64,000 nucleotides of DNA, taken from assembly GCA_964106645.2 (NCBI GenBank), contig OZ067051.1; one strand, 5' to 3'. This DNA is from Podarcis pityusensis (taxonomy: Eukaryota). Below the pieces are notes generated by a model, which worked only from the letters and a program-made list of their open reading frames with translations, was not told the DNA's origin and searched no databases. Positions within the stretch are counted from its first letter, which is position 1. Every line of letters begins with the position of its first letter. This document shows positions 1-64,000 of the stretch, in pieces. The translations under genes and the position numbers were made by a program.

Positions 1-407
1 CTTCCCCCTTGATTACCCTTCTTTCTTAGCAGCCAATACAGAGAGGGCTTGGATATCCCACAGGAAGGCTTTCCCCCCAGGCTTCCTCCCCCTTGGATGC
101 TTTGATTCTTCCCATGTCCATGAGGATGTGGCCATATGGTGCCAGCTTCAGAATCTCTGGGTATCTCCAGCGTGACAGACCACAGTCCTCTGCCAGTGCT
201 GCTCATGCCACCCACCTTACAGGAAGGAGCTCTTTACTGAAGCTGTTTCTATGAAGCCAAAACATTTTGAAAAGTGAGTGATGTGTTTTGCATCATTGAT
301 CTTCCCTTCTACAATTTTGGTTCAAAAAAATTAAAACACAGTAAAATACATAATTTATTTTGTTCTTCAAAATAAGCTAATTGCTGCAATTTCCTTTTTC
401 TCTCCAG

Positions 408-504
408 AGATCAGTGGTCTCCTGAATTGCCAACTGCTCCTCTTGCACTTAATAAGGTACTGAAATTGGGGGCGGATGTGCTCCTCTCAAAGCAGGAGGA
501 GAAG
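408..504 (+). CDS. TEX9: TEX9 internal coding exon (DQWSPELP...KQEEK)
   Basis: Pyrimidine tract plus cag acceptor, AAG|gtaaca donor, open frame; phase matches the next exon; divergent region of the protein. Confidence 0.7.
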
Positions 505-1865
505 GTAACATTTGCTGTGTGTCTTCAATAGCAGTGGAGGCACAGAGAATCCATTCAGTGAGTCAGAGAATGAGGTGGGACAGTACCTGCCTCTCTTTGG
601 ATCATGGCTAGACTGAAGCAGGACAGTTGACCGGATGACAACTGTTCATCTTGGCTCTTATTTCTCTGCACCCAAGACAGATCTCCTGTGTAAGGAAATT
701 GTTCAAGGCCTTCATATTTTCTACTCTTTTTTTAAAAAAAACTTTGGGAATGGACACTTATATAGGAACCTCTTCAGTCAGAGCACATACAGTCACAAAC
801 ATTGTTACTTAAATTTAGTGCATTGATCTGAAGACATGTTTTGCAGATACAAAAATTGCTTATTATACCACTTACTTTAATGGTATCACAGTGAGCGTCA
901 TTCCCACGGAATCCAGTGACGCTTGCACCAAGGTGCGTTTGCGTAGGGCTTGTAGCCTTACATTGCTGAGTCCGCTTGTATGGGCTCAGATGCATGGGCT
1001 TGTAAGGATCGGGTGCATCCTTGCACAAAAGGAGCAGTGGAGAGTTGATGTGCGAGCCTGTGGGAGGAAATGAAAGAGCTTCTGGACAGGCCAGAGGTCT
1101 GTGGCCACAGGGCGTTTGTTTTTTGTTTGTTTGTTTGTTTGTGTTTGTATGTGATCCAGAACCAAGAGGAGCATTAAGAAAGATAGTCTAAATTTTCCAT
1201 GTTCCTTGTGGCCCTCTAGCGGTGGATCATTATTCGTTCTGTCTTTTGTCTCCAGTCTGCCAGGGGTCCAGGTCTGCACAGCTGCTCTTACACAAAAGAG
1301 GAATGATTGTGCCCTCCTTTCTAGGTCCTTTAATATGGACAAACAAGATAAAGATTGCAAACAGGATAGGGATACGATGATCAATAGGGGACACACAGTA
1401 GCCAGTGCAGTATTTAACCACTTAAAATTAATCTGAGTGTCACAGCACATGCTATCCTTTCACAGCAACCTAGGGAGAGAAGTTGAGCTGAGAGATGTTG
1501 ACTAGTGCAGCCGGAGAACTTTGTGCAAGGGTGGGGATTTGACTCTGCTTCACATGTAGTTAGAATAAACTGTTGTACAAAACCTGTGACTCTTAAGTTA
1601 CAGAAAAGCAGGCTTGGAGAAGAAAAATGCCACTGTTGGAGGCAGGATACTTCTCAATATCAGTTGATGGCAGTCTCAAGCGAGGAGAGTGCTGTTGTGC
1701 TCAGATCCTGCTCAGGGGCCTCCCTCAAGCCACCTGGTTGGCTGCTGGCTGCTGGACTAGGTGGGCCCCTGGCCTGAGCCAGCAGAGCTCCTCTTGTCTC
1801 CTTATGTCTAAGACCATGATATGCTTTAGGTAGCTAAGAGTTTTTGTTTTGTGAATTTTCCTTAG

Positions 1866-1951
1866 CAACCAAACAAGAAGAAACCTAGCTCTGCGTCTAC
1901 ATTTTGGACTAGGCCACTATCTGGAAAGAAGGGGAAAGGAACTCTGTCAAG
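1866..1951 (+). CDS. TEX9: TEX9 coding exon (QPNKKKPSS...GKGTLS)
   Basis: cttag acceptor, AAG|gtacag donor, phase 0 to 2 joins exon 2447. Confidence 0.8.
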
Positions 1952-2336
1952 GTACAGCAGCTGAATAGCACCCAGCTTATCTTAGGCATTTTTCAAAGTA
2001 CAACAGCAACTGGTGTTATCTTCTAACCATGCCTGGTGATAGTAACTACATGAACATAATTAAAAGTAAAGAGGCTAAAACTATTTTTGCCTATGTAGCA
2101 TTGACGGAGGCTAATAGCAAGGTGAACTGTTAAAAACAATCAACAAACCACTGAAAGCCTCTAACAGCATTCTGCTTTCTGAAGGAAGGGCAGCTTTAAA
2201 AAACTGCCTCACCCCAACAGCTAACAATCCCATCCATGTCACATTAATGATGTTCTATTTCACTGGGATTATTGGTCCTGTTGACTTTCAGGACCAGGCC
2301 TGGAGAAATCCCCGCTTTTCTAGAAAGGTGAAATAG

Positions 2337-2672
<336 letters not shown>

Positions 2673-3212
2673 TGACCTGTTCATATGATCTTTAAATTTT
2701 AAGGCCTCACATAGACAGGCTTTTTAACACATGCCTACTCTTTGAATTGGCAGTGTTTCATCTAGTTCCTAGAATGAGGGATAAATTATCAGTCACATGA
2801 GAAAACAGAGGTGTCTTTCAGTGTCTCAGAGTTTATTGCCCACCTGTGCTATCCTCATTGCTGCCATAGCTGCATCTCCTTTCTGCTTGTTTGGCAACAG
2901 CAGATCACTACACTTGGCAAGCCACCTGGGGTGGGAAATTGCTTTAGGTGTCCCTCCCTGCAAGGAATCCTTCCTGACGTCGTCCCAAGGGAAGGCTGGT
3001 AACATTGCACTTTTTAATCCTGTGCGCTCCCTTCAGACACTAGGGACCCCAGTCCAGGGAATTGAATGGCTTGTTTCATGGAATGTCTTTGCATCTATGA
3101 AGGATGTTCTAGAATTGTCAGTCTTCAAAACTTTTATATCATTGTACTATTAGCATAAGCATGTGGTTAAAAGCTATTCAGATGTTTTGAGGCTCTTTTC
3201 TGTCAGGTCTAG

Positions 3213-3377
<165 letters not shown>

Positions 3378-3895
3378 TAATATGTAGCAGCAACATCCTT
3401 GTATGAGGGGCTATATTGTTGGCTCACAATTGTTGCTAGCACCTAAATGTTACTCAGTGCAAGATTAAAGGTCTTTTCACATACTCACCAGCCAGGGATC
3501 TGAAGTGTATGCTTGTACATGGCCAAGGCTGTTCCTATAGCCAAGCCTGGGCTCTGGTCCACACTCACACTCCCTCAGCCAGTAACCTTCTGCAGGCAGC
3601 AAAACCTGTACTCTTCACCCGCAAGCAGAAATCCTACACAACAGACAATCCTTTTGATGCAGTCAACAAACAAATACTTTTCTGGCTGGTGCCAGGATAG
3701 TTCTAGTCTCTGCTTCGTTACTCCTCTGCTCCTCTAAAGCACTCTTGGGAAGAGCTGGGTGGGAAATGAACCTAAGAGGTAGAAGAACTGAGGCCTTGCT
3801 GGTGGTGCTAAAACCGATGGTAGGTGCTTCTTTTTTGCCCAGAGCTCCCTGGCCATGCTGCTGCCCAGAAGCTTCCAGCACCTGCTTGAATCGCA

Positions 3896-3946
3896 GAATT
3901 GTAGAGTTTGAAAGGACCCCAAGGGTCATCTAGTCCAGCCCCCTGA
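3896..3946 (-). mobile_element. CR1 LINE 3'-end fragment
   Basis: Reverse complement of the CR1-type terminus also seen at 14017-14146. Confidence 0.6.
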
Positions 3947-4121
3947 AAGGCAGAAATGTCAACTACGAATCAGAACGAAGGGGTAGTGGTCCATGGGCTT
4001 TATCAGATTTGGCAGCTTCTCTGCCACATTGTTAATCTTTGCACCTGGAAGACAACACACCTCCCATGACATCCTGTTTCCTCCACGCCCTACTGCCTGT
4101 CCCCCTCAGTAGGGAGTCACC

Positions 4122-4592
4122 TGTCAGGTGCTGGTGGTGGTTGCTCGTTAGTAACCAGGCAGGACTCTGACCTGTCTTTAACAGGTTTTATTTGGTGCAA
4201 ACCATTTACAGTGCAGAACCACAAAGTTCATGTCCGTCTTAGTCACTTGCAGATTCCGGGAGTGGCCCCTTCCAGTTTCTCCCCCAACATAAGAACTTAG
4301 ACACCCCAAATCTCCGCCTCCCCTCCTTACGTTTCACCCCTCTGCGTAAGCTGGGCGATGGAAACAGCGCGTCTGCCTCCTGGCCAGCCAGGCTAGGGGA
4401 GGCGCTTGGGCTCTCAGTAGCATCTTCAAGCCCTCCCCTCACTTGGCTGCCCCCTTCCCCCTCTGCTCCACTGGAGGTGTGGCTTTCACCACTGCTGGAC
4501 GAGGCGCTTCTGAGGCACTGCTCCTCGGAAGCGTTGAAGGCTCTCTGTATCCCCGTGCCTCCCTCCCCTGTTCCGATGGCAGTCCCCTGACA
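4122..4592 (-). mobile_element. Solo LTR (probably Gypsy type) in a TEX9 intron
   Basis: TGTCAGG...CCTGACA termini, 5-bp TSD tcacc/tcatc, minus-strand AATAAA at about 4187. Confidence 0.75.
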
Positions 4593-4869
4593 TCATCTAT
4601 CACCACCACCCGTCTCTTCCTCATCTGTGCCTTCCAAAGCCTCCCTGGAGTGTTCGAAGGTCTGCAAGTGCTACTTTGCACATAATTCCATTTGTAGAGA
4701 CAAAGACTTCCCAATTTTTTCTTTCTGGTAAGTTCAGTCACATTTTCTGAGCATCTTATTGAGGTGTGCATGTTAAACGAAAGGATGCAGCTTTTTCAAT
4801 CTGCCTTCCTCAAGTTAAACTTCCAAGAAAATGCAGTTATTGAGTGGCCCCTTAAATTCATCTGTAGAG

Positions 4870-5405
4870 AAGAAGGGGCTGCTGGATCAGGCCCATGGCC
4901 CACCTAGTTCAGCATCCTGTTCTCACAGTGGCCAACCAGATGCTTCGAAGGGAAGCCAAGCAGCAACTGGCATTTGAGGCGTCAGACCTCCCAATGTTGG
5001 AGGCAGACCGTGGTCACCATGGCTAGTAACCATTGATAACTTTATCTTCCATGAATTTGTCTAATCCTCTTTTAAAGTTCTCCAAGTTAGTGGCCATCAC
5101 TAGGGCTAGACGATATATCAATATATCACCAAAAACCAGTTTGAAATCCATATTGTGATAGCAGTTTCATAATTTTTGACCTGGCAATTATCACAAATTG
5201 TGATGTGTGTCTGCTATGCAAAAATCACAATGTGGGAAAAACCGTGAAGCCAGCCAATGCCTCTGCATAACTCCATCCTTATTTCAGACATCATGGTGTA
5301 TCAATATGTTGTGAGGTTTAGCTGATGATATACCACGGTGTTGAAATCCAGATATCGCCCAGCCCTAGTCTTCACTACTTATGAAAGCAAATTGCATATT
5401 TAAAC
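4870..5405 (-). mobile_element. CR1-clade LINE 3' fragment interrupted by a hAT MITE
   Basis: ctgctggatcaggcc..tagttcagcatcctg terminus; sequence appears to resume after 5367; related pieces at about 37415-37660, 46990-47080, 63150-63225. Confidence 0.55.
5101..5367. mobile_element. hAT-type MITE
   Basis: TIRs TAGGGCTAGACGATAT / ATATCGCCCAGCCCTA; 8-bp TSD gccatcac/gtcttcac. Confidence 0.75.
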
Positions 5406-5436
5406 TCAGTTCAGTAAGTTAATTCTTGGTCTTCAG

Positions 5437-5610
5437 GATGAAGAAAATCAGAAGTTAAGCAGCTCCCTAAAAGAGGCTGAAGAAGAGCGTGGGAGGCTGC
5501 AGCGAACAGCCAGTGTACAGCAATCTCAAATAGAAAAGTATAAAATGCTGTCAGAAGAAGCAAACAGTAAAAGTGAAGGACTGCAGCAGAAGTGCTGTGC
5601 ACTAGAAAAG
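5437..5610 (+). CDS. TEX9: TEX9 coding exon (DEENQKL..QQSQIEKYK..ALEK), coiled coil
   Basis: cag/gtaaca boundaries, 174 nt, phase 0. Confidence 0.95.
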
Positions 5611-6388
5611 GTAACAAGATCCCCATTTCAGCCTCATTACATGGCAATATGTCACTGGACTGGCCGCCCTCAGTTTAATTCCCATCTTGCAGAAAAGTAC
5701 AGAGAAAGGGAAAGCAGCCATTTCATTGCTCCCAAGGCAGGAGCCAGGGCAAGGGCAAAGGGTGTTTTGCTCGGCTCCTGTGATCAGATAAATCAAATTT
5801 GGATATATTATTAGGGAAATTGTTTCTGTCTTATTTTCCCTCCATAGGGGCATTTTCTCCATGTAGGGAGAAGAACAGCGCTGTACTTCAGCACCCTTTT
5901 CACTCTCCTGCTTCTTGCAGTCAGGGCGGACAACAGTCCCATATATATTTCCCACAGTGCTGTGCTGAAAGTGATGTTAAATTTTGAAAAAACACCAACA
6001 GATAGCTGTAGAATGATATAATGCACACAAAGCCAGCATAAGCATGGAAAGGATGCCACAATAAGAAAGCAAACAGCATTGATCTTGGCAGAACAGAGAG
6101 GTCTTCTCCCCATCTTCTGAAAGTCAACAAGGTGGTGGCCTGGCAGGAGCACCTCCAAAGAGAAATGTTCCTCCCTGGTTGCAGGAATTTGCAGCAATGG
6201 ACTTCTTGCAAAGCATCCACCTAGTGTGCTGGGTCCTGTCACCTGGGAAGTCCTTCATCTAGTCTCCAGTGCTGCTGCCCTCTGGGCTAAACAGGCACAT
6301 GAGAATCCAGCACCCGCCACCTCCAGAACCCTAAGTGCATGTTGCTGTAAATCTTCATCCTGTTTTCTGTTTTAACTTACTGTAATAG

Positions 6389-6541
<153 letters not shown>

Positions 6542-7218
6542 TAGAAAACAGGAAAAACCAGCAGAGGTACATGATGTCCAAGTTTAAGTTCACTCTGCAA
6601 TAGCCCCCTGTAACTTCCTTAGCCGTCTAGATCTTAGGGCAGATTGTCCCATTTTATTTTCACAACAACCCTGTCAGGTAGGTTAGACTGAAAGTTACCA
6701 AGTGAACAAGGCTGGCATACTTTTTAATAATTCTCTCCCCCTCCCCATGTTTTTAGCTGAATTTATTTTTATCTGTAAGCTAACTTGAGACTATGTCAGG
6801 GGGAAAGGTGGGGTAACAACAACACTGTATCTTTGTCCTCAACACTGTCCATACATCTGTTTATGCCAAACACAGCAGTCAGAGTCAAATATGAAATTAA
6901 ATAGAATTCCAGGAGAATTTCTTTTGGTTGCAGAATTATAGATGCCTGGATGTTGTTATTGTGTGCCTGGAATACACACCTCACAGTGACTAACTGGCCC
7001 CCTTTGCTTTAGAAAGAGGTTCATCACCTGAATCACGTGCAGTGCCTTTTTTTGAGGCAGTACGCCATAGTGCTACCTATGCCTCGCCCTGCAGTACACC
7101 TTTACCTGCCACTTCCCGCAGTGACAGGCACATCCTCTTAGAGGCGCTTTGGCACGACCCTTTTATGATTTCCAAGTTCCTGGAAAGCGCTTTGGTGATT
7201 GTAAAAGGGTTGTGCCAA

Positions 7219-7243
7219 AGTAGTAGTAGTAGTAGTAGTAGTA

Positions 7244-7287
<44 letters not shown>
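7219..7287 (+). repeat. Compound microsatellite (AGT)n(AAT)n
   Basis: Read directly. Confidence 0.95.
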
Positions 7288-7288
<1 letters not shown>

Positions 7289-7532
7289 TGCCTCTGGGAG
7301 GCTGTGCCTACTGCTGTGGGAAGCGGCAGCAGGCAAAGGTGTGAGTGGGGTTGGGAGCAAGCAGGCAAACGGTGGCGGGATAGGAGGGGATGGAGGGTCT
7401 GGTGCATTGTGGCACCTTTTTCCTAGAAATAAAGCACTGGTCCTATGACTGAACCTTCCCTTTTGGAATGACATGCTCTGGGTTCTACAAGAACATCCCA
7501 AAGGATTCTACTCATAGCTGCTTATAAAGGCG

Positions 7533-7856
7533 TAAAGGTAAAGGGACCCCTGACCATTAGGTCCAGTCGCGGACAACTCTGGGGTTGCGGTGCTCGTCTC
7601 GCTTTACTGGCCGAGGGAGCTGACATACAGCTTCTGGGTCATGTGGCCAGCATGACTAAGCCCCTTCTAGCGAACCAGAGCAGCGCACGGTACCTATTTA
7701 TCTACTTGCACTTTGACATGCTTTCGAACTGCTAGGTTGGCAGGAGCAGGGACCAAGCAATGGGAGCTCACCCCATCACGGGGATTTGAACTGCCGACCT
7801 TCTGATCAGCAAGCCCTAGGCTCTGTGGTTTAACCCACAGCGCCATCCGCGTCCCC
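7533..7856 (-). mobile_element. Sauria SINE with internal 29-nt deletion
   Basis: taaaggtaaagggacccctgacc... (reverse ACCTTT tail); aligns with copies at 15175 and 21124. Confidence 0.92.
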
Positions 7857-7898
7857 TGTAAAGGCATAACACACACTATATCCTTCCTCTCCCACTAG

Positions 7899-8084
<186 letters not shown>

Positions 8085-9052
8085 TAGGACTCTTTTGAAT
8101 TTATTTGATTGGGTGGGGAGACAAGGGAGGCAATGGCAAAATATGAAACGGAGGCCCCAAATTCCAAGAAGGTTAAGATCATTTTCAGAACTATGGTGTG
8201 GTACAACTTTGGATTACACAATTGAGCCAACATAAACTAGAATTATGGGCTGCTTTAGGACTAGGACATGAGACTTGCATTGAACCAGTCCAGAAAAAGG
8301 CAAGGAGGGAGAACTTCCCTTCCCAGGTATCAGTATTAGCAACTGGGTCATTCTGTCTTTTGTCTACTACATTGAGAGATTTAAGAACTGCTCTGTTTGA
8401 ACAAATACAATTTCTTTTTCATTGTGTCTTACTAGACAGAAAACTTTCCTGGGGAGAAAAGGGAAAGCAAGTCTTAGTATTAGCAAGGCAGCAGTTAACC
8501 ATCGAGCACATTTGGGTGGCCTAGCCAGCCTCCAGCTACATCTGTTCCTAAACTTTCTCTTGGAAGTGGTTTGGACTTAAGAACAGACAACTTCCTTAAG
8601 ACAATTGTTTGAAAAATAAGCTAAGTACTGCAGCTGAACCACCACCAGGGAAGTTGTGCAGAGCCAATAGGTCTGAAAAGGATTTGGGCTGCTTTGTCTC
8701 AGAAAGCACCAGCAGCTTGAGCAGTGGCTTCAAGCATCCCAAGTGATCTGCTCCCTCCAGCTGACTCAGCTATAGTCAGGTAACTTCATTATCTGTCATA
8801 GTAAGTAGGAGATGGATGGAGCTGGTCTAGAGGGGGAGAACCAGTTTTATCGTCAAGGGTGAAGATGGCCAGTTTTATAATTCAGCATAAATGCTTGGAA
8901 GAAACTCTTACATAACAGAAGGATAAGTGGCTTGGCTTCCTTCTTACCTGCACTTTGATTTTACAAATGTTAAAATAGGGAATAAGGTAAATTTTGTCAG
9001 AGTTAAATTTTTCATGCAACTATTATTGAATTGTTTTTCCCCCTTTCCTTAG

Positions 9053-9130
9053 ATGCACATTGAATCTGCAAAGATGCTTTCTTTCACTGAAGAAGAGTTT
9101 ATGAAAGCCCTGGAATGGGGAAATTCTTAA
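9053..9130 (+). CDS. TEX9: TEX9 last coding exon (MHIESAKMLSFTEEEFMKALEWGNS*)
   Basis: Near-identical to recalled TEX9 C-terminus; TAA stop. Confidence 0.96.
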   Translation: MHIESAKMLSFTEEEFMKALEWGNS

Positions 9131-9468
9131 TGTTCAACACTGGACAGAAACACAATTAACATTCAGCACTATGGTGGCTCAAAAAACAAACATGTTTTAA
9201 AGCAAATCCACTTAAGTTTTCTCAAACACTGGAATGTGTTGATTTTAGTGTAGTATCAGCTCCTGTTTGGTGTCTCCTCCTCACTGTTATTGCCAGCTGC
9301 CATTTGGTTCATCTTCCTCCATTTATGCAATTGTACTGACGACTGCTGTTGTCTTCCAGGTTATCAAGACTAGCTTGGGGAGCTTCACATATTCCACTGA
9401 CACTAAAGACTCCCTTAAGTTTATGAGTTACTTCATCAGTAGCTTAGTAAAGCCTTTTTGTTTTTCAC

Positions 9469-9474
9469 AATAAA
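9469..9474 (+). terminator. Candidate TEX9 polyadenylation signal AATAAA (second one at 9571)
   Basis: AATAAA about 340 nt after the stop. Confidence 0.5.
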
Positions 9475-9913
9475 GTTGTTATTTTCCAAGTTTCCTGTCC
9501 ATCATTAAATAACAAGAGCTGCTTCTGAGCAAGGTTACTCCCATGTCACAGTTCCCTCCACAGAAGCACAAATAAATGAGTACATTTCCAATCACTTATT
9601 AAATAAGCTGTAGACGTTTTAGCTATATATGAATTTAAAGCATTTTTAAAGTAAACACACTTGAAGCTATCAGACTTTTGCAACAACTTCATTTCTGTCA
9701 AGTGAAGATAAATTCAGCTCCCCATTTCCAGCATAAGCACAAAACGCAAACAAAAGTAGCTATTTTTGCAGAAATAATTTTATCACTATAAAAACGAAGG
9801 CAGTTGAAAGACACATGGAATGATTTAGAGGCAAAAATTACCTAGCAGTAAGAACACTGCACTCTATACAGTCCCAGGGCTTCTTCGAATACTTCTTGAA
9901 GCAAACTTAGGTC

Positions 9914-10012
9914 TCAATTGTCGTGTGCTGGCCCATCGCTTTTTCTCTTTTGATAAGCTTGCCGGAACTCTTCTCCCAGCATGTTAACATCTTGCTCATC
10001 TTTAAGAACTCC
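9914..10012 (-). CDS. MNS1: MNS1 last coding exon (GVLKDEQDVNMLGEEFRQAYQKRK..*)
   Basis: Resembles recalled MNS1 C-terminus LLGEEFRKVYQ; cag acceptor, TGA stop. Confidence 0.93.
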   Translation of the reverse strand, partial: GVLKDEQDVNMLGEEFRQAYQKRKSDGPAHDN

Positions 10013-11656
10013 CTGAACATACAAAGAACAGTATTCAATTCAAAATGACACCATAAAAGGCATTTTAAGATTGTAGTTACTGGAACTCTAAGAATTAGCC
10101 TGCATAGTAAAGTTCTCAAACACTTTTTATTTTGCACAACATTTAATGGTTTGTGCTTTGTTCTATGTTGCATTTAATTCTTTTTATCCTGCTAACTGTA
10201 CTTTGCTTAAGTGGCAATGGCACTGTTTACCAAACTGGAGTTTGGTGATAAGCTTCCACTATAGTGATGTATTGTGATATGCAAGTATGAAGTTCTGGAT
10301 TAGTGGAAGCAGGGGTCAAGGCTGTAAGATTTTTGCATTTTGAGAAAATAAATCTCAAAGCAGCCTTGCCCCTTCTAGACTATCAGATTCTCCCATTCTA
10401 GCTGCTCCAGGAGCCATTTTTGCACACTGCCAGGCAGCAGGATCAACTTGAGACTTGAGGCCTTCTAAACCTCACCACCACTCATTACAGCCCCCTCTGG
10501 AAATTCTAGATTCCCATTGATTGTGGCCCGTTTCCCATCTCAGTGGAAACATCTCAGGCCACCTGAGCCCAGCAAATATGTGGGTAGGGTTACAAGGAAG
10601 ACTACATGACTATACCCAAGGTAGTTCTCTCCCTGGATTCAGAGGCATGTGGGAGAGTATACACCCTTGCTGCAGGGCCTCCCTGTGCCAGACTCCCTCA
10701 ATGTGTGAACTGGCGGGAGAGGGAAAACCTTATGTACTGCAGCCACTAAATTCAGCAAGGAAGGATGGAGAAGGGGGTGAAGAGACAGAAACATCAAAAC
10801 CTGAAGGGGGACTGACAGGCAAGGGCACAGAGGGACCTCTGGGGAAGGCAAAGAGAAATGAGGGAAGGCAGCAGTTGAGTACAAAAACAACTAGAGCACC
10901 ATATTGAGAACGCAGGGGTGAAAGGGTGAGAAGCGGGGGAAAGTGAAAGGTTTTAAAACAGCAGAGCTTTACTCTGAGTAAATATACATGAGGAAGCATC
11001 TTTTACAGGTTTGCCCTGCCTTCTCTACTAACCCATCCTTCCCCACTTTGTCCCAGAATCAAAACAAGATTCCACTCCAAAATCCCCTCTTTCTTTCACA
11101 AATAAACAAATGTTAAACACCCTATCCATGCCATTCCCCCCCCTTCCCCCTTTACACTCAAGCTCTTTTCAGACATTCAGTTTGCATGTGTGAAAGACTA
11201 AGTGCCAATGTGCAGGACTCCTGTCCCAGTGTTGGAAACCCTACATGCAAGTAAGCCAGCCCCCCTTCAGACTAACAAGGTGTTTGCCTGGTGTGCAGAG
11301 TATCATTGAGAGAGCAGAGCTCACTGCACATTCTCCCTTGCCTGTTCAAAGCAAACCCCCAAAGAGTGTTTCAGTCATTCAGCTTTACTTTTTCTCCCAT
11401 CTATCCCAGTCTAAGCCTTGTTCATTTGTCCTTTAAGACAGGTGAATGTGGGCTTCAGTCTTGCATGATTAGAATTCCATTTTTCACCAGAATCCACATA
11501 GATTTTCCATGTGAACGATGAGAGCTGGCCATGGGAGAGACTGCCTGCCCCTGCTCCAATGTTAAATGCTACCTGGATATCCTAATGCAAGTGTAGGGAA
11601 CTTTGCTGCTGCTGCTGCTATTTCACCCCCATTAAGCTGCATTTGTCTCTACTTAC

Positions 11657-11782
11657 TCTGGGAAGATATCCCAATAGTTTAACTGCGTGTTCTTTAAGCA
11701 GCTTCTGCCGCTCCTCCTCAATGATGTCATTAACAATGCCTTTCCTTCTTTCTTCAAGCTGCATTTCTTCAAGTTCACGTTC
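11657..11782 (-). CDS. MNS1: MNS1 exon 9 (ERELEEMQ..IIEEERQKLLKEHAVKLLGYLPR)
   Basis: MNS1 motif LLKEHAxxLLGYLP; tag/gtaagt. Confidence 0.95.
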
Positions 11783-12063
11783 CTATACAGAAGTAATAAA
11801 AATGTATTACCTTTTTCTAGTTCAAAACCCAATTTCATGAAGCTATGGGAGATTTTTGCCCTGTGAAAAACAAAATGCTTCTGCTCTGGCTTTAAAGCCA
11901 CGGGTTGCTCTAATATTCCCCCCCCCCCCCCGCAATGTTTTTTATTAAAGATTTTCTTAGTTTATAAAAGTGCATGCATTGCCCTACTTGAAATGTTGTG
12001 TACAGAACCTGGAGCTGCCTTATTAGCTCTGGTTAGTTTTGTCAAAAGAGGCCAGTTTCTCAC

Positions 12064-12321
12064 CTTGTCTGCAATGAACTGCTTTCTCCGCTCTTCAATG
12101 AGCTTCTCTACTTCTCGCCTATGTTCCAGCTGCTTCATTCTTCGCTTCTGAGCATTCATTTGCTCAACGCGGTCGTCCTCGGCAAACTTGGCCAGCATGG
12201 ACTGGCGGAAGGCCTCCTCCTCCTCCTTCATGGCCTGCCGCATCACCTCCCTCATGGCCAACTGGTCTTCGTACGCTTTGCGCAATTCCAGGCGCTGCCT
12301 AAGTTTCTTCTCCAACTCTTC
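12064..12321 (-). CDS. MNS1: MNS1 exon 8 (..MLAKFAEDDRVEQMNAQKRRMKQLEHRR..)
   Basis: Signature KFAEDDRxEQMNAQKRRMK; 258 nt, phase 0. Confidence 0.97.
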
Positions 12322-13408
12322 CTACAGGGAAGGAGTGTACAGCATACAACAGTCATTAAAACAAAAAAAGTACTGCCAGTTCACAGGGTGAACAGTTAGG
12401 CAAGATACAGGCAACTCCCGTTTTATGTGCCACCTTGTACGCACGGGCCATTTTCAGACCCAGAAGAAGGTGTGATGGGGGCATAACAGGATGAGGTGGG
12501 CTTATGTGCACTCCACCAATGCATACAATGACCCAGAATGCAACCCCCAGGAATTGCCTGCACTGCTTCCTTCAATACTGTCGTTCCCAAACCTTTTTCT
12601 CCATGGGCTACCTGAAAAGTGCTGAGAGTCTTGGAGGACCATTTAATGATTTTTCTGCCTGTTGTAGCAAATGTAACACACTGCACTACATGCTGTATGA
12701 TTTTTTATGGAATCCAAATTAAACTTCTTAATTGTAGCCTCACATTATCTTTGCTGCTAATCTTCCCTGCCCCTTTTCAAGTGCTTTCTCCCCTGATCAC
12801 TTCCAGCCCATCCCACACACCTTCCAGGTGGTCCACCAGGTTCTAAGAATGACAGAGCTGCTGCTGCAGCTGCCGTTCCTCAGAGACATGCCACAGACCA
12901 GCTGATAGAGGCTTCTGGATCACTGATGGTCCGTGGACCACAGCTTGGGAAACCTTGCTTCAATACCTTTATATTGTGATAACTTGTCATCTAAGATGGT
13001 TTATGAGACATGGGAACACCTGATGGGGAAGAGGGAGGATCCTGGGGCAAGTGCAGCCTTTCTCCTCAAGCAGGCAAGACCTGGAGAGGAGTGTTACATG
13101 GCCCCTGGCAAAGCACCCTCACAAATTCATGTTGGATGAGATACTGTCCCTTGGGAAGAAGGAAGTACAGAAAGGGCTACTGCTTTGTCTACGTGAAGGG
13201 GGTATATTTAAGGAAGACAAAGATGTCTGCAGCAATATGAAGTAGTGGAGGTTAACAAGCCATGGAAACTAACTAAAGCTCTTGAAGCTGATATCTCACA
13301 GGGAGGGCAATGGGGGAGGCAGGGAAATGTGTTTTTCAATAATTATTATTTAACTACTAAAATCTCTTGTGCAGGCCCACGACAAGACTAAAATCTGCAT
13401 TCACTTAC

Positions 13409-13516
13409 CATCTCCTTCTTTCGGTTTTCCTCTTCTCGTTCTTCGAAATACAGCTCTTCACGGATTTGCTCAAGCTCTTCCCGTTCCTGCTGCTCCTTTT
13501 CTAGAGCCTCTTCAAG
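13409..13516 (-). CDS. MNS1: MNS1 exon 7 (LEEALEKEQQEREELEQIREELYFEE..)
   Basis: cag/gtaagt, 108 nt. Confidence 0.95.
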
Positions 13517-13596
13517 CTGTCATGGAGAGGGAGGAGATTTTAGGCACCTGCTGCCTCTCATATCAAAGGAAGGAAATTTAAGAGGCATTTCAATAC

Positions 13597-13813
13597 CATT
13601 TTCTGGAGCTTTTGCTTCCGCTCCTCATTCTCCTGGATTTTTGCCATCCTGTTATCTTCTCTTTCCTGCCACATGTTGGCAAATTCCTTGAGTTTTCTGT
13701 TTTCCTCTTCCATCTCTTCACGCTGCCTTTTCTTCCTCATAGCTTGATCGTTTTTAAATTCTTCTATGAACCTTTGAGTTGCTCTCATTTTCTCTAGTCT
13801 TCCTTGTTTTGCT
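13597..13813 (-). CDS. MNS1: MNS1 exon 6 (..LEKMRATQRFIEEFK..LQKM)
   Basis: tag/gtattg; followed by an 80-nt intron. Confidence 0.95.
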
Positions 13814-14016
13814 CTATGGAGAAGTCTCAAACTTTAGTAACTTTTCTAAATGTAACCCAGATAATTAAGAATCCCCGGCTCTTCATGTGTCACACCCAGC
13901 CATCCCCCGGGAAGCTAAGGACACGCCAGTGTATGCCATTTTGTGCTCATGACAACTTTCCTAGTTAAGTGACTGTCACAGCCTGAAAGTCCTCTAGTCA
14001 AGTTTAAATGCTCTGA

Positions 14017-14146
14017 GGTAGGAGGTCTTTAAGCAGAGGCTTGACAACCATATGTCAGGAGTGCTCTGATGGTGTTTCCTGCTTTGCAGGGGGTTGGACT
14101 CGATGGCCCTTGTGGTCTCTTCCAACTCTATGATTCTATGATTCTA
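14017..14146 (+). mobile_element. CR1 LINE 3' end
   Basis: ..ttccaactctatgattctatgattcta tail typical of CR1. Confidence 0.85.
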
Positions 14147-14441
14147 GGAGCCACCAGATCCACAACTTGCTCACTGTGAAGCAGCAGGTCTGCCATCACT
14201 GTGAGCATTGTAAGCACAGGGCAGGCTGGACGGATGAGCCATGAGCCAGAAATATTAATAAAGCAAGGAACCCCTCAGACCAGAGAAAAATTATTACTAT
14301 CCATTATTAGGTCCAAGACTGTTTAACATTTTGTGACATTTAACAGGCAGCAAAGAAGCAAGCAAGTTTTACCGCAAAACTCAAAGTGCAAACAGTAAGG
14401 CTAAACAAGTTTAAAACACAAACACAGGAAGTCAAACTAAC

Positions 14442-14671
14442 CGTTCATCTTCGTCATAGATTTTTCTCACAATTTCATCAATCAAGAGCTTCTCTCGGAG
14501 GAACTCCTCATAGGCCGCCTGCCTCCGTCTCTCTCGGTCCTCAAGCTGCCTTTCCAGTTCTTGCTGATAAAGCAGCTTTTCCTGATTCCGCTTTGCCTCA
14601 GCTGTCCTCTCTTCTTCCTCTGCCTTTTCTTGAGCTTCCTTCATTGCTTTGTATATTTCTGCATCACCTTT
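14442..14671 (-). CDS. MNS1: MNS1 exon 5 (..AYEEFLREKLLIDEIVRKIYDEDER)
   Basis: MNS1 motif EKLxIDEIVRKIYxED; cag/gttagt. Confidence 0.96.
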
Positions 14672-15174
14672 CTGAAAAGATTTTAATCTATTTTTAAAAA
14701 AATGGAAGAATCTGGAGTAACAAACTCCAAAGAAGACTAGCATCCCAGTAAAAGGACACTGTGGACTGCTGATGAACCGTATTATTTACATATATTTATC
14801 TCCTATTAACCTAGCCCTCTAGGAACTATCCATTTTTTTCCACCTGCGACACCAAGAAATAGTTCTCTCCACACACACTGTTGCATCCATTCAGCTAAAC
14901 TAACAGTACATGAAAATGAAGCTACTAAGGGCTATGGAATCTTTGTAAAAAGCAAATGAATGCTAGGATGGGTGACTAGAAATCCAAACCACAAATCTGA
15001 TGTATTGTAAACCATTTCAGTGCCATTTTTTCCTAAAATGTAGTACTTATTTATTTAACAGTGCAATCCTGAGCATGCTTACTCAGAAGTAAAACCTGCT
15101 GAGTTCAAAAGAAATTATTTCATGGTAATTGGTTCAGATTTTCAGCCAAAGTTGTTTGATAGTTATGGGTTAAA

Positions 15175-15520
15175 GGTAAAGGGACCCCTGACCGTTAGGT
15201 CCAGTCGTGGCCAACTGGGGTTGAGGCGCTCATCTCGCTTCATTGGCCAAGGGAGCTGGCATACAGCTTCCGGGTCATGTGGCCAGCATGACTAAGCCAC
15301 TTCTGGTGAACCAGAGCAGCGCACGGAAACGCCATTTACCTTCCCGCCGGAGCAGTACCTATTTATCTACTCGCACTTTGACGTGCTTTCGAACTGCTAG
15401 GTTGGCAGGAGCAGGGACCGAGCAACGGGAGCTCACCCCGTCGCGGGGATTCGAACCGCCAACCTTCTGATCGGCAAGTCCTAGGCTCTGTGGTTTAACC
15501 CACAGCGCCACCCACGTCCC
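15175..15520 (-). mobile_element. Full-length Sauria SINE
   Basis: Perfect 15-bp TSD tagttatgggttaaa (15160-15174, 15521-15535). Confidence 0.95.
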
Positions 15521-16212
15521 TAGTTATGGGTTAAATCTGCCTTAACTGAAACGTTAGTCATGTCCATTGATTTAAATATGTGTACTCTGTATATGGCATA
15601 ATTGGATAAAGCCCAGTAAGAGACACGTTAGAAACATGCTGCTTGAAAGGTTTTAATTATCACATTTGGAGAGATGACCTTTGAAAAACAATGCAATGCT
15701 GTGTAGACCATTTACTATACATTTAAAAGTATTTGCATGAATTCAGCTTTGAGAGGTTTGCCCCACACTGCCTTTAGAAGCAAGCATGGTTGTTATGGCT
15801 GCAATCCTTAAGAAAACCCAGTAGAGCTCAGTGGGACTTTTTCCTGAGTAAGCAGGCTTAGGTCCACATCATGTCATTGATTAAGCTTGGTGGAAGATAT
15901 CAAGATGTAGAATAAAACACTTCTCTTACTAACCAAAATAAATCTCCTTTTTTCAAATGTAATTTTTAAATTTAGAAAATGGATTTTAAGCATTTTTTGT
16001 TGTCATTAATTCAATGTCTTTCCTATCCTTTACCATAAGTTCCCAGTGAAAACAAACAGTAGGGCTAGGCTTATCCAAAATCTAACTAAGCTGACCAATC
16101 CATTTTCCAAACAAGCAATATTTAAGTCAGTTGTCACACGCACGCACGCACGCGCACACACACACAAACGCTGAGCAGAACCAAGATTCGAACAGTCCAT
16201 AAAGCCAGTTAC

Positions 16213-16315
16213 CATTTTTTCATATTTTATAGCTTCTTTCTCAGCAATCTGGGCAGCCCTCGCTTTATTCATATAAGCAGATTTCAGCTTCAACTCCAGC
16301 TCCCGAAGCTCAATA
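16213..16315 (-). CDS. MNS1: MNS1 exon 4 (IELRELELKLKSAYMNKARAAQIAEKE..)
   Basis: MNS1 motif ELRELExKLKxAYMNK; tag/gtaact. Confidence 0.96.
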
Positions 16316-16710
16316 CTAGAAACCAAATTGACAAAAAGTATGAAACGTGTTGAAAACTGCCTCTCATTCTTTTCTTTGGCACCTCTCATTGCAGACACTT
16401 TACAAATCTGATTTTAAACTCATTTATATAGTTTAAAAAGATAACATTAAAATGAATGCTTTTACAAGCCCAGTGTGTTCATGCTAAAACTCTGACAAGC
16501 CACTAGACTAGCATCTATTAGTTGGGGGAAGAAGAAGATGCCGCCGCACCACAGAGATTATCTTCATCTGCCATGATGCCCCCAACAGTGCTAAACTCTG
16601 ACATCAAACAGAAGCATTAGGTAGGTTCAAAAACATAACAGTTAGAGTTTAGGGAAGCTGCAACTTTATGTGGGATTATAAAGAAACCTATTTGTTGAAG
16701 AAAGAAATAC

Positions 16711-16838
16711 CTGGTCTCTCTTATTTGCTGTCTCATCTTTTCATCTTTGAGTTTCTCATGGTTTAATCTTGCTAACTCAGCTGCCAGTTTTTCTTCCTGT
16801 TGCAACTCCATTTCCTTCAACCTTTTATTCTCTTCTGC
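16711..16838 (-). CDS. MNS1: MNS1 exon 3 (AEENKRLKEMELQQEEKLA..LKDEKMRQQIRE)
   Basis: cag/gtattt, phase 0 to 2. Confidence 0.95.
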
Positions 16839-17786
16839 CTGACCACAAAATTGAATTTAACAAATCAGAATTGGATTCTAGAACTTAAATAAAAGCCTAG
16901 ATTTTCTTAAACTATTATCCTGCAACTGTCTGATAGTTCAGTGTGCCTCTAAAGATATGGTTTAGTGTGTCCTGCAATAATCCTTAAAAAACCTCAGTGG
17001 AATGGAAATTATTTGCATACCTTCAGTCTGGAACACTTTCACTCAGATCCCTGCTATACTAAACTGTGTTGAACTGACAGAAGATATATTTACAATTACA
17101 TTGGCATTTTTAAAGAAGATATAGATTTCAGCAGTATTAATCTTAGAGTGAGCACAAAGTTGATGTTTATTCTGATTAAGCAACAGCCTAACATCTGAAA
17201 AAAAGTTTTTAAAAATCACGCAATGCAGATTCAAAAAGCTTCATCAACATTTTGTAGCATAAGACCCATATATTCAGCTTGAACACTTTTTCATTACACA
17301 AGACATTGCCAGGTTGTTACTAACTCTACCAAGCTTGTATAAGCTGTCTCACTACCTGGAATCCAGTTTTGGGGGCCATGGAGGTGGGAGGGATGTCTTG
17401 GGATGCTGCAAGCTCAGCCCTAAGAGCAAGACGCCTCAACCAACCATGAGCATCAAGTTCTTATTCAGGCCCTGGGAGTCTCTGGGGTGGCAGAACCTAC
17501 AGCCACCCTCCCGCCCCGCCAGCCAGGCTGTTTGTTAGGTGAAACATTACTATAATTGTTTCATGTTTCCCAGAGATAAATCACAGCCTACCACTGTCAC
17601 TAACCTACCTACAGCCTGTGGCCCTTCTTCCCTTCAAATCTGCTGAGCAGCCATGCTCATTTTCCCTTTGCAATTTAGAACACAAACTTCAGCAAGTGTA
17701 CTCAGTGGGACTCACCAAATATGCAACAGATCATCAGGATCTTAATTATAGGGAGGAGTTCCCTGCCTCCAGACAATCCGACTCAC

Positions 17787-18023
17787 CCTCTGAATAGCCT
17801 CTTCCATGCGCCGCTCATGCTCCTCCTCCCTGAGCAGCCGTGCAAGACGCTTCTCCTCAACACGGTCTTCAGCCTCCCACATCACCTCCAGCTGATGAAC
17901 GCGCTGCACCCTTTTCATGTGCTCCAGCTCCCTCATTTCTTGGAAGTAAGCCTCATGCTGTTTCTTATCCAGCTGTTGCGCCGCTGTCAGCTGCGCCCGA
18001 CCGCCCCGCTGCCGTGCCATCGC
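17787..18023 (-). CDS. MNS1: MNS1 exon 2 (AMARQRGG..EDRVEEKRL..MEEAIQR)
   Basis: cag/gtgagt, 237 nt, coiled-coil composition. Confidence 0.9.
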
Positions 18024-19179
18024 CTGCAAGGGAGTCAGATATGGGAGAATTCTCATGGCTGCAGGAAAGCACTGTCAAGGTCTCTCCATGATGGAGACCA
18101 CCAGCATCCTACTGGAAAGATGGCTCACACTGGCATGGTGCCCTTCTCCTCTTCTACACAAGATCACCAACACAACCCAAAAGTTAAGGAGTGCTGTCAC
18201 TGGGAGTTGCACTTACAGAACAGACAGACATGTAGGGTGGCACCACCTCCTCTTTTTGTCTGGTGCCATTTAGAACACAGGAAGATTACCCATAAATGTG
18301 CCTCCAGTTATTCAGGCAAGGGCTGGGAGCCAAATGCATCAGCCGGCAGCCCAGCAGCAGCAAGTGCAGACACTGGTTGTGGCAATCACACTTCATCATG
18401 GGAGGGACAATTGGCTCAGATCAAAGCTGCTGCTTTGATTCAATCTCTCCAGCATAAAGGATCAAGCAGCAAGGGTCAAAGTAGACCATACTAAGCGAGA
18501 TGGATAATGGGATTGCTTGTGTACAAAGCAGTGTCATAGCCCACGAGCAAAAAAAGCTTTGTCCATTTTCTCTTCTTAGCCAGAGGGTCCATAGCTTAGA
18601 GAACACCTGCTTTGAATGCAGAAGGTCTCTTGGTCTCAAAAGAATGGGAAAGCCTGAGGGCTTGGAAAGCAGCTGCCAGACAGAGCAGACAGGACTGGAC
18701 TCAATGGACAGGTTGGATCTGGCATGAGGCAGCTTCCTACATCCGAAAGTCAGACAGGCTAGCAAGACCCTATTGAGGCCCTAGAGAAGTGCAGGGGCAC
18801 AATCAGGGCAACCTTGACCCTAGACTTCAGAAGGGAGCTCTCCGCAGGCTGGCTGCCTGGCTGGCTGGCTGCTGAGATCATCTAGAAAAGGCCAACTCTG
18901 GCGCCCTCGCCATCCGAGGCAGCTGGGGGAGAAAGAGGGGTGGCTCTTGAAGATCCCCCCCCCCCGGTTGCTAAATTAATTGAGCTTTTGGCCCTGTGTG
19001 GAGATGGACAGGGCCCTCGCCTGGCCCGCCCTCAACCCCTTGAGCTGCAAGCACTGCAAGTCCCCCAGGGCAGGAAGGGAGACCTTCTCGCCGTTGAGAA
19101 AGCGCACAGGGGGCGCAAGGTTGAGAACAGATTAAAAAAAACCAAAGAGCAGTTCAGAAGGCAATGGCTTAAAACTCGC

Positions 19180-19760
19180 CCGCAGCCTTTTCGCGAGGCA
19201 AAGCGCCCCGTTAATCCTCAAGCGCTGCGATACACCCCCCCCGCCCCCCCGCCCGCTGGCCGCTCGCCCTGAGGAGCCGCCTCGGAATTGTATTTACTGA
19301 GCAGGCGAGACAAGAGCAAAACGAGGCCTGCCAGTCAGCCGGGAATTCTGGCGACAACAACCCTGCGAGGCAGACCAGCCGCGTCGTCGCGGGGCCGGAG
19401 CTCAGGCCGGGCGAGACTCACCATCTTCCCGCCGCCCTCGGAGGCTCCCCGAGCGGCCGCCTCCCGCACCGGCTTCCCGCTCAAGCACACCGTTGCCTTG
19501 GAAACGGCGGTCACAGGCGGCACTTCCGGGAGAAGCCCCGCCCCCACTCCGCCTCCCGCCTGCGAGCGCCGCCCGAGCTCCGATTGGCCCAGCCCGGAGC
19601 TTGACTCCGCCTCCGCGAGGACCGTTTTGGAAAGGAGGAAGCTCTGTTACCGGGGCAACTGCGGGCCCGCGCCGGTGCGCCTGCGCAGTGCTCTTGGCTC
19701 GGCCTCGGTCTCCTCGGGCGTCGGCGTTTCTGCGGCCTCTCAGACCGGCCTCCCTCACGG
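19180..19760 (-). promoter_or_regulatory. MNS1 CpG-island promoter: X-boxes (19492-19505, 19646-19659), ETS-like CACTTCCGG (19521), GC boxes, CCAAT (about 19583), NRF1-like TGCGCCTGCGCA (19676)
   Basis: CpG-dense region around exon 1; motifs read directly. Confidence 0.85.
19422..19424 (-). CDS. MNS1: MNS1 exon 1 coding part: initiator ATG only
   Basis: gggaagATG|gtgagt within CpG island; in frame with exon 2. Confidence 0.85.
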
Positions 19761-20304
19761 GGTTGGTGTGGGGATTAAAGAGGACGCAGGGGAAGAACCG
19801 CCTGCGTCACTTTTGCTCCTTGGGGGAAAAGGCGGCAATCAATAACTGCTGAATTGGCGCTTGCCAGGAAGTTCGGTTTTAGATCATGGGGTTTTATTCT
19901 TCTACCAACGTTAGTTACTGTATTATGCCAGGATATTTGTGTTATCCTCAACAGCGTTGAATGTATAAATGGCCACTGCAATTATTCTATATCGTTTTAA
20001 GCTGTAGTGCAACTGTTGCATTTTATTTCCCTCTGAGTGTACAGTTAACATTCTCTCCCTGTATGTGTGCATATACCAGCCAGGTATATACCATCTGATT
20101 AAATGGTCTCAAGTCCACACACACACATACAAAAACATTTGCCTTTGAAGTGCCACAAGACACTGTTTTTGTTTTAATTGGACTGAAAATGCCATCCCTA
20201 GAAATAGTCAAGAAATGTTCTTGGCTTCCCATTTCTGGGAGCTCCAGTGATGAGCTGCAGGGGAACTGGTAAATGGATCAGCTTCCTGCTGGATGAGACC
20301 TTGG

Positions 20305-20478
20305 GGGGTGTGGTGTAGTGGTTAGGGTGCCAGAGTAGGACCTGGTGGCCTGGGGCTCAAATCCCCACTCAACCATGAAGCTCAGTGGGTGACTACAACA
20401 GTTTTCTTGTGGGGATTACTGTGTATGCCACCTTGAGCTCCTTGGAGAAAAAGGTGAGATATAAATTAAATAAATAAA
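20305..20478 (+). mobile_element. tRNA-derived squamate SINE (Squam-like)
   Basis: A-box tggtgtagtggttag, B-box-like ggctcaaatcc, (TAAA)n tail. Confidence 0.75.
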
Positions 20479-21123
20479 GGTGTGTATTTACAAGTATGCA
20501 GGTGGAGAATGGTGGATCAGACGTGCCCAGCATCTCACTAGAGCCCCCAAGGCAGTTGAAAAACCTGCTGCTGATTCTCCCCAAAATATTTTCTATGTAG
20601 CTTTCAAATGCAGCATAACCTTCCCAGCTGATGCAAGAATATCCCGCTTGTTCAATAAAGTTCTTTTAGCCATCAGTTAGGAAACTTTAGAATGATGATT
20701 GTCAACAAGTTCATTAAAGTATGCAACACATAGTGCATTGCCAAATTTGTTTGCAAGCAAGTAGGCAATGCATGAGACTGTGATGAGCCTATTTAGTTCC
20801 TGCTGAGTTTGCAACATTATAAGCCATTGTTGGGGATAGCATTGCGTTCTTTGTGGAACAATTTTGCTGTCTTGAGTGAAAAGACATATGTGAATTAGCT
20901 TGGAAGGGTCTAAACCCATCAGGAGAAGAATATTGATCTACTAGAGACTCGGATAAGTTGCTAAGAAATGTGCTTGTTTTGCTTGATGGATGGGACAGTA
21001 GCCTGAGCAGCAAAGGGAGCATCACTGTCAAAAGAAACCTAGAAATAAGTCATTCACAATGGGCCCCTAACAAACATCTTTTTTATTGCATGGTCTTGAT
21101 GACTTGTGCCCATGATGCTATTT

Positions 21124-21477
21124 GGGCACTCATGGCGCTGTGGGTTAAACCACAGAGCCTAGGACTTGCCGATCAGAAGGTTGGCGGTTCAAATCCCCAC
21201 GACGGGGTGAGCTCCCGTTGCTCGGTCCCTGCTCCTGCCAACCTAGCAGTTTGAAAGCATGTCAAAGTGCAAGTAGATAAATAGGTACCACTCTGGCGGA
21301 AAGGTAAACGGCGTTTCCGAGTGCTGCTCTGGTTTGCCAGAAGCGGCTCAGTCATGCTGGCCACATGACCCGGAAGCTGGACGTCGGCTCCCTTGGCCAA
21401 TAAAGCGAGATGAGCACCGCAACCCTAGAGTCAGCCATGACTGGACCTAATGGTCAGGGATCCCTTTACCTTTACCT
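21124..21477 (+). mobile_element. Sauria SINE
   Basis: ggcgctgtgggttaaaccacagagcc... ending in cctttacctttacc. Confidence 0.93.
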
Positions 21478-24400
21478 TATACTATCCCACTTTCAATACT
21501 CTTTGCACCGTTCTGTCCTTTAACTACCTGATAGAATCTCATAACATTTTATAACACAAATATCATGGGGCAGAAGGCCAGGGCTTTGTGCAGTATGATG
21601 AGCAGGAGGACCCCGGACCCAGGGAGGCTGGTTGAGCACATTTTGAAGTAGGAAAAATAATACCTGTTGCCACCTAAAGAGTGACACCCCTCATAAGATC
21701 ATTAAGTCTAGCATCTAAATTGATCTAACTTTACCACTGATGGTCCAGATCACAGGTTTTGCTTGTGAGCACAGAGGGCTTCCTTGTGTGACCTGGGGCA
21801 GTGGAGGTGATTTCACAGCCTGGCTATGATGGTCAAATGCCTGGCATTGCTGCACACTGGGAATTCCATCCAGTCCTGCCTTGTTGAGATTAGCAAGCCA
21901 TTGTTTTATCAATTTTTATTTGGGAATAAAACATGCATGAGCCAGGAGACCTGCCATCTTCAAAAGGGCTTTTCCTCAACTTCAAGGATTAAGGACCTTA
22001 CTTTAACAAGTCACTTAAATCAGCCTCTGCTTAAGAGCCTAACTGTGAGAATAAAGCAGCACTTCACATCTGCTCAGGGGTGACTGTCTCTGAATAAAGT
22101 AGCCGCCTTCTTCCCCCAAGACCCAGGGGAAAGCTAAGAAAATGCAGATCTAATGGGTCAAGCTGGGGTTGGTTTGATCATACAGTTCAATTAATTTCTA
22201 ACAATCTTTGCCACAGATAGCTTGCAAAAATGACAAAGAACTAGAAATACAGTATAAGCAAAGATACATTGAATATAATTTTTCTATCAAACAAACAGAA
22301 AGCAACAGCACTCAAGACTTGCTGATTCTGTGTTATTCTTTATGTCTTGCTGTTTTGGTTGTTCGTTGAGTTGGTGTAATTAATTGCTTTTAATTATTAT
22401 TGCTGTATTCTGTTTTATCATGTTGTGCACTGCCCTGTGCTTTGTGAGAGGCAATAAATAAATAATAACAATAGCAACAGGGATAGCTTGTGCCAATGTC
22501 TGATAAAGAAGGAAAATTCAGAACAAAGGCCTGCTTCCAGGCCCCTGGCCATTTTCCGTTCATACACATTTGCTTATTTATGCTGCTGCATGTCACCCCA
22601 CAACAAAGTGCTCTGGGTGGCTTAGAATAAATGTACACAAATGAAAGCTGATGCACGATTCTTCCCAATGAGGTTTGTTATTATTTATTATAAACCTGAT
22701 CTTCATGTATTGGGAATCAATGTAGAGGTTTGAACATTTGTAGGTAATGAACACTATATATGTCTTGTGGAAAAGCAAACAATTATGCAGTTTGCAAGTG
22801 ATGGACACACACTTTTTATTGTATGAATATGATCGCCATTTAGAAAAAGTGTCACAGGCAAGACTGCACACTTAGAAGGGACATGGATCCCTTTGGACTT
22901 TGGAGACACACATTCCAGCTGCCCATGATTAGCCCCTACCTTAAAGCGGGTGTCAAGAGATTCTTCTGTCTCCATGCATAATTTTGACCTCCCTGTTGAG
23001 TGGGAGGTTGAGGTCAAGAAAACTCCAATACCAGACCAGGCTGGCTCCCTACCTGCTATAGAGCAGGCTACCTTCTTTCCTTTTGTAAGTGCCCCAACTT
23101 GGAGTGTGTAGGTCTCTTCTTGGGCTTCTCTTAAAACTCTTTGCTACTCATAGCATTGCTAAATTAACAAGAGCCTGCCTTAACTCATCAGACTAGCCTT
23201 GAGTATAGCTCCTTGTCCCAATCCAGCCTGAATTGCCTTCCTCATTGCAGCCCATAGAAATAGGCGGCAGAGAACCCTCTTCCCATCCCTGCTGTTTTAT
23301 CATGCGCTCTGCTAACAGCCCATTTATCAGAATGATGAAGGGGGCTCTCTGGAGAGAGGACATGGCTCAGGCAGTGCAAGTGTGAATGACAGTCTGTCTG
23401 CAGAAGATTGACGTTAATGAAACTTGGAATAAACAGGAAGATGAAGAGGGTGGAGAAGCCAGCCAGGGAGCTCGGCTCACTCTGCAAGGGAGAAGGAGCT
23501 CACTGTACCATCCTGGTTGGCTTTCAATTTGCAAAAGCTGCCTGTCCTTTTGTTGCAAAATAGCAAGAGCCATGAAGGCTCCTCTGACTTGAAGCTGCCT
23601 GGGCTCTTTACACCTGGCCTAGATGTCTGGAACCTGGTGTGCATGTATGCCTATACCAGCATATGGGACAAGCACGCAAGGAACGAGAGGAGGAGGGAAA
23701 TTCGTCACTACTCCTCAGGTTGCCCTTGCTCCTCACCCATCTCAGATGCAGGTGGATTCCACTGTTATTATTTATTACACCTGTTCATCAAATTTACAAA
23801 GTCTCAAAGCAAATTTTACAAAAATTCTAGGATGGCCCAGTCAAATCTGGATGGTTGATGGGTATGAGTTGTCAGTTCAGCTCATTCATTGCCACACCTG
23901 CTTTGGTTGTGGGCTCCAGGGAGCATCCACAAACTGGGATTGGAAAACTGAGGGAGGGCAAGTCTCTTCCCTGTATTTTCCACCCATGCTAGATTATCAC
24001 AGATTGACACCTGCCCTTTCACCAGCACCAACAGCAGCTGCTGTGGAACCTGGCCTTAAGGAGCTGACTTATTACATGGTTGTAGGGGTGTGATCCAGGA
24101 AAACCACAGAAAACTTAAAATGCAAAACTCCTGCGATGTCCTGGGTTTCCAGGCTTGCAAGCAGATTCCCCACCACACCCCCAACGTAAGTGCTAAACTC
24201 TGATTAGATTTCCAGAACAAAAATTGATAGGTAAGGCAACAAGGAGAAGACAATAGAAAACATTGTCTGAATGCAGCCTTAGTCTTTTTTAATCCCCCCC
24301 CCCCCCGAGAAGCTGGGAGGCCTGTACTTGTATCTGTATGGAGGGGTGGAGTACAAAGCAGGAAAACCAAGAAGAATAAATATTAACTTCCTCTGTATAT

Positions 24401-24603
24401 TTTTTGTTCAGAGCCCAGTAGAAGCACAGATCTCTCATTTTATAATTAACAGCAGTTGTAAACTATGGAGAGCCTATGGATAAGTTAAAAGTAAATTAGG
24501 TTGCAGATATTTCTAACTGTCAGAACATGTTTTCCCTTCACCTTATGACTTCAGCTAGAGACAGATACCCCTACTATCCTTTCCCAAATGGAAGCACTCT
24601 ACC

Positions 24604-24833
24604 TTTTATTTATTTCACATACGTCCCATATTTTTTCTCCAAGGAGCCCAAGATGGCATACACAGTTCTCTCCCTCTCTCCTCATTTAATTCCCACAACA
24701 AACCCGTGAGGAAGCTTAATCTGAGAAGCAGTGACTGGTCCAATGTAACCTAGTGGGCTGCACGGCCAAATGAGGATTTGAACCCTGGTCTCCTAGGTCC
24801 TAGGCCAGCACTCTACCCACTAAACCACACTAG
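24604..24833 (-). mobile_element. tRNA-derived squamate SINE (Squam-like)
   Basis: Reverse-complement relative of the 20305 copy. Confidence 0.7.
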
Positions 24834-25769
24834 CTTTTGCCAGCTGTTTGGCAGTTGAAATTACAGGTAAAGCTTTTTAAAAAAAGATGTTGGCAAAAGC
24901 TGTACCTGCTCCCTTTCTCCTTACCACACACCTGCCAATGGCCCAGAGCCAAGGTCAGAACGCAAAGTCTCATCTTCTTCCAGCTGCTTCAATGCAACAA
25001 CCTGAGTTCACCAAGTAATCTACCGCAGACCAGAGAAGAAACATCAAGGTTGCAAATCTGCATTTTTGTCGGAAGATGGCAGTAGAGCTCAAAGGAATGG
25101 AACCTGGCTGATATGGGAGAGCTTTGGGAATTTTTCTGGAACTCCTCTGAGGGCAGGAGGGGTTAAGAAGCTTGTCTTCTGTTTATAGCTATCTTTCTTG
25201 ACAACAAAGTACAGCTTTCCTACAGGCAGTGACAGGGAAATGGTATCATTGATTCTCTGTGTGTCCTTGTGGCTAGGATTCTATTTAGGATGCAAATTGC
25301 CAATAGCATTCCTAATGCAGAGCCATAGTTTAAAAAGAATAGCTGTTTTTAAATAATTCAAATAGAAAAGGCACTGAATAAAGTGTTAAATCTCCTTAAG
25401 AGCCAAAATTTCATGCATTGTTAATAGCAAGGCTCTCTCCAAAACTATTTTCAACTTCGCTAAATATACACACAGAATTTTTACACTCTGGAACCACTAT
25501 TGGAAACAGAATTTACTATTAGGTTTATCAAGTAGGTCTGCTTCTCCATAACATCTGAATCAGGAGAGACTATGAAAGCTCTAGATCACTGAATGCAGTG
25601 ATGGACTGGACAGGGGCCAATAAACGACTTGAATCTTAGGATACTAGAGACTCAGAGTAGGAGGTTCCCATGTCCAGGAGATAGGCATGTTCTCTGAAGG
25701 AGCAAGTGCTTAACTTGGTGGTATTGCCTGATATGTCACTAGAAGCCTAGGCGTCTGGTTTGCAACCAT

Positions 25770-25910
25770 TTCTGAGCAGAGATAACTTGACCACTGTCTG
25801 GATTGAGGCTGGATTACTGTAATGCACTCTATCATGGGGCTGCCCTTGGGCCTGCTTCAGAAGCTCCAGTTGCTGCAGAATGTAGTAGCCAGAATGCTGA
25901 CGGGGGCAAT
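25770..25910 (+). mobile_element. L2-clade LINE RT fragment
   Basis: Degenerate RLDYCNALY..GLP..KLQLLQNVVARML. Confidence 0.7.
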
Positions 25911-26899
25911 TGTGTAATAACAGGCAGCACTACTGTTAAATAAATGTTTTTACAAGTTAGCTGATTTCTAATTTTAACTTTCTAATGGTTTTCATTGCAC
26001 GGTTATATGTACAATATGTTGTGAACCACTGATGTTTTCTTTATGAATTAGAGGTATATAAGTATTTTTTGAAAAATTAAAAACAAATCACTGAAAAGTA
26101 GGCTGGAGGACACCAATGCTGCCCCATTGACTGTTGAAGTGGAAAGCAGACTAGGTGGCCTGGGAAAAGCATGGAATGTTGGCTGCATTCTCCTATAGGG
26201 TAGAACTAGTGTTATGAACTAAGGACGATGGCAGGCAGGCAGTATTGATGAAAACAATAAAACAAGTCTATAAACAGCCAGTAGAGAGCCCAACCTCACG
26301 ATGCAAAGTGGTGTAGTGCTACATAAGCAGGGCTGGGGAAATAATGTTTTAAGAGGAGATTGGCGACTTGCAACTAGTGAGCTGCAGCAACACTACCAAC
26401 ATACAAAATAGTGTGCCAAATTAAAAAGTTTCTTCCTAAATGCGTATTTGGACTAAGGACAGGTCCTTGGTCTGAGAAAGTTGAGGAGCGCTGCTATACA
26501 GCATGTACATCCAGCCTTTGAGACATCTTGCTACTCGTGGAGAAATATGAACTGCACTCTGTATTATTCTACATGAATGGAAATGGAATTGAGGCAGGAG
26601 CTGATATTTGAAATGATGACGACAGAACTGGCAGTAAGCATTTGAAGGCAGGTGCCACTATGAACTATGAACAAGCAATCATGTTAAGAATGTAGAACAT
26701 CAAATCCTCCATTCAGAGCCCTCAGGAAATCCTGATGATTTGGTTTTTTAAAAAAAATGCAATGTCCTTGCCGTTGCAGTAAATCACTTCAAAAAAATTG
26801 CAGGCACGGTTGTTACAAAACCCAGGTCTAAATTCTTACTCGGCCACCGAGCAGACAATATGACTCTTTCCCTGCATCACAAAGCTAACTCTGGGAGCA

Positions 26900-27235
26900 C
26901 TTGGAAGGTCTGGTTGGCGTACGTCTGTCTGGGGAGACAATGGAGCACGCCTTTGCAGCTGAAATCAAATTTTTGGAAGGTTGCAGCGCCTGCTGTGGCT
27001 GTAGAGACTGATATGGGAGACACGTTTTGTTGCAGCTGGGGCAGACGGAGGCGTCCGGCTGCGCTGCTGCAGATGCACCATGGCCTTTCTTCTTGGCACT
27101 CCTCCCAGCGGTCATTTCTCCTTTGGTCACTTGCTTTGGATGCTCAGCTCGACACTGCAGGAGTCTGCAGGAGATTCCCCCACAGTGGGGTTGATGTTGG
27201 CAGACTTCATGTCATGTTTGCAGACACACAAACAC
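26900..27235 (-). mobile_element. RTE-clade LINE 3' fragment
   Basis: Degenerate VCKHDMKS.. and terminal CPSCNKTC zinc knuckle typical of RTE ORF ends. Confidence 0.7.
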
Positions 27236-30127
27236 AACAAATTCACAGAAGCTGGTAGGACTGGGTACGTGTTCCAATGTGGGTCAAAATCAGATGTTCG
27301 GTCATTGGGTCTGTGAAGATGGATCTAAAGTGGTGCTCCCAGATATTGTGCTGAGACACAATGATTTGGCACTCAGGATCAAGAGCATAAACCTCTTGAA
27401 AGCGGCTGCTAGGTGGTTCATTTAAGAGTTGTATGCTTTTAGGATCCACCCCATTTTTGTGATTGTACTTTGTTTTAAAACAGTTTGTAATGTTGTATTC
27501 TAGATTATTTTAACATACTATTACTAATTATTTACTGGAGTAACAACCCCCGAATGTGGATGCTAGAATTAGCCCTAATGGAAGAGGCACTTGCAGAACA
27601 AAGCATTAAACACTCTCCCTAAACCCAGAGGGAAGATCTGTAATCCAGATTCAACTATAATTAGTTTTCTTCTCGTTGTATTTTAATTATTTTATATTGA
27701 AAACTACATTGAAAGACAGCCATGGGCAAGTAAGCTGGTTGTAAATTTTTGAACACTACAATATTTCTGGGCATATGAGAATTGCCATCTGTAGCCACTG
27801 GGGTTTCAGGGGAGAGAGTCTGTTTTAATTCTAGGAAATCAAGATAATGACACAAGTTCTTCCTGATTTGTGAGGCTATTTTTAGATAAATATGAGGCTG
27901 GTGTGCTCTGAGCCTTTTCAGAATTGCATGAAGCCTCCCATGATCCCTCCACTGAAATTTGGGCATATGCTATGCCTGTGTGAGGTGCCACCACTGGCAC
28001 TTGTCAGAAGAATTAAATCTAAAACATGTTTACAGCTCTGCTCTAGTCATCAGGTTCCCTTGAGCTTCATGGCTAGATAGAGTTCTTCTTCCTCTCTTGC
28101 TCTGTGAAGTATTTAATTTCTTTTTTTGTTTTATGTGCGTACTTCTGCTTGCAGGTGCAGGCAAGGAAAAAAAATCACCACATCCAGATGTTCTGAAACA
28201 CCCATCGCATACACAATTCAGATTAAGGAGAAAAATTGCATCAGATAAAAGCTGTATTTCAGATGCTGTTTTCTGCTGAGTAGTTAATAAACCTATCATG
28301 TTTCACTGACAATAAGGCTCTTGGACTTAATTTTCAGAAGTCCAGAAATGTTTTTACACAGCCTTAGGCTGCACTCATTTGTTATTGATTTTGCCACCAT
28401 GTTTCACCCAAAGTGAAGGTGGCCCAATTACATCGACCTCCCTTTTGAATTCTGAAAAGTAGAGAAAGACACATCTTTATCTAGAGATATTACGGTTTCA
28501 GGCATTGGTACAGCTACCACGTACTGAGCTGTCGCAGCTCATTACTGAATTAGTTCGACCCCGGGGAGCTTGGCTGAGATTCTGTCTCATGCTCAGAGAC
28601 TGATGCTGCGTTTAAACAAAGAAAAATATGCACTATGTGCCACATAGTTCAAATATTTGAAATAATGTTCTGGTCTGCCAGCAGCAGTTACATTACTGAG
28701 CTCTCTAATCTCATCTTATTAAGCACAAGTTTTCCACGGCGTTTCCACCTAGGAGGGGGAATGAGCGGTGCAGGGCACACGGCCGCAGCCCCTACACCCG
28801 AATCAAAACGGGGCATACTCCACTGGGACACCTCCCTGCACAAACTTCCATGATACAAATCCCACTTATTCCAGTTAGAGAACATTCCAGGGGATAGCGC
28901 CACATGGGCTGGTCCTGTTAGTCTTCTGCTCTACCACCCGCCAATGCCCAAAGACCCACTGTGCCAGAGTTGGCTGCCACACTTTGCCTCCCAAAAATGT
29001 TACCTCTGCATACTCCCAATTCCATGCACAGCTCTTCTCAGGCAGCTGGATGGGGGGGGGGGGGAGAGCCATGATGGGCACAGATTTGTAGCCTGCCAAG
29101 AAAAATATATTGTGTGGTATGTAGGGACTTGTGCATGAAATAACACCCCCAGGCCAGAGTTTCAGTGGACCTGACAGGTCGGCTATTTTTCAGGAAAAGA
29201 AGCCAAAGTGGATGCACAGGCGACGACCCATTTAGGAGCGGCCAAATGATGCATAATCGCAAACACACCTAACCCAGAAGCAGCCCCAAAACGTCATATA
29301 GATGTCACAAGAAGGGGCAGAACAGGCTTATGTGCGCTCTGTTGATGCATGTTGGTATCCAGAATGTATCCCCCGCACAAAATGAGGATTGCCTGTGGTT
29401 GGCTGTTGTGACTCCCACAGAGCCTATCCCACAAAATGTCTCCTCCAAGTGCAAAGGGAAGGCTGACAGAATCATGTAGCTTAGGACAGGACACTGGTCC
29501 AAGCCTCCAAGAGCTCAAAACATGGTGTAACCTAGTTCTTCAGTGGCTGAAACTCCCCACTTTGCTAATACAGTATGGTCATGGCCAAGCTGGTTCAATA
29601 TATGGCAACTCTTGGCCCAGACAGCAAGTTGGAGGGGGAAAGCAGAGAGCATGCAGGAGTTTTCAGTGCTTAAAAAAATGGTGCCTCTAGTGGACTCACC
29701 CCTGGGAGAAAGGACTATGAGAAATTTCTCTCCCACCTGCTGTGCAAGATGAAACAGCTCCACATGCTTCTTTCCACCACTTAAGCTGGTGGAACTTACA
29801 GGAAACTGTAGCATAGGCAGGAGAAGGACCCATGAGAAGAGAGGGATTGCCTCCACTCAGAAAAGCTCACACCTGCCATTAGCGCATAAAACTGAACACT
29901 GTTCCAATGATACATTCACATTTCGTTGCAGTCCGGGGTGTAGTTTAAGGTCTTTTAACTATTTAAACATGGTTTTCCTTCAGTAATTCTGGGGTGGAGA
30001 TGCAAAACAGTTTAATAATAGCCTGGGGGTAAGAAATGAAATGTGAGCAAAACACAAGCTAGCAAAGTGATTAATAAAAACCACACACATGAACAACAAA
30101 ATAATTCATCATATTTTCTTGCAAATA

Positions 30128-30133
30128 TTTAAT
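30128..30133 (-). terminator. Candidate ZNF280D polyadenylation signal ATTAAA
   Basis: About 930 nt past the stop, followed by U/GU-rich sequence on the minus strand. Confidence 0.5.
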
Positions 30134-31063
30134 CCAAAATATGTACATCGGTGTCCTAACGGAAGTTCAAAACATTTATGTTCATTGAAAACAATTCTCA
30201 ACAAGTTCAAAATCACTTTCTGAAAAGATTCATATAGAGCACTTAATTCAGTTTAATACTTAAAAGGCAAGCTACTCTAAATGATGTCACACACATTCCT
30301 TAACCTAACTATGTATAAAAATGATTTTCATGCCATCCCCCACCCCCATGCTTGTTTTACATAAATTTCAACTACGAGTGTATCAATGCCTCTCAGGTCC
30401 TATTCTTTTTGTAACAGTTTACACATTTCCATATTACTTTTTAAACTCTTCCCACCCACCTTGTGTTTTGGGGGCCTGCTGCCAATTAACAAAAATAAAA
30501 ATAAAATGAAGACACAGAGGCCACCACATGCCCTATTTCAAACAAGTAAAGTGTCAGGTTTCTGCACAGCTTGCACACTGGGAAACTCACAACTATATTT
30601 ACTTTTTTAATAATAATTCCACTTTCACTGAAAGTTTAAGAGTAAGCTTATTATCATGTAAGATCACATCAATCCTGAGGTGCCAGACCTTCACACAGTT
30701 TCCTTCCTAGCATGACTTGATGGGACAGGAATGCAACATCAAACCCAAGCGACGGTGGATCAAATGCCCTTTATATAAAAACACTGGTACCCCAAAGTAC
30801 TACAAAGACTGTGGCCCCTATCGGGATCTTACTTTGAATCAAATAAATAACATGTCTCCCTCTTGGCTTCACGGGTTGGGTCACTGCAGGCAATGGTTCT
30901 GGCTTCTGACAGCTCTTTCATATCAGAGGGTCTAATATCTCATTTGTCACTGAGCTTCGGCAGTATTACATAGTCCATGGTTCTGTTTCCCCACTTTCTT
31001 TCCCAATTGGCACCTGTAGGAGTATACACAGCAATTGGTTCAAAGTGATGCAAATATTCTGCT

Positions 31064-33359
31064 TCAGCTTGCTTCATCACTCTCTTCTGCCTGGCTTACT
31101 GGTGACTCCACAGGGCTAGCAGGGCTGCTCTCTTCAGAATCAGCAGAATCCTCTAGTTCAGAACCTGGCTCAGCCTTCTTTGCTGAAGGTGGAACGCCAC
31201 CTTTCTGGAGAATCTCTGTAGCTTCATATTCAAGGACCTCTGATGGTGTCAGAGGTTCCAGATGAACACTGCCTTGCTCACTCGCATCAGAATTCACAGA
31301 TTCAGGTTCACTTCTCCTCAGAAACTGTTCAAAACTGACATCTTCATCAGATGCCAATTTTGAGTGGTCAGAATTTATGTCTTCTAGCTCAGCTTCATCC
31401 AAATCAGCCACCTTTGTCTCGGCAGCAAAGACTGCATCCTTTGAACTTTGGAAAGAGTTGGTTTTATTATCTGAAGCTTTGGGGGATTTTCCTTCTTCTA
31501 TCTGATCACTATTACCCAAATCATCAGATTCTGTCCTTTCACAAGAGGTCTCAGTTGAACTGGCTTGGGATCCTGAACAGGAGTCTTTCACAGCTGATAC
31601 AGAAGTACTTTCTTTATGCTCATCAGTTTGATTTTCAAGATGGTCCTTTGAAGCATCTTCTGCAGAGCCTTTTGCACAGACATGGGGTTCTAAAACGGAG
31701 GATTCTTCTCCAGCTGATGGACGTTCTTTACACTTGGCAGCTAAACCTTCATCGCTTTGATCTGCAGGAGTCTCTGCATCTTCATCTTCCATAGGATCTA
31801 TGGGATCATTTGACCAGTCTGAGAGTCCTGAACCAGAGAGGTTTCCTAGAACCAAAGTCGATGTACTTTCTTCACACTCAGCTGCTGAATAACATTCACT
31901 GTCCTGATTTGCAAGGCTGCCTACTGTGTCTTTGCTCACAGGGTCTATGGAGTCATTTGAGGAGGCTGCAAATCCTGACTTGGAGTTTTCTAGAACTGAA
32001 GGCAATAGATTTTCTTTAACTTCTTGATTTGCAAGAACTGAAGGCAATGGATTTTCTTTAACATCTTGATTAGCAAGGTTACCTGTCTCTCCTTGTCCTG
32101 AACCGTCTTTTGAGCAGGCTTGAAACCCTGGATCAGAAATGTTTTCTAGACATGGAGATTTCTCTTCTTTGCATTTGGCCACTAAAGGAGCTTCATCTCC
32201 TTGATTTGCAAGGTCAGTTGCAGGGTCCCCTTCTTCTGTAGAGCCTTTTGAACAACTATTATGTTCTGAAATGGAGGAGTCTTCCATGGGTGACACAAGC
32301 ATATTTTCTACACAAGCAGCAGCTAGAAGACCTTCATCAGTTTGATTTGCAATGGCACCCGTGTCCTCTTCTTTTGCAGGATCACTTGAGCTGGCTGAGT
32401 CAAGTCCTGAACCAGAGTTTTCTAGAACCAAAGGCAGTGTGCCTTCTTCACACCCTGCAGCTAGAGGACCGTCATCTTCTTGATTTACAAGGTCAACTGC
32501 AAGGTCCCCTTCTTCTGTAGAGCCTTTTGAACAACTATTATGTTCTGAAATGGAGGAGTCTTCCATGGGTGACACAGGTATCTTTTCTACACAAGCAGCA
32601 GCAGCTAGAAGACCTTCATCAGTTTGATTTGCAATAGCACCTGTGTCCTCTTCTTTTGCAGGATCACTTGAGCTGGCTGAGTCAAGTCCTGAACCAGAGG
32701 AGTTTTCTAGAACCAAAGGCAGTGTGCCTTCTTCACACCCTGCAGCTAGAGGACCATCTCCTTGATTTGCAAGGTCAACCGCAAGGTCCCCTTCTCCTGT
32801 AGAGCCTTTTGAACAAGTCTGATGTTCTGACATGGAGGAGTCTTCCATGGGTGACATAGGCATATTTTCTACACAAGCAGCAGGTAGAGGACCTTCATCA
32901 GTTTGATTTACGAAGCTCTCCATGTCTGTTTTTTCTGCAGGGTTTACTGGGTTATTTGAGTTTTCTAAAACCGGAGATGTTGGATTTTCTTCACACTCAG
33001 CAGCTAAAGAACCGTCTTCATCACCTTGATTTGCAAGGTCATCCGAGTTCCCTTCTCCCAAAGAATCTTTTGAGCATGCTTGGAACACTGGGCCGGTAGT
33101 GTTTTCTGGACATGGAGGTATCTTTTCTTTGAACTCAGCTGTGAAAGGGCTTCCATCCCTTTGATTTCCAAGGCCCTCTGTCTCTCCCCCATCTACAGAG
33201 TCTATGAAGTCATTTGAGCAGGCCTGAAGCTCTGAACCAAGACTGTTTTCTAGAACAGGCAGTTTATTTTCTTCACACTCAACTTCTAAAGAAGCTTCAC
33301 CGCTTTGATTTTCCAGATGGTCCTTATCTGTTTCTTCTGTAGTGTGTTTTATTTCCGGG
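31064..33359 (-). CDS. ZNF280D: ZNF280D terminal exon, about 764 aa acidic repeat tail ending in the conserved SEQGSVHLEPLTPSEVLEYEATEILQKG block
   Basis: ttttttcag acceptor at 33360-61; frame open from 33359 into the 674-aa ORF; C-terminal motif matches recalled ZNF280D. Confidence 0.92.
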
Positions 33360-33578
33360 CTGAAAAAAGCAAATCCAACAGTTTAGTACTTTAAGAAAAC
33401 CTACTGCTTATATTTTAGTAGTGCCTTAAAAAAAAAAACAACCCTTGAAATTAAATAATTCCTCCCTTACTATAAAGCAGTAAGAGCTCAAACCTTAGGA
33501 TAAATTCACCCCACTTTGTCCATTATTGTGCATTAAGACATAGAAAAGAAAGTGAAGGTGAAGAGATGGACTTTAAAA

Positions 33579-33580
33579 CT

Positions 33581-33611
<31 letters not shown>

Positions 33612-33632
33612 CTCTCTCTCTCTCTCTCTCTC
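33579..33632 (+). repeat. (CTTT)n(CT)n microsatellite
   Basis: Read directly. Confidence 0.9.
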
Positions 33633-34105
33633 AAATATGCTCAGGCCCCAACCTTAAAAACAAGTTACAAGGTGAGAGACATCAGCTCAGGCAGTCTTAT
33701 AAACCAAGAGCCAACTCAACCCTCTGAGTGCTGATTCTTATGTAGACAAAAAGGCACCATCCATGAACAAGCATGAGGGAGTCCAAGCATAGGGGGACGA
33801 TGACGACGACGACAACACAAAAGAACTAAATTAGGACTGATCATGCTGAGAAGGCATGGAATGTTTTTCTTTCTTTTCTCGTCATTTTTGGCAGGAGGCA
33901 GGATAGAGAAGGGAAAGAATAAACCAGGAGAAAGGAGTAGATTACCCTGAAAAAGGACATGACTTTCTGGAATCATGAAGAAGAGCAGCATTATAAACTG
34001 CAAAAGGTTGTTGCAAGTTCCCACTTGGGATACTTAATTTGGAGATCAGTTTGGAACTGCAATATATTGGATTCACTTTACCTTGTGAGAAGACACAGTG
34101 CTTAC

Positions 34106-34161
34106 CTTGCAGAGATGGATGTTTCTTTTTGCTCTTCAGGTGCACTGAGCCTTGGAATTTC
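34106..34161 (-). CDS. ZNF280D: ZNF280D small exon (EIPRLSAPEEQKETSISA)
   Basis: cag/gtaagc; phase 0 to 2 fits neighbours. Confidence 0.8.
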
Positions 34162-35051
34162 CTGAAATATACACAATATTATTTTTACAGTGCAATGCAG
34201 CGAGTTTTAGGTATTGCTAAGGAGAAATGAGGGTTTCCAAAAGACAATCTGGGCTCCCAATGAAGAGTGACCTTCAGTGAATATCTAACAAGACTGCATG
34301 CACAAATCTAGGAGGAAACCCCTGTAGAACAACTGGGATCCCAGAAGCTCTTGTAATTATGAGTCTAGAGCTGCAGTAAATGAGAAGATGAAGGAGGAAG
34401 CAGTGGGGACATGCACAGATAACTGGCGATCACACAGGCCCAAAATGTGTGACAAGGACAGAATCAGACAGAGAACCATTTTTTTTCTGGCTGGGAGGGG
34501 AGGGGAGGAATCGTAGCAAAAGAGGAAAGGGGTACATGGCCTCTCAGGAGTTGGGCTTACCAGATGGAGGCATGCCATGCATCCTCATGAAGGTTAGGGA
34601 ACACAAGGTACTACCAGACCTGCTTGCAAAATATCACTTAGCCCTGCAGATTTAAGGAACCCCAGCAGTGCAAGTTCTTCAGATTTCCTTCACTCAGCAA
34701 AGCCAGTAACACCCTAAGCTTTCCAATGATAAAAGCACATTGCTAGCCCACCTTGCTCACCTGCTCCCATCCTATGTATGCCTTCTATTTGAGATTAGTT
34801 TGAAAGAGAGCTTTCTGCAGAGTGTGGATGTGCTGTGGCAACTTCTGCTCCCCACCCACATGGCCAGGGACCATCTGGGATATGGGCATGCTTTTTTCCA
34901 CTCCAAATAGTTCAAGCATTAATATCACACTACATACACAGGAAAGTAGCAGTTGCCCTGTTGAAAGTTGGCTTAATAGACCACTAAATATTTTTTAGTT
35001 ATGAAACCTACCATTTTGAAAATCTAAATTCAGGTTTGAACAATGAATATA

Positions 35052-35276
35052 CAGTGGTACCTCGGGTTAAGTACTTAATTCGTTCCAGAGGTCCGTTCTT
35101 AACCTGAAGCACCACTTTAGCTAATGGGGCCTCCTGCTGCCACCGTGCCGCCGGAGCCCGATTTCTGTTCTTATCCTGAAGCAAAGTTCTTAAGCTGAAG
35201 CACTATTTCTGGCCTAGCGGAGTGTGTAAACTGAAGCATATGTAACCTGAAGTGTATGTAACCCGAGGTACCACTG
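35052..35276. mobile_element. Tc1/mariner (Tigger-like) MITE
   Basis: Perfect TIR CAGTGGTACCTCGGGTTA, TA TSD. Confidence 0.9.
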
Positions 35277-35405
35277 TATACACACTGGAGATTATTATGC
35301 TGCAGATAAATAAAAATAAAGCTACACACACACAAACACACACACTTCTAAATACACTGTAGGAGCATGCGAGTTCAAAAGGTTGAGAACACAAATGTAC
35401 ACTAC

Positions 35406-35454
35406 CTGGGATGTTTCTTCACTTCCACTGTTCAATGATGTATCACTAACCAGG
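35406..35454 (-). CDS. ZNF280D: ZNF280D small exon (LVSDTSLNSGSEETSQ)
   Basis: ttag/gtagtg; phase 2 to 0 fits. Confidence 0.75.
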
Positions 35455-37743
35455 CTAAAGAATGAAACAACATCTGTTATTGTTGGTCAATTTTTAATTA
35501 TTTTTTCTTTTGTAAATCACCATGAGTGCTGCTATTGGAATAGAAGGAAAAGGTATGAATTGCTCAAATTAAGTAAATTAATTTCAATTTAAGAGGAAAT
35601 TCCACTCCCCTCTACTGTTTTTCCCATTCAACTTTGGGGCTAAACAAAATCTGACGGGAGCAGCCAGGCTTGTTTAATCCCACCCAATTATATAGAAATG
35701 GGACCAACATGTGAGCAACCAGCATGGCAGCTCCTGTTCACACCTAGGTTAGACTAAGCTTCTTGGGCAAGGCCTGCATTTCCTTTGCCTCTGCATTCTG
35801 TAAAGCACTAATGCCCAGCAACTGCGCTTTCTGAACTGCAAAGTTGTTGCCATTCCTGAACCAATTACCAAAATGCATACCTAAAGGTTCACAGATTTGC
35901 TGTTCTGTGGAAAAAATGGGCTCCCATTTCCCTGCCTATTTTTAACTGAGATGTTCATGGAAAAAGTCTTCCAGCCATAACTCTGCATTTTTGTACCGCA
36001 ATGAAGGGCTTTTCTGTAGTGTTTGCTGATAAATATAGACCTCAATCTATCACTTAAAGGGTAGATTTTTCTGCAAATATTTCCCCAGGGCATACTTCAT
36101 TAGTTATACATTATTTAAATGTATTGACTTCTAAACCACAATAAACAAGCAACTTATCACATCACCATGATTGATTTTCGTATTTTATGCTAGAACAACT
36201 CTACTGTAGAAAGAGCAAGAAGTGCACCTCTCCTATAAAACCTTGTAGACTCGTGATTTTTAACATACAATTTAACCTTGCAAAGGCTTTTGTTTAAAGA
36301 AATTTCTGGTGATTGTATCTTCTTTGTTGATGTGGCACTGAAGTGAATTTTAATCCGCTGAAGTATGGAACTGCACCTCTTACACCCGGGTAGAAATTTT
36401 ATTAATCATGAATTAAATGATTAATGACCCTACTAAGGCTGCAGCAACATACAAGGTACTTGGCATATTAAGGAGCTGCATGTGTTTAGTTATGAGGGCG
36501 AGAGCCAGTGCTAACAGGCTGACATAACTCATTCCATTTTTTGTAACTTTAAAAGGATGTATGTCATTAGCAACCATTTGACAATTATCAAAAGATTCCT
36601 CATAGGTTGGCCTTAAAAGCATATATTTAAAAGTACATCTAACTTCTTGTAATGTCTTATTGATGACTTTAAAATACTACATAGAACCAGCATTACATGT
36701 TCTGCAGAACATGCAAATCACATTTATATTGTGAAACATTGTTTATTGTGAAACATGTTTATTGTTTCTACTACGTAGTGTGGGGAAAACAACCCACCAT
36801 GTGCAAAACATGTTACGTCAAAGCCATATGGAAGGGGAGGGAACTTTTACAATCAATACTGTTACTGAAAGTGACCAGAGAAAAGAGACTTCCTTATCTT
36901 GCATTGCTATATATCAGCTTTGTGGGGAACCCAAGTTGCCAAATGCAACTGATACTCAGAAAGGAGAAACAGGCTTTTATCTGTGCCAGCAGCTGGTCCA
37001 GAGATGCAGCATACAGAAAATATTGTTTTATTTACATTGAAGGTTGATAATTTGTTACTGTGGTTGAAAAAAAAGTATGATAAACTGTCTTATGTTAAAA
37101 CTTGTCTGACATAGCAAAAATGAAATTAAAAAAAATCTGTATATGGGAGACACTAAACATATTTAATTTGACCAACTAAATAAGAATACAAGCTGCTGCA
37201 ACAATGGTAAATTTCACATCCCTCAAACAGGTTAGAACTACAGGAAATAGGTGGGAACTCATTTTTAACAGGGTGTAACAGAAGGCATTTGAACAACCAG
37301 CAACAGGCTCAGGCTAGGCTCGACAACAGCAAACTACTTCTTCATACAAAGCATAATATGCTTTTTGGAACTCACTATCACAAGATAGGAAGGTGGCTAA
37401 CAGTTTCGCTCAGATGGTTTTAAAGGTGGATTTAGACAAATCATGAAGAAGAGCTTTATCAACTGTTACGATTGCTGGCAGAAACGCCAGATTCAGAGAC
37501 GGTGTACCCTGAATGCCAATTGTGGATGGTGGGGGCAGCAGCAGAGAAGGGCTGCTGCCTTCGTGTCCTGCTTTGAGAGGCCCTTTGGGGCATCAGGCTT
37601 GGCCACTCTGGGAAAGAGGAGGCTGAATTAGATGGGCCCCCTTTGGCCTGATGCAGAGGAACTCCACCGGCTTGGGTGGCTGCTTCCTCATTAATAAGGA
37701 TGCATCAGAACACTACAATTTATTAGACAAAGCACTGTAATTA

Positions 37744-38674
37744 CCGTATTTCTCGCTCGATAACACGCACCCGACCATAACACGCATGTAGTTTTTAGAG
37801 GAGGAAAACAAGAAAAAAAATATTCTACACGAAACAGTGGATGTATGATTTTTGTGGTTCATGCTGATCTGATGGTGAGTTTGGGGTAGCCCAATGCAAA
37901 AATCCTGAGGATCCATGTGGATCTATGTTTGTAACCACGTTTTTGCACCACTGCGGCCCCAGGCAACAGTGGGTGCGTGATTTTTTTGGTGCAAACTGTA
38001 GCCATGGATATGCTATGTGATCTGATGGTGAATTTGGGGTGACCCAGTGCAAAAATCCTGAGGATCCATGTGGATCTGTGCTTTGTAACCATGTTTTAAG
38101 TGGGGAGGGAAGGAAAAGCACTCAAGGGACAAGGAGCACGCGTGGAGCAAGCTCTGCTTCTCTCCCTCCTCCTCCCCCCCTTAGCGAGCTGAAAAACTTT
38201 GCTGGAGGGACAGAGAGCCTGCTTGCTTTAAAGGAGCCTACCGGACAGGCTCCTTTAAAGCAAGCAGGTTCTGCTTCTCTCCCTCCCTCCCCCCCCCCCC
38301 CCCCCGCTTAAGCGGCTCCTCTCCCGCTTTGCTCCTTTAAAGCAAGCAGGCTCTGCTTCTCTCCCTCCTCTCCCCCTTAGCGAGCTGAAAATCTTTCCTG
38401 CTATTTCCAGCAAAGCGGGAGAAGAGCCACTGAGTGGGGACGAGAGAGATACAGAGAGCCGAGTGTAAGCGGCTCCTGTCCGGTAGGCTCCTTTAAAGCA
38501 AGCAGGTTCTGCTTCTCTCCCTCCAGGCACTCTGTCCCTCTCTCCTCCCCATTCAGCGGCTCTTCTCCCGCTGGAAACCACGGAGGAGGGAAGCATTCGC
38601 TCTGTAACACGCACAGACATTTCCCCTTACTTTCTAGGAGGAAAAAAATGCATGTAATGGAGCGAAAACTATGG
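37744..38674. mobile_element. Tc1/mariner-type non-autonomous element with internal repeats
   Basis: TA-flanked imperfect TIRs CCGTATTTCTCGCTC / GAGCGAAAACTATGG. Confidence 0.8.
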
Positions 38675-39072
38675 TAGACTTGGGTTGTGATTCCAAAAGA
38701 AGGCACTTTAGGGATGCTAAGCAGAGATTTAACACCCCCCCCCATGAACAACTCACTATCATACACACACTCAAACACATATGCTTCAAATACGGCTTGA
38801 CACACAGTATTGGGGGCTACTATTCGTAAAACATAAACCTTAAGTCCCCAAAAACACTTGAACCAAGTTGCGTGGGTTTTTTTATCCTGGCCTTTGTGTG
38901 TATGTAATAAAGCTTAATAAAAATATTTAAAATGGAATTTGCATTTTTTTTATCTGGAGTACAACCAAACTTGCTTCTGTATCATAGAATAGGTATCTAC
39001 TCTTTGTTTCTATGCTGTAAGACCATCAACACAACCACCCAACTGACAAACAAGCTAATCTCAGAAACTTAC

Positions 39073-39109
39073 TGAGAAAGGTTGTCGGCAACCAGACAGT
39101 CCGAGGGAA
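39073..39109 (-). CDS. ZNF280D: ZNF280D small exon (VPSDCLVADNLS)
   Basis: cag/gtaagt; phase 1 to 2 fits. Confidence 0.8.
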
Positions 39110-39202
39110 CTGGAATTAAAGAGAAGATCAGTAGTGTTAAAAACCAACAAAACGACAACAGGCTAACATCTGGCTTATGTCAGAGGTACATGAGCCACAT
39201 AC

Positions 39203-39321
39203 CATTTTCGATAATCACTTGACAAGTGTGAGTAAGGTTTTCGTTCAAGTGCGTAGCCATATTATCCAAGCCGGAAGCATCAGTCAGGAACTCACAATTA
39301 AGACAAACAAGAGTAACACCC
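39203..39321 (-). CDS. ZNF280D: ZNF280D exon (GVTLVCLNCEFLTDASGLDNMATHL..HTCQV)
   Basis: ZNF280D zinc-finger peptide; tag/gtatgt. Confidence 0.95.
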
Positions 39322-39995
39322 CTAGGGGAAAAAGGAAGAAGTAACCCTGAGTGCAAGGGAGGCAAAAGGTTACAAAAGGCTTCTTCTGACCATGTCATGT
39401 GAAGTCAACCCTGCACTGGACTAATATATACATATAACTCATTACATACTAGCTGGTACACATGTTCGTTCCAAGAATTTCTCATAAGCACTGCATATAT
39501 GAATAATATTATTGGAAAGAACAAGACTACAGAAGGAAAGGTTGTACTTTTTTCGGTAAGCAAAGTTATCAGTGCCCGCCCCTCCCTTGATGGTTTTCCT
39601 TATAACTTCTGGATCTGTGAAATTGCTGATATGTGGAAAAATGGATTCAAAACAACAAATCATGATGATGAGCAAAATTTAGCAAACAAAAGAATCAGTA
39701 TCACATCTCAAAACATCAGAAAAATCAAGAATTTTGGCTTGGATATTAGTTTAGGGTTGTCTCATTTTATGAAGAAAGCGTTGCATTCTGAAAACAAAGC
39801 TTTATATAAGAAATAAAAGTTAGATGGAATCCAGATAACATGCGCACATCTTAAATCCAATTCAGCAGTAACTGAAATTGCAATCTGAAATACACTTGAA
39901 GAGAAAGCCTCATTAGACACAGCGGGACTTATCCAAGGACTGTGATGCATGTTGCAAAAAATGTACACCTTAAAAAAGAAAAAGGAGATGGTTAC

Positions 39996-40058
39996 CTCAG
40001 ATCTTCTGAATGAGTCTTATAAATCCAAAATCGTTTACTCTGTCGAGCACTGTGAAAA
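39996..40058 (-). CDS. ZNF280D: ZNF280D exon (FHSARQSKRFWIYKTHSEDL)
   Basis: Resembles recalled FHSNRPSKRFCIFKKHSENLR; tag/gtaacc. Confidence 0.9.
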
Positions 40059-41264
40059 CTACAAGATAATAAAATAGCTGAAATGGACTTCTCAAAGAAA
40101 TGTCCCGTCCCCCCATATCATATAATACAACATTAAACAATAAGACTGCAATCGAAGGTATAGAAACAAGCAGATGTCTAGTCATTCCTGAGCCCAAAGA
40201 TTCTGCTGCATGACTGGAGATGCTTCTACTAGCGAAGGAGGGTGTGCCACTGATTTCAGCCACTATCCAGACACCTCTGCTAAGAACCGGAGATTCCTCC
40301 AGAGCAACTTTTGAGAGGAGAGCAGAAGCAGTGCTTCCAGGGTGGGTTTACAAAAAGCTAAAATATAACAAATTGTAGCATGTTAAAATGGCAATACTTT
40401 TAAAAATGTCTGGGAAATGTTAAAGGGCCTTCACTTCAGTAAGTATGTTCACATGGAGGAAGTTTTCCCTCTTTGAAATGGGGGAAAAATTTGGCCTTCA
40501 AGCACCCTGTTCACCCATATGCTCTAGGTCAAAACCTGAATTTTTTTAAATGGGCACGAGGAACAGGAGCTTTTTCAGTTGTGGCATCAATGCTTCAGAA
40601 TGCTCTCCCTAGGAAGGCCTTCCAGAACCAGGTGAGAACCTGATTCTTTGAAGAGATCTCTGGGGAAGGCTAAATCAACTGAAGGTTTTTTTTACTTCTG
40701 ATAAGCTGGATTTTCTTCACTGCTTTTCTGACTACTGATTTTATTACAGAATTTTATTGTGCTGCTCTGGTATTGCTTTTATTATTTTTCTATTTTTACG
40801 CTGTAATCTGCTTTGAGTTCCTTAGTGGAAGAAAGCAGCCTAGCATTTATTTTTAAAAAAGCATAAATGCTAATTTATAAATCATGGAACAGAGGACACT
40901 AAAGCCATGCAGAGCCCCAATCTTCCGTTAATGCAGCTGTGGCATTGCAGTATAGCACTGGCTGAGAGACAGTATGCTCCTTGCCTGCCTCTTCTCTTCC
41001 TGAGCACAAGCCCCCAGCCTCAGCTTTAACCACACTGAACGCTAACCAGGCTTTCAACCACCAACAAACAGGTTTCAAATATTCTTTAAGGGGGAAACCT
41101 ACCCAGGAGTAATCCTGGTTAGGGTCAGTGCCCACACAAGGGGAGGTGGTGTTAGGGTTGCACTGAGGCACAGACTTGCTGCAATATAAAAAAGAGCAGA
41201 AATCTACCAGAACAGAAACAAACTACAGACATAATTTAACAACTTGAAGCTGAATATTTCCTAC

Positions 41265-41402
41265 CTCATCATGTGATTCACGTAGGCTTTACTGCAGCTT
41301 GTGCTGTATCTGCATAAACTACAGCGAACATAGGCTGGAAAGTGGCTGGCGAATGTCCTTATATCAGAATAACACTCAATGCACTTCTGAATATTCGGGC
41401 AT
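41265..41402 (-). CDS. ZNF280D: ZNF280D exon ([36 protein letters not shown])
   Basis: ZNF280/POGZ-type finger; tag/gtagga. Confidence 0.95.
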
Positions 41403-42261
41403 CTAATATGAACCAATGTCAGAATTAGTATGCAGTATTAAGAAAAAAGTTAAGTTCCCATTTCAAATCATTATTTCCAGAAAAGCTTGCTTAGTTAATA
41501 TCACTGGCCTGGAGAAAAAGAATCTGGCTTTTGAATTCTGCTTTATAATGTCGCCCCATCTTTAGAAAGAGGCTTTCCAGAGGACCTTCCACGGTGGGAG
41601 TCAATGTGGCACAAGGGGACGAAGTGGGAAGGGCAGCTGGGAAGCTCCAAGGAGCATATGGCATTCTGAAAATAGCCTTCTTTACTTCAAGGCCTTATGG
41701 ATACTGGGCAAACAGGCTTGCAATGCTTAACCAACTGAAAGCAGTGGAAAAGGTTTGAAAATGTGTACACAGGTTGCAACTGTCAAAGGTTCTTCATATG
41801 AACATCTTCCTCTCTCTTGTTTTTATCAGCAATGGGGCAGAGGTACCCTCCACGTGGCTCCAGCTCAGGCACATGCCCGAGGCTGTTTTTACTGTAAATG
41901 TCTTTTATCTGCAGAGTTTTTTACCGCTACTGTAGCTGAGAACCATTACAAGACTCTGATCAATACAAGAAGCTGATCTATTGAAAGAAATTCCTACTTA
42001 AACTGCTGCCTCTAAAGGTCCTATTTGGGAGAAAGGTAACCCTTATACTGGGGAACTGATCCAAGTGACACTTGCATCGCCAACCCTCTAACGATCAGAA
42101 CATACCCACCCACTGAACAAGGCCCCAACAGTTGGCCATTCTAGTCAAAATTAATCTTGTTACCATTCTATTGATTCAGAAGAACTCAAGTTCTATTTCC
42201 TTTTTTATTCCAATCAGTTAACATTTAAAACTACACTCTGGAAAGCTACCAGAAGACTTAC

Positions 42262-42560
42262 CTTAGATTATTTAATGCTGTATTTGCAATTTTATTGTTT
42301 CTTTTGCTGCCGCCGCCACTGCTACTGCTGCTGCTGCTACAACTGTTATTGTGGGTGGTCCCCAGACCTTGCTTTTTCTGTACGCTCAATGGCTTCAATT
42401 TTGGCTTTACTTTATTTGCATTCGTTTTGTTCTGAGTCGTTTTAGCATTTGTCACTTTAGCTGCACTGGTGGACAAGTGTAAAGTAGACGCACTTGGGAT
42501 GACAGGAGATGCAGTCGCTGATCCAGGCTGAAGAGATCCAGCAGAAGCTCTGATGGTAAC
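42262..42560 (-). CDS. ZNF280D: ZNF280D exon (VTIRAS..poly-Ser..TALNNL)
   Basis: KVTIRAS junction motif; tag/gtaagt. Confidence 0.93.
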
Positions 42561-43330
42561 CTAGAAACATGAGACCCGGTTAACTCTTTCCTAAATGAAT
42601 GGCAATCATTTATCTTGCTGAAAAGACTCGCAAGAAGACTGCATGGATGACACAAGGCTGAGCAGTTCTGAGCAAGCTGCACTGCAGGGGGCTGGAATAA
42701 ATGACCCTTGGTGTACCTGCCAATGCTACAATTCTGTTATTGTGACCCTCAGACTACTTTGTCAGAGGCAATGGCTAGCAGTATGCCCACCATGAGATCA
42801 TTGCCCATCCAACCACAGCTAGAGCCTGTGCTGCAATACACAGTAAAGCAATGACGAACACACACACACCTATGTGCAAACTCCCCTCCCACCTGTTCAT
42901 ATAAAGCACACAAACACAGCAAGGGGAAATCCATTAAAGGGTCCATGATGGCTGAAACTATCTGTTTTGCATAGTGTATGTCCAAATTTATTTGTAGCTG
43001 GTCACCCACCTAAGGTCAGGTCAGGCAACCCAAGCAGGACTGAACTTCTGCAAATCCAGGAGAACAGAGCAGATGCCACCACAACAAAGAAGACCCCTGT
43101 CTGCTGCAGATTTAAATCTGAGCCCCAGGAAGGTTTTAAATGTTGTTAAAAGGTGCCTAGAGTTGAACCCTTCTGCAAGTCTCTAGAGAGCCTTAGAATG
43201 ATTTTCAAGTCCCCTCCCCACAAAAAAACCCACCAGCAGTGGGGAACACACATGAACACACACCACTCTCTCCTGCCATTTCCCTGTAGCCATTTTTCAG
43301 AATAAACATTAAATGATGCTTTAAGCTTAC

Positions 43331-43465
43331 TTTGGTTCCTGGAGGCAATCCCTCTAACTGAGCAGGTTTTTTAAATGTCCGGTGATGCTGAGATTTGTGA
43401 TCCATTTTTTCTTTGCATGTCAAGAACTGGAGTCTACACTTGGTACAGCGATGTACTCCCTTTTT
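43331..43465 (-). CDS. ZNF280D: ZNF280D exon ([33 protein letters not shown])
   Basis: C2H2 finger, ZNF280 family motif. Confidence 0.95.
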
Positions 43466-44300
43466 CTTTTTTAAAAAAAGAAAAATATATTTAAGCCAAA
43501 ACATACTGATGAAATGGATAATAGAAGCTTAACATTCCAGGAGGTTTCAAAAACAAACAGTGCAAAAGTGATGAGCAGTGGCTGCAAGCAATAAAGGACT
43601 AACTGTATTCAGTATCAACAAAATCCTGTACTAAGTTATTGATAGAAAATAATCACAAACAATTCACATTAATTACACACCATCACATAAGGTTGTATCG
43701 AATGTGATGTTAAGTACACTTGTTCCACTAGTGAAATGTTTGCACCAAGGGAACCTTGCTGCCCCAAAGAAGGCACCAAGTTACCAGCAATGCGCTGCAT
43801 AGTGAGTTTCTACTAGCACAACTGTTGCACTGGATTCCTGTTAGGCAGGATTAAAACTCACAATCACACTAGCAGACACAGAATGTTGGATACAGCATAT
43901 AGTTTCCAGCTCCTTAAACCAGACCTTTGCAAGAAAACAGTATAGGTTAAGGCACCATCCATTCCTACTATCAAACACTTCTTCCAAGTTCTGTCTGCCA
44001 CCATCTCACCTTGGAAACATTTTTTTTTAAAAAAAACCCTTTGCATTAGCCATATTCAACTTTAAATTGACATCTGGAGCTTTGTGAACGTAGCTGAACT
44101 TTTCTCAAGTATGCTAATGGTCAGCAAATGTTCACTGTGGAAAAGGCTCTAAGCTCTATTGTTACCATAACTTATAGAAGACCAGGGCTTGGGGGGGGGA
44201 GGGGGATTAACAATTTATTAGCTACTAGTTGCTTCTGCAGAGACATCTTACATCCCTCTTGCCTAGTGCTTATACTCCAAAGATAATCAAGTATTTTTAC

Positions 44301-44447
44301 CTGGTGTCTCAGGAAATGATGCATATATGGTGCCCCAAGTTTAATAACTTTGAGGCAAAATGGGCACAGCAGGCTCTTTGTATTTTCATGAACAGATCGA
44401 AAGTGTTTTTCCACATCTGAAAATGCTGATGATCTGTAATTGCACAC
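44301..44447 (-). CDS. ZNF280D: ZNF280D exon (VCNYRSS..HENTKSLLCPFCLKV..HQ)
   Basis: C2H2 fingers; tag/gtaaaa. Confidence 0.96.
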
Positions 44448-44546
44448 CTAGAATGGAAAAAGAGATGGACTGCCTTGAAGCAACATTCTTTAGAAACAAG
44501 TCTTTGACAAACAGCCATGCACAAGGGGGAGGATGCTCTGAGGTAC

Positions 44547-44647
44547 CTGGCAGACGTAGGGCATCTCCCCGGGCTTGTGATTGTCCTTCATGTGCTGCAA
44601 AAGAACTTGCTCGGTTTCAAAAGATAGTTCACATATTTTACATAGAG
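44547..44647 (-). CDS. ZNF280D: ZNF280D exon ([32 protein letters not shown])
   Basis: ZNF280 signature finger. Confidence 0.97.
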
Positions 44648-44965
44648 CTAGAAAAGAGCAGAAACAAGAGGTGAACTTTTTTTTCTTAATCGGAACCACG
44701 GTGGAAGACAAAGTAGATGGTGCCTATTAATCCAAGGACAGTTCTCAAGTCTTTTGGCAGCCTAATTTTTAAATCATGCTGTGGCAAAAATAGTTGCCTA
44801 TTACTTTGCTCCCAATGAAAAGTAGAAATGCTTTTAAGCTGCAAAAGTCAAATGTTTCTAACCATAATATCCCATATCTCTTTGAGCTGCTGCGTGCCCA
44901 TGCCCCAACTAGGGCAGAGTGCATGTGCCCCCACCATGACAAAATAGCACGGCTGCCGTCTAGAC

Positions 44966-45151
44966 CAGGAGTCGTCAACCTGGTCCCTACCGCTCACTAG
45001 TGGGCGTTTCAGGATTCTAGGTGGGTGGTAGGGAGTTCTACAGCACAAGCTGAATTCTCCTCCCATCGAGCACTGGTGGGTGGTAAGGAAATTTTAGCAT
45101 CAAGAAAGATGCATTAGTGGGTGGTAGGTATAAAAAGGTTGACTACCTCTG
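44966..45151. mobile_element. hAT/Charlie-like MITE
   Basis: TIRs CAGGAGTCGTCAACCT / AGGTTGACTACCTCTG; TSD gtctagac/atctagac. Confidence 0.85.
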
Positions 45152-45199
45152 ATCTAGACTGATGGCTGCTGTACAAGACACAGCATCTGAGAAACTTAC

Positions 45200-45357
45200 T
45201 TGATGACTCATGAGGGGTATGGCTGCTTTCGATGTGGCACTGGAGTTGGAAGGGTGTTGGAAACTGACGGTAGCAGTGCTGACAGGTGGTGTGACTTTCC
45301 CAACTCTCACTATTCTGTTTCTCCAGCTCCAAGTGATGCTTCATGTGGTTCATAAAC
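45200..45357 (-). CDS. ZNF280D: ZNF280D exon ([34 protein letters not shown])
   Basis: ZNF280 signature fingers. Confidence 0.97.
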
Positions 45358-45950
45358 CTGGGAGCGACACAAAGAACAGCTCAATAGACCACACTTTTTT
45401 TAAAAAAATAATTAATGAATAAACTAGACAGGTGCTAAAGACACTGCCATAAACACATATTTAGCATATTATGTTTTTTAAAATGCCCTTTAATGGACTG
45501 CAGTGCCTTCCTCTGAGCAAGCTCCTCAAACACGTGGAAGGAAATAGAGGGAAAGAAAAACCAGTAACCTAAAATACGCTGCTATCACTATTTATCATTT
45601 CAAGCAGATTAGTGCAAGTGGGATCTCAAAGATTATAAATGAAAAATAGGGCAGCTTCTCCCGAGAAACACTGTCACTCCCCCATTCCCAGGGATTACAT
45701 TTCTCTCTTATGAAAGGACTCCCAAAGATCAACTCTCAATCTCTAGTATGATCTTCAGACTGTTCTGAGTGTAGCATTAGGAAAACACCATTTTGTGAAA
45801 GAATGTAAAATCAGCTTTGCACAAAAAAACAAAAACAAAGGGGGAAAACACTACCTGTAGACATCTTACAGTGACACTGTGAGCTACACACTAGCCAAAC
45901 CTGGGCCCAAAGTTTTTATCACATATACATTTTTCAGGATATAAAAATAC

Positions 45951-46177
45951 CTGATATTGCTTTTGAGAAGCTTCATGCAGCTGGCACACTTGAAGGTCGT
46001 ATGTGTCTTCTGCTCCTGACGCACCTGCTGGACGTTACCCTCATGTTTGCCATAATAAAAGTCATTAACTAACATGATCAGTTTTCCTTTTTCAGTTTCA
46101 GCCATTTTAGATGATGTCCCTGAACTGTCTGTTTGGGTTATTCCCAGAAAGGTATGTGCCATATCTGGACAGCAATA
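45951..46177 (-). CDS. ZNF280D: ZNF280D exon (YCCPDM..KLIMLVNDFYYGKHEG..FKCASCMK)
   Basis: KLIMLVxDFYYG motif. Confidence 0.97.
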
Positions 46178-47284
46178 CTGAAAGAGAAGCAAGTTAAAGA
46201 ACAACTAAACCATTTTCTCTTTTAAAGAAAATAACTGAAGTATAGCCTAGAACCTAACAAAAATATGTTTGTAAACCCTCCCCTCCCAACCCAAGACCTG
46301 ATAGTTTGAGCCCAGGTAAGTTGAATGTATGTAAGTGGGGCCGGAAGTTTTAACACATTTGTAACAAAGCAAGGGCCACAGATTTCAGATAACTTCTAAG
46401 GAAACACACCTAGAATTGTAATGGTTTTGTAACTTGAGATCAAGGGTACTTAATTCCACCCAAATGTGATTAGCATAAATACTGATGGAGTCCCCAATTC
46501 CATAAACCATCTGTTATAAAAATGCATCTTTAGCTTACTATGCATTACATAACAATGGCACCAGCTTTTGACTTCTATGGGATGTACATATAAGGAAGCA
46601 ATGCAAAGAATCAAAAGCAACAAGAGAGAAAATTTAAGATCTCTTCATAATATATTTATAATGAAGTTGGAATGGTTTCAAGGGAAGGGGCTACTAAATA
46701 ACAGATTCAAGCTGTATAGAATTCTGCACATTTATACAATAAATCCCAAACTTCTTTTTAACTCTGTACTAACAGGGGTAATACTAGTCAGGTTAATTTA
46801 ATATGTATTTTCTCTAAGAGTTACAATATCCTTAATAACATACATAGAAACAAACACAGCAAACAGAAAATGCTGTAGCTGAACATTCTGCCATTTAAAG
46901 TGCTCTTCACACAGGGAAAACCACAAGCAGCCATAAAAATTAATATGCAAAACGAAGTTATTTTTTCAAAGCAAAAATCATGATTCTCACGAAGGGCAAT
47001 GGTTGGCCTCTGGGAGAACAGAGTTCTTGGCTAGATGGGCCTTTGGCACGACTCAGCAGCCAGGCCCTTCTTCCATTCTTATTTATCATCTTGACAGCTA
47101 GGCATGAAATTTGCTTTTAAAAGCGGATAATGTTCAAAGCACCCAGAACAGCAACTAACCAGAACCATTACATGCTTAAGTATAATTAACTCTGAAGTTC
47201 TATCATCTTTAAAATGTATTAATTCTCAATGCCACATCTATGATTTCATTTTGTTCCCCTTCCTCTGCCAAAACAGGTCCTTAC

Positions 47285-47388
47285 CTTTATGTGATTTTTT
47301 AATGGCTCCAAAAGATTGAAATGAATATTACACTTTGGACATGCTTGTGGAAAAGGTGCTCCATGCTTAACATTGCTCGAAGCAATAC
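47285..47388 (-). CDS. ZNF280D: ZNF280D exon (..FPQACPKCNIHFNLLEPLKNHIK)
   Basis: CPKCNIHF finger; cag/gtaagg. Confidence 0.95.
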
Positions 47389-49934
47389 CTGTAAAAAGGA
47401 AAAGTATACCCTATGACTTAATTATCACTTCTGAACAGACACTTTCTTCAAATTTTCAAATTTATGATGTACCGCTTGAGTAACTATGACAAACATACAG
47501 AGTTCACCAACAAAAGCAGATAAGATATATAACGAGTAACAGTATAATTAGTTCTTTTTAAGCCTCTTCTCTTTGTGTGCATATTCCTCAAAAGGCAACA
47601 TGTAAGTCATTTGATAGCTTGCCTGTAACAAGCAAAACATTTCCCCAAGTGGCACAAGAACTGTAGTTTTGGTAAACGGAAAGAATTTTTTCTGTTGCCG
47701 GCTGTCAATGTGTTATCACTAATTAATTTAGATATGCAAAAGTAGCCTAATTACTTTTTGGACTTATATTTATGCTTGACCTGCTGCTTCAAGAGCTCTT
47801 AGGTCGAACACAGCAATGCTTACATCCATGGGCCTTCTGAAAGGGTGATAATTTTGAGAGAATAATTGCATTCTACATGCTATCAAAATCAGTTGCTATG
47901 TTCCAAGACTCTTAAATTTGTAAGTATTTTTACACTTTATATTCTCTGTGTGCTTTGCAAAAATAAATCAATCCTCTGGGGGCCTTGCAAAAATAAATCA
48001 ATTAAAATATAAATACAAAAACTAGAAATTACTAAAAGGCACAAAATCATAAAAACGGTATAAAACAGTTGACAGGATTAAAGTGCAATCTTTAAAGCTT
48101 GGTAAGATGTGTAGATACCAAGCAACTCCTTGTAAAGAGAAGGATTCACAAAGAGAGGTTTAACATAGGCAGGGCAAGGGGGCAATTGTCCCAGCACACA
48201 TTTCAGAGAGGTGCTTCCAGGTACCCTCGAGACAGGTTCCCTCATTAATGCAAACCCCGCAAGTGTCCCTTGTCCCTCTCCTCACTCTCTGCCTGGACCA
48301 GGTAAGAGGTTCCTACTGCTCAGTTCTGCAAGGGTTAATAGCAGCAGAAAAGCTGTCATTCCTAGAGCTGAAGGGAAGGCTGCAAGTGAGTGAGGAGCTT
48401 CTGTTCTCTGTCTTGCTTCCCCTGTGCCTCCTCGCAAAGTCGTGGAGGCAGGTAATTGGGGGACAGGGATATGCCAGATCAAGGGGCAGAATCAGAGCAG
48501 GGTGCTGGGAGAAAGTGAGGCAAATGGGTGGCAGCAACTTCCCACCCTGAGCAAATAAAAGGCATCGGCAGGGGAAGCAGGTGGTGGGAGCGACACTGCT
48601 TTCCTGCATTGAATGGCCTCTGGCCTCACTCTCTTCTGTTCAAACAAACCTAAGTGAACAACACTCAGTTTCCCCTGAAGCTTAATAAATATATAAATGC
48701 AGGAGAAGTCCTTCACTAACCTGCTAAAACTAATGGTACAGTCCTGCCTATCTTCAATTGAAAACCATTACTGAAACAGCAAGCCTGTGTTTGCTTTTTT
48801 TAAAAAAAGAAACCTAACCATAGCAAATCCTTAAGTATAAATCTGTGTTGAGAAAGAAAAGCTCTCTGCTGCATGGCTAGCAGTCAAAACTTTGCCACTT
48901 CCCTTCCTCTTCCCCACCACCCAATCTCTCTCTCTCTCTGCTCTGCAGCTTGGTGGAATACTGGCATTTGCTCAGTACCATGTTTGTCTATTTCCAGCAT
49001 GGCCTAAATTTAAAATGTTTCAATCTAAGCCCTGATGTTTCACCCTCAGTTTAATTGAAAATCACACTGCATTGTGCACCTTCAAACAACACACTTATAC
49101 AAGCGTATTTCTCTCATTGTTTTTCTGTACTCTGGATGTGAATGCAAAGTAAGCATATTAGGGACACAGCCAACATTTGCGGGGGGTGTATTCTAGGCAA
49201 AATGGCCACCTTATACCTGGAGTTCCCAATATGGCACCATACAGCTCCTTGGTGCATGTCCAGGCCCTTTGCCCTCCCATTGTTAATGATTTTTTTAGAG
49301 TTGCTTTTTCAGCTGAGGACGGTGCTGAAGTGACTGCAAAGTGACATACAGGCCACCAGCAACACCCTCCCACAAAGAAGTTTTGAAAGTAGCTTATTTT
49401 AATGCTCCCATCTGTGTTTCAGGGAGTGGTCACCGAGAGCTGCTTACCGCTTGGTCCTCACAGGTTCTGTTCACAAGAGCTCAGGGTGTGCACCCCCTGG
49501 TGTACACCTCCACCCCAGCTGCCCAGTCCACCAAGGGGGTGCAACACTTGTCCCGCCCTGGGTGCTAGAAACCCATGCTACGCCCCTGGATCCCCAGTTG
49601 GGGTGCCCTCTCTGTGGAAGCCTCCCACCTTTGCCTGGGGCAAGGGAGTGGTACCTGCCTGTCTCTGGCTTCCTAGGTCCAATGCCCCAGGTTTCTACAC
49701 CTACATTACATGTTCTCTCATTGTTCTAGAAAGTTAATCTTACATTTTTAAACAGTCACCCTTTGCACCAAAAATTGTGGAATTCTTCTTGGACTGGGAA
49801 AGTTGCTGCACCAATGCACCAATGACACTTAATTTTTCCTGTAAAGACCATCTGTTCTGTTTTTGAAAAAACATTTCTGATATATCTCTTCATGAAAATG
49901 CTGTAACAGCTGGGACAATAAGACGCTTCCCTAC

Positions 49935-50066
49935 CTTTCTGAAGCAATGATGTGTCATTTGGAGATATAACTGAAGGTGAATCACTTCCAGAAACTGCCT
50001 CATCAGCCTTGGCCTTTTTTGGATTAATACTGTGAGCTTCAGAAGTGGAAGGACGCTTGGACAGGC
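49935..50066 (-). CDS. ZNF280D: ZNF280D exon (LSKRPSTSEAHSINPKKAK..)
   Basis: KRPS..NPKK basic motif; tag/gtaggg, phase 1 to 1. Confidence 0.9.
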
Positions 50067-51224
50067 CTACAAATAGTTTTGAAAATTAAGTAAGTCTTAA
50101 TTTAATATACTATTGCTAAAACCAACCCAAGCAAGCCTTGACTTGTTTTCTTCTCCAATACTCTGATTCCAGCTGCTTCAAGCTGCAGAGTCCTTCAAGG
50201 TGTGGTAGAATTAGGAGGATCACTGCCTTTGTGGAGGAGTCTAAGTCCTCTAACCTTGACTAATTTATCTTAGAGCAGGAAATCAGCATCCCAGAAATGA
50301 GTACAATCGTCAACAAAAATGGCACAACCCATAAAACCGTATTTTGCAAGGTCACTGTGAGCGGAGTTATCAAGTCATAACAACTGTGCAAAATGTTATT
50401 TGTTTGAATTAATTAAATTTGATTGTTTTATTAGCTTTAGGACATACATGCCATTCAGCATCAGTAGACGTATCAAGAGTTTATTCAAGACAGAAGCACG
50501 TAATTTGGTAAACTGTTATTTTTACTGAGCAGGCACTAGCGGATGATTTAAAAGATCACAATGCAATGCAAGAGAACAAGGAAAGGAGGAAACAAGGCTT
50601 CAAGAACATTGATCCAAAGCTTTTTAGGAATTTAAAAGTGAAAACCAGCATCTTGAATCATAACCAGTTAATGTGCTAGTTCACTGACATGTGCTCCATT
50701 CACTACCCCACTGTGAGACAGCCTGCTACATTCAACTCTAGCTGAAGTTTCTGACTAGTCCAAGGGTGTCCAAGGCAAAGGGCATTGCAAGGTTTTGGAG
50801 GCTATCACCAGGTGAAAATCTGCTGTGATCTGAGCTTTACAATGAGAGATGCACTTTTCCTACCAGACAAAAGTTGGTGCAGCTGCTCCTACCCAGAGGC
50901 AGAGCAACCTGGTCCAGCACCCAGAACGGTGCTCGTCCGAGGTGCTGCCGATTGGGTGTTGGCATTTTGACACACACACACACCCCTTTGGAATGGCACC
51001 TGGAGCGGACCGCCCCACCCCCACCCTGGAACGCGCCTGCTCCTACCCACTGAAACAATCCAGTAAAATTCAGTAGCTCCTCATGCTTTCAAGAAGGCCC
51101 AGAAGGGCTGAATCCAGTTAATCCAGTAACCATGATTACTTCAGCCTCCACCAGTAGGCCCATATCCAGTTCTCAGCCATGTCTAGAATTCAAAGCAGTA
51201 CTGAGGTTGCAGGAGCCTGTCTTA

Positions 51225-52680
51225 CTGTTGTTGTCGTTAAATTTATATACCACCCTTTGTCTGAGTTTCACAGGGTTGTTTACAGTATAAAAATACAAAA
51301 TACACAACACGATAACAAACTAAACAAAAAAACCTACAGTTTAAAAGGCTGTAGACTGCTTAATTAGCCAACGGCCTGGGCGAAGAGGAATGTTTTTGCC
51401 TGGTGCCTAAAGATATGTAACGAAGGTGCCAGGTGAGCCTTCACAAACGGGGAGCTGCTTCAGAAAAAAATGTATTGTGTTGATGTCCCCCGGACGTCCC
51501 ATGGAGGAGGCACACAAAGAAGGACCTCAGATGCAGCGTTAGAAACTCAGATATACAATCTAATTGCCAAATGGCACCTTAAACTGGTGACAATGCAGAA
51601 TGACCAGCAAAGGTATCCTTAAAGGATCTTAAAATATCAGCTGGGTCTGTACCAGGGCAGGAGAGGGGTTCTGCTAGATAAAGTGATCCCAAGTTGTTTA
51701 CAACTTTAAACGTTTGTAATAAACCTTCAACTTGGCTTAGTAGCTAATAGGTGCCCAGTTCAGATTTTTCACACTGGTGTAATATGCGTAAACCTGGAGG
51801 TCTCACTGAGCTGCTGCATTTTGCACTCGCTGTAGTTTCCAAGTCAGGCACAAAAGTAGCCCTACATACAGTGCTTCTACAGTAGTCTAATTGTGATGTT
51901 ACTAATGCATGGACCACTGCAGTAAAGCTATCACTATCTAACAGGGACTAATTGTTCACCTGGGCCTCTAGTGAAAGCAATGGATCCAGGAGCACTCCCA
52001 AAGGATGCACCTGCTCCTTCAGAGAGTGCAACTCCATCCAAAGAGGTATATAACTTAATGCCTGGACCTGGGAACCACCCTTCCATATGGTCTCCACCTT
52101 ATTAGATCCAGCTGCAGCCTCTGGATGCAGCCCTCATCCAACCCATGCACAGCGTCTCCTGATTTACAAGTTCTAGAGAAATGGAGCTGACCATCATCAA
52201 CATAATGGTGACATCTTCTCCCAAATGCTATAGCTATTAAATTGCACTGTGGGCAAAATTGTGCCCTGCAGCAACCACACAAATCAACTGCCAAGGGGCC
52301 AGGACACAGTCACTCAATACTACTCTCTGGAACCAACCCTGTAGGAGTGAAACCACCATAAAACGGCTCCTAACACATGGAGATAGTGCAGGAGGATGTC
52401 ACCGTAAAGTCAAGGATCCCAAAAGCCACTCAGTGATGCAGAAGATTCCACAGGGTTGAACTCTCGCTATTCCTCCTCCAAAGAAAGTCATCCATCAAGA
52501 CAGCCAAGGTTGATTCTGTCTCAAAACAAGGCATGAACCCAGACTGGTGACCAGGAGGTAGTTAGAATAAACCTCTGGGCCCAGGATGGTTTTTTTCCAG
52601 GACTGGATGCACCACCAACACCTTCAAGGTTTTCCCTCGGTAATTTGTATGCAGAAGCATGCTGTCTCTAATTCTGAAGG
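51225..52680 (-). mobile_element. Decayed L2-clade LINE pieces (3' end plus RT remnants)
   Basis: Degenerate VVHALVTSQLDY and CHHYVDDGQL (YADD-like) peptides on the minus strand. Confidence 0.65.
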
Positions 52681-53838
52681 TGAAATATAGCCATTATTAC
52701 AAGGAGCTTACATGGCTGAATGCTCCTCCACAAATAAAATAAAAATAAATTATCACCATGTAGAAAACTGGCCACTTAGGAAGTCTGGTTCTAATCTGGC
52801 CTTCCTCAAAGTCCCGTCCCCCCCCCCCCCCCGATATGGAAGAGCCATCAGTTATGAGAAGTCTGCAGGTGGAGGTTTGCACAGTTTAGCATCTCAGTTG
52901 GAACTAGGCAAGCAGCAGGCAAGTATAATAAACTTAGAATGACGTATCAGTAGCACGCTAGCAAAGAAATAAATACTCACATGTGACTGCATACATACAT
53001 GGTGCTGGGAAATAAATAAATAAATAGAATCACACCTGGAAATGGCAGGAGAGTTCTTGTGGCTCACGAGGAAAGCCTCCCCGGAGCCAGAGGAGGATGT
53101 CAGTGAAGGCAGATGAAGCCCTCAAAAGACCTAAGGTGCAGCGGGGCTTTGTTCAGGCTGCTCAGCCTCCCTGCCTAACAGCTGATGTGTGGCGAAGCGC
53201 AGCAGCTGCCACCCGCCACTTTCCCACACGCCCTCTTACTGGCCCCAGAGCTTCAACTCTAATTGAAGAGAGAGTTGTATGGAAAAGGAACTGTAGAGCA
53301 GGGGGAAATAGGCATTTAGAGGCTTTATAGAGGGTGCTCCCCAATTTATGCAATTTCATTTATGTGTGTGGGCACCCGGAACATAACCTCTGTGTAAGGG
53401 GGGGGGCTGCAAAGCTAGAATAAATTCAACCAAGAATTCAGAGGAAGTCTAAAATAAAGATGCCTTATGTTCAAAAACCTGGCAGACAATGCATATCAGA
53501 AGACCAGCAACTCCATCATCAAAACAGCTCTTCAACAATACAGTCAGGTGCCAGAATAAGGATTTCAATGTCTGTTTTTATATTAGTTATAATTATGGAG
53601 GCTCAAGCAATCCTCTTTACTTCGAGGATCATTACAACTATGTCCAATAACCCTTAATTTATCATTATGATCCTAGTGCACCAAATGTATGCACAATTTA
53701 AAAAGCGCCTCTCCTCTCCCCCCAAAAAACAGGAAAACACATTTTATTGGTTGTTTTGGCAATGCTTCTTTTTTCTTTTTATTATAGATTTGCTTTTAAT
53801 GATATGAATAATAAACTTTGAAAATGTACTAGTCATAC

Positions 53839-53932
53839 CTGTTTTAGTCACTGCAGATCCACTCTGGCACTGAGTTACTCCTGAATTTTGCCTTAAATCA
53901 AAAGCTACAGGCAAAGGATTATTCGGTATAAC
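53839..53932 (-). CDS. ZNF280D: ZNF280D exon (VIPNNPLPVAFDLRQNSG..)
   Basis: cag/gtatga, phase 0 to 1. Confidence 0.88.
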
Positions 53933-55257
53933 CTGCAAAGAATTTGTTAATTAGCTCAGCTGTAATATTCCAATTAGTAATCTCTTTTTGGGTTATCTTT
54001 TCAAAAACAACACTTAATGCTACCTTCATAAGCATAAATTCAGCAGGGTTTAAAAAATAATCCAAAGTAATTAGGTAAATCAACCAAATCAAAATCCAAA
54101 TCTAACTAAATATGGCGCCCAATTTCTGCAAAGAAATATTTTCCTTTCTGTAGAAGTCTGTACAAATCACAGCTTGTATTCTAAGATTCAGTCAGAAACT
54201 TGCCTTGTCCTTCATTCTTATATCCTGATGCATTACTGCCCTGGATCTTTGTTCTTTCATCGATAGTCCAATGGTCCCATATGCCAGATGGCATCCTTTT
54301 ACATATAAAATACTTTACTGATAACCCTGAAGAATGGCAACTACCGAAATAATAGATTAGACAAACCTAACTAGATTGATCTGTCCTGGGAAGAGTGGGG
54401 GAAAGAGTTGGGATTTCATTTTTTGTTTTTCCCCTCTTTTGTAATAGGGGGGCGCGCGCACACACACACAGACAGACAGAGTCCAATGGGACCTCTTTTA
54501 CTTCCCTTCTTAGAACTCATTGCTTCCAAGAAGTCTTTGGCAAAACCTCTTAATTCTCATATCCAATGTAACTGAGTCTGCAAATTAAACCAAACATTTG
54601 CAACTGAAAGGAGGCAAACATTTAATCAGTCTTCACTGGCTCTGCAATTTAGAATCAGGGAGGAGTGAAGAATGTGCCATGGACTCTTCAAACTTTGGTT
54701 TCAGATGATGCATGCTCATTGGAGAGAAGATATCATATTATAGGACATCTCCCTCCTATGCAAAAGAAAAAGGGAGGGGGGAATGCCATCTGCAATTTTT
54801 ATGAGATCTTGTAATGATTTGTTTGCTTTTAAATTGGCAGCCTGAGCTCTTTAAGTCAATTAAATGTTTTAATTAATTAAACATTGCAACTCTAAAATCT
54901 ATAAAAGTCAAAGAGAAGGAAACTACAGTCCTCCAGAAGACTCTAATTCACATCGGCCTCAGACAGCATGACTAATTGTTACGAGATGATAGGATACAGG
55001 CCATATGAATAGTCATGATTACTATTATAAAAACATTAAAGAATTTTGTTTTAAAAGTCTTGAAGAGTTCAACTTTTGATCAGTTTGTTTTCCCAAATTA
55101 CTCTTACTGAACATGCTAATTTTCAGGCAAAGCTATGCTGTGTCAGCAAAACCAAATGATTTTCAGAGCCTTTAATGAGTACTGTTATGCCAGCACTGTT
55201 CAGTTAAACAATAAAAGAAAACCCCTCTTTGAATAAAATAAAAGGGTCAATTCTCAC

Positions 55258-55556
55258 CCGATTTAATGATACCGGTTGTGCTGTTACTGTGGCCACTGGC
55301 CTGGATGGGGACTGAGCCATTACAGGTATGCCGAGGTTCCTTGCTAATGATTGAGTGGTGGCAGATCTATTGATAGGCTGAGATATTCCAGTGCTTGCCT
55401 TGGCTGCTTCCTGCAGTGATGAACACCCAGAAAGAGGTCTCTGCAAGACCTGAGAGGTTCCTGAAACATTACTGACCCTTGGCTGAGGCTGAACAGCTAG
55501 AGTACTAGTTACGGGTCTTGTTGCAGAGGGAAACCCTGGAGAAACAGCCACAGCAC
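55258..55556 (-). CDS. ZNF280D: ZNF280D exon, Ser/Thr/Pro-rich (AVAVSPGF..SLNR)
   Basis: cag/gtgaga, phase 1 to 0. Confidence 0.88.
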
Positions 55557-55653
55557 CTGCCACAAAGAATTATGAAATATATTAAACTCCACCACATTCA
55601 GACTATAAGGAGTTCAGTTTTACAAAGTCACCAGATTGAGTACATCAGAATAC

Positions 55654-55719
55654 CTCTTTTTGGTGCACCATTCTGCATTCCAATCCGTGGTGAACTGGGA
55701 TTGACTCTGTTCAATATAT
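55654..55719 (-). CDS. ZNF280D: ZNF280D exon (ILNRVNPSS..QNGAPKR)
   Basis: ILNRVNPSS motif; cag/gtattc. Confidence 0.92.
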
Positions 55720-56393
55720 CTGTTAAAAAGTGAGAGTTGTTTAAGTCTGTTAATTAGTTCAACTAGAAAGATGTAAAATATACTTGTGTGAACATATGGA
55801 AGAGAATGCAAACAAATCAAGCTACTCCTCACCATGAAGTTACAGCAAAGAAGTACCCAAATCTTCACACAAGTAAAGCCAGTTGCTAAATTCCTTTCAA
55901 ATACCCCCTAAGAATGAAGCAGGACAATCATAGCCATGTCCTCTTCAGTAAGCCTGTCTAATTAAAGTATCTTTATCTTGCAGTTTTTACCACACACACA
56001 TACAACTATGCAGTTGGGTTTTCCAAAACATCTCCAACACTTGCTAAAAAATTAAAACTTGTATGAGCAAGTCATTCATTAAAATGGGATCCTAGGAGCT
56101 TGGATTGTGCTAGTTGTGTAAGCCTTTATCTCAACTGTCAAAACAAGGGTGTAACTGCACACTTAATTAAAAGTAGATTATGTTGAAGTCAGAAATATGG
56201 ACATGATCAGGTTCCAATCATCCACTGTGAGTTACAGAGAAAAGCAAAATCATTCTGGTAGTTGTTCAGAAATCACTTATTTTGGGGCACTCTTCATTTA
56301 TAACAAGGTGCCAGAAAACCATCAACTGGAACAGAAGCATTCAATATAAGACATATCACTAAGAGCAGTATTTTTCAAAAAATGTCACCTTAC

Positions 56394-56535
56394 AGGTATT
56401 GGATGGCTTAGAGCTCAGGATCTCCCCGACAAAAATGGGTTCGTCATCATCATCATCATCCACAACAATTGGTTTCACTTTCTGTTGCCATGGCTCAAGC
56501 TCTTCCTCTTCGCATTCCATAAATAGCTCTGCCAT
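56394..56535 (-). CDS. ZNF280D: ZNF280D first coding exon (MAELFMECEEEELEPWQ..DDDDEPIFVGE); exon acceptor at 56542
   Basis: ZNF280/POGZ N-terminal LFMECEEEELEPWQ motif. Confidence 0.96.
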
Positions 56536-56599
56536 TGTGGCACTAGATAACAAATAATAGTTTTGTGTAAACCACTTAGAGGTTTTATGTAAACCACTT

Positions 56600-57330
56600 G
56601 GAGGTTCTAATGATTAAGAGGTATATAAACCATATAAAATAAAACAAAACATATTAATAAACAAATACAAAAACAATTAAGAACATTAATAACCATCAGA
56701 TTAAGCGTATGTCTCTTGAGGGCAAGTGCAACTCCATCTAGAACAGGCAATCTCCCCAAATCCCAGAACCAGGAACTACCCACCCACAAGGCCTCTGTAA
56801 TGTCAAAATCCCCCCCCCCCCAAGCTTACTGGCCGTCATCCAGCCAACCACTGAATCCAGGTACCAGTGCAGGGCTTGCATAGTCACACCCAACTCAGAT
56901 TTAAAAGAGAAATAGAGATGGGCCTATTGATGCAAATTGATGGCACCACACTCTCAATCTCCTAATGATGCTCCAAACACATTCATATAGATGTTGAACA
57001 GCTATGGGGTCAAAATGATACCTGTAACATCTCACAGAGCAACTGCCAAGGAGATGAAGTGCAGCAACCCAATGCCACCCACTGAAACTGTCCTATAGGT
57101 AGCAGTGGAACCAGTGCAACACCACTCCCAACCCAAAACCCAGTCTAAGATACCGTAGTCAATGGTATCAAAAGCTACCACAAGATTTGAACAGAAGCAA
57201 GAGGGTTGTACACTTCCCCCCAAAAGATTATTCATTAGGGCAACCAAGGCTAACACAGTCTTGAAACCAGGGCTATTAAACTGCAATAGATGAAGGCAAC
57301 AAGTTTCCTGCACCTGCTCAAGTACCTTCC
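56600..57330 (-). mobile_element. Decayed L2-clade LINE RT fragment
   Basis: PGFKT.LAL and AFDTIDYGIL RT motifs. Confidence 0.65.
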
Positions 57331-60264
57331 CAAGAAAGAGTGCATTTGTGACGGGTTGTGGTGATCATAAACCTCTGCATCCAGGGTATTCTGTTTCTTT
57401 CCAGAAGCAGCCTTGCTATCTCCTCATTTCACAAGTTATATATTTCACAAGTTATATATTGTCTCTGCCTCAGGTAAGTAAGAGCAGGTTTATCACAACG
57501 AAATATTGGCCATGGCTCTACTGTAGAGTTTAAGACTTAATAACTATATGTTGACAAGCCATACTTTGGAACATAGGAAGCTGCCTTATGCACAATCAGA
57601 TCACTGGTCCATCTAAATTCTGTATTGTCTATACCGAGTGGCAACAGCTTTCCAGGGTTTCAGACACAGGACTTCTCTAACTACTGATTCCAGGGATTGA
57701 AACAGCTGAACACAAACCTTACACACAACAAATGAGTGGTGGTCCCTTGAAAAACACTCAGGGGGGCAGGGCAGTTTGCATGCAGCAAAGAGAAGGATAA
57801 ACAGAAAGGTAGTGAAATCTCTTTGTAGCAGAGGATCAGCAAATCTAAACAAGGCAGTCAGCTGAATTAAATTCTTAAACAGAAGTAAAATCAGAACATA
57901 TTTAATAATTATTGTTACAAAAGTTGAGTGCCCCCCCCCCCCGCCAATCAGTGTCAAGAGCCCATGGGGTTCTAGGAACTCACCCAGGATCTGTGATCCT
58001 TTGCAGAATTGAGACATAGCAGAGACTGTTGTAGCTTGAAGAAATATGGTTTATCCACCTATTTACACCTTCAGTCTGAATGGGGAAAGTCCAGATCTTA
58101 CTGATCATTTCAAGTGGGGCTTGTCCACACAGCAGTGCAGCCCTGGAATCCAAGGAATCTCCCCCAGCCAGCCTGTAGCCAGCCTGCCCACAGGTGGATC
58201 CCAGGCTCTCTTCCTCCTCCTCCTTCCCAGAACCTCTTGCTACCAGACTCCCTTTTCCTTTCCCTCAAATACAGAGTTACCATGGCAACCTTCCTTACCC
58301 CAGTCTCTGTTCACATCTCAGGGCAGGGGGGAAGGACAGTCATTTTGCATTGCCAATAATCCTCAATTGTTTCTTAATGGCCTTACCTTGGCCAGATTCC
58401 TCTGCAGTTTGTATTTCTTCCTTCACATCCCAAAAAATTAAAATCCTACCATTTATTAATATCTAGGTTTTGGGGGGTGGGGTCCCACTCCCAAATCTAT
58501 AACATTATTTTAGTAGCACCCAAGGCAGCCAATGGCAGGAATGATTTTAAATTACAATAAAACAATTTTAAATGAAGTAACGTTTTTATCGAAGTCAACA
58601 GTTACTTAATGAAAGCTTGAGATACATAAAGCTGAGATCATCTGAAAACATAACTACAGTCAGGAAAGAATATCCCTAAATGAAACTGGAAAATTTTGTG
58701 ATTTTCTGTTAAATCCATTACTCCAGCAAGGTGGAAGCATCTTTTAAGGTAATAGCTGATGCGGTGGGATCAGTGCTCGGAAAACAGTAATCTAAAAAAA
58801 GCAAACAGCCACCACCACAGCTGGCTCTGTTGGTCCACTGTAACAACATACCATCTTTGTTAGAACTCACAACACAGTGTAAAAATCTAAGAATTACAGA
58901 ACTCTTCTGCCTAGATTTTTTTAAATGAAAAAAAAATGTTTAGCTGAAATAACTGCACTAAGCTCCTCTCTACAACTTGCTAAAAATGGCAATGGAGGAA
59001 TCCTTAACATTATGTTTAACATTGTAAGGTATTAGGATCTCAGGTTACGCAGGAACAAAGCAAAGGAGCTAAAAATATAAGAACCAATAGTTAGCTTTGT
59101 CTGTCCTTTTGCTATCACTGACTAGAGCGTACATAAGACAAAGCAAAGTGCAACTGTTACATTACAAATGTTAACGTCCTTAAACAATGTAATGTGGACT
59201 CCTTTGCTTTGGATCAAGTGTTCTGTGTGCATTTTTTTAAATATAGTTTTTTTCCATATAAGCAGCACAGTGCTGTATCTCCCTAACTGCTCTGTCTTAC
59301 AAATGATGGGAGAGTTCCAATTAGTGCTAGAAAGCTGCCTTCAGTGAACTGACTATGGAAGGTCTGACAGGCTACACTATTATTACAAACTACCTTACTA
59401 ACTGAGAGACTTTCTTTAAAAACAATCAAACACACACACACTTGTTCAATATTCAGTATGTTACAGTTACACAATAAAGGTAACCTAAGGCTGCAGTCCT
59501 ATTTATTAGGCCTCTCCAAATGCTTGTCTTTCAATGTTTTGGACTACATCTCCCATCAGTCCTTGCCAGTATGGCCAATGGTCAAGGATGATGGGAATTT
59601 TAGTCCAGCAGCATCTGTAGAGCCACATGTTTCCCTGTCCCAAATAAAACATTACTGACTGAAAACACCAAAGTGTGTTTTCAGATAGTTATGCCTGAAC
59701 TGGACCAATTTTAAATTAAACAGTTCTGTTTTAGCAATAAAACACTTCCAATCAGTAACTTGAATGTCTTAAGACTGTAAGGTGTTTTGTTTGTATGTAT
59801 GTGCTCAGTTTAACTTCAATTCCTTAGTTCTTGTGAGGGTGCCATCAGCAGACTCAATGTTTTGTTTGTATATCTTCAGATTTAAGATGAAAATGGATTT
59901 CATCCAGCTGGTAGTGTATGAGAAGAAACAGGCCTCCTGCATTTTTTTTTCCACACAAGAGAAAGGTTATTCTAAGATGATTTCTATAATACTCTTATGT
60001 TAATACCTCAGGATTTTTAAATATTGCCTTTGAAATATTGAATTTCCTTTTGTATTTATAAATAGTGTTGGTCATTTGTTATGCAATTTTAAAGCTTTAC
60101 TGTGTTTCAATGATTTTAATGTACACTGACTTGGTTGTTTTACGAGTTACTGGTTTATAAATATTCTTATAAATAAAACTAATTTTTAGAAGATATTTGA
60201 TTAAGCAACAAACAGAAGGAAGGATATGGGCATAATGCTTGTTCCACGTTTAATAAAGTCTAGT

Positions 60265-60808
60265 GTACAGGCCAAGGCAAGTAACAGGACCACTCCATTT
60301 CCTCTTGTCACGCCCCACCTAGAGTACTGTGTCCAGTTTTGGACATCACAATTAAAGGACACTGACAAGTTAGAATGTGTGCAGAGGAGGGTGGCCAACA
60401 AGCTCAAGGGTATGGAAACCAAGCCTTATGAGGAATTGTTGAGGGACTTGCATATGTTTAGCTTAGAGAAGACTGAGAGGCGGTATGATCGCCATCTTCA
60501 AATATCTAGAAGACTGTCACATGAAAGATGAAGCAAGAATTGTTTTCAGTCGCTGCTGAGGGTAGAACACACACCAATGGATTCAAATTACAAGAGAGGA
60601 GATTCAAAATAAACATTAGGAACTGCCTGAGCTGTTTGACAGTGGAACAGACTACCTTGGAAGATGGTGGGCTCTCCTTCATCGGAGGTTCTTAAAACAG
60701 GTGGATGACCATCTGCCAGAGATTCTTCAGCTGTGATTCCTGTGTTGCAGGGAGTTGGACAAGATGACACTGTGGGTCTCCTCCAACTGTACAAATATAT
60801 GATTCTAT
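60265..60808 (+). mobile_element. CR1 LINE 3' fragment
   Basis: LVTPHLEYCVQFW..DKLECVQRR..YEE.LR.L.MFSLEK plus atgattctat tail. Confidence 0.9.
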
Positions 60809-61199
60809 AAATCCTATTTATTGAACTGAGATGGCTACAAACTGTTGTCTATCCTGGGATCACCTTGAAGTAGTGTTGCAAGTGTAGCAGCCCTGCACAG
60901 ATCATCGGGGGAGAGCTGAAAGCTTGTTCCTGGCCTTTATTTTTTTCCTCTTGTGAACTCACCACCACCACCACCACCACCCCAACCCCTTTCCCAGTAA
61001 AGTCTGCTACGAAAAACAACAAACACGTGTAACTAACCCACTTCCAACAACACCTTTTTCAACAAGAACAGACCTATCTTAACCCCTCACCCTTCTCCAT
61101 CAAACTAAGGCTCCCTGCTGCTTTTGCTACAGCGGACTCTGCAAGCCTTTCTTCAAGCTCCTCCTGGGACAAGGTCTCCTGGAGCAGCCAGAACCGGTA

Positions 61200-62170
61200 C
61201 ATGGGCCGGGGGGGCTGGCCCTGAAGAGAGAAAAGGCCCTGCGCGCAGAAAGCTAGCCGCTTAGCACCCGCCGCTTCCTTCCAAGCACACCTGAATGCCC
61301 TTTGTGTGAAAGCGGTGCAGCCTTGGGTCTGGGCCCGAGATGCTGCGCGGAGGGCCGCCGCCGCCGCCCCCCTTCCCCCGGGGCTCCAGCCATCTCCCCA
61401 TCCCCGGAGAGGGAGCTTCCCGCCAAACCAGGCCCAGCCCTCGCCCGCCTCCCCTCGCCGGCCGCTGGACCCCCCTCGCCAGGCGAAACCCGGGCCCGTT
61501 CAGGCCGCACTCTGCACAGCCACCCCGCAGGCCCGCCGAGGAGGAGGCGGCGGCGGGGGCGAGCTGGCCTGCCTAAGCCACGGGGTCACCGCCAGGCCGG
61601 GCTTCCCTCCCAGCCAAGATGGCGGCGGCGGCGGCGGTCTCGTAGGCAACAATCCCTCCTGAGGGACCACCGTGAGGGAGAGCAGGCCCGGGCCGGGCGG
61701 GCGAGGGAGGGAGGGAGGGAAGGGGCTTACCGTGCTGCGCCTGAGGAAGGAGGCGGCGCGGAGCGGGCGGAGGGGAGGCGGCGCGCGGGCCGCCCGGGAG
61801 GGTGGAGGAAAGAGCGGGGCAGGCCGAGCCTGTGGAGGCGCCGCGGAAGCAGCGATGGCGGCAGCAGCAGCGCCGCCTCCAACTCCTCCTCCTCCTCCTT
61901 CGCGGCCTCCTGGCGGCGGGCGGGCGGACGCGCGAGGGGCGTGGCGTGAGGCCGCCGGGCCGCCCTCCGCTCCCCTCAGGGCGGCCGCGGTCCCTGGCGA
62001 GGGCGGAGGCAGCTCCGGGCATCAGCCGCTGGGAAAGGCGAGGAGGGCGGCCCTCCCTCCTTTCCCCCTCCGGAGGCCGAGTAACGCGAGAGGAAGGCGC
62101 TGTCGACGCAGCGCGGAGGGTTTTAGGCTGCGGAACTGGCCGCCACAAGACGGGGTGGGGGGCGTCAAGC
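61200..62170 (-). promoter_or_regulatory. ZNF280D: ZNF280D CpG island with non-coding exon 1 (donor CG|gtaagc, exon ends at 61731)
   Basis: Very GC/CpG-rich; strong minus-strand donor; GC boxes. Confidence 0.8.
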
Positions 62171-62625
62171 GGTGCCGGATTTACGTACTGTATAAGCTAA
62201 ACAAGCTATAGCTTAGGGCCCCACTCTCTTAGGAGCCCCCCAAAAATTTAAGAGAGGAGAAACTGGATGTACATTTCCAAAATATAGGATAAAAAACAAA
62301 TAAAACCTACATACAGCAACAGTGTTTGTGTTGTGTCGGCTCCTATGTGTAAGTCATGGGCCCCGCCTGCTCGCCTGCTCCCTAAAATATCACTGGTTTG
62401 CTCCTTTCTATATACAGTATAGGGTGCCTACATTCTGCATGGACTGGTTGCATGGCAACATGTGCAAATGGCTTTAGATACCTATTAGGTCCATAAATTA
62501 CCATATAGCATATATTCAACACAAAAAACAGCAACAATTTGTTGTTGACAAAGAACAGCTGGACATATAAAGGGCGCCATTACCTTCAGTAGCTCAGGGC
62601 CTCATCAAACTTAAATCCGGCCCTG
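62170..62625. mobile_element. hAT-like MITE next to the ZNF280D CpG island
   Basis: TIRs CGGTGCCGGATTTA / TAAATCCGGCCCTG; TSD not clear. Confidence 0.7.
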
Positions 62626-62633
62626 GGGGTGTG

Positions 62634-63024
62634 TGATGATGGCGGCTGAAATATGCTCGGAGTTGAGAATGGATTTCATGCTCTTTATTCCGCTCATAGT
62701 GGTGAGGAGGAATGGAAGCTCCCCCAGAATATCTGCTTTATATACGTTATTTACACAATGGGCCCCACGTGATTGGCTAATTCTGGGATTCTCCTGTAGG
62801 CCAATCAGGTTGCGGATTCACTTCCACCTGGAGCTGGATTGGGTGGCTCCTGTGGATGAATCAGACTGCTGCATTCGGGATCCTATTGTTCTAGGACCAA
62901 TCAGACTGCTGCCTTCTGGATCCTATTGTTCTAGGTCCAATCAGACTGCTGCATTCTGAATCCTATTGTTCTAGGACCAATCAGACTGCTGCATTTTGGA
63001 TCCTATTCAACTCAGTACCTAACA
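62634..63024 (-). mobile_element. Solo LTR with 40-bp tandem repeats
   Basis: TG..CA ends, minus-strand TATATAAA (62737-62744) and AATAAA (about 62683-62688), 40-bp repeat x3.7 at 62859-63008. Confidence 0.7.
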
Positions 63025-64000
63025 GCGGCCAACTGGGAGGGCTTTATAAAGGGGTGAGGCAAAAGTCATGAGGGACAAAGGCTATGGGGGACAAGTAACT
63101 CGAACACACAACTGCTTTTGAGGGTGTCTCTCACTCGTGGGCTTCCCATAATGGGCATCTGGTTGGTCCCTGTGGATGCTGGACTGAATGGCCCCTTTGG
63201 CCTAATCTGGCAGCCATGCACTTCTCAGAGACACTGACGCTACTTGCCAGTCAGGCTGAACCTGTTGAATTGCCTGCCAGGCAACTGTCCAACGCATAGG
63301 AGCCCTGCTGCCAGGAATGCCACATTCACTTGGGACTCTTCCTTTCATGGCTGCTATCTTGTTCTACACACCCACCCAGGACACAACACTCCCTTCTGGC
63401 TTGGGGAATGTGAAGAGAAAACAGATGAAGAGAAACCTCAATTCCCCCCCTCCCCGCCCCCCATCCCTTGTATAAAGCGTCCCAAATGGCTGTATGGCTG
63501 CCTTTTTTGCCCTTAAACCTCTTGGGCTCACATTTGCAGCCTGATTCAGCTACAGGCCTCCGCTCAGATTAACTCTCCTCTTAAAATCTGTATTATTTTA
63601 ATTAAATAAACCAGCTAGTTGATGGAATTTACTCTGTTTTCTTCCCTTGCAACCTTTCTTTTTGTGCAAAGGATTTTTTAACAATGCCTCAGGAAGCTGG
63701 TTCTGGACATTTGGGCAGATGGAGTGGAGATGTCAAACTTCTGCAACACATAGATACTTATCCAAGTTTGACAATGCTTTAAAATGTCATATTTATTCAT
63801 ATTTTTCGTGTGAAAGCTATTCGTATACTTTACTCGAATCCAGGATAACCCACCAGATCTGCCAATCCCCAAAATTAGTTTTTTCAGAAGACCATGTTCA
63901 AGTCAGTGGAAAAGAGCTCATCACTTTGACAATTGAAGACAGGCTAATATTTTATTTTTCAGACAGCTGATAAGGCTAGAGAAATGGCAGGAAAGGGTGG

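Follow-up and report, generated by a model that had tools for sequence, protein, structure and literature searches.

A squamate tandem-repeat array in the last exon of ZNF280D, probably a tolerated acidic tether ahead of an invariant C-terminal block

What is a long, acidic and repeat-built segment doing near the C-terminus of a zinc-finger protein, and from where did it arise? The question is raised by a 64,000-nt stretch of Podarcis pityusensis DNA (assembly GCA_964106645.2, contig OZ067051.1; its full length is hereafter called the window), in which a stop-free frame on the minus strand (33382-31064) spans the last exon of the ZNF280D gene. A sequence-only reading of the window had assigned the gene, described its last exon as one open frame of 2296 nt, and proposed that the repeats constitute a lineage-specific, frame-preserved domain, possibly a histone-binding module. 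The exon itself was as described: the last coding exon (33359-31064, minus strand), preceded by its acceptor AG at 33361-33360, comprises 2296 nt, i.e., the final base of a Ser codon that the intron interrupts, then 764 codons and the stop codon. Assembly of 19 GT-AG-type exons gave a protein of 1553 aa, the length previously estimated, which shares 1537 identical residues with the 1566-aa ZNF280D record of Podarcis lilfordi (P0001). In this record the DUF4195, zf-POGZ and zf-C2H2_Z280C_D domains all scored above cut-offs; this architecture, the best matches of the window protein (named ZNF280D/Z280D or unnamed C2H2 proteins) and the C-terminal block common to them bear out the assignment to ZNF280D. 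Squamate ZNF280D proteins are already annotated in public databases, and human ZNF280D has fewer than 1000 aa. The P. lilfordi record has nine residues that are absent from the 1553-aa assembly but are matched by a 27-nt stretch (53005-52979), which may be an alternative micro-exon. Elsewhere in the window, an exon at 16033-16413 matches the TPH domain and fits a neighbouring gene that we take to be MNS1, presumably in conserved ZNF280D-MNS1 synteny. The features of the ZNF280D tail are as follows.

35406..56535, minus strand: 17 upstream coding exons, encoding the DUF4195 N-terminal region, the C2H2 core, and the zf-POGZ and zf-C2H2_Z280C_D fingers (domain search)
34106..34161, minus strand: penultimate exon, 56 nt, donor for the array exon (assembly and RNA joint)
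33360..34105, minus strand: last intron, 746 nt, GT...AG (joint 33359-34106; zero depth at 33529-34101 in three contig runs)
33580-33631: GA/GAAA microsatellite within the last intron (repeat finding)
31064..33359, minus strand: last coding exon of ZNF280D, coding part (open frame; spliced contigs and reads cover the exon)
31520..33322, minus strand: tandem array, exon residues 13-613, with 13 full units and a 14-aa partial copy
Array unit starts, minus strand: 33322, 33178, 33043, 32920, 32779, 32641, 32497, 32359, 32218, 32083 (partial), 32041, 31921, 31774, 31645
32194..32909, minus strand: young part of the array (units 4-8), a two-unit 282-bp block x2.6, 92% alike (TRF)
31992..32077, minus strand: 42-bp (14-aa) micro-duplication within unit 10 (repeat finding and anchors)
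31346..31519, minus strand: acidic linker without repeats, to which a stretch in the tails of turtles, birds and tuatara corresponds (sequence comparison)
31199..31345, minus strand: C-terminal block of about 50 aa (FEQF...EPLTP...EILQKG), conserved in all vertebrate-type matches
30102..31063, minus strand: 3' untranslated region (RNA contig ends at 30102-30143)

The array consists of 13 full units of 40-49 aa (about 46 aa) and one 14-aa partial copy, in agreement with the earlier estimate of some 14 NQ-anchored units of about 45 aa; the 15 [ND]Q anchors of the exon correspond to the 13 full units, the partial duplication and one position past the array. Periodicity was evident from autocorrelation peaks at lag 94 (0.217) and lags 46-48, the maximum among 300 shuffles being 0.136. 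With a lacertoid-free unit profile, built from 59 units of 7 other squamates, the 13 window units scored 25-53 bits, and none of 200 shuffles reached 10 bits. The young 282-bp dimer block accounts for the two units that the window has in excess of Lacerta (13 vs. 11). The exon is rich in S (14.5%), E (13.7%) and D (8.8%), as had been noticed, and carries a net charge of -131. Two other properties attributed to the units held in part: Cys residues are regularly placed but not conserved, the two Cys columns reaching 49% and 65% among 123 units, and between-copy gaps in the DNA alignment are multiples of 3 in eight of ten cases, the remaining two (2 and 4) lying in one old pair and being in frame only as a sum of 6. 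No Pfam family matched the array exon, and the single ESM Atlas match of the array (0.76) was uninformative; among 1.84 billion representative proteins 20 matches were found, all with ZNF280D-type C-termini, of which just three extend into the repeats.

The array is real and expressed. Four of the 24 runs listed were aligned over positions 29900-35600; they come from related organisms (share of words 0.29-0.55 in the three indexed runs), one being recorded as single-cell RNA and three having a guessed type, which were accepted as RNA because their introns were empty and their joints canonical. The joint 34106-33359, with GT-AG ends (CT..AC on the plus strand), was present in all four runs, by a single read in the raw-read run, so the junction that the sequence-only reading had singled out for checking does splice the array in. 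Run X2 reached a depth of 161 over the joint, 163 across the distal array and 173 towards the 3' end. Contigs break within the young block and none covers the entire array; in run X7 depth was 50 on the 3' side vs. 25, with one empty bin inside the young block. Skipping of the repeats through a downstream acceptor, one of two outcomes named beforehand as contrary to the proposal, was rejected: no canonical joint lies inside the array among the 15 joints listed of 24, and just one AG within it has a pyrimidine tract of similar quality (32868), which would not keep the frame. One odd, non-canonical joint (30506-33421, TG..TA, 21 letters, one contig) is likely a chance match. Among the indels listed, eight further rows lying outside this count, all five in the exon are of 3 nt and three of the seven in the untranslated region are multiples of three. 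An assembly or annotation artefact was rejected, given the presence of the array in proteins of 25 species and in the spliced RNA contigs.

The distribution of the array is sharply bounded. The squamate sample comprised 25 species (geckos, skink, girdled lizard, lacertoids, anguid, iguanians and snakes) gathered from three homologue searches, two of which contributed the best 120 of 426 and the best 120 of 522 matches, and spacer length was taken as the distance between the last finger and the EPLTP motif. Bird, turtle, crocodilian and tuatara ZNF280D, members of the SUHW/ZNF280-POGZ family, have the same DUF4195, zf-POGZ and Z280C/D fingers, the same C-terminal block and the same spacer position. 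Their spacer, however, measures 165-269 aa in 140 measurable proteins (birds, 165-241 aa in 131 measurable of 133 entries, isoforms included; turtles, 172-269 aa in 7 entries; gharial, 205 aa; tuatara, 203 aa), vs. 459-762 aa in all 25 squamate proteins, and the unit profile finds 0-1 match in each outgroup protein vs. 3-13 in each squamate protein. Thus, the second contrary outcome, an equally long array in most amniotes, did not materialize, and the claim of lineage specificity stands as to absence from tuatara, turtles, crocodilian and birds; the lineage, though, is the whole of Squamata (25 of 25 species) rather than this species or genus. No named mammal record was found among the homologue matches. 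The lacertoid-free profile detected no unit in proteins P0014, P0020, P0023 and P0024. In P0014, another vertebrate-type protein (1325 aa), the acidic spacer spans 368 aa (residues ~895-1262), contains 94 D/E and does not match the squamate unit; it looks like an independent lengthening of the corresponding spacer.

The same profile yielded single matches in gharial (17 bits), turtle (13 bits) and stork (12 bits), with shuffles at 6.3 bits or less. The tuatara segment scored nothing with it and was assigned by its position in the protein; in the unit tree the gharial, turtle, bird and tuatara segments nevertheless group as one clade (support 0.98). By these comparisons the array units derive from one segment that is single-copy in birds, turtles and the crocodilian, and given this single-copy coding homologue a transposon or satellite origin of the unit is unnecessary. 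From its restriction to squamates and from the grouping of the tuatara segment with the outgroups, the array would have been born after the tuatara split and before the divergence of geckos, a window of about 250-200 million years ago. Old orthologous units, including the terminal and some inner ones, are common across squamate families, the deeper branches of the unit tree being weakly supported, and young same-species clusters were found in the window, Elgaria, Euleptes and Gekko, pointing to separate re-expansions in several, at least four, squamate lineages. Two gecko proteins (P0006 and P0147) and that of Elgaria (P0004) have their own runs of near-identical young units, with a source unit different from that of the dimer in the window. 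The process may be pictured as tandem copying, in squamates, of a ~46-codon segment, located where the last ZNF280D exon begins, that remains single in turtles, birds and the crocodilian; unequal crossing-over on the squamate stem would have started the array, and growth would be continuing by the same route.

The array is also the part of the protein that changes fastest. Of the 7 regions compared, the spacer ranked last or close to last in identity in all complete species pairs; between Rhineura and Hemicordylus its identity was 0.48, whereas the fingers reached 0.93, the C-terminal block 0.90 and other disordered regions 0.70-0.77. In the outgroups, the single-copy segment likewise evolves fastest, or nearly so, within its protein. 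The dN/dS check proposed by the earlier reading was run on unit pairs and run variants, rather than on orthologous DNA, and gave near-neutral values of about 0.7-1.0: pooled dN/dS was 1.04 over 78 window unit pairs, which are non-independent and partly saturated, and 7 synonymous vs. 17 non-synonymous run variants gave an omega of 0.7-0.9, neutrality not being rejected, on the basis of 24 coding rows among the 40 rows shown, 166 further rows lying outside this count. Divergence was equal at the three codon positions (0.27, 0.26 and 0.28).

Against this background, acidity is the sole property of the array for which the sequences suggest retention, and a modest one. Polarised changes were counted in nine species triplets, which share outgroups. 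Cys showed 15 losses and 8 gains, matching the neutral expectation (p 0.65), and K/R and aromatic changes also fit it. For D/E, 61 losses stood against 40 gains, where neutrality predicts a loss share of 0.73 (p about 0.007); gains were above neutral under three base compositions (p 0.005-0.007), although a net loss persists. The D/E fraction of 0.22 compares with 0.16-0.20 in simulations, with z-scores of 1.7, 3.1 and 4.8 from the shallowest to the deepest of three depths; the signal thus depends on the depth assumed, and the depth indicated by four-fold sites (0.19) is shallower than that indicated by the codon positions. Aromatic residues make up 3.3% or less of the array in all 25 squamates.

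What keeps a near-neutral segment of this length open? The conserved block that had been noticed in the same exon, downstream of the repeats, was confirmed, with 26 invariant columns in a 28-sequence alignment that includes distant vertebrate-type proteins and an identity of 88-100% in all species pairs. Since this block sits downstream in the same exon, it is a sufficient explanation of the open frame through the array; the frame is indeed preserved, as had been claimed, but this is no sign of a repeat function. The block had no Pfam, genuine PDB or ESM Atlas match. Its ubiquitin matches are an artefact, 6.7 bits per repeat having been summed over polyubiquitin (single-stretch E about 130), and no POGZ or LEDGF-complex chain appeared among its 18 PDB matches (E up to 10). 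The consensus of the TND-interacting motif is an acidic FxGF. A relation of the block to the TND-interacting C-terminus of POGZ was not supported, its FxxF being without Gly; the available part of PMC10570030 does not give a consensus for that motif. The block is probably the truly functional element of the tail and the best candidate for an undescribed ZNF280D binding motif, and it may deserve more attention than the repeats.

We therefore consider it likely that the array is a tolerated, acidic and disordered tether linking the zinc-finger core to the invariant C-terminal motif; the evidence argues against a new domain and in favour of a repeat-expanded disordered linker. The acidic and disordered character expected of the tail was supported: by charge and hydropathy the array falls among disordered sequences. 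This measure is crude, the finger core lying near its dividing line and the C-terminal block also on the disordered side. Frameshifts and stops in the array would be removed by selection, since each would deprive the protein of its C-terminal block, and weak selection may act on acidity and low hydrophobicity with no motif involved. The likely effects would be a longer reach for the C-terminal motif and a partial electrostatic shielding of the basic (+29) zinc-finger core. One observation counts against a merely tolerated tether: no squamate among the 25 species has returned to the short state (minimum 459 aa), a persistence of about 200 million years, and such an absence of reversion is not required of a purely tolerated spacer.

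That none of these squamates has lost the array would fit a selected electrostatic regulator, in which the acidic repeats fold back on the basic fingers and tune DNA or heterochromatin binding, copy number setting the activity in each lineage; we regard this as unlikely. Whole-protein net charge moved from near zero in outgroups (-4 to +20 in 10 proteins) to between -15 and -110 in 20 squamates, the finger core staying near +30 in all (+25 to +34; +29 in the window), D/E is kept above drift, and the re-expansions in at least four lineages would suit it. Acidic disordered tails of the HMGB1 type exert autoinhibition on DNA-binding domains and can make the search for targets faster (PMC10250230, in its available text), and like them the array has a large negative charge (-0.17 per residue), is likely disordered and is joined to a basic DNA-binding region. 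However, their D/E residues are consecutive (PMC10250230, same text), whereas those of the array are scattered (15-24%; 22% in the window, where the longest run is 4), spread over about 600 aa and internal rather than terminal. Moreover, net charge varies about seven-fold across squamates and decays in snakes, and any existing array would re-expand repeatedly. Squamates might have made a conserved, neutral, HP1-associated zinc-finger protein strongly polyanionic, with array copy number as an evolvable rheostat and the tail autoinhibiting the fingers, a scenario to which we give a low probability. If true, it would reset where and how long ZNF280D occupies heterochromatin, and would amount to a shift in chromatin regulation that defines an order, with charge rather than sequence under selection.

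At the other extreme, the array could be wholly neutral baggage, with selection on frame alone and acidity as a remnant of the ancestral unit. An omega near 1, the neutral behaviour of K/R, aromatic and Cys changes, the lack of any significant composition feature at the shallowest simulated depth and the comparable rate of the outgroup segment all agree with it; the excess of D/E gains, the low aromatic content in every species and the short spacer never regained do not, and we find it quite improbable. Were it correct, the array would have little importance beyond annotation. Very improbable is that each unit forms a small binding or metal-coordinating module multiplied for avidity, be it histone-binding, as the sequence-only reading had suggested, or a Cys-based fold: a recognisable pattern in 123 units, with several columns at 60-78%, a spacing of some 20 residues between two Cys columns, and 25 CK2-type sites would fit it, but no column exceeds 78%, NQ and Cys are lost in gecko and snake units, no PxVx[LMV] motif (the PxVxL class of HP1 ligands) occurs anywhere in the 1553-aa protein, and no Pfam family or usable ESM Atlas match was found, so that, with the near-neutral omega and the array being the fastest-changing part in nearly all pairs, the sequences do not look like a folded tandem-repeat domain nor, given the poorly conserved and neutrally lost Cys, like a metal-binding repeat, and a folded, metal-binding or histone-reading module is unsupported.

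A tether of this kind would belong to a protein whose partners are partly described. In the available portions of the respective papers, mammalian ZNF280D associates with CBX/HP1 proteins, no DNA motif having been obtained (PMC11601254), it is enriched together with HP1 on H3K9me3 peptides (PMC4330348), and it is termed uncharacterised and reported to be proviral in human cells infected with varicella-zoster virus (PMC12313529); its paralogue ZNF280C is a recruiter of SMCHD1 (PMC9295756, likewise). The growth of the array resembles that of long exons, which expand via repeats encoding disordered regions, likewise with in-frame indels, tandem-repeat growth and disordered products (10.1101/2024.11.03.621752, in its available text). 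In that account, nevertheless, the exons are internal, the indels are mostly short and the species are mammals and flies, whereas the ZNF280D array lies in a terminal exon, grows by a ~138-nt unit and defines an entire vertebrate order. Most human protein tandem repeats keep the number and order of their units (PMC3995336, available part); similarly, terminal and some inner ZNF280D units are orthologous across squamate families, but unlike those mostly frozen repeats, units here have been gained repeatedly and recently. The main text of a study on squamate amino-acid repeats (PMC4751654) does not mention ZNF280. In the open-access literature, supplements aside, we found no description of the array among the papers listed, and a mention in a comparative-genomics table is possible.

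Other proteins, nuclear or structural, carry comparable arrays. The MDC1 PST, Treacle, Ki-67 and involucrin repeats are single-exon, head-to-tail arrays in disordered regions with lineage-specific copy number, and several of them keep an invariant motif or a known partner. Our searches of Pfam and of representative proteins gave no sequence relation between the array and these repeats, and the ZNF280D unit, unlike several of these arrays, is without any invariant residue.

The array provides a clean molecular marker of Squamata, present in 25 of 25 species vs. no outgroup, and a well-dated natural experiment in the growth of a disordered linker, with one ancestral unit and a known order of duplication. 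Net charge spans a seven-fold range while the zinc-finger core stays constant, which makes selection on charge or length, vs. sequence, testable, and the tail points to an unannotated, invariant C-terminal block of 50 aa.

Further elements were observed in the remainder of the window. Within the intron between exons 35454-35406 and 34161-34106, an element of about 230 bp (35049-35280) displays 34-nt terminal inverted repeats (85% complementary) and TA flanks, with very high depth in all aligned runs, and is presumably a high-copy MITE of the Tc1/mariner type. An intronic short sequence occurs twice in one open frame at 38258-38626 and is probably a small interspersed element, and a 40-bp minisatellite (x3.7, 92%) lies at 62859-63007, upstream of the gene's GC-rich 5' end.
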